From assembly GCF_000020025.1 (NCBI RefSeq), contig NC_010631.1:322565-354564 (forward strand): a stretch of DNA of 32,000 nt, given 5' to 3'. Shown here in pieces: positions 1-32,000 of this stretch. Position numbers and translations under genes: made by a program. The number at the start of each line of letters is the position of its first letter. Within the stretch, counting starts at the first letter, position 1. The stretch comes from Nostoc punctiforme PCC 73102 (GTDB taxonomy: Bacteria; Cyanobacteriota; Cyanobacteriia; Cyanobacteriales; Nostocaceae). Below the pieces are notes generated by a model. The model saw only the letters and a program-made list of their open reading frames with translations. It was not told where the DNA came from and ran no database searches.

Positions 1-1
1 T

Positions 2-2425
2 CAAGGTGGAAATGACCGCATTGACGGCTTGAGTGGCGACGACATACTGAGGGGTGGTGCAGGGAATGATACTCTTATTGGTGGTGCAGGGAATGATACT
101 CTCATTGGTTATCAAGGCAATAATGCACTCATTGGTGACATTGGTGAAGACTATTTGAATGTTGATACTTCAACAGGCGATAACACTCTCAATGGTGGCA
201 TTGGTGACGATACTTTAAATGCTAGGGGAACAACAGGCAATAATTCCCTTTCTGGGGGCGATGGCAATGATTATCTTTCCACCTCTTCTTTTCCTATTTA
301 CAGCGGATACAGCTATATTGCCTCTTCAAGCAATAACACCCTTGACGGTGGTGCTGGTAACGATACATTGAATGCTGAGTCTCCATCCGGCGATAACTTA
401 CTCTCTGGAGGCGATGGCAATGATTATCTCTCTACCTCTGGTACTAAAAGTGATAATGGGCAGCTTAATTTTACCTCAGAGGGTAATAACACCCTCGATG
501 GTGGTGCTGGTGACGATCGCTTGTATGCTGATATTTCAACGGGTAATAACTTACTGTCTGGAGGCGATGGCAATGATACTCTCTCTACCTCTGGCACTTA
601 CACAAGAAACTCTTTTATCGTACCATCCTCTGGCAATAACACGCTCAATGGCGGCGCTGGTGACGATTACTTGTATGCTAGCGCTTCAACGGGCAGTAAC
701 TTTTTCTCTGGGGGCGATGGCAATGATTCTTTCTCTCTAAGCACCATATCTTCAGATGGTTCCCCCTCTAACTCTTATTTAGTGACTCAAACGGTAGACG
801 GAGGTAAGGGTGACGATTTGTTATCTTTCAATTTGTTACCTTTTCATGACAGCGACAGCAATGTTGCTGGAGGGATCATAACGACATTCAATCCAACTAC
901 AAACAAGGGAACAATTACTGCTGGTACGTATGGGGTTAATTACAAGAATATCGAAAAATTAAATATCTCAGGTACAGCCGACGATGACTTGATTTTGGGG
1001 AGCAATGGAAACGATACACTCTCCACAGGCAATGGTGGCAAAGATACGATAGATGGGGGTAAGGGTGACGATGTAATATCTATTGATTACAGTAATGCTA
1101 CAAGCAAAATCATAACAACATTCAATGCCACTACTAATACTGGCTTAATTACCGCAGGTACTTATCAGATTAGTTACAAGAATATTGAACGATTAAATAT
1201 CACAGGTACAGCCTACGATGACAACATTTTGGGCAACAATGGCAATGATACGCTCTCTACAGGCAGTGGTGGCAATGATACGATCAATGGCGGTCAAGGC
1301 GACGATATACTGTCAGTTGATTACTACACTAATACAACAGGTATTACAACGACATACAATACCACTACTAATGCTGGAGTAATTACAGCAGGCAGTAATC
1401 GGGTTAGTTACAAGAATATCGAACGATTAGATATCTCTGGCACAGTCTCCGATGACTATATTATAGGCAACAATGGCAACGATACGCTTTCCGGGGGCTA
1501 TGACGGTAATGATACGATTATTGGCGGTGCAGGAAATGATGTCGTGATAGGTGGGAAGGGTAATGACATTTTAACTGGTGGTGTCGGCAATGATAAATTT
1601 GTTTACGATCTTTTAGAGAGCAACTATGATACTGGTACTGATATAATCACAGATTTCGGTGGCATTGGTAAAGATTCAAATCCCTCACAAGCGGTAATTG
1701 CCTCCCTAGACACTTTGGAATTTATAGACAACAGTGGCTTCCGTCTATTTAGCGCTCAAAATCTGCAATTAACTCAAAATGGTAACAATTTAGAAATTAC
1801 CTTTGAAGATTTATTTAATAGCAGTAATAGCAAAGTCATTCTCCAAAATTTCCAACTAGAAAACCTCGATGGTGAGAATATTCTATTTCCTGGACAAACC
1901 ACCATCACCAACAGTATTGATGTGTTTGATGCTAATTCCACTCAAACTAGCCTGTTGAACAAAAACACTGTTACCTTCCTCAATGACCTCAACAACAACA
2001 TTACGGGTTTTGACAATTCCAATGATGTGGTGAATGGTCAAGGGGGTGACGATATCATCAACGGCTTAAGTGGTAACGATCTTTTGAGAGGTAATGCGGG
2101 AAATGATACTCTCATTGGTGGTGCGGGAAATGATACCCTTTACGGTGGTGCTGGCAATGATCTCCTCTATGGTGGCGCTGGCAGTGATATTCTCACGGGT
2201 GACAACGGTAACGATATCTTTGCTTTTGCTGCTGGGGAAGGTACTGATACGATTACTGATTTCACTAAAAATAATGATTTGATTGGACTGTATGGTGGTT
2301 TGAGCTTTGGGCAATTAAGTTTCTCAGGTAACAATATCCTGGTGACTTCTACGAATGAGATTTTGGCAACGCTGACTGGCATTAATACTACGACGCTGAC
2401 TGCTGTTAATTTCGTCACGCTTTAA
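2..2425 (+). CDS. RTX-type (hemolysin-type Ca-binding repeat) secreted protein, 5' end cut by window edge
   Basis: The frame is open from nt 2 ([14 protein letters not shown]...), so the TTG at 29 in the ORF track is not the true start. There are dozens of GGxGxD nonapeptide repeats, including a C-terminal block [37 protein letters not shown]. Stop TAA at 2423-2425. Confidence 0.85.
   Translation, partial: [807 protein letters not shown]
179..784 (+). repeat. Four tandem ~50-aa coding repeat units inside the RTX gene
   Basis: Units start (D/N)NTL(N/D)GG(A/I)G(N/D)D...SGGDGND(Y/T/S)(L/F)S at aa 51, 102, 153 and 203 of the tracked ORF. Confidence 0.75.
875..1576 (+). repeat. Three tandem 78-aa (234-nt) coding repeat units inside the RTX gene
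   Basis: [34 protein letters not shown]..., [34 protein letters not shown]... and [34 protein letters not shown]... start at nt 875, 1109 and 1343. Confidence 0.8.
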
Positions 2426-2468
2426 TGATCTCGATTTATGCAACGCCGACCTTAGTTGCATGAATCTG

Positions 2469-2500
2469 CAACTTTGATGCAGGTCGATGCATCAAAGTTG
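2469..2500 (+). terminator. Perfect 13-bp stem hairpin 44 nt after the RTX stop (no U-tract)
   Basis: caactttgatgca (2469-2481), loop ggtcga, tgcatcaaagttg (2488-2500). It is flanked by ccttagttgca / cctaagttgca direct repeats. It lies in the convergent gap between the RTX gene and the 2688-3740 gene. Confidence 0.3.
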
Positions 2501-2687
2501 TACCTAAGTTGCAAAAATGAGCTTACTTCTTTAACCTTGTTTAATCCTAGAGTGGCAAAGCTAGCTAGAGAAAAAACTTAAACGTAGTAAATTCGTTATT
2601 ATTGAAAATTTTGGTTTACCTATTTACGCATACTTCAATCATTAAAAATCTACTCTAGCAACTTTTACCACTCTAGCTTTTCTCACC

Positions 2688-3740
2688 TCACGGGCATCCG
2701 GGCATTATCATAAATTCTTGTAGTTCTGCGATGGCTATGCCCGCCGCAGGCATCGCAGAATTTAGAGATTTTTCATTTTGGGCGACGGACGCGGCGAAAC
2801 TTTCACCCTCATGATCCGCTTTCATTTCTACACCCGAAACTGAATTTTCAGTCATCAACTCAGCAGAGGGGCAACTCGGTTCTATTTTCTGATCTGCGAT
2901 CGCTGGAGTTGAAGAAAATTCATTTTCGGCAACGGGCGCGGCGGAATCAGTGCCTTCATGAGGGAATATCGCTTCAACGCCAGAGACTTGGTTCTCTGCC
3001 AACAGCGAAGCAGATTCACCCTGTACAGCTTCCACAAGCGCCAGCGATGTACAGTCATTCGCCGTAGGCGAGTCTTCCTCATTCTCTGACACGCCCTCGA
3101 CAGTCTGAGGCGAAGCGCCCCCCAAGGGCGCGTGAGCCGTCTTCTCAACTTGCAAAATCTCATTTAGCGTGTCAGAGACACAGCTAACGAACTCTTCAAA
3201 AGAGTTCGTTAGCTGTTCCTGAATAGTTCGTGAGGGTTTTTGAAACCCTTGCTCTGACTGGTCTTTAGCTAAAATAGACGCTTTATACAAAGCACGTATT
3301 TCTTCAGAGCCAGCATCTATCTCTGAATCCCCAGCATTTGGTTCTTGTTTTAGAGAATCTGGTTCTTGCTTTTCAGCATTAGCTTTCTCCCAAAATTCCT
3401 TCATCCGGCTACCATGCAAATTCTTCACCATCCAGCTAGCCGTTTCTCGGCCATCCTCTATGGACTTGTCGGGCTTGAAGATGAATAGCCCACTGTCGGA
3501 GAGAATTTTCTTCGCAGAGATAAAAGTAATGTAACCCATCGGAGTAGAAAGGGGCATCCACCGAGAACCATAAGGGTCAGCCGTCCAGCATTCCTGCCAT
3601 AGCTGATTAACTGATGGTTTTTGCTGCGATGCCCAGAGCATATCTTCGATGGGGATAATCACATGAAGTCTTTTATATGGGGATTCCTTTTTACTAGCAG
3701 CAGCCTTTTTCGGTTTGGGACGAGTAATAGTTGCAGTCAT
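2688..3740 (-). CDS. Hypothetical protein; paralog of 17482-18681 with a conserved N-terminal ~120 aa and an acidic repeat-containing tail
   Basis: MTATITRPKPKKAAASKKESPYK(R/K)LHVIIPI... is near-identical to the 399-aa copy. There is an AGGAGA RBS 7 nt before the ATG. The C-terminus diverges and is shorter than in the 399-aa copy. Confidence 0.7.
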   Translation of the reverse strand: MTATITRPKPKKAAASKKESPYKRLHVIIPIEDMLWASQQKPSVNQLWQECWTADPYGSRWMPLSTPMGYITFISAKKILSDSGLFIFKPDKSIEDGRETASWMVKNLHGSRMKEFWEKANAEKQEPDSLKQEPNAGDSEIDAGSEEIRALYKASILAKDQSEQGFQKPSRTIQEQLTNSFEEFVSCVSDTLNEILQVEKTAHAPLGGASPQTVEGVSENEEDSPTANDCTSLALVEAVQGESASLLAENQVSGVEAIFPHEGTDSAAPVAENEFSSTPAIADQKIEPSCPSAELMTENSVSGVEMKADHEGESFAASVAQNEKSLNSAMPAAGIAIAELQEFMIMPGCP

Positions 3741-3862
3741 TGTACAATCTCCTGTTTATGTTGACGCACGGAATTTTCCCTACAGCGTTGTTTACCGCCT
3801 TCGGCATCGCAGGGTTTAGTTCGATATTTGTTCGTCTAAAAAGTTACCGATACACTGGAAAC

Positions 3863-4975
3863 CTATTGAGCTTGCCAGAATCGCAATTCATCTCGAAAGT
3901 ACCTCTCAGTCTTCTTTGAGCGCTCTTTCCAACAATCCCAGGCAACCAGGAACTCTTCGCCTAAATCCTCTACAACTTCACCCCTCTCGACATACAAAGT
4001 GCGGTATGGATCAGCGTGGGCAACGATAGAACCAAGCCCGATTGTGTCCGGTTGAGAGGATGTGTTCTGGAGAGCAGTAATTAAATCAGTCTCTTGGGTT
4101 GTTAATTCCGCCCAGTAGTCCTGTTTGATTACCTCATACTCTTGCGCTACTGCCCAAAACTCTTGCCACATACACCCCGGTTTAACTAGCACTGCCCTAA
4201 TGTCGCTAACTGCCTGGGGTAGCATTTCCAGTTGTTCGGCTCGGTAAGCAATCGCTTCAGGAGTCGGACTACTGCCCAGAATTATCGCTGCGGCTTCGAG
4301 CGCTTGAGTGCTGTTCATGGCACTGGCAAGGTTTTTCAGTGCCATACCCATCAAGCGCAGACATTCTTGGGCGTTCTCTTTGGGTGGTTCAGCAGCTAGC
4401 GATCGCAGATCAATGGTTTTCTCTAGGGCAAGTTTGACCTGCTTGTTCAAAGCTTTAGTCGCTTGCTGGGTCATGGTATTTCCCCATTGTTGTGAAGGAT
4501 GTTGCTTTACAGCGTTTTCCAAATCTTGAATACGCTGTCTAAGCTGTTGGTTCTCAGTCTCCAACTGCCGTAATGATTCCATCTCATCCAATCGCTGCTG
4601 CAATTGAACGTTTTGCTCCCTTTGCTGCTTGTACAGGTTTTGCAAGGATGAGATTTGCTCTTGTACCTGGGCTTCGGCTTTAGCTCCTGCTTCTGCCTGT
4701 AGCCCAACTCTCAATTCCTGGGAAAGTCGCTCTAGTTCCTGTTTATGGCGTTCTTCAATAGCAGCGATCGCTTCGGTATATTCTGGTGAATATTTACGCT
4801 CTCTGGTAAAGGGAACGCTGGGTGCATCTAAATCAGCATTGTTGATCAACAACCTCTCGCCATCAACAAAAGTGACAATCTGCTGCTAGCGATTTGGCGC
4901 GTCTGCTGAGATCACTCCCGACTCTCCATAACGGAAATGTGAAAGGGAAGAAACAGTGACTAATCAGCAAATTAA
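3863..4975 (-). pseudogene. 5'-truncated, nonsense-interrupted paralog of the 524-aa coiled-coil protein at 18787-20361
   Basis: The 329-aa ORF (3863-4852) aligns to the C-terminal ~330 aa of the 524-aa protein. Upstream the frame reads ...RYGESGVISADAPNR*QQIVTFVDGERLLINN versus RYGESGVIEADAPNHWQQIVTFADGERLLINN, because TAG at 4886-4888 replaces TGG at 19810-19812. The first ~155 codons are absent. Confidence 0.75.
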
Positions 4976-5092
4976 TTCATTCAAGCGAAAAATTGTTTTT
5001 AAACACTCAAATCGAGACGGAATAGGGCAAAAAGCGAGTATTTTGTAAATAAGCTTAAATTTGCTTAAACAAACTCTATCGTAAATTTACTG

Positions 5093-5111
5093 AGACTGCT
5101 ATAGTCAGTCT
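5093..5111. promoter_or_regulatory. Imperfect palindrome upstream of the RHH gene (candidate operator)
   Basis: agactgcta / tagtcagtct is a near inverted repeat with one bulge, ~55 nt upstream of the ATG at 5165. Confidence 0.2.
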
Positions 5112-5164
5112 GGAATCCTGTCTTATATATTTGTAGCTTTATATAGGTACTATCTAGATTAACC

Positions 5165-5326
5165 ATGATGCAGATTAGTATCACAGACGACCTGAAGAAA
5201 CGCTTTCATGCTGCTTGTGCTTTGCGTGGGCTGAAGATGAGTCATGTCGTAGTGGAGATGATTGAGCAGTGGCTGAAAACTAATGAGGTACAATCATCTT
5301 CTCAAGTTTCAAGTGTAAAGCATTAA
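5165..5326 (+). CDS. Ribbon-helix-helix (CopG/Arc/ParG-like) small DNA-binding protein, 53 aa; not in the ORF track
   Basis: My translation is MMQISITDDLKKRFHAACALRGLKMSHVVVEMIEQWLKTNEVQSSSQVSSVKH*. It shows a beta-strand (ISITDDL) followed by two helices, which is the typical RHH pattern. Stop TAA at 5324-5326. Confidence 0.6.
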   Translation: MMQISITDDLKKRFHAACALRGLKMSHVVVEMIEQWLKTNEVQSSSQVSSVKH

Positions 5327-5476
5327 ATCAAAAGGTAGCAGAGCTTGAAGTGAGGATGGCAACGATAGAAGCATTGATAAAAGTCAGCTAATTCGAGACT
5401 AGTTGAGAAATCTTATGTCAGCATAAATCCCCACACCGAAACCTCAAAAAGAATTTTTTATTGAAAATTTGGCAAT

Positions 5477-5812
5477 ATGAAAATTGAAATCCAAGGAAAA
5501 GATGCGGTAAAAGCTACAGAGGAACTGTTAGCGATTGAGGGAATAGAGGGAAGCTATCAGACAATTGATGAAGTAGAACGGGAAGGAACAGTAGCCACAA
5601 TTGCAACCATAATTGGGATTGTCAGTGGCACATTTGCGATCGCAGAGAGTCTCCACAAGTGGAAGGAAAAATACCAAAAATCGCTATACGACCCAACAGG
5701 TGCAAGGATTGAGAAAGTTTTGATTGTCACACCTGATAATCATCGGCTGCTGCTCAAAGACGCAACAGTAGAGCAAATCCAAGCGATTTTGGAAAAATCT
5801 AAGAAAAAATGA
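5477..5812 (+). CDS. Small single-pass membrane protein (111 aa), translationally coupled to the CHAT-STAND gene
   Basis: A central hydrophobic helix TVATIATIIGIVSGTFAIA is flanked by charged soluble segments. The stop overlaps the downstream start (ATGA at 5809-5812). Confidence 0.7.
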   Translation: MKIEIQGKDAVKATEELLAIEGIEGSYQTIDEVEREGTVATIATIIGIVSGTFAIAESLHKWKEKYQKSLYDPTGARIEKVLIVTPDNHRLLLKDATVEQIQAILEKSKKK

Positions 5813-8706
5813 AAATTCTCCACATCAGCTTGAAAGAGCAAGGCAAGGATTACGTTTCTCTGCGTTATTTTTGGGATAATCCTTCAGATTATAAAGAACA
5901 TAAACTGTCTGTAGCTGAAATCAAGCAGTTGGGTGATAGAGCAGAAACCGACTACTATACCCGCTTACCTGTAGATTATTCTGTTACTGGGCAAGCACTG
6001 TACAATTGGCTAGACAAAAGCGATCGCCTCTTAGCTAATGCCCTCAATCACCCCCATCAACAAGGATTAGTAATAGCGATCGCCACAGACAAGGGACTAG
6101 CTCATCTGCCTTGGGAACTGCTGCATGATGGCAAGTGCTTTTTGGTAGAGAAAACGCCTCCGATTATTCCGGTGCGTTGGATGTCCAATGGTCAACCAAT
6201 AGTTACGGCTGATAATCCTCAAAATCGCCCTCTCAATGTGCTATTTATGGCGACCTCGCCCTTGGGGGTTGAACCGGAATTGGATTATGAAGCAGAGGAA
6301 GGGAAGATTTTGTCGGCAACCAAGCGCACTCCCGTTAATCTGAGAGTAGAAGAAAGTGGCTGTTTAAATGAATTGAGTTATGTGGTTCGGGAATATGAGG
6401 CAGGATATTTTGATGTTTTTCATTTAACAGGCCACGCTACTGTTAATGATAAAACGCCCTGCTTTCTGACTGAAGATGAATATGGCAATCGAGTTGATAG
6501 CAGTACGGACGCGATCGCAAAAGCCATGATGTTTCGTTTACCTGCGTTAGTCTTCCTATCTGGTTGCCGTACAGGTTATTCGTCAGAGGGTGCAGTTCCT
6601 TCGATGGCAGAAAAACTACTCAGCATGGGCGCAACTGCTGTTATTGGTTGGGGTGAGCGAGTCAAAGATACTGATGCGACTGCTGCTGCTGGTCAATTGT
6701 ATTGGGAGTTATCACAAGGAGGAACGCTAACACAAGCGATGGCTTCTACTTATCAAAAATCAATTGAGCAAAAAGTACCAGATTGGCATAAATTACGGCT
6801 GTATGCAGCAAATACTTTACCAGGAACGTTAGTAACTTCATTAAGAACTCCGAGACGCAAGCAACTACCTAAACCGTCTAATGAAGTGGAGTTCAGAGAT
6901 GATGAAAAACGCTTAAGGGTGACAACAAGAGAGAACTTTGTTGGTCGTCGCCGTCAATTACAAAACTGTTTGCGGACTCTAAAAACAGATTTTGACAAAG
7001 TAGGGATCTTAATTCACGGTATGGGAGGATGGGGAAAGAGTAGTATTGCCTCTCGACTATGGGATAGGTTGCCTGAACATGAAAAGATTCTTTGGTGGCA
7101 ACAAATTGATGAATCTTATTTAATTAAAAAACTAAAAGATAAATTAATTAATCCAAAGCAACTAGAATTAATACCTGATCTAGAAAATAGCAAAATCCCA
7201 CTTAAATCTCGATTAATTTACTTGTTTACTCAATTAGCAGAAACAGGAGAAAAATCATTTCTCTTAATTCTGGATGATTTTGAATGGAATCTTGAACCCC
7301 GTGAAGGGCAATATGTTCTTAAAGCTGAAGTAGCCCCGATTCTAGAAGCTTTAGTACAAGCAATCCAATCAACAGGAACTAATAATAGAATTATTATTAC
7401 CTGTCGTTATGATTTTGATTCTGACCTATTAGATTTTTTATATAAACAAGGTCTAGAACCATTTAAAAAAGCTGAGTTAACTAAAAAAGTTAGTCGCTTA
7501 GAAAATTTTAGCTCTGGCAAAATACCTGATAATTTACGGGAACGAGCGTTAAATTTAGCAGATGGTAATCCTCGGTTATTGGAATTCCTCAATGATGAAT
7601 TAAGCAATATAGATGTAGAAACGAGATTAACAAAACTAGAACAAAGTCCTGAATTATGGAAAGCTCAAATTATTTGGGAGGAGCTATATCGGCTAATTGA
7701 TGAGTTACTACAAAAGATTCTTAGCTATTGCTTAGTTTATGATATTCCTGTTCCAATGGTAGTTTTAGAAGCGGCTTGTGATCAGCTTCCTAATTATCAA
7801 CAGCAATTACAAACGGGGCTAAAACTGGGACTGATAGAAGTCAGCCCCGAACCAGACGAATCCAAACGGCTTTATCGAGTTTCACGTATTATTACCCACA
7901 TCATCCCCACTATCCGCCTCCCTGAAGCACCAAAAGTTTATTCTCTCTACCAGAAAGCTCATGAAAGATTACATCAATTGTGGGGGAATAAAGAAAACGA
8001 AAGCCAAGAAAAATGGCAAGAGATTTTTCGATTGAAGTTCGCTAACAAAGAAAATCCTGAACGATTCAGGCAAGGCTTTGATGAGATGTTGGCAGTTCAA
8101 TGTAATTTAGAAGCCGATAAAGCTTTTGAATCCGAATTGAGGAAAGTTGCCGATGACTTGGTAAAGGATGGACTATGTACTCAGTTGGAAAATTATCTTC
8201 AGCAGAAACAATGGCAAAAGGCAGATGAAGAAACTGCTTGGATTTTTTACCAAGTCATGGTTAAAGAAAACTACGAAGATTGGGAGGAACTGCTGAAGGA
8301 TTTCCCCTGTGAAACTCTCCGGGAAATCAATAGGCTCTGGCTTATTAGCAGTAACAATAGATTTGGCATCAGCATCCAAGCGGAAATTTACCAGAGTTTA
8401 GGTAGTCCAAGATATGACGTAGTACAATGGGATGCGTTTGGTGAGCGTATAGGTTGGAAACAATTAGATTGGTTGAGCAATAATGAGTTAATGGAAAAGT
8501 TCGGAAAAAATGGCCAAGGAGTGGAGAATTTGCCATCGCCGCCAGGGGCACTACCCGTTAAAATTTATACTCGTATTATTCTTCCCAAATTACTGCGGGG
8601 GGGTTCGTTTGAGTTATGGAGGGCTAGGGAGTGGGGGGGGTTTAAAGTTAGTGAGAGTGAAGGATTAATATTTCTCTTCTCTCGCGCCAAGACTTGTAGA
8701 GTGTAA
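5809..8706 (+). CDS. CHAT (caspase-like) protease - STAND P-loop NTPase - C-terminal GUN4-like domain protein
   Basis: CHAT dyad: FHLTGHA (His209, nt 6433-6435) and LSGCRTG (Cys253, nt 6565-6567). Walker A GMGGWGKS (nt 7018-7041); Walker B LLILDD (nt 7261-7278); IIITCRY follows. GUN4-like C-terminus (aa ~790-965): QQKQWQKADEETAWIFYQ...FPCETLREINRLWLISSNNRFGISIQAEIYQSLG...GERIGWK...PPGALP...LFSRAKTC. Confidence 0.85.
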   Translation: MKILHISLKEQGKDYVSLRYFWDNPSDYKEHKLSVAEIKQLGDRAETDYYTRLPVDYSVTGQALYNWLDKSDRLLANALNHPHQQGLVIAIATDKGLAHLPWELLHDGKCFLVEKTPPIIPVRWMSNGQPIVTADNPQNRPLNVLFMATSPLGVEPELDYEAEEGKILSATKRTPVNLRVEESGCLNELSYVVREYEAGYFDVFHLTGHATVNDKTPCFLTEDEYGNRVDSSTDAIAKAMMFRLPALVFLSGCRTGYSSEGAVPSMAEKLLSMGATAVIGWGERVKDTDATAAAGQLYWELSQGGTLTQAMASTYQKSIEQKVPDWHKLRLYAANTLPGTLVTSLRTPRRKQLPKPSNEVEFRDDEKRLRVTTRENFVGRRRQLQNCLRTLKTDFDKVGILIHGMGGWGKSSIASRLWDRLPEHEKILWWQQIDESYLIKKLKDKLINPKQLELIPDLENSKIPLKSRLIYLFTQLAETGEKSFLLILDDFEWNLEPREGQYVLKAEVAPILEALVQAIQSTGTNNRIIITCRYDFDSDLLDFLYKQGLEPFKKAELTKKVSRLENFSSGKIPDNLRERALNLADGNPRLLEFLNDELSNIDVETRLTKLEQSPELWKAQIIWEELYRLIDELLQKILSYCLVYDIPVPMVVLEAACDQLPNYQQQLQTGLKLGLIEVSPEPDESKRLYRVSRIITHIIPTIRLPEAPKVYSLYQKAHERLHQLWGNKENESQEKWQEIFRLKFANKENPERFRQGFDEMLAVQCNLEADKAFESELRKVADDLVKDGLCTQLENYLQQKQWQKADEETAWIFYQVMVKENYEDWEELLKDFPCETLREINRLWLISSNNRFGISIQAEIYQSLGSPRYDVVQWDAFGERIGWKQLDWLSNNELMEKFGKNGQGVENLPSPPGALPVKIYTRIILPKLLRGGSFELWRAREWGGFKVSESEGLIFLFSRAKTCRV

Positions 8707-8767
8707 CATATAAAGCTTTCACAAGTTTGTAAATATTTATCACACCCTTATTTCCCAATAATCAGCA

Positions 8768-9165
8768 TTACGCGAAACCGATACCTGGCACTGGTGGCTG
8801 ATAACAATTTTCCTGAATAAATTTTGCTGCTACCTCATGCACCTCAGTACTCTCGGTTACTTGCTGCTTGTCCCAAGGTAAACTCATCTGTCCTGGTGAT
8901 GACTTCTTTGCTTTCGCACCCTTCACTACTGATGGCAAAAAGCTTCTCCCCCAGTGATTTCGCAACTCTTGTTTTGCCTGTGGCCGATATTTTGACAAAA
9001 CCACCGATACTTCGCCGCACATGCATAATTAATTTGGGGCAGGTCTTCTGGTTGTTGAGGCTCAAGTAGGTGGTAAGTATGATTGCTTATGATACACAGA
9101 GCGTAAAGTTTAAATCCATATTTCTGTTGTGCTTTTTTGATGTCATAAAGCAGGACTTCATGCAA
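8768..9165 (-). pseudogene. Degenerate REP-associated tyrosine transposase (RAYT / IS200-like Y1 transposase) relic
   Basis: Three overlapping minus-strand ORFs in different frames carry successive family motifs: KYGFKLYALCIISNHTYHLLEPQQPEDLP, then ...RNHWGRSFLPSVV.... The N-terminal part is missing, so the gene is frameshifted and truncated. Confidence 0.5.
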
Positions 9166-9278
9166 TACTGTTCAGTTAAGGGAAAATAGGTGGTGGAGTC
9201 AAGGAGAATTAGTTCGCGTGTTGTTTACGAGAACAAAATTAACTAAAGAGTCTTCAACTCCCTTGTCATCCGTTAAGA

Positions 9279-12200
9279 TTATTGGGATAGGTTCCAGCGA
9301 GATTTGCAATAGTTTTCAATCTCTTCGTCTGTTGTCAGTTTGCTAGTTAAATTTCCACTCCGCACGAATAAACAGCGTTGATTTTTCTTACCTTTAGTTT
9401 TGACTTCGATGGATACTGGACGTGGGGAAGGCTTTACGATGATGCGACATACATCTCTGCGCTCGACTTCATGGAAGGTGATGTCGATTAATGTTGCTAA
9501 ATCTTTTCCTAGTTGCGGTAGTAATAAATCATTGATGAGAAATAGCTGATATGCATCCCGTTTATTTGGTTTGCTGAAGGTTTGATAATCTAAGTCAAGT
9601 CCGATGATTTCTTTGTCGTCGGTGACTCCTATTAGTAATGTTCCACCTTTTTCGGTATTGAGGAAAGATGCGACTGTTTTGAGAATTACTTGCTCCATTT
9701 CAGGATTTTTTTGGTTTTTATCCACATCCCAACGAGCGGTAGATTTGAATTCTAATGTGGAACTCTCGTCTTTAGTGGTGATGAGTTCCACAATATCTGC
9801 GTCACCTGTTAGGGGTGCAAAGTCCCGATATGCTGTTAATGCATCTTGTTTGACTTGTTCGGGAACGATGGGGAATGTGGTGAGGATGTATGCAAATTCT
9901 GCTTCAGTTAAACCGTAGAGGTGAGCTATAATTCCGTCGAGTTCTGCGCGGAGTTTAGCTCTTTCGCTTGCGTCGGTGACTCCGTTGGTATGGGAACCGA
10001 GTCCAACTTCTTGTGCTAGTTCGTCAAATTCTGGGGTGGTGCAGATAAGTTTGGCTGCGCGTTGTACAATTTCGTCGAAGTTGCGATCACTTTCCGTTAG
10101 ACGTGGAACTGGTAACTGATAAATGTAAAACATATTTATGTTTGCAGATACCTGTTGACGTAATGCAAAATCTATACAAAAACTATTCAATGTAGCGCAT
10201 ATAAATAAAGTAGATTTATTATCCCCGCTTGGGGATGCAATATTAAGAGAATTTCCAGTAAAAACATTTGAGGGTAAAACTGTTCCAATTAAAGTACGAG
10301 CATCTGTACTTCTGCCTATAGCACGGTAAGAAAATCTATAACATTGATAGTTTAATATTTGACCTGTATCGCATTCATTCTTTTTCAATAAAGCTTTTCT
10401 GCCTTCTTCTTCATTCAGCCAATACCTAGATTTACCAAATTGATGGGTAAACTGATGAATCATCTTTCCTTCATAGAGAGGTAGCATAGAATGGACATAT
10501 GTTTTATTGAAAAGAGAAGCATCATCAGTCATATTAAATTCACGATGCAATTCTAAATTCCACTTATTATCTATCTTTTCACCTAGTGAAGGAAACTTCA
10601 GCATTTTCTCAGCAATACAAACATCAACTTCGTTTTTTAATTCCATTAGCGAAAGAGAATTAGGTGATATTTTTCGTACCATATCAATGGTAATTAGCAA
10701 ACTATCATTATTTGGGAACCTTAGAAGTTCTTGCACATCATGACGCATAAAAATAGCTGGAAATTCTGTTGTTTCTGCACCCTTTGTAAAAGTAAGTACA
10801 ACAAATTTAGAACGACTATCAACTTCTTCAAAAATCATTTTCCGGTTTTCAAAGCAGAATAAACCTGTAATATTTGTTTGATTAAACAACATCTCTCGTA
10901 GTTTTTTAGCACCTAAGTCAGTATAAATACCACTAGGGATTACAATTCCACACTCACCATTTTTACGTAAAAGGTTAAAGCACTGTTCTAAAAAAAGTTT
11001 GTAAAGATTTACATCTTTACCGTGGCGTTTACCGTTAATTATAGGAACCTGATTTTTATACTGTTCAGCAAATCTAAAATACTCCCTTTGATGGTTGTAA
11101 TCACTTTGATAGTGTAACCATTCTTTCTGAATATTTGGATCTGTTAGTAAACGTTTTAGCTCAATCTCAAAATCCTTAATGTCCATCTTTTTCTTAGTCA
11201 CAGCATCACTATATTCTGAGCAAAATTCTTTAGAATTAGGTTGAAAACTTTCCCAAGGTGGATTAGTTATAATCGCATCAAAACCACCCCTTCCTAAAAC
11301 CTTATCAAAATGATAACCCCAGTGAAAAGGCTTTAATGCAGCAATATCATCAACATTTAAAACCCGTTTATTTGGTTTACCAGCTAACTGAACTTCTTCA
11401 TATTTAATCCCCAAGCGCTCGCTAAACTCTTCCAAAAGCAAAACATTTAGTTTTTCTTTTGAGTTATTATTGAGATCATCAATAGATGCACGCAGTAATA
11501 GAAGTTTTTTATTTTGATGTGTTTCCTTATCTAGCTTATCAAATTCCTTTTTTTCAGGGATAAAAGCATATTTTTTATACAATTCAATTGATTTATTTTT
11601 CTCTTCTAAAATTGACTGATATGTATAATAAGAACTAGATTGAAATAAACTTAATTGTAAATCGGGATTTTCTTGTTTATATCCCCGTGCTTTAGCTTTA
11701 GCTGTGAGTTTAACTTGATCGAATACATTTGCATCGACCGTTATCAATCCAATTAGCGAATTACCAGCCATAATATTAAAATCAATATTAGGTAATGGTT
11801 CTAATTGATTTACATTATGAGCAGAAGATACCAAAGCTAGAAATAAGCGAAGTTTAGCAATTTCTGTCGCTTCCTCCATGATGTCAACACCATAAAGATT
11901 ATCAGTAACAATCCGTTTTTTTAAGTAGTAAGATATAGACTGATGTTTATTTCGTATATCTTGAAGTTGTTGCTTTAAACTTGCATCTCCTATTACGTCA
12001 ATCATCCCAATTACTGCACCATAAACTAGGATAAGTGTTTTCATTACAGCAACAAGAAAAGCACCCGAACCGCAAGCAGGGTCAAGAATTGATAATTTTG
12101 GCAGAATATCATTAATTAATAAACGGCAGATATTTGCATCTAGTTTAAATATCAGTTGGTTATAATCTTCAAAAGGTTTATATTTATTAGATAAAGAATC

Positions 12201-13304
12201 ATTAACGCGGTCTAAAATAAGTTTATGAATCGTCCTATCACAAAGATATTCGGTGATTTGCGGACGAGTATAATAAGCACCAAACACTTTTTGATTAATA
12301 TACTTTTCAAAAATGTACCCTAAAACATCGGGCGATATTTCGTCATCTTTCCCTTCTGGCGTATCATCTAAGTTCCAAGAATATTTGGCAAATAATTCTA
12401 AAATTTTTTCAAATGCTATATCAGAAATTGAAATATTATTTTCTTGTTCAATGCGATGTTGAAGGAATAATCCACCATTGAGGTATTTAATCACTCCGAC
12501 CAACTTTTTCACTGATGGGTCACGGTCTTCTTCTGGTGTAGCAAAACTGTCAAAAAATAAAACTTTCAGAAAACTACTATAAAAAAGATTATCACCTTTA
12601 TCTTTACTTTGTTTGAGCCGATTTTGTAAATAATTTAAATCTCCATTATCCAGGAAACTCTTACGCTGGAGAAAATAAACGAACATCATTCTATTGAAAA
12701 TTACCGATGCATACCAACGTTTATCAACATCATTGTTGATTCCTTTTATATGCTGTAAAAACTGCTTATGTTCCTCTTGAAATTCTTTATAAAATTTCTT
12801 CGTTACAGGTTCTACATCAAACGCATCTTGAAGACGGCGTGCAATTTCTACAACCGAAAGATTATCATCTTCAAGTTCAGTAATATCAATAACTAAAGAA
12901 CCGAGCTTACTTAAAAATAAATCTCCCGGTTGTCCCTTGACATACAAAGGCTCACGGATGTAACTTTTATTTTCTTCACGCTTCACCCAATACCAGAGAC
13001 TTCGAGTACGCTGACCATCAATAAATATCAACAGATTTTCAGCAATTAAATTGGTAACTTCTTTGTGAATTGCAGCCCGACTTTTTGCATCAGGAATAGT
13101 ACCATCTGCTGCTGTAACTTCAAAAATAGCTACACCAGAACTCTCAGCTATTCGCTGGTATTGGTAAAACTCAGTCTCCTCTTCAAGTTGCAAGGTTACA
13201 GCTTTTTTCTGCGAAGAATCTGACCAACCCAATTCTTGAATGAACAAGTCCTGAAATTGAAATTTATGTAATAATTCGCGTGTTCGTTGGAAATTTAGCG
13301 TCAT
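9279..13304 (-). CDS. Large gamma-class N6-adenine DNA methyltransferase (type IIG/PglX-like architecture) with C-terminal AlbA_2/Schlafen-like domain
   Basis: AYYTRPQITEYL. Motif I ILDPACGSGAFLV (aa 406-418). YGVDIMEEATEIAKLRLFL, NIMAGNSLIG. Motif IV DAIITNPPWESF (aa 676-687). C-terminal helix motif IIAHLYGLTEAEFAYIL. The last ~163 aa (nt ~9282-9770) read STLEFKSTARWD...LKTVASFLNTEKGGTLLIGVTDDKEIIGL...VCRIIVKPSPRPVSI, which is the AlbA_2 pattern. Confidence 0.85.
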   Translation of the reverse strand: MTLNFQRTRELLHKFQFQDLFIQELGWSDSSQKKAVTLQLEEETEFYQYQRIAESSGVAIFEVTAADGTIPDAKSRAAIHKEVTNLIAENLLIFIDGQRTRSLWYWVKREENKSYIREPLYVKGQPGDLFLSKLGSLVIDITELEDDNLSVVEIARRLQDAFDVEPVTKKFYKEFQEEHKQFLQHIKGINNDVDKRWYASVIFNRMMFVYFLQRKSFLDNGDLNYLQNRLKQSKDKGDNLFYSSFLKVLFFDSFATPEEDRDPSVKKLVGVIKYLNGGLFLQHRIEQENNISISDIAFEKILELFAKYSWNLDDTPEGKDDEISPDVLGYIFEKYINQKVFGAYYTRPQITEYLCDRTIHKLILDRVNDSLSNKYKPFEDYNQLIFKLDANICRLLINDILPKLSILDPACGSGAFLVAVMKTLILVYGAVIGMIDVIGDASLKQQLQDIRNKHQSISYYLKKRIVTDNLYGVDIMEEATEIAKLRLFLALVSSAHNVNQLEPLPNIDFNIMAGNSLIGLITVDANVFDQVKLTAKAKARGYKQENPDLQLSLFQSSSYYTYQSILEEKNKSIELYKKYAFIPEKKEFDKLDKETHQNKKLLLLRASIDDLNNNSKEKLNVLLLEEFSERLGIKYEEVQLAGKPNKRVLNVDDIAALKPFHWGYHFDKVLGRGGFDAIITNPPWESFQPNSKEFCSEYSDAVTKKKMDIKDFEIELKRLLTDPNIQKEWLHYQSDYNHQREYFRFAEQYKNQVPIINGKRHGKDVNLYKLFLEQCFNLLRKNGECGIVIPSGIYTDLGAKKLREMLFNQTNITGLFCFENRKMIFEEVDSRSKFVVLTFTKGAETTEFPAIFMRHDVQELLRFPNNDSLLITIDMVRKISPNSLSLMELKNEVDVCIAEKMLKFPSLGEKIDNKWNLELHREFNMTDDASLFNKTYVHSMLPLYEGKMIHQFTHQFGKSRYWLNEEEGRKALLKKNECDTGQILNYQCYRFSYRAIGRSTDARTLIGTVLPSNVFTGNSLNIASPSGDNKSTLFICATLNSFCIDFALRQQVSANINMFYIYQLPVPRLTESDRNFDEIVQRAAKLICTTPEFDELAQEVGLGSHTNGVTDASERAKLRAELDGIIAHLYGLTEAEFAYILTTFPIVPEQVKQDALTAYRDFAPLTGDADIVELITTKDESSTLEFKSTARWDVDKNQKNPEMEQVILKTVASFLNTEKGGTLLIGVTDDKEIIGLDLDYQTFSKPNKRDAYQLFLINDLLLPQLGKDLATLIDITFHEVERRDVCRIIVKPSPRPVSIEVKTKGKKNQRCLFVRSGNLTSKLTTDEEIENYCKSRWNLSQ

Positions 13305-13910
13305 GATATACTACCCTTGCAGATAAAAATAGAATTCTGTGTAGTAAAAAACGAGCATAAAAAATATGCCCATAGACCAAAATCTTGGAGCCATAATCCT
13401 TAATAAATAAGGACTTATTTATAAAACCGTTATAATACTGCTACTGTGATAACCTTTTTAGTTACAGAAAGGCTCAGTGTTGATACTGGTGAATGGCAAT
13501 TTTGCAAGTGGCTATATACTGCCAGTAATAGTATAGTGTAAGTATAAAATCTAGCTGGATAAAATACTTTTCGACTAAATCTCAGCCTAGAAACCCAATA
13601 ATAGCTTAAAAGCTTATCTAGTAAGACTTTAGATAACTATAGGTAATTAGTGAAGAAAAGCTAAAAATAGCCTACGTATCACTGAAATAAAATATAAAAT
13701 TAATACGCAAAAAAATGTATAGTTTTATCAACTAGCAGAAACGCGAAAACGTAGAATATGTACTTGCTTAGGGTTATATTGGAGAATGCGATCAGGCTAC
13801 AAATTCTTCTGACGGTGGAATGGGGAATGCGCTTGTACAATTTTTAAGTTTGCCCGTTTTCAAGCATATATTTTCTTGTTCCATTGGTGTGAGTTTTTAA
13901 ATATCCAATA

Positions 13911-16900
13911 TTATTTCTCAAACAATCCTAAAGAACAAATGATTTGAGGTTCCCGTTTCTCAATTTCTTCGCTGACAATACACAAGCGATCATCCATCCG
14001 CAAAGCAACTACTAATTCTGCTAATTGCTGACTACTAATACCACTTCTTAATTGCCGATTTAAAGTATCGAGCGCAGACTGCCTTAATGGGTAACGATAA
14101 ATCTCATCAATCGCTTTTAATAGTTCCTCATTTACAAATAAAGTACCCTTCATCTCCTGTGCATAACTTTTCAATCGTTCGTAACTACGGAATCTCGCAC
14201 CCGATGGTCTACCCAATTGACCACCCATATTTTTTTCTTCCTCAGCCAGTAATTCCGCACCTTTTTTAACTAAATTGTGATGCTGTTTATCTTTAGCTAT
14301 TGCTAGTGTATATTCATCACAAGATGCCATTTTTAACACAGCTATTTGAGATTGGGTAACACTATTGCCATTGCGATCAACATAAATTAAAGAATCATTC
14401 CCTTCAGTGGTTTTCATATACATTAATACTCCCTCTGGTTGCACTATTCGAGGTATATGTTCACGAGTAGAATAAACCACATTGGGCATCTCTTCAATGG
14501 TTTTTTTAAGCCCAGGATTATTATCAGTTGCTTTTTTCCAAATTTGAAATGCTTCCGATGTTAAGTCAACTTCTGCATCTTCATCTCCATCTAAAATACC
14601 CGATTTTTCATTATATAAATCCCAAATTACTTGTGCATCATCATCCTCAAAAAATGCCTCATCAGTTCCCACAACCTCGGCATTTTCTTGTAATCTTTGC
14701 TTGAGTCTTCCCCGCAAATTAATAATCCGTTCCACACCTTCAGCAGGAAGAAAAGAATAACAGAGAATTTCTTGAGCATTTTGTCCAATTCGATCAACCC
14801 GTCCAGCCCTTTGAATTAATCGAATAATTGCCCAAGGTAAATCCCAATTGACGATAATTGCACAATCTTGTAAATTATGACCTTCACTTAAAATATCTGT
14901 GGCGATTAATATACGTAATTCATCTGTTGACAATACCCTATGTCGCTGATTATTACTCACAGGACTAAATTTTCCCGTCAGTTCCGTAGGATATTGTGAT
15001 TGCCCCGTTACTCCTGCTACTTTTGTAATATTTTTTGCCTGTAAGTTATCTGTTATGTAGCGTACCGAATCTGCAAATTGTGTAAAAATTAAAACCTTTT
15101 CATTAGGATGAGTTTTTGTTAGTAGATTTATTAGGGCTATCAATTTTTCATCTGCTTGAGAATTCCATTTACCAATATTTTGTAATATATTAATTAGTGC
15201 TTTTGCATCGGCTAATAAATCTTTTTTTAGTTTTTTAATATCAAATAATGACGAACGCAACCACTTAAAACGACGTTGATATCGGGTAGTATATTCCTGA
15301 TAAATTGACTCTGCTCGTTGTCTAAAAACTTTTTCTGCTGACCCCATCCCTGCTGGGGGGGTGAAAATTTCTTCTCCGACTTTTCCTCCCTTCTCTGCTT
15401 GTGGAGAATGGGGTAAGGAGGTGAGGTCATCTTCTTCTATTTCTATATCAAATAAACTTGCTATAACAGAATCAGCATCCTCATCATTATTCCTCGTATC
15501 TAATAATTCTGCATCTTGAGTACCAATAGGGATATCAAGCTCGTTTTCTAAAGCATATAAATAAATAAAATTCCGTAAAATGTGACGTTCAATTGATTGA
15601 ATAAAAGCAGAACCACTACTTTCTAAGCGTTTAAATAAATTAGTGCGAGAAAAACCCATCAACCTTCGTCCCCCGCGAAATAAGCCACTAATTTGGCGCT
15701 GTTCTGCATCTGTTGGTGGCTGTTTAGATTTTGCAAGTACATAATTACCCAATCCATAACGGGGTAAATTTAATTGATTAATTACTTGAATTACTGCTTC
15801 TGAATAAAGACTAGAATAGGAGTCATTAGAACTATCTAAAGTGAATTTAATAGTGCGTGGTAAACGATCAGGAAAATAAGAACGTCTACCATCGGTAAAC
15901 TCTAAGTATTTACGTGTCACTTTTTGTTTATCCTGACTCAGGGAAGAAGAATTTGGGTCTGATTTGGCATAATTATCTTTAATAAACGAACGAGTCCGCC
16001 GCACCATATAGCGTTTCATCAATTCTCGCCAATCGTCGGAATGTTCGCTTTTTTCAAAAGCAGCAAGAGACTTAACAGAACATTGATACTTTCTAATAAA
16101 TTGCAATTCGCCTAACGAACCGCCACCCAATTCATTGATTAAAGTTTCTGGTCTAAAACCTAAATCTTGGTCTTCAGGAACAAATAATCTTAATTGAGAA
16201 GAAAGGTCAAGATAAGTTTTATTATATGGTGTTGCCGAAAGTAAAATACATTTGCTTTCATTGGCTGTAATATATTCAGCGATTGCCCGATATCTTTTAC
16301 CTTCTCGATTGCGTAAATTATGACTTTCATCTATTAATACAACCCGATAACGACGTAATTCTGGTAATAAATTTTGGACTTTACTAATGGGCATCACCTT
16401 AGCATAAAGCCGATAAGTATCCACATATTCTTGCCACATCGAAGTTAAGTTTTTTGGACAAATAATTAAGGTTTCCAAAAAACAATCTTCTTGTAATATT
16501 TTTGCTAAAGCTGTTCCAACTAATGTTTTACCAAGCCCCACAACATCGCCGACAATTACCCCACCACGGCGAGTTACATGACGCGCTGCTAGCTGTACGG
16601 CGGCTTTTTGGAAATCAAACAAATTATTAAATTCACGGGGAATTCGGAATTCGGAAATTCCGGCGATTGCTTCATGGGATAAATGATAAGCAATCTTCAA
16701 GTAAATATGATACGGGGGAATTAATTCTTCCCTTGCCCAACTATTATCAATTATTTCTGCAAGCTCTTTAGAAATATCGATACAGCCGTAATCTTTCCAA
16801 CGGTCTTCAAACCACTTTTGCAGTTTATTCGTTGCATCATGGTCTAAAATATCAACATTTAATTCCCCTTGTTTTCTCAAACCCGCCAAAGTCAAATTAC

Positions 16901-17381
16901 TACTACCTAAAAATCCAACTATCGGACTATTGGGGTCGTTACGATGAACCAGGTATAACTTAGCATGGAGGGGATGCGCTAAAAATAATTTAATAACTAA
17001 TTTCTTTGTTTTTAATTGACGGCTTAAACGACGTAACCCCATTTCATGATCATCTGTTGGCGCACCGATGGTAAGCTGTTGGCGAAACTCCGCCGCTATC
17101 TTTTTTTTGAGACGAATAATAGTGCTATTATCAAGCCTGCCCTCCCCAGTACCCAACGTAAATGCTGTATGCACTTCATCGCTGGGTAAACCCTGCATCC
17201 CTACCAACAACCGACAACAAGAAGTTTCTCCACCCACATACTGTTCGATTAAATCATCAAGCTTGCGCCAACCTCTGAGGTTAAAGTAACCTACGCAAAA
17301 GTCAGCCCGGTAAGATACTTTAAGGGTATCCCGCAAAATTGGTAGCAGTTGCAAGTCGATGTTGTCAAATATGCGTGGCAT
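13911..17381 (-). CDS. PLD-family (single HKD) nuclease domain fused to an SNF2-type SF2 helicase/translocase
   Basis: N-terminal ADFCVGYFNLRGW and HKD motif HAKLYLVHRNDPNSPIVGFLGSSNLT (aa 139-164). Helicase motif I GDVVGLGKTLVG; motif II VVLIDESHNLRN; motif III ILLSATPYNK; motif V ATDILSEGHNLQD; motif VI QRAGRVDRIGQ. Confidence 0.85.
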   Translation of the reverse strand: MPRIFDNIDLQLLPILRDTLKVSYRADFCVGYFNLRGWRKLDDLIEQYVGGETSCCRLLVGMQGLPSDEVHTAFTLGTGEGRLDNSTIIRLKKKIAAEFRQQLTIGAPTDDHEMGLRRLSRQLKTKKLVIKLFLAHPLHAKLYLVHRNDPNSPIVGFLGSSNLTLAGLRKQGELNVDILDHDATNKLQKWFEDRWKDYGCIDISKELAEIIDNSWAREELIPPYHIYLKIAYHLSHEAIAGISEFRIPREFNNLFDFQKAAVQLAARHVTRRGGVIVGDVVGLGKTLVGTALAKILQEDCFLETLIICPKNLTSMWQEYVDTYRLYAKVMPISKVQNLLPELRRYRVVLIDESHNLRNREGKRYRAIAEYITANESKCILLSATPYNKTYLDLSSQLRLFVPEDQDLGFRPETLINELGGGSLGELQFIRKYQCSVKSLAAFEKSEHSDDWRELMKRYMVRRTRSFIKDNYAKSDPNSSSLSQDKQKVTRKYLEFTDGRRSYFPDRLPRTIKFTLDSSNDSYSSLYSEAVIQVINQLNLPRYGLGNYVLAKSKQPPTDAEQRQISGLFRGGRRLMGFSRTNLFKRLESSGSAFIQSIERHILRNFIYLYALENELDIPIGTQDAELLDTRNNDEDADSVIASLFDIEIEEDDLTSLPHSPQAEKGGKVGEEIFTPPAGMGSAEKVFRQRAESIYQEYTTRYQRRFKWLRSSLFDIKKLKKDLLADAKALINILQNIGKWNSQADEKLIALINLLTKTHPNEKVLIFTQFADSVRYITDNLQAKNITKVAGVTGQSQYPTELTGKFSPVSNNQRHRVLSTDELRILIATDILSEGHNLQDCAIIVNWDLPWAIIRLIQRAGRVDRIGQNAQEILCYSFLPAEGVERIINLRGRLKQRLQENAEVVGTDEAFFEDDDAQVIWDLYNEKSGILDGDEDAEVDLTSEAFQIWKKATDNNPGLKKTIEEMPNVVYSTREHIPRIVQPEGVLMYMKTTEGNDSLIYVDRNGNSVTQSQIAVLKMASCDEYTLAIAKDKQHHNLVKKGAELLAEEEKNMGGQLGRPSGARFRSYERLKSYAQEMKGTLFVNEELLKAIDEIYRYPLRQSALDTLNRQLRSGISSQQLAELVVALRMDDRLCIVSEEIEKREPQIICSLGLFEK

Positions 17382-17481
17382 GATTTCATACTCTGTTGGA
17401 AATTTTTAGCGGCTTAATGGTAGTGTTTCATGAGTATAAGCTCTGGCAATTGTTTGTACCAATAGTTGAAATTCGCATTTG

Positions 17482-18681
17482 CTACTCATTCCACTTCACC
17501 AACGCCCCATCAACAATAGCAATCCCCCACTGCGGAAACCTCGCCAGCAACTTCTTGATCACAATCTGCAAAGCCGGATCATCACTCCAGCACTCTTGCA
17601 AATACTCAAACCCCGGATTCTGCCCCGAATTCGCTGCAACCTTGAGTTTCTGCATCCGCTCCGGTCGCGCATTTGCCCTTGCAACAATCGCCTCATGCGA
17701 CCACTTTTCAGCATTTGGCACGGGGGCGGCGGAACTTTCACCCTCATCAACTGTTTTGACTTCTCCACCTGAAACTGAATTTTCAACTAACAACAAAGTG
17801 GGATTACCCTGTTCTACAAGCTCTGGTGTTTGATTAACGATCGCTTCCTTGGAAGAAAATTCATTTTGAGCGACGGGCGCGGCGGAACCAGTACCTTCAT
17901 CACAGTCCCTCGGCTCAACGCCACAATCCTGGTTTTCAGGCAACAGCGAAGTGGGATTACTTTGTGCAGCATCCACAAGCGCTAGCGATGTACAGTCATT
18001 CGCCGTAGGCGAGTCTTTCTCATTCTCTGACACGCTTTGAACAAACTGAGGCGACGCGCCCCCCAAGGGCGCATGAGCCGTCTCTTCAACTTGCAAAATC
18101 TCATTTAGCGTGTTAGAGACACAGCTAACGAACTCTTTTGAAGAGTTCGTTAGCTGTTCCTGAGCAGTTTGTGAGGTTTCCTGAAACCCTTGCTCTGACT
18201 GATTTTGACCTGAAATAGATGCTTTATACGAAGCACCTATCTCTTCACAGCCAGCATCTATCTCTGAAATCTCAGCATTTGGTTCTTGTTTTTCAGCATC
18301 TGGTTTTGGTGACGCAGAATTAGCTTTTTCCCAAAATTCCTTCATCCGACTGCCATGCAAATTTTTCACCATCCAGCTAGCCGTTTCTCGGCCGTCTTGA
18401 ATTGACTTGTCGGGTTTGAAAATGAATAGCCCACTGTCAGCTAGAATTTTCTTCGCAGAGATAAAAGTACTGTATCCTAAAGCTGAGGTCAAAGACATCC
18501 ACCGAGAACCATAAGGATCAGCCGTCCAGCATTCCTGCCACAATTGTGTAACTGATGGTTTTTGCTGCGATGCCCACAGCATATCTTGTATGGGAATAAT
18601 CACATGAAGTTTTTTATACGGGGATTCCTTCTTGCTAGCAGCAGCCTTTTTGGGTTTGGGACGAGTAATAGTTGCAGTCAT
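17482..18681 (-). CDS. Hypothetical protein (399 aa), full-length paralog of 2688-3740
   Basis: Same N-terminal domain and AGGAGA RBS as the left copy. It has two ~34-aa internal repeats (ENQDCGVEPRDCDEGTGSAAPVAQNEFSSKEAIV / ENSVSGGEVKTVDEGESSAAPVPNAEKWSHEAIV). A ~60-aa C-terminal segment is absent from the left copy. Confidence 0.75.
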   Translation of the reverse strand: MTATITRPKPKKAAASKKESPYKKLHVIIPIQDMLWASQQKPSVTQLWQECWTADPYGSRWMSLTSALGYSTFISAKKILADSGLFIFKPDKSIQDGRETASWMVKNLHGSRMKEFWEKANSASPKPDAEKQEPNAEISEIDAGCEEIGASYKASISGQNQSEQGFQETSQTAQEQLTNSSKEFVSCVSNTLNEILQVEETAHAPLGGASPQFVQSVSENEKDSPTANDCTSLALVDAAQSNPTSLLPENQDCGVEPRDCDEGTGSAAPVAQNEFSSKEAIVNQTPELVEQGNPTLLLVENSVSGGEVKTVDEGESSAAPVPNAEKWSHEAIVARANARPERMQKLKVAANSGQNPGFEYLQECWSDDPALQIVIKKLLARFPQWGIAIVDGALVKWNE

Positions 18682-19905
18682 TGTACAATCTCCTGTTTAT
18701 GTTGACGCACGGAATTTTCCCTACAACGATTGCAGGGCTTGGTATTTGTATTTAGTTGTCTAAAAAGTTACTAATTCAGTGGAAGCCTATTGAGGTTGCC
18801 AGAATCGCAACTCATCTCGGAAATACCTATCAGTTTTTTTTGATTGCTCCTTCCAGCAATCCCATGCAACCACTACTTCCTCGCCTAAATCCTCTACAAC
18901 CTCGCCCCTCTCGACATACAAAGTACGATACGGGTCAGCGTGGGCAACGATAGAACCAACGCCAATGGTGTCTGGTTGAGAAGATGCGTTCTGGAGTGCG
19001 GTAATAAAATCAGTCTCTTGGGTGGTCAATTCCGCCCAATAGTCCTGTTTAATCACTTCATACTCTTGGGCAACATTCCAAAAGTCCTCCCAGCTACACC
19101 CAGACTGTGCAAGTACCCGCCGAATGTCACTAACCGCCTGGGGTAGTAGTTGTAATTGTTCAGCGCGGTAAGCGATCGCGGATTGTGTAGGTTCACTCCC
19201 CAAGATTATCGCCGCAGCTTCGAGCGCTTGAGTATTGTTCATGGCACTGGCGAGATTCTTCAACGCCATACCCATCAACCGTAAGCATTCGGTGGCATTC
19301 TCTTTGGGTGGTTCTTGGGCCAGCGATCGCAAATCAATGGTTTTCTCTAACGCCTGTTTTACCTGCTTGTTCAACGCTTTGGTCGCTTGCTGGGTCATCG
19401 TATTTCCCCACTGCTGAACCGGATGCTGTTGTACGGCGCGTTCTAGTTCCTGAATGCGCTGCTGGAGTTGTTGATTCTCAGTCTCAAGCTTTCTCAACCC
19501 CTCCATTTCATCCAGCCGTTGCTGTAACTGGATGTTTTGCTCTTTCTGCTGCTTGTACAGTTGCTGCAAGGATTGGATTTGTTCTTGTACCTGGGCTTCG
19601 GCTTTTGCCCCTGCTTCTGCTTGTAGCCCAATCCTCAATTCGTTGGAAAGTCGCTCTAACTCTTGCTGATGCTGTTTTTTAATTTGGGCAATTGCTTCAG
19701 TATACTCTGGTGGATAATTCTGCTCTCTGGGGAATGGAACGCTTGGGGCATCCAAATCAGCATTGTTGATCAACAACCTCTCACCATCAGCAAAGGTGAC
19801 AATCTGCTGCCAATGGTTTGGTGCGTCTGCTTCAATCACTCCTGATTCACCATAACGAGGATGTTCTGGTAATGAGACAGTCACAGAATTACACAATTGC
19901 GTTTT
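17482..19905. repeat. Right (intact) copy of the ~2.3-kb segmental duplication
   Basis: See the partner at 2688-4975. This copy carries the full-length genes. Confidence 0.85.
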
Positions 19906-20361
19906 GGGGTTTTCGCTTTTTGTGGAGTGTTTAGTTGTTGGTGCGACTTGCTGCACTGCTTTGGCGAAATCGGCGGCGGTAGGGAAAGGTTTTTCTTTTG
20001 CTGCGATCGCAACAGCTTCGTGTAACTTGTCGGGAGTTTTGACCAGTCGGAGTAAGGATCGTGTCTGGGATGGTTTAGTAATCTTCTCTCTTAGTTCTTC
20101 TGGTAGGGTATCAACTACTTTCTTCGCAGATAGCAAATCTCTGACCCGGCGATATCCCCCATGCTTGGTTAGCTCTTTTTCACAATAATCTTCAAAACTG
20201 ACATAACCAGCATCAGAGTAATAGCCGTTATCGCGCATCAGACGCAGTTCTTCTATTGCTTGCCACTCGAACCGGTCAATGGCGGTGAGGGTTTCCTGAA
20301 TGCTGGTGTTGACAACACTGTAATCGAGTGCTGATGTTTGTTCTCTTTCTAGTGTCAGCAT
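18787..20361 (-). CDS. Hypothetical coiled-coil protein (524 aa) with an N-terminal putative DNA-binding region and a small C-terminal beta domain
   Basis: The N-terminal ~150 aa (YVSFEDYCEKELTKHGGYRRVRDLLSAKKVVDTLPEELREKITKPSQTRSLLRL) is vaguely ParB/KorB-HTH-like. The middle is a Q/E-rich coiled coil (LQQLYKQQKEQNIQLQQRLDEMEGLRKLETENQQLQQRIQELE). The C-terminus is conserved: GSIVAHADPYRTLYVERGEVVEDLGEE. Confidence 0.75.
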   Translation of the reverse strand: MLTLEREQTSALDYSVVNTSIQETLTAIDRFEWQAIEELRLMRDNGYYSDAGYVSFEDYCEKELTKHGGYRRVRDLLSAKKVVDTLPEELREKITKPSQTRSLLRLVKTPDKLHEAVAIAAKEKPFPTAADFAKAVQQVAPTTKHSTKSENPKTQLCNSVTVSLPEHPRYGESGVIEADAPNHWQQIVTFADGERLLINNADLDAPSVPFPREQNYPPEYTEAIAQIKKQHQQELERLSNELRIGLQAEAGAKAEAQVQEQIQSLQQLYKQQKEQNIQLQQRLDEMEGLRKLETENQQLQQRIQELERAVQQHPVQQWGNTMTQQATKALNKQVKQALEKTIDLRSLAQEPPKENATECLRLMGMALKNLASAMNNTQALEAAAIILGSEPTQSAIAYRAEQLQLLPQAVSDIRRVLAQSGCSWEDFWNVAQEYEVIKQDYWAELTTQETDFITALQNASSQPDTIGVGSIVAHADPYRTLYVERGEVVEDLGEEVVVAWDCWKEQSKKTDRYFRDELRFWQPQ

Positions 20362-20674
20362 ATCTCTTGCTCACTATGGTAAATGCTTGAAAGTTGGGGT
20401 GTTGCAGTTTAACCAAAGTGAACTGAGGAGATACTGAAGGGTGTTTGCACAAAAATGTGTCAGCATTATAATTAGCTCACTTTGTCGTTAACGGATTGAG
20501 CAGGCGATCGCTAACTTTGGACGGTGGGCGATCGCTTCTAGTTGTTGTGCTATTTATCTAAAGATAATTTCAGTAGTTACTCCGATTTTTAGTTACAAAA
20601 ATACAATTACTACACTTGTATACTAATGAGGCAATAACTTTTGCTTTATGCTAACCGCATCATTAGTAGAAAAT

Positions 20675-20929
20675 TTATTCCATCTCTTGCACTAAAGCAG
20701 CTTTAACCTCGGCATCAAAATTTACACCAAGGGCATCAGAAAGCTTACGCAAAGTTTCACGCGGTAAAGACTTTGCATCTTCTGTTTCTATACGATAGAG
20801 GTTGCCAACACTCATACCAGCTTGAGCTGCTACCCAAGTTGGGGATAGTCCCTTGGACTCTCTAATCTCTCTAATCCGAGTGCCTAGACCAGGCAAATCA
20901 ACCGACAGAGTAACTTGCATTAAGTTCAT
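20675..20929 (-). CDS. XRE-family (Cro/C1-type HTH) transcriptional regulator
   Basis: IREIRESKGLSPTWVAAQAGMSVGNLYRIETEDAKSLPRETLRKLSDALGV is a classic HTH_3 pattern. There is a GGAGAA RBS 8 nt upstream of the ATG. Confidence 0.85.
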   Translation of the reverse strand: MNLMQVTLSVDLPGLGTRIREIRESKGLSPTWVAAQAGMSVGNLYRIETEDAKSLPRETLRKLSDALGVNFDAEVKAALVQEME

Positions 20930-20986
20930 AACTTCACTTCTCCATTAATGTAAGCAAATCATAGCGCTTCTTTCCTCCGTTTTCAA

Positions 20987-21049
20987 GCTTTACTTATTCA
21001 GCTTTACTTATTCAGTGAGACTTTACAAGTATAGCTTAATAAGCTATAC
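20987..21049. promoter_or_regulatory. Candidate operator cluster upstream of the XRE gene
   Basis: Two exact tandem 14-mers gctttacttattca sit at 20987-21000 and 21001-21014. A perfect 21-bp palindrome gtatagcttaataagctatac sits at 21029-21049. The cluster lies 58-120 nt upstream of the XRE start. Confidence 0.5.
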
Positions 21050-21473
21050 TGTAAGAATAGGGCAAAGGAAAGCAAACTGCCTGCACCCGGACGCAATAAA
21101 GGGTTTGCAGTATCTGAACTTTGACAGCAATCCAGAGTCACAGCTTGAGGAGCAACCGAGGCACTGGCAACACCAGAGAAGGCGAGGGGTACACAGCCGG
21201 AAATGGATATTGCACTGAATAAGAAATCACCAGCAGGACGACAGACGGCATTTGAAGCGTTTGAAGTCGTACACGTCGCCTGATACGCTGTATCTCCTGT
21301 TTTGGTATCACTCAAATGCCACTGGCTTTGAGTCACGAATATATGGCTACGCCAAATCTTTTTGAGAGCGTTGTCCTAAACCACAACGTTGTTTGCACAC
21401 ATAACAAAGACGACCGCTACTGTCTGCAAAACTCAGCGATCGCCTTTTATCCAACTGAATGGAGATCAATATT

Positions 21474-22040
21474 ATGCCTTATACAACACATACACAGCAA
21501 GCAATTCCTAGTTCTTCTCGTGACGAGCAAGCCCTAGCTCAAGCGGAACTCGACAGCCACCTCGAATCTCAAGCCCAAGCTATAGCTCCAACCCAAGATC
21601 CTCTCACCAGCAGAGATCGCCGCATCATTGGCGAGATTATCGAAGTTGAACCCGAATCAGTCCGCACTATCTGGATTGAAGGCGGAATCACCGTATGGGT
21701 GCAGCTAGTCAGTGGCGGACGGCTTCCCTTCGATCGCAACTGGTTCGCCAAAAGAGTTGCAGAGGTGAAAACGACCCTCCCAGAAACACCCCTGGAGCGC
21801 AACGAGCGATTAAGTGATGAATTGGAGGAAGCTTGCGCTGTTTTTGGTCTGTACCACGGTGAGATAGATTGGCTCAGTTTCAGCACCAAACTCTACAGAG
21901 ACGGGCATTTGGTCGGCTTCGTCGGGTGTAATCACCAAGGTTGGTACGCACGACCAAGACAATACGGAGTAAATCGGGTTGCTGGCAATGCAAAAGATGT
22001 GATTGCATTGCTGGGAGTCCGAACGGCAGTAGCGGCGTAA
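21474..22040 (+). CDS. Hypothetical protein (start at 21474 preferred over 21459)
   Basis: GGAGA at 21461-21465 lies 8 nt before the ATG at 21474 (MPYTTHTQQ...). The composition is protein-like and the overlapping minus-strand ORFs are poorer. I recognise no motif. Confidence 0.6.
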   Translation: MPYTTHTQQAIPSSSRDEQALAQAELDSHLESQAQAIAPTQDPLTSRDRRIIGEIIEVEPESVRTIWIEGGITVWVQLVSGGRLPFDRNWFAKRVAEVKTTLPETPLERNERLSDELEEACAVFGLYHGEIDWLSFSTKLYRDGHLVGFVGCNHQGWYARPRQYGVNRVAGNAKDVIALLGVRTAVAA

Positions 22041-22049
22041 GTGGCTGTT

Positions 22050-22425
22050 GTGAGAAAGGCGATTGCTTCCCCAAGACAAGAGCAATCGCCTCCAAAGCTC
22101 AATCGCTGCTTTAGAAATAACAATCATTACACAAAGTACAGCAAGTAACCTCTCACTTGAAGTAGGTAATTCTCAAGAGAGAATTCTCCTACCTGCTACA
22201 GATGCGAATGCAGAGGTGTAATAAATCCTGGTACTGGAAGTGAGAAAGGCGATTGCATACCAAGAGAAATGTAATCGCCACCCAAACGAAATTAGACAAT
22301 CCAAATCATCACACACAGAATATGATTACCACACTTTCTCTTCAACATACGGAGTTAGAAGAGTCTCTTGACAAGATACTCCTGCCTCCAACCGACCCTA
22401 ATGCAGAGGTACAAGAAATTCCTCC
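22050..22425. repeat. Diverged ~190-bp tandem duplication (22050-22232 and 22240-22425)
   Basis: Each unit starts with gtgagaaaggcgattgc (22050-22066 and 22240-22256). Each ends with aatgcagaggt (22207-22217 and 22400-22410). The first unit begins with hairpin aggcgattgc (22057-22066) / gcaatcgcct (22082-22091). Confidence 0.65.
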
Positions 22426-22699
22426 CTACAAACTCGTATACGTGAACGGAGCTTGCCCCAGAATTTATCGGGTGTACAAGGGTAATTCAATGATTGGAGT
22501 GATATTTCAATACATCACCCACTGGTCTAACGGAGTCGATTCTCTTCGATACGCCGAGTCGGTTGATGCAGCAGTTGGACTAGACCAATTTATGAAGGTG
22601 GCAAGGGTATCAAAAGCGACTATGGAACAACTAGCCAGGGAAGAGGAATTACTCGATAAAGAATTTGATGTGCTAAGTGAAAGATTGGTTGCAGCGTAA
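22322..22699 (+). CDS. Hypothetical protein (ATG at 22322 preferred over the TTG at 22253)
   Basis: MITTLSLQHTELEESLDKILLPPTDPNAEVQEIPPYKLVYVNG... The 5' end lies inside the second unit of the tandem duplication. Confidence 0.55.
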   Translation: MITTLSLQHTELEESLDKILLPPTDPNAEVQEIPPYKLVYVNGACPRIYRVYKGNSMIGVIFQYITHWSNGVDSLRYAESVDAAVGLDQFMKVARVSKATMEQLAREEELLDKEFDVLSERLVAA

Positions 22700-22791
22700 G
22701 GAAACGGGTGGGCAGGATAGACCCACCTGTGTGGCAAGGAGCAAACCTAAATTTTATCCAAATAGAACACCACAATTCATCGGATAAATCA

Positions 22792-23004
22792 ATGGAACCG
22801 ATAGAAATACTACAAGCATTCAACTCGTGCTACCAGAATATTCAGACGATTGCCCAAGATGAAAACTGGCTCTTGTTAATTGCTAACAAGAAGATTGACC
22901 CAGAAGCAGCAACACACTTGGGTGATGTTCTGCACTATTTGGATCAAGCGATGGGTTGTGTTGAAGAAATTGTCGAGGTCAAGTTCAATCAGGAGGCAGA
23001 ATAA
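22792..23004 (+). CDS. Hypothetical small protein (70 aa; ATG at 22792 preferred)
   Basis: MEPIEILQAFNSCYQNIQTIAQDENW... The stop TAA (23002-23004) overlaps the next ATG (TAATG). Confidence 0.5.
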   Translation: MEPIEILQAFNSCYQNIQTIAQDENWLLLIANKKIDPEAATHLGDVLHYLDQAMGCVEEIVEVKFNQEAE

Positions 23005-23369
23005 TGCAACCAACAATCACCATTCCACACGGTTGGGAATACCCCCGCTTTACTTTAGGACAACGTATAGAACAAGGAATGATTATCGGCATGAAGTATT
23101 ACCCAATCGATAGTCTTTTAGCTTATGAATACGATGAAGGCTGGCGTTATTTAGTCATGCCTGACATGAATTCCATTGAAGAGGAAAATCACTTAGAGAA
23201 CGAGATTAAATTGCTCAAACCGCAGGAATTGAAAACACTTCTAGAAGCAGAGATTAAAAAGCGATTATATCAAATCGAAGTGCTGAAATACGAGTTAAAA
23301 ACAATTCCTGGAATTGTTATAAAGAGTTCAGAAGTCAGAATTCAGGAGTCAGAATCAAGACGCTCTTAG
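23004..23369 (+). CDS. Hypothetical protein (121 aa); the last codons are supplied by the MITE-like element
   Basis: A strong AGGAGG RBS sits at 22991-22996. The C-terminal ...SSEVRIQESESRRS is encoded by the element terminus, which starts at ~23329. Confidence 0.6.
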   Translation: MQPTITIPHGWEYPRFTLGQRIEQGMIIGMKYYPIDSLLAYEYDEGWRYLVMPDMNSIEEENHLENEIKLLKPQELKTLLEAEIKKRLYQIEVLKYELKTIPGIVIKSSEVRIQESESRRS

Positions 23370-23526
23370 ATTCGCTACCAGTCTGGAATTCAGACCTATG
23401 ACTGAATTGTTGCACCACTAAAACTTCAATTTGATGGGGATGCAAAAACGCCGACTATTCAGACGTTTTTTCGGTCACAATACCTTTCCTATATTCTGAC
23501 TCCTGACTCCTGACTCCTGAATTCTG
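23329..23526 (+). mobile_element. MITE-like element, copy 1 (~198 bp), with heptamer-containing terminal inverted repeats
   Basis: The left end is cagaagtcagaattcaggagtcagaatc (23329-23356). The right end is attctgactcctgactcctgactcctgaattctg (23493-23526), the reverse complement of the left end with two extra GAGTCAG heptamers. The interior is homologous to copy 2 in inverted orientation. Confidence 0.65.
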
Positions 23527-23591
23527 TTGATAAATAGCTAAGTCGAACACTATCCAGTATCAACGCAATCTTTAACAACAAAAACGCAACT

Positions 23592-23843
23592 ATGGAAACC
23601 ATCAAAATCAACAACAGTGTCTTTCTCATTCCACCCAGCCAACCGAAACTACAAGCGAATTGCGCTAAGGAATATGGTCAATTCTTACTCGATTGTCCTC
23701 CAAAACTCACAATTCTAGAAGCACAAGCTGGAGGATATCTCAAAGGTAACAAGGCTGATTTTGCGATGGCGTACCCGCCCGCCGTAGGCGATCGCAATCT
23801 CTCGTCCAGACCGTGCCTTGACCATCAACGAGAACTTTACTAA
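23592..23843 (+). CDS. Hypothetical protein; possibly the N-terminal part of a frameshifted gene continuing in 23788-24378
   Basis: METIKINNSVFLIPPSQPKLQANCAKEYGQFLLD... This ORF overlaps the open frame of the next ORF by 56 nt, around the HIP1 site at 23788-23795. Confidence 0.45.
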   Translation: METIKINNSVFLIPPSQPKLQANCAKEYGQFLLDCPPKLTILEAQAGGYLKGNKADFAMAYPPAVGDRNLSSRPCLDHQRELY

Positions 23844-24378
23844 CGAACCATTCACTGAACTGTGGGTGATTCCGGTAGCTGGCGGACTCAAAGACCAGTT
23901 CAAGGGGCCAGCCTCCATGCTGCTTTCTTTCCTGATCCACCGCCGCAGTAAAGACAATTTTGCTGGATTGTACAACCACTTCGCCCATCGTGCCTTTCAG
24001 CAGTGGTGTGAGGAAGGGATGCCCGGAGATCCCAAAGAGTTCTGTTATCAGGCGATCGCATCTGTCCTCAAGAACTACATATTCGCTGCTGAATTTCAAA
24101 AGGTCGAAGGTGCGCTTGGAACATATTGGTTTATTCAGTGGAGTTATCGCAATCCTCAATCCGATTTTGAGAAGGATGCGCTTGTTGCTGCCGAAATGAT
24201 TCGTAGTGGTGCTGAATCCGGGGCAACACTCCATTGGGTGACGAATGATACTTACGAGCGTTGGGCATCAAACGCGATTGTTACTGCACCTGCATTATCG
24301 GCTGTTTCGGAAGCAGAAGCTAGGGCATCATTACAAGCTCAGAATCAAGCAGTTTTACCACAGGGTTTGAAGCGGTAA
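23818..24378 (+). CDS. Hypothetical protein (frame open from 23788; only a TTG start at 23818)
   Basis: The sequence is protein-like (FTELWVIPVAGGLKDQFKGPASMLLSFLIHRRSKDNFAGLYNHFAHRAFQQWCEEGMPGDPKEF...). It has no ATG start and is co-directional with its neighbours. Confidence 0.55.
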   Translation: MTINENFTNEPFTELWVIPVAGGLKDQFKGPASMLLSFLIHRRSKDNFAGLYNHFAHRAFQQWCEEGMPGDPKEFCYQAIASVLKNYIFAAEFQKVEGALGTYWFIQWSYRNPQSDFEKDALVAAEMIRSGAESGATLHWVTNDTYERWASNAIVTAPALSAVSEAEARASLQAQNQAVLPQGLKR

Positions 24379-24393
24379 TTAAGCATTATCAAA

Positions 24394-24590
24394 CAGAATT
24401 CAGGAGCCAGGAGCCAGAATGGGCTAAACGCCCCGCTATCGTTAACAGAATTAAATTCTGAACTTCATAGTGGATGAATAAACGGCGTTTTTGTACCCCC
24501 ACAAAACAAGAGAATTTGGTAGTGCAACAAAACAGTTGCGGGTCTGAATCCCCAATTTAATTGCATTCTGACTCCTGAATTCTGACTTCT
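24394..24590 (-). mobile_element. MITE-like element, copy 2 (~197 bp), inverted relative to copy 1
   Basis: The ends are cagaattcaggagccaggagccagaat (24394-24420) and attctgactcctgaattctgacttct (24565-24590). The latter is the reverse complement of the copy-1 left end. The reverse-complemented interior (ggattcagacccgcaactgttttgttgcactaccaaa...ggggtacaaaaacgccg) parallels copy 1 (ggaattcagacctatgactgaattgttgcaccactaaa...ggggatgcaaaaacgccg). Confidence 0.65.
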
Positions 24591-24654
24591 AAATTCTTCT
24601 TCAAAAAGGCGATTCAGTCTTGAGTCGCCACTAGATAAATTAGCAGCAAAGTCA

Positions 24655-24918
24655 ATGAAAATCGGTACTGTCTCAGTTAGTTATTCGAGAAAATTTAACT
24701 TGGGCAACTACGAATCAATCGAATTAGGTTGTTCTTTATGGGCGCAAGTGGAAGATGAAGAAGATGCTTCAGGCGTAGTTCAATTCCTGTACCATCAAGC
24801 TAAATCAGCAGTCAAAGAGGCTGCAATGCCCGTGATTAAAGCGAACGAATTCCAGATTAGTAAAGCTAAATCTCAAAAGAAAGTGACAAATGATGATGGG
24901 ACTGTGGAGGATTTATGA
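24655..24918 (+). CDS. Hypothetical protein (87 aa)
   Basis: This ORF has an ATGA overlap with the next gene. A hairpin ggcgattca-gtct-tgagtcgcc (24608-24629) lies upstream. Confidence 0.55.
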   Translation: MKIGTVSVSYSRKFNLGNYESIELGCSLWAQVEDEEDASGVVQFLYHQAKSAVKEAAMPVIKANEFQISKAKSQKKVTNDDGTVEDL

Positions 24919-25268
24919 AACAACTAACAGGTTTTATTCCCATTGCTGCATTACCTGAATCTACTGCTGCTTCTGCTAAAAAACAGCTAATAGAAACAAT
25001 TGAATGGCTCGACAAAGAGGGTGCTGCTACTGAAACCAACCTCAAACTCTTGACTGCAATTGTCGAGTCTATCCTTTGTTCTGAAGAATTATACACCAGA
25101 TTTTTACAATGTGGCTTTGATGCAGCTATTGAGTTTTTCGATACCAATTCTCAGAACTGGGAGTTTGAAGAGTCAACGTCATCACCTTATAATCCCAGGA
25201 ATTGGGATGAGTACAAGCAGCTACAAAAGCTACCACCATCACTGACTAACAAAGAAAATGGATCTTGA
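24915..25268 (+). CDS. Hypothetical protein (117 aa)
   Basis: GGAGGA RBS at 24906-24911. ATGA coupling at 24915-24918. Confidence 0.6.
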   Translation: MKQLTGFIPIAALPESTAASAKKQLIETIEWLDKEGAATETNLKLLTAIVESILCSEELYTRFLQCGFDAAIEFFDTNSQNWEFEESTSSPYNPRNWDEYKQLQKLPPSLTNKENGS

Positions 25269-25314
25269 AATACAGCCCTAGTTGACCTGATCTAGTACAG
25301 GGATCGTATCAAAA

Positions 25315-26082
25315 TTATTCTTGGTTCTTAGATTCGCCCTGATGTAATTGTTGTACCACTTCTACTGATAAGCCAGTAGACCGAGCTATTACATCAACAC
25401 TGATACCCTCAGCTAATAAGTTGATAGCAATTTTACGGGCTTTTTCATCACTACCTTCTGTCTTGATTGATTGATAAACCACTGACTCCTGCATAATGTC
25501 TTTCCTGAATAAACGTCCAATGACTTCTTGTTCTAATACTAACCCAGCCAGAATTGCACAAGCGGCAGCAATATTACTTTGTGTCCGCCGTTCAGGAATT
25601 TTGTCAATAGTTTCGGCTGCAAGTTCTAATGTACCAACCTTGTCATTAGTTGCACTCAAAACCGCAAAAGGCAGTAATCCTGGTGCTGTCAAAAATACCT
25701 CTGGCGGTTGCTCCCATAAGCGAATCACTGAAAATTCATGTCGCAAACTTTCAGTAGTGAACGTGGTTTGATACACCTTCTCTGATTCAGTTTTGGCTAA
25801 GTAAATCACCACTTGGTGCATTCGTTTATTAGGAAAACGGCGATACACCCTCAAACGATAATCAGCCATTCTAAAAGGCATATCGTCATCGGGTTTAGTT
25901 TGAAATTCAATATGAAGAACAACTTCATCTGATTGCAGCAATATTAAGGCATCAGCACGAATCGGTTCTAAAGACAATTCTGTAGGACTTAATTTGGTTA
26001 AAGTAATCGGTTCTCCTAATAGCCAAGTAGCAAAATCAGGAGAATACATCTCAGCGATAAATTTGCAGGTGTTATCAAACAT
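25315..26082 (-). CDS. Rpn-family recombination-promoting nuclease / putative transposase (PD-(D/E)XK, cyanobacterial DUF4351-type C-terminus)
   Basis: MFDNTCKFIAEMYSPDFATWLLGEP..., RADALILLQSDEVVLHIEFQTKPDDDMPFRMADYRLRVYRRF, and the C-terminal IMQESVVYQSIKTEG...KIAINLLAEGISVDVIARSTGLS are typical of this family. Confidence 0.8.
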   Translation of the reverse strand: MFDNTCKFIAEMYSPDFATWLLGEPITLTKLSPTELSLEPIRADALILLQSDEVVLHIEFQTKPDDDMPFRMADYRLRVYRRFPNKRMHQVVIYLAKTESEKVYQTTFTTESLRHEFSVIRLWEQPPEVFLTAPGLLPFAVLSATNDKVGTLELAAETIDKIPERRTQSNIAAACAILAGLVLEQEVIGRLFRKDIMQESVVYQSIKTEGSDEKARKIAINLLAEGISVDVIARSTGLSVEVVQQLHQGESKNQE

Positions 26083-26282
26083 AAACCAAGTTTATCAAAT
26101 AATAAGCCAATTTTAGTATTACGACTCTCAAAATAAGTGAACGCACAGTCACTTGGGAAATATGCCGCATTGTTTGAGTGAGTTCATGGGTTGTGCCGAA
26201 CCGCTAGTTGATCCAGATTAAATCAACAAACCTATATCACAGAACTGTACACAGTGAATTACAAACTAGAGGAAATAAACAG

Positions 26283-26498
26283 ATGAATCTTTGGTCAAGA
26301 ATAGATTTAATTGCATTAACAAACGAACGCTTTTTAAGAGAGTATTACGATTTTATTTCTGATTACGATGACGGATGGATGATTAAGTTCTTCTATCTGA
26401 TTAAAGTAAATGTTGCTCTCTGGTTTGGATGGGAGTCACAGCCGGAATATGACGGTTGGCATTGGGGACTGGGGTATTTTGAAGAAGAATACCGATAA
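26283..26498 (+). CDS. Hypothetical small protein (71 aa; ATG at 26283 preferred)
   Basis: GAGGA RBS (ctagaggaaataaacagATG). MNLWSRIDLIALTNERFLREYYDFISDYDDGWMIKFF... Confidence 0.5.
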   Translation: MNLWSRIDLIALTNERFLREYYDFISDYDDGWMIKFFYLIKVNVALWFGWESQPEYDGWHWGLGYFEEEYR

Positions 26499-26632
26499 GA
26501 CTGGAATGCCCCAATAGGAGCTTGTGATTGGCAAGAAATCTGTACTCCCGTCAGTTTTCTCAAATGGCAATATGGTATCGGTGAAAACTCGAATTACTAA
26601 TCGATAATCGGCTATTCAGCCAAGGATTAAAA

Positions 26633-26827
26633 ATGGCTAACCTTCCACCAATTAATTCAGTTGTCAAAGTCATCAAAACAGTTGTAGAAAAAGACACCAG
26701 GTTAGGGCAAACAGGTACAGTAATCCAGTATTCAGGACACGGCATGGTTTGTATTCATTTCTCAGATATGCCGCCTGGTGAAGGAATTTTTTTCAATCCA
26801 CATCATTTACAAATCATAGAGTCATAG
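26633..26827 (+). CDS. Hypothetical small protein (64 aa)
   Basis: AAGGA RBS (ccaaggattaaaaATG). The sequence looks beta-rich (VVKVIKTVVEKDTRLGQTGTVIQYSGHGMVCIHF). Confidence 0.55.
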   Translation: MANLPPINSVVKVIKTVVEKDTRLGQTGTVIQYSGHGMVCIHFSDMPPGEGIFFNPHHLQIIES

Positions 26828-26835
26828 TCAAGATT

Positions 26836-27036
26836 ATGCCGAGAAAATCCACTTACCCCAGCACTAGCGACCAATCACACCAATGCTTACAATACCTTCA
26901 ACGCTGTGGAGGTAGCACACGGTTGTGCAGTATTAACTTCAGTCTGGGGGTGATTCAAACATTGGTAAATCAAAAGTTGGTAAAGATTAAAAATACTGGT
27001 GCGGGATTTTTTGTTGAATTGGAGGATGCTAAATGA
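26836..27036 (+). CDS. Hypothetical small protein (66 aa)
   Basis: The ORF starts 8 nt after the previous stop. It has an ATGA overlap with the next gene. Confidence 0.5.
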   Translation: MPRKSTYPSTSDQSHQCLQYLQRCGGSTRLCSINFSLGVIQTLVNQKLVKIKNTGAGFFVELEDAK

Positions 27037-27377
27037 AAACACAGAAAGCGGCTTATCAATCATCTTTGCCTTCAAACACTCGTAATAAATTAGTTTTTCG
27101 TCGGACTCGAAAAAGATTCAACCCCAGGATTTTTATTGAGCGCACCATAGAAACAACTGCAATTATCTCTCTGCTCTTGACTGGATTTTCGGGAGTTGGA
27201 GCAATGGGGTGCTGGGGAATGGAGATTATAGAGACGAATGCTGACTCCAACATTATCATCTCTGGTTGGGAGCAGCAAAAAAATATCTGCCTGGGTGCAA
27301 TACTGGTCAGTTTTTCCGCTTTCTTAGGGAGTTCTTTAGCCGGAGCAAGCCTCAGCATTCAACGAGATAAATTTTAG
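27033..27377 (+). CDS. Hypothetical membrane protein (114 aa, two predicted TM helices)
   Basis: GGAGGA RBS. Hydrophobic helices AIISLLLTGFSGVGAMGCWGM and ICLGAILVSFSAFLGSSLAGASL. Confidence 0.6.
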   Translation: MKTQKAAYQSSLPSNTRNKLVFRRTRKRFNPRIFIERTIETTAIISLLLTGFSGVGAMGCWGMEIIETNADSNIIISGWEQQKNICLGAILVSFSAFLGSSLAGASLSIQRDKF

Positions 27378-27391
27378 GTAAGTTAAAGGCA

Positions 27392-27604
27392 ATGGAAGAG
27401 TACAAAACCAAACATGGCGGCTACAAAATCGAGACAACTGAGTTATCAGATGGTGCTGTGGATGTTCATGTTGGGAAGCAGGGCTTTTTTTAAACAACTT
27501 GGGCATCACCTTCAACTCAAACTTTTGACAATCATACACAAGCTGTTAGTCATGCCAAAAATGCTATTGATAACGGCGAAATCGATTCTGTTTTTATTAG
27601 TTGA
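27392..27604 (+). pseudogene. ~70-codon ORF interrupted by one in-frame TAA (27491-27493)
   Basis: My translation is MEEYKTKHGGYKIETTELSDGAVDVHVGKQGFF*TTWASPSTQTFDNHTQAVSHAKNAIDNGEIDSVFIS*. Both halves are protein-like and in the same frame. The tracked 27414-27635 ORF is in another frame and is hydrophobic nonsense. Confidence 0.4.
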
Positions 27605-27631
27605 AATGCACGAACCACCGAAAAGGAAAAG

Positions 27632-27994
27632 ATGAACACAAAGCAATTGATTCTTAAATCTGCCATTACCACTTTCGCACTTTCGACTGTTTTAAGCGGC
27701 ACTGTATTTTTCTTGCAAACAAAAGCAAATCAGCCCAATCTAGACGCTAGACTGGCTTTCTGTTTCAGCATGATGGGAACTGGATTGACCATGTTTATTG
27801 GTAGTCGGATTGAGGCAGCGCAATTTGAAGAATCATTAAAACCCAGACCTGTACCTCCTCCGTGTCGAGGTTGCAGGCATTTCCACGGGGTTATCTACAA
27901 TGGTGTGTTTCTCAATTGCACTGTTCATCCCAAAGGCTGCTTCGGTGACAAATGCCCCGATTGGCAAACATTTAAAAAATCTTTAGAGGAGTAA
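27632..27994 (+). CDS. Membrane protein with a Cys-rich C-terminal domain (120 aa)
   Basis: AAGGAAAAG RBS. Two hydrophobic helices are followed by PPCRGCRHFHGVIYNGVFLNCTVHPKGCFGDKCPDW, a Cys/His pattern suggesting metal binding. Confidence 0.65.
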   Translation: MNTKQLILKSAITTFALSTVLSGTVFFLQTKANQPNLDARLAFCFSMMGTGLTMFIGSRIEAAQFEESLKPRPVPPPCRGCRHFHGVIYNGVFLNCTVHPKGCFGDKCPDWQTFKKSLEE

Positions 27995-27998
27995 GAAA

Positions 27999-28274
27999 AT
28001 GACATTAACTCTAGATAATCGCTCTCAAAAAAAAGAATCGTCCTTAACACGAGCATTACGGCAGATACAACAGCTAAACTCCAAGATTCAGGAGTTGGAG
28101 CAGCAGCATCAAGATTATGTGCATCAGCAACAGAATTTAATTCCAGCTATCGCTGAGATTTGTATTTCTCCAATGCAGGAAATACAGGCGCTGCGGATTC
28201 TCATATATCGGGGAGAGGAGGAGTGTCGGCGGTACTTGCGCTCGGTGGTGGTAAAGCGAAGGAAGATTTTGTAG
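27999..28274 (+). CDS. Hypothetical coiled-coil protein (91 aa)
   Basis: GAGGAG RBS. ALRQIQQLNSKIQELEQQHQDYVHQQQNL. Confidence 0.55.
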   Translation: MTLTLDNRSQKKESSLTRALRQIQQLNSKIQELEQQHQDYVHQQQNLIPAIAEICISPMQEIQALRILIYRGEEECRRYLRSVVVKRRKIL

Positions 28275-28277
28275 AGA

Positions 28278-28556
28278 TCAGGCACTCAATGATTCCGGTT
28301 CTGTACGTGATATTTCCAAAACCCGACGTAACCAATATGAAGTTTCAAGAGAAGCAGATTGCTTTTTTTGGGCATCAGACCAGATGCCGTCCCAATCAAA
28401 CAGCCAATTAGTCAGCAAACGAACTAAGTCAACTAACTCACAGGCTCGGTCAATGTCATCTGCTTTTAGCATGTCGGGTACAGTCCACTCAATAAAGTAC
28501 CGACTTTCTTTTACCAGAGTCAGTATCAATTCCTGCGACGAGCCTTGAGTCCACAA
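28278..28556 (-). CDS. Hypothetical protein (92 aa, TTG start), convergent with the preceding operon
   Basis: The composition is protein-like (ESRYFIEWTVPDMLKADDIDRACELVDLVRLLTNWLFDWDGIW). The start codon is weak and I see no RBS. Confidence 0.35.
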   Translation of the reverse strand: MWTQGSSQELILTLVKESRYFIEWTVPDMLKADDIDRACELVDLVRLLTNWLFDWDGIWSDAQKKQSASLETSYWLRRVLEISRTEPESLSA

Positions 28557-28724
28557 AACTGAATTTGCTCAAGGTGTACAGCTAGATGATGCAAACGGAT
28601 AGGCACATCATCTTGTATAAAAATTTGTTGTTTCGGTGTCAATTCGATTATAAATTACCCAGTGGCGAGATTACCTAATAGCAAATTCAAATCATAACCT
28701 CTATCAAGCAAAGGCATTCTAATT

Positions 28725-28940
28725 ATGAAACCTAATCAAGTACAAGTAATTACTGTAAGTCTCACTGGCACATTAGCGGCCATATCTATCGGGTATTTAG
28801 GAGTGCAATTTTTTGGCAAGAATGCAATGTACATGATTGCGACAGGAATGTTAGGGCTGGGTACTGGGGGAGCTATTGGTCAGATTTTAGTAGAGAAAAG
28901 GCAGCAGCGAGTAGTACAAACACAGTTAAAACAACAATAG
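28725..28940 (+). CDS. Small membrane protein (71 aa, two TM helices)
   Basis: VITVSLTGTLAAISIGYLGVQFF and MYMIATGMLGLGTGGAIGQILV. The gene is bracketed by 27-nt direct repeats. Confidence 0.5.
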   Translation: MKPNQVQVITVSLTGTLAAISIGYLGVQFFGKNAMYMIATGMLGLGTGGAIGQILVEKRQQRVVQTQLKQQ

Positions 28941-29035
28941 GAGCAATCGTATGGAAACTTCAAAAGTTGTTATATCATCTTGTACAAAACTTTGTTGTTT
29001 AGAAACAAAATCATCCATTTTTTTGAAAATATAAA

Positions 29036-29509
29036 TTATGCTGAGATTTTTTCGCCAACAGCTTGATGTATAATCTGTTTCTTTAACGAATCTGCTGCAA
29101 CTGCTGCAATAGTTTCCCAATCTTCTTGTTTTAATAACAATCCAAGCAGTTCCCGTAGTATTTCTCGATTAGAAATGAATTCTTCACCATAAAGCTCATC
29201 ATTTTCCAGAATAGCAAGTATGTATTCTCTTACCTCTGGTGTCGGCAGTCTAAACTTTTCAAGTATTCTCTCTTTTGCTGTTTTTACAGCAATTTTCGTA
29301 GCTGTACCTAAATTCCAATTATTTAGCAGCAATCGCACTTCTCTATTTAGAGAAATACGCAACGTTGTGAAGCGTCCCCAAAGTTCTAGATTGCCCATTA
29401 AGGAACCAAATGCTGACCCCCAATCTAATCCAGCCCCAATGTTGCCACCAATTTTATCCTCAGCTTCAACACTTTTTCTTAAAGATTCTTCATCAAATAA
29501 TTGGCTCAT
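29036..29509 (-). CDS. Hypothetical protein (157 aa), downstream partner of the GNAT gene
   Basis: It starts 14 nt after the GNAT stop on the same strand. The sequence looks helical, and I recognise no motif. Confidence 0.6.
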   Translation of the reverse strand: MSQLFDEESLRKSVEAEDKIGGNIGAGLDWGSAFGSLMGNLELWGRFTTLRISLNREVRLLLNNWNLGTATKIAVKTAKERILEKFRLPTPEVREYILAILENDELYGEEFISNREILRELLGLLLKQEDWETIAAVAADSLKKQIIHQAVGEKISA

Positions 29510-29523
29510 TTAGCTTTACTACC

Positions 29524-30096
29524 TCATACAGGAGAACGAAAAACTCCATACTCAAAGTAAACTAGATCGTCGTAATCTTCATCCTCTCCGACATCAATCA
29601 TGCCTTGGTTATCATAAAATTCTTCTACTCCCGGTAGTGAGTGTAACCCTACTCTTCCCTCATAACCTAGCTCTAAACTGCGAGTTCTGGCAAACGCTAA
29701 GAATGCAGTCCCAACACCTTTCAATTTTGGCGGACGTTGGATATATGCCCGATTCCAGGGTGCGGTAGCGATACCGTCAATATATACCAAGCGTTTACCC
29801 TCTACCAGTCGAGAACCGTGCATTTGGGTTTCAATCAGCATTAATCCTTGAGTTTCATCTTCGTATTCAATCGCAAAGCCTTCACGGTTTGCTTGTCTAT
29901 TAATAATAAACTCAAGTTTAAACTCCCAATCCCAAAATTTATCTGATTGCCCGTGCAATTTTAATTGTTCTTTCCACTTGTTGGCATAATCATCGACGTG
30001 CTTTTGCCATAGCTCCACTAAATCTGCTTCCACAATCGTGTTATCTTGACCGCGAATTAGTTTTACCAAAGGAAGCATTACACCAAAATTACCCAT
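29524..30096 (-). CDS. GNAT-family N-acetyltransferase (190 aa)
   Basis: An acetyl-CoA-binding motif-A-like segment is present: IDGIATAPWNR...RPPKLKGVGTAFLAFARTRSLELGYEGRVGLHSL. Confidence 0.65.
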   Translation of the reverse strand: MGNFGVMLPLVKLIRGQDNTIVEADLVELWQKHVDDYANKWKEQLKLHGQSDKFWDWEFKLEFIINRQANREGFAIEYEDETQGLMLIETQMHGSRLVEGKRLVYIDGIATAPWNRAYIQRPPKLKGVGTAFLAFARTRSLELGYEGRVGLHSLPGVEEFYDNQGMIDVGEDEDYDDLVYFEYGVFRSPV

Positions 30097-30180
30097 GAAC
30101 TAATTGTATCAATACCATCAATCAGCAGCATAACCGTCTATCTAGCGCAAAAAGAACAATGGCTCTCGATCCCACTTCAG

Positions 30181-30210
30181 AAAAAAGCCCCAAAAACAGG
30201 GCTTTTTTTT
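30181..30210. terminator. Bidirectional intrinsic-terminator-like hairpin
   Basis: In aaaaaagccc-caaaaaca-gggctttttttt, the GC core agccc/gggct is extendable by A:T pairs. An A-run sits on one side and a T-run on the other. Confidence 0.45.
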
Positions 30211-30232
30211 CATCCCTCTTTTTTTTCGTCAA

Positions 30233-30451
30233 CCCTGCCACTTCCTTTGTGACACCCATCTTGTATAGCTTTGAGTGCTTTCAAGTGACACCAAGTTCAT
30301 AAATTAACCCTGCCGCTTTTTGTGACATTCCTTTAATAGCAAGGGTTCTAGAGTTTTACCCCATCTTGCCGCTTTCTGTGACATCTATACACAGCAAGGC
30401 TTTTCAATGTCACGGCAGACTTCGCCGGTTTATTGTGCCGCTTTATGACAC
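30233..30451. repeat. Iteron-like array: four direct copies and one inverted compact copy of TGCCGCTTT-N(1-3)-TGTGACA
   Basis: ccctgccacttcctttgtgacac (30233-30255); ccctgccgctttttgtgacat (30308-30328); cttgccgctttctgtgacat (30365-30384); inverted atgtcacggca (30407-30417); gtgccgctttatgacac (30435-30451). Confidence 0.7.
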
Positions 30452-30600
30452 TATCGGATAAAAAAAAGTAACTGTTTAGGGGATTTGAAATGCGTGAAAA
30501 GTATGTATATTGCTATCACCACCGAAGCGAGAGCGGTTACGCCATTGCTAAACTCTTGGTAATTTTTCATCGTGTCTCTATTTTGATATGGTATTAATTA

Positions 30601-31131
30601 ATGCTCATCTGTGCTAATACCCAAATTCCTTTTCCCCGTTCCTTGGTTTATGCTACCTATCGGGACAAACTACTTGAGCTAGTTGCCTATATGCCAAACG
30701 TGCGTGACATCGAAGTTAAATCACGTAATGAAGTAGGTAGTAATATTTATACTGTTAACGAGTGGCATGGTGGTAGCGAAATTCCAGCAGCAGCAAGAGT
30801 TATCCTCTCTGAAGATATGCTCTCGTGGACAGAATATAATACGTGGGATCAGGCTTTGCTTACAGTTGAATGGCGTATTGAAACTCACGCTTTTACAAAA
30901 GCAGTCAAGTGTTCTGGCAAAAATTGCTTTCTGTTAGATGGCAATACGACAATAATTGAAAGCCGTGGTGAACTAGCGATTGACCCAAAACAAATTAACG
31001 GAGTACCATTCTTTCTCACAAGTACAATTGCTAATGTAGTTGAAGATTTTTTAGGAAAAAATATACAACCTAACCTACTAGCAATGAGTGCGGGAGTGCG
31101 CCAGTATCTAGAGCAAAATGCCAGAGATTGA
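30601..31131 (+). CDS. Hypothetical protein (176 aa); weak impression of an SRPBCC/START-like alpha+beta fold
   Basis: A clean ORF with protein-like composition. I found no diagnostic motif. Confidence 0.6.
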   Translation: MLICANTQIPFPRSLVYATYRDKLLELVAYMPNVRDIEVKSRNEVGSNIYTVNEWHGGSEIPAAARVILSEDMLSWTEYNTWDQALLTVEWRIETHAFTKAVKCSGKNCFLLDGNTTIIESRGELAIDPKQINGVPFFLTSTIANVVEDFLGKNIQPNLLAMSAGVRQYLEQNARD

Positions 31132-31173
31132 AAGTCAGCATATCAATTAGTAGAGTGTTGAGCCAGAAGCTAA

Positions 31174-31638
31174 CTACTGTGCCTTTGCTGTACTTGCCAA
31201 TTCTAGCCATCGGCTCAATTCTTTTTGGTTGATGATACGTAACTTAGAGAAAGGAATACGGCGTTTAGATGCCCAACGGTATAGGGTTCGCAAAGTCACT
31301 TTGTAGCCTGTTTGCTCATAAAGATAGTCCGGTAATTCTCGCCCTAAGAGTGGAAATTCCGGGTTTTCTAAATCAATACCAAATTTGGCAAGTCGTTCTT
31401 TCTCTTTCATCAGTAACAATGAAACGTCAGACAACGAATACTTTTTGAAAGGGTTTTGACGTTTCAGGTAAAATAATCCTAGTAAATAGCACCATTCTTT
31501 GAGTTTAACTTCTCGCTTGTAAGGCTGAACGCCACATATTCGCAGACAGTTACGCCAAGTTCTTTGGGAAATATTCTTACCTAAAACGTGTTCGCAAGCT
31601 GTTTTTACCCAAGTAAGGTTGTACATATTTTGATACAT
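31174..31638 (-). CDS. DNA-binding protein with a C-terminal excisionase/MerR-type HTH
   Basis: GYKVTLRTLYRWASKRRIPFSKL matches the usual '...s.rTlyrw...g.iP..k.g' pattern of excisionase-family HTH domains. Confidence 0.6.
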   Translation of the reverse strand: MYQNMYNLTWVKTACEHVLGKNISQRTWRNCLRICGVQPYKREVKLKEWCYLLGLFYLKRQNPFKKYSLSDVSLLLMKEKERLAKFGIDLENPEFPLLGRELPDYLYEQTGYKVTLRTLYRWASKRRIPFSKLRIINQKELSRWLELASTAKAQ

Positions 31639-31685
31639 ATTTCCTCCAATAATTTAATGCCCAGGGAAAACCTGGGCGCTCAAGC

Positions 31686-31928
31686 TTAATCTTCTACAGG
31701 TTCAGTTTCGTCTCCCAGCTTTCCACGAAGACGTTTGTTAATCATTCTTTTGTTACTGCGTTCGACATAAGCGCCAAAACCGTTTTCCCAAAATACACGG
31801 TGCAATTCTGACAATTTCCAACCTTCAAAGTCGGCTAATTCCTCAGCCTCTTCAAATAGTGCTGTTGGCACGTAGAGTTCAATCCGGGTCATTCCCTGTG
31901 CTTTCGTTCTAGGCATTGTTGCATCCAT
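31686..31928 (-). CDS. Ribbon-helix-helix (CopG-like) protein (80 aa)
   Basis: A beta-strand TRIELYVPTALFEEAEELA is followed by two helices (KLSELHRVFWENGF). It lies upstream of, and co-directional with, the HTH gene. Confidence 0.55.
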   Translation of the reverse strand: MDATMPRTKAQGMTRIELYVPTALFEEAEELADFEGWKLSELHRVFWENGFGAYVERSNKRMINKRLRGKLGDETEPVED

Positions 31929-32000
31929 ACTTAATCACCCAAATTATCAACTGATATTGGTTATGGGACAAGAAGCCGACAAATTCAAGAATATTGTTGG

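Follow-up and report, generated by a model that had tools for sequence, protein, structure and literature searches.

What do three co-directional genes on a plasmid of the cyanobacterium Nostoc punctiforme PCC 73102, encoding a ribbon-helix-helix (RHH) protein, a 111-aa protein with one hydrophobic segment, and a 965-aa protein in which a protease is joined to an NTPase and a GUN4-like domain, do for their host? An initial annotation, made from the letters of the window (a 32,000-nt stretch of this plasmid), regarded the three as a cassette in which a tetrapyrrole might license a caspase-like death switch. Most likely, the locus is a suicide switch whose protease, under the control of a sensor, cuts a small, latent membrane toxin. 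The analysis makes it reasonably probable that two genes at its core form an EACC1-type cell-death module gated by a protease, within a defence island of the Nostoc plasmid.

The linked gene pair and the 965-aa protein

All three genes are present in the open reading frame listing of the window (Table 1), and the stop codon of the 111-aa gene overlaps the start of the 965-aa gene in the ATGA at 5809-5812, as the initial annotation had read them. The pair formed by the small gene and the CHAT-STAND gene is found again in about 40 independent genomes, a recurrence that places it far beyond chance. The linkage is obligate, and a neighborhood survey of homologues of the 111-aa protein shows it to be conserved, with the family lying directly 5' of CHAT-STAND genes at about 40 cyanobacterial and two actinobacterial loci. 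Where a partner gene was called (36 loci), the two genes are mostly separated by -4 to +12 nt; at seven loci the distance is 96-312 nt. CHAT is present in 32/32 of the partners amenable to alignment. In actinobacteria, the gene for a 1839-aa CHAT-AAA_16-TPR protein lies 18 nt behind P0246, and that for a 1490-aa AAA_16-TPR protein 2 nt behind P0221.

Table 1. Features of the locus, numbered by position in the window
Feature	Position	Strand	Remarks
15-nt direct repeat, three copies (TAAATTTGCTTAAAC-like)	5046..5096	+	80-100% identity between copies
53-aa ribbon-helix-helix protein, ParG-like RHH	5165..5326	+	Pfam ParG, 25.4 bits
Out-of-frame 3' remnant of another (cluster-1) RHH gene	5323..5392	+	reads LNQKVAELEVRMATIEALIKVS and then a stop
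111-aa putative EACC1-like latent membrane toxin (constant component)	5477..5812	+	homologues, linkage, model; toxin role proposed
Acidic/basic loop, aa 30-38 (IDEVEREGT), near-invariant R35	5564..5590	+	predicted cleavage site
Hydrophobic segment, aa 38-56; small-residue patch G47, S50, G51, then conserved W62	5588..5644	+	
965-aa CHAT-STAND-GUN4-like protein (proposed protease, switch, sensor)	5809..8706	+	ATGA-coupled to 111-aa gene
CHAT (clan CD) protease domain	5986..6780	+	Pfam CHAT, E 6e-19; H209 6433-6435, C253 6565-6567
STAND NTPase core	6934..7290	+	Walker A GMGGWGKS 7018-7041; Walker B LLILDD 7261-7278
Helical middle region, aa 495-755, joining NTPase to sensor	7291..8073	+	
GUN4-like (paralogue-type) domain	8074..8577	+	Pfam GUN4, 72.9 bits
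Hypervariable C-terminal stretch, short semi-conserved tail LFSRAKTCRV	8578..8703	+	

Within the pair, the small protein is constant and its partner variable. The former is more conserved (at locus L003, for instance, 95% versus 57%), and the most variable part of the latter is its C-terminus, which is GUN4-like in 21/32 partners and TPR in 4/32, TPR arrays replacing the GUN4-like domain in divergent loci. An earlier proposal that the 111-aa protein is an effector-associated constant component (EACC) fits this logic of a constant protein 5' of a CHAT-STAND gene with a variable C-terminus, although the Pfam EACC1 threshold is not reached.

The motifs FHLTGHA, LSGCRTG, GMGGWGKS, and LLILDD all occur in the 965-aa translation, and the proposed CHAT-STAND-GUN4-like architecture is upheld by Pfam matches to CHAT (residues 60-324, 69 bits versus a cut-off of 24), AAA_16 (residues 376-494, E 3e-10, 41 bits versus 32.6; NB-ARC below threshold), and GUN4 (residues 791-886, E 3.7e-20, 72.9 bits versus 29.2). 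The His/Cys dyad is intact, as had been noted; H209 and C253 are invariant in 32 orthologues, and the Walker residues G404-S411 and D489/D490 are nearly so. The NTPase families matched in these orthologues are AAA_16 (31/32), nSTAND_NTPase5 (13/32), and nSTAND1 (8/32). The middle region, with 53-78% identity among GUN4-type orthologues, has no match in Pfam or PDB.

The 111-aa protein and its likeness to EACC1

The 111-aa protein has 262 homologues with 65-100% identity, and an exhaustive profile search with its family yielded 197 clusters. The window protein has no match in Pfam, NCBIfam, or PADLOC, and in the Pfam search it falls outside formal EACC1 membership; among its distant relatives, EACC1 (PF19953) is the commonest Pfam family (13/67, best E 0.0016, below threshold). 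Its description as a single-TM protein is borne out by one strongly hydrophobic segment, central, Gly-patched, and set between alpha+beta flanks, whose Kyte-Doolittle mean is 1.92 versus 1.71 for residues 53-71 of KrEACC1, the EACC1 protein of Ktedonobacter racemifer; G47, G51, and W62 are conserved across the family. The AF2 monomer model is of moderate confidence (pLDDT 75; one of five models good), and block 31-40 is the lowest in its folded part (pLDDT 58). Position 35 is R/K in 119/120 close and 88/103 distant family members, the loop around it is otherwise variable, and this loop aligns within about two residues of the predicted Asp49 site of KrEACC1. The likely site of protease cleavage is R35, in this loop ahead of the hydrophobic segment.

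Experiments have shown that KrEACC1 is cleaved by the adjacent protease-Avs and that the C-terminal fragment of EACC1 is toxic and makes liposomes leak, defining EACC1 as a protease-activated pore former (Evans et al. 2025, bioRxiv 10.1101/2025.11.14.688446). The role of substrate and membrane effector suggested earlier for the 111-aa protein agrees with these KrEACC1/KrAvs12 results. The alignment of the 111-aa family to KrEACC1 by hhalign is in register (E 0.0013), although the profile-profile link to the Ktedonobacter EACC1 clade is marginal (probability 10-18%). Against a Kr-clade profile, real members outrank reversed decoys; shuffled decoys score as well as real sequences when the HMM search is run reciprocally. 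Taken together, size, Gly-rich segment, alpha/beta flanks, gene order, and weak profile matches agree with EACC1.

The resemblance to KrEACC1-KrAvs12 includes a small protein of 114 aa (111 aa here), a hydrophobic Gly/Ser-rich segment in its middle, with a conserved Trp after it and alpha+beta flanks around it, a predicted cleavage loop directly before that segment, and a small gene immediately 5' of a fusion of clan-CD protease, STAND NTPase, and C-terminal sensor. The differences lie in the marginal sequence similarity, the likely P1 residue (Arg/Lys35 versus Asp49), the sensor (GUN4-like versus the Avs12 tail-connector sensor), the upstream RHH gene of Nostocales, and the protease, which is C14 caspase-like in KrAvs12 and CHAT in Nostoc. 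The CHAT domain has no detectable similarity to the KrAvs12 protease, and specificity and substrate relationship are therefore extrapolated. If the Nostoc locus works as KrEACC1/KrAvs12 does, it too would lead from cleavage to pore formation and death.

Kaur, Burroughs, Iyer & Aravind (2020, eLife) describe an EACC1-caspase 'System 4' (PF19953) that is likewise enriched in multicellular bacteria. Its constant component has a single helix bearing a patch of small residues, and the caspase-superfamily gene 3' of it encodes a C-terminus that varies greatly and can include STAND NTPases (nSTAND1). [quoted passage not shown]

Trigger, defence island, and RHH gene

The GUN4 match of the C-terminal 175 aa, which the initial annotation had called GUN4-like, covers profile positions 9-101 of 141, so that the call stands for the N-terminal two thirds of the GUN4 core only. 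Were this domain to bind a tetrapyrrole (protoporphyrin IX, Mg-protoporphyrin, or a bilin), disturbance of the pigment pool by phage or photo-oxidative stress would license death through the same cassette. Such sensing is put forward for these fusions by Kaur et al. 2020, and the strong Pfam score is joined by matches of the ortholog profile to solved tetrapyrrole-binding GUN4 proteins (7E2R 5e-18, 4YKB 7e-14, 1Z3X 1e-10, 1Y6I 3e-8). GUN4-like modules were found on cyanobacterial plasmids only (39/39 records), which fits a phototroph-specific cue. As in GUN4 (Synechocystis sll0558; PDB 1Y6I, 4XKB) and sll1380-type paralogues, the core alpha1-alpha6 is retained; 'GALPVKIYTR' at 8548-8574 aligns with GUN4 'GHLPLxNxLR', the Leu-Pro of the GHLP loop is invariant across 18 orthologues, and R922 corresponds to Arg214, which SynGUN4 needs to bind porphyrin (PMC1084334), at a position that is basic in 14/18. 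However, Asn211, required to bind bilins and no longer present in paralogues without GUN4 function (PMC10156173), is missing in 18/18 orthologues; Leu213 of LxNxLR(xxR) is absent from the Nostoc domain, Arg217 is not conserved, and the alpha7/alpha8 'palm' residues have no alignable equivalents, these helices being unrecognizable. The pocket-forming part, equivalent to the alpha6/alpha7 loop and alpha7/alpha8, has an identity of 0.07-0.28, a hypervariability in half of the pocket that one would not expect if an invariant metabolite were sensed, and divergent loci place TPR arrays where the GUN4-like domain stands, like protein-sensing Avs-type STANDs. For the C-terminal stretch at 8578..8703, mean pairwise identity is 0.07-0.22 versus 0.5-0.76 in the GUN4-like core. 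With LxNxLR reduced to its Arg and the pocket part hypervariable, tetrapyrrole sensing appears doubtful, and a tetrapyrrole trigger is considered unlikely. GUN4 itself acts on Mg-chelatase, whereas the Nostoc domain would be part of a death-switch protein.

A further model, that of Kaur et al. 2020, makes the small TM protein of EACC1 systems, on account of its conserved Gly-patch helix, a membrane-embedded sensor that activates the protease, which then auto-processes and releases the C-terminal domain (here a GUN4-like tetrapyrrole binder) as effector. The conserved C-terminal tail 'LLSR..C' and many Arg residues could provide auto-cleavage sites, but the GUN4-like domain has no obvious toxic activity and KrEACC1 behaves in experiments as cleaved substrate and toxic effector rather than sensor (Evans et al. 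2025), leaving this model improbable. The C-terminal module of STAND proteins (Apaf-1, NLR, Avs) is normally the sensor, which also counts against it.

The cassette sits within a defence island among restriction-type defence genes; one neighbor is a type IIG RM enzyme by its PADLOC match (1.6e-115), and another is an HKD+Snf2 protein (4e-48). IS elements interrupt the homologous CHAT genes of N. flagelliforme, so that the system is dispensable. A plasmid-borne, patchily distributed locus that is IS-disrupted in a close relative, embedded between defence genes, and fast-evolving at its sensor end carries the hallmarks of a conflict system and does not look like a set of core developmental genes. 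A role outside defence, be it programmed cell death in development or under stress or a signaling protease with the small protein as anchor or regulator, is hence slightly less probable still, even though CHAT-/caspase-family proteases are developmental in Anabaena (HetF; PMC9457339), the 111-aa family is concentrated in filamentous, multicellular taxa, and EACC1-DnaK fusions hint at stress links (Evans et al. 2025).

The RHH identity of the first gene holds (Pfam ParG cut-off 21.4 bits; RHH_10, RelB, and ParD matches all below threshold), and near-identical N. flagelliforme copies are labeled 'plasmid partition protein ParG' by PGAP. The three-gene cassette of the initial annotation survives in part: other RHH families occupy the same upstream position in 14/15 Nostocales-clade loci (L001-L015) and on two N. 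flagelliforme plasmids, but the window's own RHH has no sequence homologue among 42 related loci. An RHH gene is absent upstream in the distant cyanobacterial loci L016-L042, and no RHH-family Pfam match occurs among the called upstream genes in the two actinobacterial cases. The RHH protein is a probable transcriptional regulator and its gene a clade-restricted accessory, not the core of the system; the 15-nt repeats are a possible operator, with a promoter-like site directly 3' of them at 5102-5131 (the promoter scan overall was not above chance). The out-of-frame remnant matches ...PLNQKVAELDARMATVEALVKVS and its stop at L003, to which the window is closely alignable at about 5320-5480 but unrelated further upstream; a cluster-1 RHH gene has been displaced in situ. 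That RHH and small protein form a toxin-antitoxin-like pair, the CHAT-STAND gene being merely adjacent, is highly improbable despite the common antitoxin role of RHH proteins, weak RelB, ParD, and HicB-type matches, and recurrence in Nostocales, since the ATGA overlap couples translation of the small gene to that of the CHAT gene, with the RHH gene 150 nt off, and CHAT-STAND is always there where RHH is lacking.

A probable protease-gated switch and its relatives

In the preferred reading of a protease-gated switch, the N-terminal beta-alpha-beta unit of the 111-aa protein (aa 1-35) would pack on its C-terminal beta-beta-alpha unit and hold the Gly-rich segment away from the membrane, while the 965-aa protein would act as sensor and activator. 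Recognition of a trigger by the C-terminal region (GUN4-like core and hypervariable tail) would release the STAND NTPase, which would oligomerize with NTP and bring the N-terminal CHAT domains together. Active CHAT would then cut the 111-aa protein in the exposed loop, most likely after Arg35, and the freed C-terminal fragment (about 76 aa) would oligomerize in the membrane and permeabilize it, so that the cell dies before phage replication is completed, as in abortive infection. In Nostocales, the RHH protein encoded just upstream would probably repress the operon.

Bacterial gasdermins reportedly come with an associated caspase-like or CHAT protease. They share the logic in which an adjacent protease frees a latent pore former of an inhibitory piece, leading to a permeabilized membrane and abortive infection, but the 111-aa Nostoc effector is unrelated (no gasdermin family match in Pfam), its inhibitory piece would lie at the N-terminus, and its protease carries a STAND sensor in the same chain. 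Avs proteins, said to be NLR-like antiviral STAND NTPases of bacteria, share the order of N-terminal effector, NTPase, and C-terminal sensor, and the Nostoc-type family includes TPR-sensor versions; unlike in Avs, the N-terminal protease would act on a separate pro-toxin, the sensor is GUN4-like, and no PADLOC Avs model matches. Craspase, composed of gRAMP/Cas7-11 with the TPR-CHAT protein Csx29, which cleaves Csx30, similarly keeps a CHAT protease inactive until a sensor is triggered and then cuts a dedicated neighboring substrate, although activation comes from RNA-guided target binding rather than a fused STAND NTPase, and its substrate regulates a sigma factor whereas that of Nostoc is proposed to be a pore former. 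The locus is most likely a cyanobacterial variant of the recently characterized EACC1 defence modules.

Architecture and gene linkage of the cassette

The three co-directional open reading frames (ORFs) described in the initial annotation, together with the ATGA overlap of the second and third, are present in the window (see table), and the CHAT-STAND-GUN4 anatomy that it had assigned to the 965-aa protein was borne out by profile HMMs, with all three Pfam domains above threshold. The CHAT domain (PF12770, clan CD) covers residues 60-324 (E 6e-19, 69 bits; Pfam cut-off 24), the AAA_16/NB-ARC-type STAND NTPase residues 376-494 (E 3e-10, 41.1 bits; cut-off 32.6), and the GUN4 domain (PF05419) residues 791-886 (E 3.7e-20, 72.9 bits; cut-off 29.2). 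In an alignment of 32 orthologues, the catalytic His/Cys dyad of CHAT, H209 and C253, is invariant, and Walker A G404-S411 (GMGGWGKS) and Walker B D489 and D490 (LLILDD) are nearly so. The characteristics by which a STAND NTPase was recognised, namely a Walker A motif GxxGxGK[ST], a Walker B motif hhhhDD, and a profile match, are all present in the 965-aa protein. Among the PADLOC models, neither an Avs match nor a curated defence-system match spanning the protein was obtained; the GUN4-like region aligns locally with the C-terminal portion of the PD-T4-6 profile (7e-21), and there is a weak match to BovA. Membership of PD-T4-6 was rejected because the match is confined to the GUN4-like region and the same model also labels generic Ser/Thr kinases.

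Features of the cassette and its surroundings in window coordinates
Feature	Position	Strand	Basis or remark
Two-gene module, two copies	2688-4852 and 17482-20361	- (both genes)	No Pfam match; 74% and 85% protein identity
15-nt direct repeat, three copies (TAAATTTGCTTAAAC-like)	5046-5096		Immediately precedes a promoter-like site (5102-5131) and the start codon of the RHH gene
RHH gene, 53 aa	5165-5326	+	ORF call
111-aa ORF	5477-5812	+	ORF call
965-aa ORF	5809-8706	+	ORF call; ATG overlaps the stop of the 111-aa ORF
Type IIG RM enzyme, 1341 aa (Eco57I/MmeI-type methylase)	9279-13304	-	PADLOC REase_MTase_IIG, 1.6e-115
HKD(PLD)+SNF2 helicase protein, 1156 aa	13911-17381	-	PADLOC candidate 'C3a139 HKD+Snf2', 4e-48; weaker DrmD, BrxH

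A linkage survey based on one genome per species yielded 42 loci carrying a homologue of the 111-aa gene, in 36 of which a large downstream ORF on the same strand was callable, while the remaining 6 gave no callable partner ORF. The gap between the small gene and its partner lies between -4 and +12 nt in most of the 36 loci and between 96 and 312 nt in seven. CHAT was detected in all 32 alignable partners, directly 3' of the small gene in most loci, in keeping with the linkage anticipated in the initial annotation for homologues of the 111-aa gene; a STAND NTPase of the AAA_16 type was found in 31 of the 32 and GUN4 in 21, and these orthologues also gave matches to nSTAND1 (8) and nSTAND_NTPase5 (13). 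In divergent loci, the partner is a CHAT-nSTAND1-TPR protein or possesses a short or truncated C-terminus, with TPR arrays replacing the C-terminus in four of them. Conservation of the small protein usually exceeds that of every partner segment, as illustrated by the locus of Nostoc sp. MG11 (95% versus 57% for CHAT), and within the partner it is lowest over the C-terminal 210 residues. The linkage extends to Actinobacteria, where the small gene lies 18 nt 5' of a 1839-aa CHAT-AAA_16-TPR gene in a member of the Streptosporangiaceae and 2 nt 5' of a 1490-aa AAA_16-TPR gene in Luedemannella. The cassette linkage thus spans the phyla Cyanobacteria and Actinobacteria, following a pattern of a constant component with a variable partner.

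The closest plasmid relatives of the window cassette are located on two Nostoc flagelliforme plasmids, pNFSY08 (locus L043, 5781-7691) and pNFSY06 (locus L044, 5781-6050), both of which keep intact RHH and EACC-like genes but have a CHAT-STAND gene cut short by transposases (IS630 and an unclassified transposase gene); these are decaying or inactivated copies. In Tolypothrix sp. PCC 7910, two EACC-like paralogues (HCG51_18535 and HCG51_18575) occur about 8 genes apart on the same chromosome, suggesting clustered or tandem copies of the system in some genomes.

Relationship of the 111-aa protein to EACC1 and its predicted cleavage

EACC1 (PF19953) was described as the product of a small 5' gene with a single conserved helix, a central small-residue patch, and short alpha+beta extensions, whose 3' gene encodes an N-terminal caspase-superfamily peptidase followed by about 50 alternative C-terminal domains, including STAND NTPases (Kaur et al. 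2020). In the Ktedonobacter racemifer pair KrEACC1/KrAvs12, the protease cleaves EACC1, predicted at Asp49 directly before the hydrophobic segment; the C-terminal fragment of KrEACC1 is the sole toxic one, and liposomes are permeabilised by cleaved EACC1 (Evans et al. 2025, bioRxiv 10.1101/2025.11.14.688446). The KrEACC1 sequence used for comparison was obtained from the supplement of that study.

The 111-aa protein returned zero matches against Pfam, NCBIfam, and PADLOC. Its homologues form 262 clusters at the 90% identity level, are 65-100% identical to the window copy and approximately 107-111 aa in length, and are almost all cyanobacterial; a 36-sequence alignment of the family has a mean column identity of 75%, and an exhaustive profile search recovered 197 clusters at the 50% identity level, actinobacterial proteins among them. 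A single strongly hydrophobic segment (residues 38-56; Kyte-Doolittle mean 1.92 versus 1.71 for the corresponding KrEACC1 segment) is followed shortly by a conserved W62 and contains a small-residue patch (G47, S/G/A50, G51) conserved in close and distant members. An AlphaFold2 monomer built from the family alignment, of moderate confidence (pLDDT 75, pTM 0.69; one good model out of five), predicts a b1-a1-b2 unit, a loop in the 31-40 block, a folded-back hydrophobic segment, and a b-b-a unit at the C-terminus; confidence within the folded part is lowest in this loop. Foldseek searches of this model against the PDB gave nothing significant, with weak generic resemblance to ferredoxin-like, ACT, and PII structures. 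The initial annotation had considered the protein too small to be a gasdermin, and the comparison agrees with it: bacterial gasdermin effectors have a gasdermin fold of about 240-300 aa, in contrast to the 111 aa of the effector candidate in the window, for which no gasdermin family match was found in Pfam and no significant structure match with Foldseek.

At the level of sequence, the resemblance to EACC1 is marginal. PF19953 does not match the window protein even at E<=1; it appears below threshold in 13 of 67 distant family members (best E 0.0016; 11-17 bits versus a cut-off of 23.6), being there the top-ranked and most frequent Pfam family, and the experimentally validated KrEACC1 itself, at 28.2 bits, barely exceeds the same cut-off of 23.6. 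Profile-profile alignment with hhalign of the 111-aa family against KrEACC1 or its eight close relatives gave E values of 0.0013-0.0034, in register across the N-terminal helix, the hydrophobic segment, and the Trp, and these results are weak because the EACC1 profile is shallow, a homologue search from KrEACC1 having retrieved only those eight relatives. With an HMM of the KrEACC1 clade, true members of the family outranked reversed decoys (best E 1e-4), and in a reciprocal HMM test with shuffled decoys the real sequences were enriched at the top, with scores at noise level. A search for Pfam-annotated EACC1 proteins seeded by an alignment of bridging members returned nine relatives, all unannotated.

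Structure and context, on the other hand, agree in every respect considered. The 111-aa protein has the size and helix arrangement of EACC1 (approximately 100-120 aa, one central hydrophobic helix, alpha+beta ends) as well as its small-residue patch, the adjacent 3' gene encodes a caspase-superfamily peptidase with an intact dyad, and a constant small component is combined with a partner of variable C-terminus. All structural and contextual characteristics of EACC1 are therefore present while sequence membership is marginal, and for this reason the protein is referred to as EACC1-like rather than as a member of PF19953. The suggestion in the initial annotation that this gene may be an effector-associated constant component accords with the linkage, patch, helix, and partner variability, and the protein probably represents a divergent cyanobacterial branch missed by current models. 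The KrEACC1 system relies on a C14 protease, whereas the window encodes a CHAT protease, which exhibits no detectable similarity to the caspase-like module of KrAvs12; the hitherto unrecognised cyanobacterial EACC1-like branch, the GUN4-like sensor, and the RHH accessory gene likewise set the cassette apart from known systems.

Several clan-CD proteases, such as metacaspases and separase, cleave after basic residues. In the 111-aa family, a basic residue (Arg or Lys) occupies position 35 in 119 of 120 close members and in 88 of 103 distant ones, and the residues around it (31, 32, 34, and 36) are frequently Glu or Asp. The position lies in an exposed and otherwise variable acidic loop preceding the hydrophobic segment, which the hhalign alignment places about 2 residues or less from the Asp49 site of KrEACC1. 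R35 is accordingly a candidate site after which CHAT may cleave. By analogy with the Ktedonobacter pair, the 965-aa protease would cleave the small protein, and the C-terminal fragment would form membrane pores as in Evans et al. 2025. The best-supported reading is that the cassette would act as an EACC1-type, protease-gated, pore-forming abortive-infection module controlled by a STAND switch.

The upstream RHH gene and the surrounding defence block

The RHH assignment of the 53-aa protein is based on a match to the ParG model that exceeds its threshold; matches to several RHH and antitoxin models fall short of theirs. The initial annotation had counted this gene as part of a three-gene cassette, which holds in so far as some RHH gene occupies the same position across the Nostocales clade, while the window RHH itself has no homologue (phmmer) in the 42 related loci and recurs only in the two N. 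flagelliforme plasmids at 93-96% DNA identity, beside the IS-truncated CHAT gene. ORF clustering revealed two further families at this position, both on the same strand. Family 1 (sub-threshold full-length RHH_1) is found on the same strand 16-86 nt upstream in 9-10 loci of the Nostocales clade, and family 2 (RHH_5 above threshold) in 5 loci of this clade. At window positions 5323-5392, the C-terminal 22 residues of family 1 (LNQKVAELEVRMATIEALIKVS, up to the stop) persist out of frame, the gene being intact in the Nostoc sp. MG11 locus; a close DNA alignment with that locus extends from about 5320 to 5480, and the DNA further upstream is unrelated. The ParG-like RHH gene has therefore displaced the 5' part of another RHH gene in situ. 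No RHH was found among upstream ORFs of the distant cyanobacterial loci, nor did any gene called 5' of the small gene in the two actinobacterial relatives give an RHH-family Pfam match.

The RHH gene is hence taken to encode an interchangeable regulator, probably a repressor, that is confined to this clade, rather than a core component or antitoxin. A type II toxin-antitoxin pair with an RHH antitoxin is considered very unlikely, given the 150-nt gap between the RHH and 111-aa genes, the lack of co-conservation, and the interchangeability of RHH families at this position. The name 'ParG partition protein' given by PGAP was not accepted as a description of function, since the scanned neighbouring ORFs gave no ParA/ParF-type match. 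The triple direct repeat upstream of the RHH gene might conceivably be an operator for it; promoter and terminator scanning of the window gave nothing above chance. Upstream RHH-like ORFs do not all belong to the cassette. In one distant cyanobacterial locus (L039, 5186-5825), an unrelated ORF pair of toxin-antitoxin appearance, MazF/PemK-like by eye plus RHH-like, lies upstream of a divergent EACC-like/CHAT-STAND-TPR pair, the RHH-like ORF having only weak DUF6290 and PSK_trans_fac matches.

Directly downstream of the cassette, on the opposite strand, lie the genes for the type IIG RM enzyme and the HKD-Snf2 protein. The former carries a Schlafen/AlbA_2 domain at its C-terminus (residues 1180-1322, E 8.5e-18), a fusion that seems unusual; the latter has its PLD/HKD nuclease domain at the N-terminus. 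The two copies of the flanking module are about 14.9 kb apart and bracket a defence block of about 12.5 kb consisting of the cassette and these two genes; the larger module gene encodes 524 aa in the right copy and only the C-terminal 329 of these in the left copy, which is truncated exactly at the start of the block. This duplication could mark an insertion hotspot or recombination-mediated cassette exchange. No phage records encoding relatives of either module were found. Between the cassette and the RM gene, a gene-poor stretch (8768-9279) contains several short overlapping ORFs, one of which (8926-9165, minus strand, '...IISNHTYHLLEP...') resembles by eye a fragment of an IS200/RAYT-type transposase and has no Pfam match. 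At the left end of the window lies the gene of a 798-aa RTX calcium-binding repeat protein (29-2425, plus strand; HemolysinCabind E 5e-70), inside which DNA units of 234 nt and about 150 nt are repeated in tandem (162-1556).

The GUN4-like domain and its implications

The GUN4-like nature of the C-terminus proposed in the initial annotation stood in part: Pfam and PDB profile matches confirm the relationship, while the Pfam match covers only profile positions 9-101 of 141 and LxNxLR is reduced to the equivalent of Arg214. An ortholog profile matched the GUN4 structures 7E2R (5e-18), 4YKB (7e-14), 1Z3X (1e-10), and 1Y6I (3e-8), and the invariant Leu-Pro of the family was aligned with the GUN4 GHLP loop. 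In GUN4, Arg214 is essential for porphyrin binding, with contributions from Arg217 and from the 'greasy palm' residues of alpha7/alpha8, Val218, Ala219, Tyr223, and Trp228 (Verdecia et al. 2005, PMC1084334); LxNxLR (Leu209, Asn211, Leu213, Arg214) is kept by true orthologues and lost by paralogues, and Asn211 is essential for bilin binding (Rockwell et al. 2023, PMC10156173). The window sequence reads V-K-I-Y-T-R at the LxNxLR positions. Across 18 orthologues, none has Asn at the Asn211 position, 14 have a basic residue at that of Arg214 (R 7, K 4, H 3), and Arg217 is not conserved; the palm residues have no alignable counterpart in the window family. Both marks of a functional GUN4 orthologue, LxNxLR on the one side and the palm residues with Arg217 on the other, are thus lacking in the window domain. 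Mean pairwise identity among these orthologues is 0.5-0.76 in the core (756-860) versus 0.07-0.28 beyond it, save for the LP and a short C-terminal tail, and the LP..R motif is followed by a stretch in which both sequence and length are hypervariable (identity 0.07-0.22). With Asn211 and Arg217 lost and identity collapsing past the core, the domain is assigned to the paralogue type of GUN4, its pocket half appearing degenerate and fast-evolving. A single-sequence structure model of the C-terminal domain (pLDDT 39) was too poor to use.

The semi-conserved tail (residues 951-965, 8659-8703), LLSR[AR]xxC[KR][VL]-like in many orthologues, follows the hypervariable stretch; autoinhibition, self-cleavage, and docking are possible roles for it. 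No long repeats pairing with the hypervariable tail of the 965-aa gene, and no sign of a diversity-generating retroelement (DGR), were found.

As to the trigger, the fast evolution of the domain and its replacement by TPR arrays in divergent loci would fit a sensor of variable, for instance phage, proteins at least as well as a small-molecule sensor. The tetrapyrrole trigger put forward in the initial annotation is speculation, and the motif evidence counts against it. In its wider form, in which the GUN4-like domain senses a tetrapyrrole, bilin, or chlorophyll intermediate and its occupancy licenses STAND-CHAT to cleave the EACC1-like pro-toxin, the small-molecule reading is considered improbable; the cue would then possibly be made or released in cyanophage infection or photo-oxidative damage. 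GUN4-like modules on plasmids are cyanobacterial in 39 of 39 records, and their fusion partners there are NACHT and AAA-type NTPases, Ser/Thr kinases, ankyrin or WD40 proteins, and a SAV_2336-N-related protein, consistent with prior reports of GUN4 fused to caspases and kinases (Kaur et al. 2020 among them).

EACC1-protease modules are among the most abundant prokaryotic protease-effector pairs, and a single one has been studied experimentally. The cyanobacterial branch, comprising 262 clusters, is undetected by current Pfam, NCBIfam, and PADLOC models and has therefore been overlooked in defence-system annotation; it pairs with a CHAT rather than a C14-like protease and points to a conserved Arg/Lys as the predicted cleavage site. 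The recurrent, interchangeable upstream RHH gene suggests that transcription provides a safeguard so far undescribed in EACC1 systems. The cassette would also place a GUN4-like module in the position of the STAND sensor. Across cyanobacteria, GUN4-paralogue domains occur in fusions with kinases, NACHT NTPases, caspases, and ankyrin proteins, and the question of their ligand dates from the GUN4 structures of 2005; since activation should kill the cell, the cassette offers a simple life-or-death readout for what such paralogues recognise. If the GUN4-like domain were indeed a small-molecule sensor, it would constitute a metabolite-triggered, pyroptosis-like death switch tied to pigment metabolism in a multicellular cyanobacterium, and would provide the first function assigned to the widespread GUN4 'paralogue' domains.
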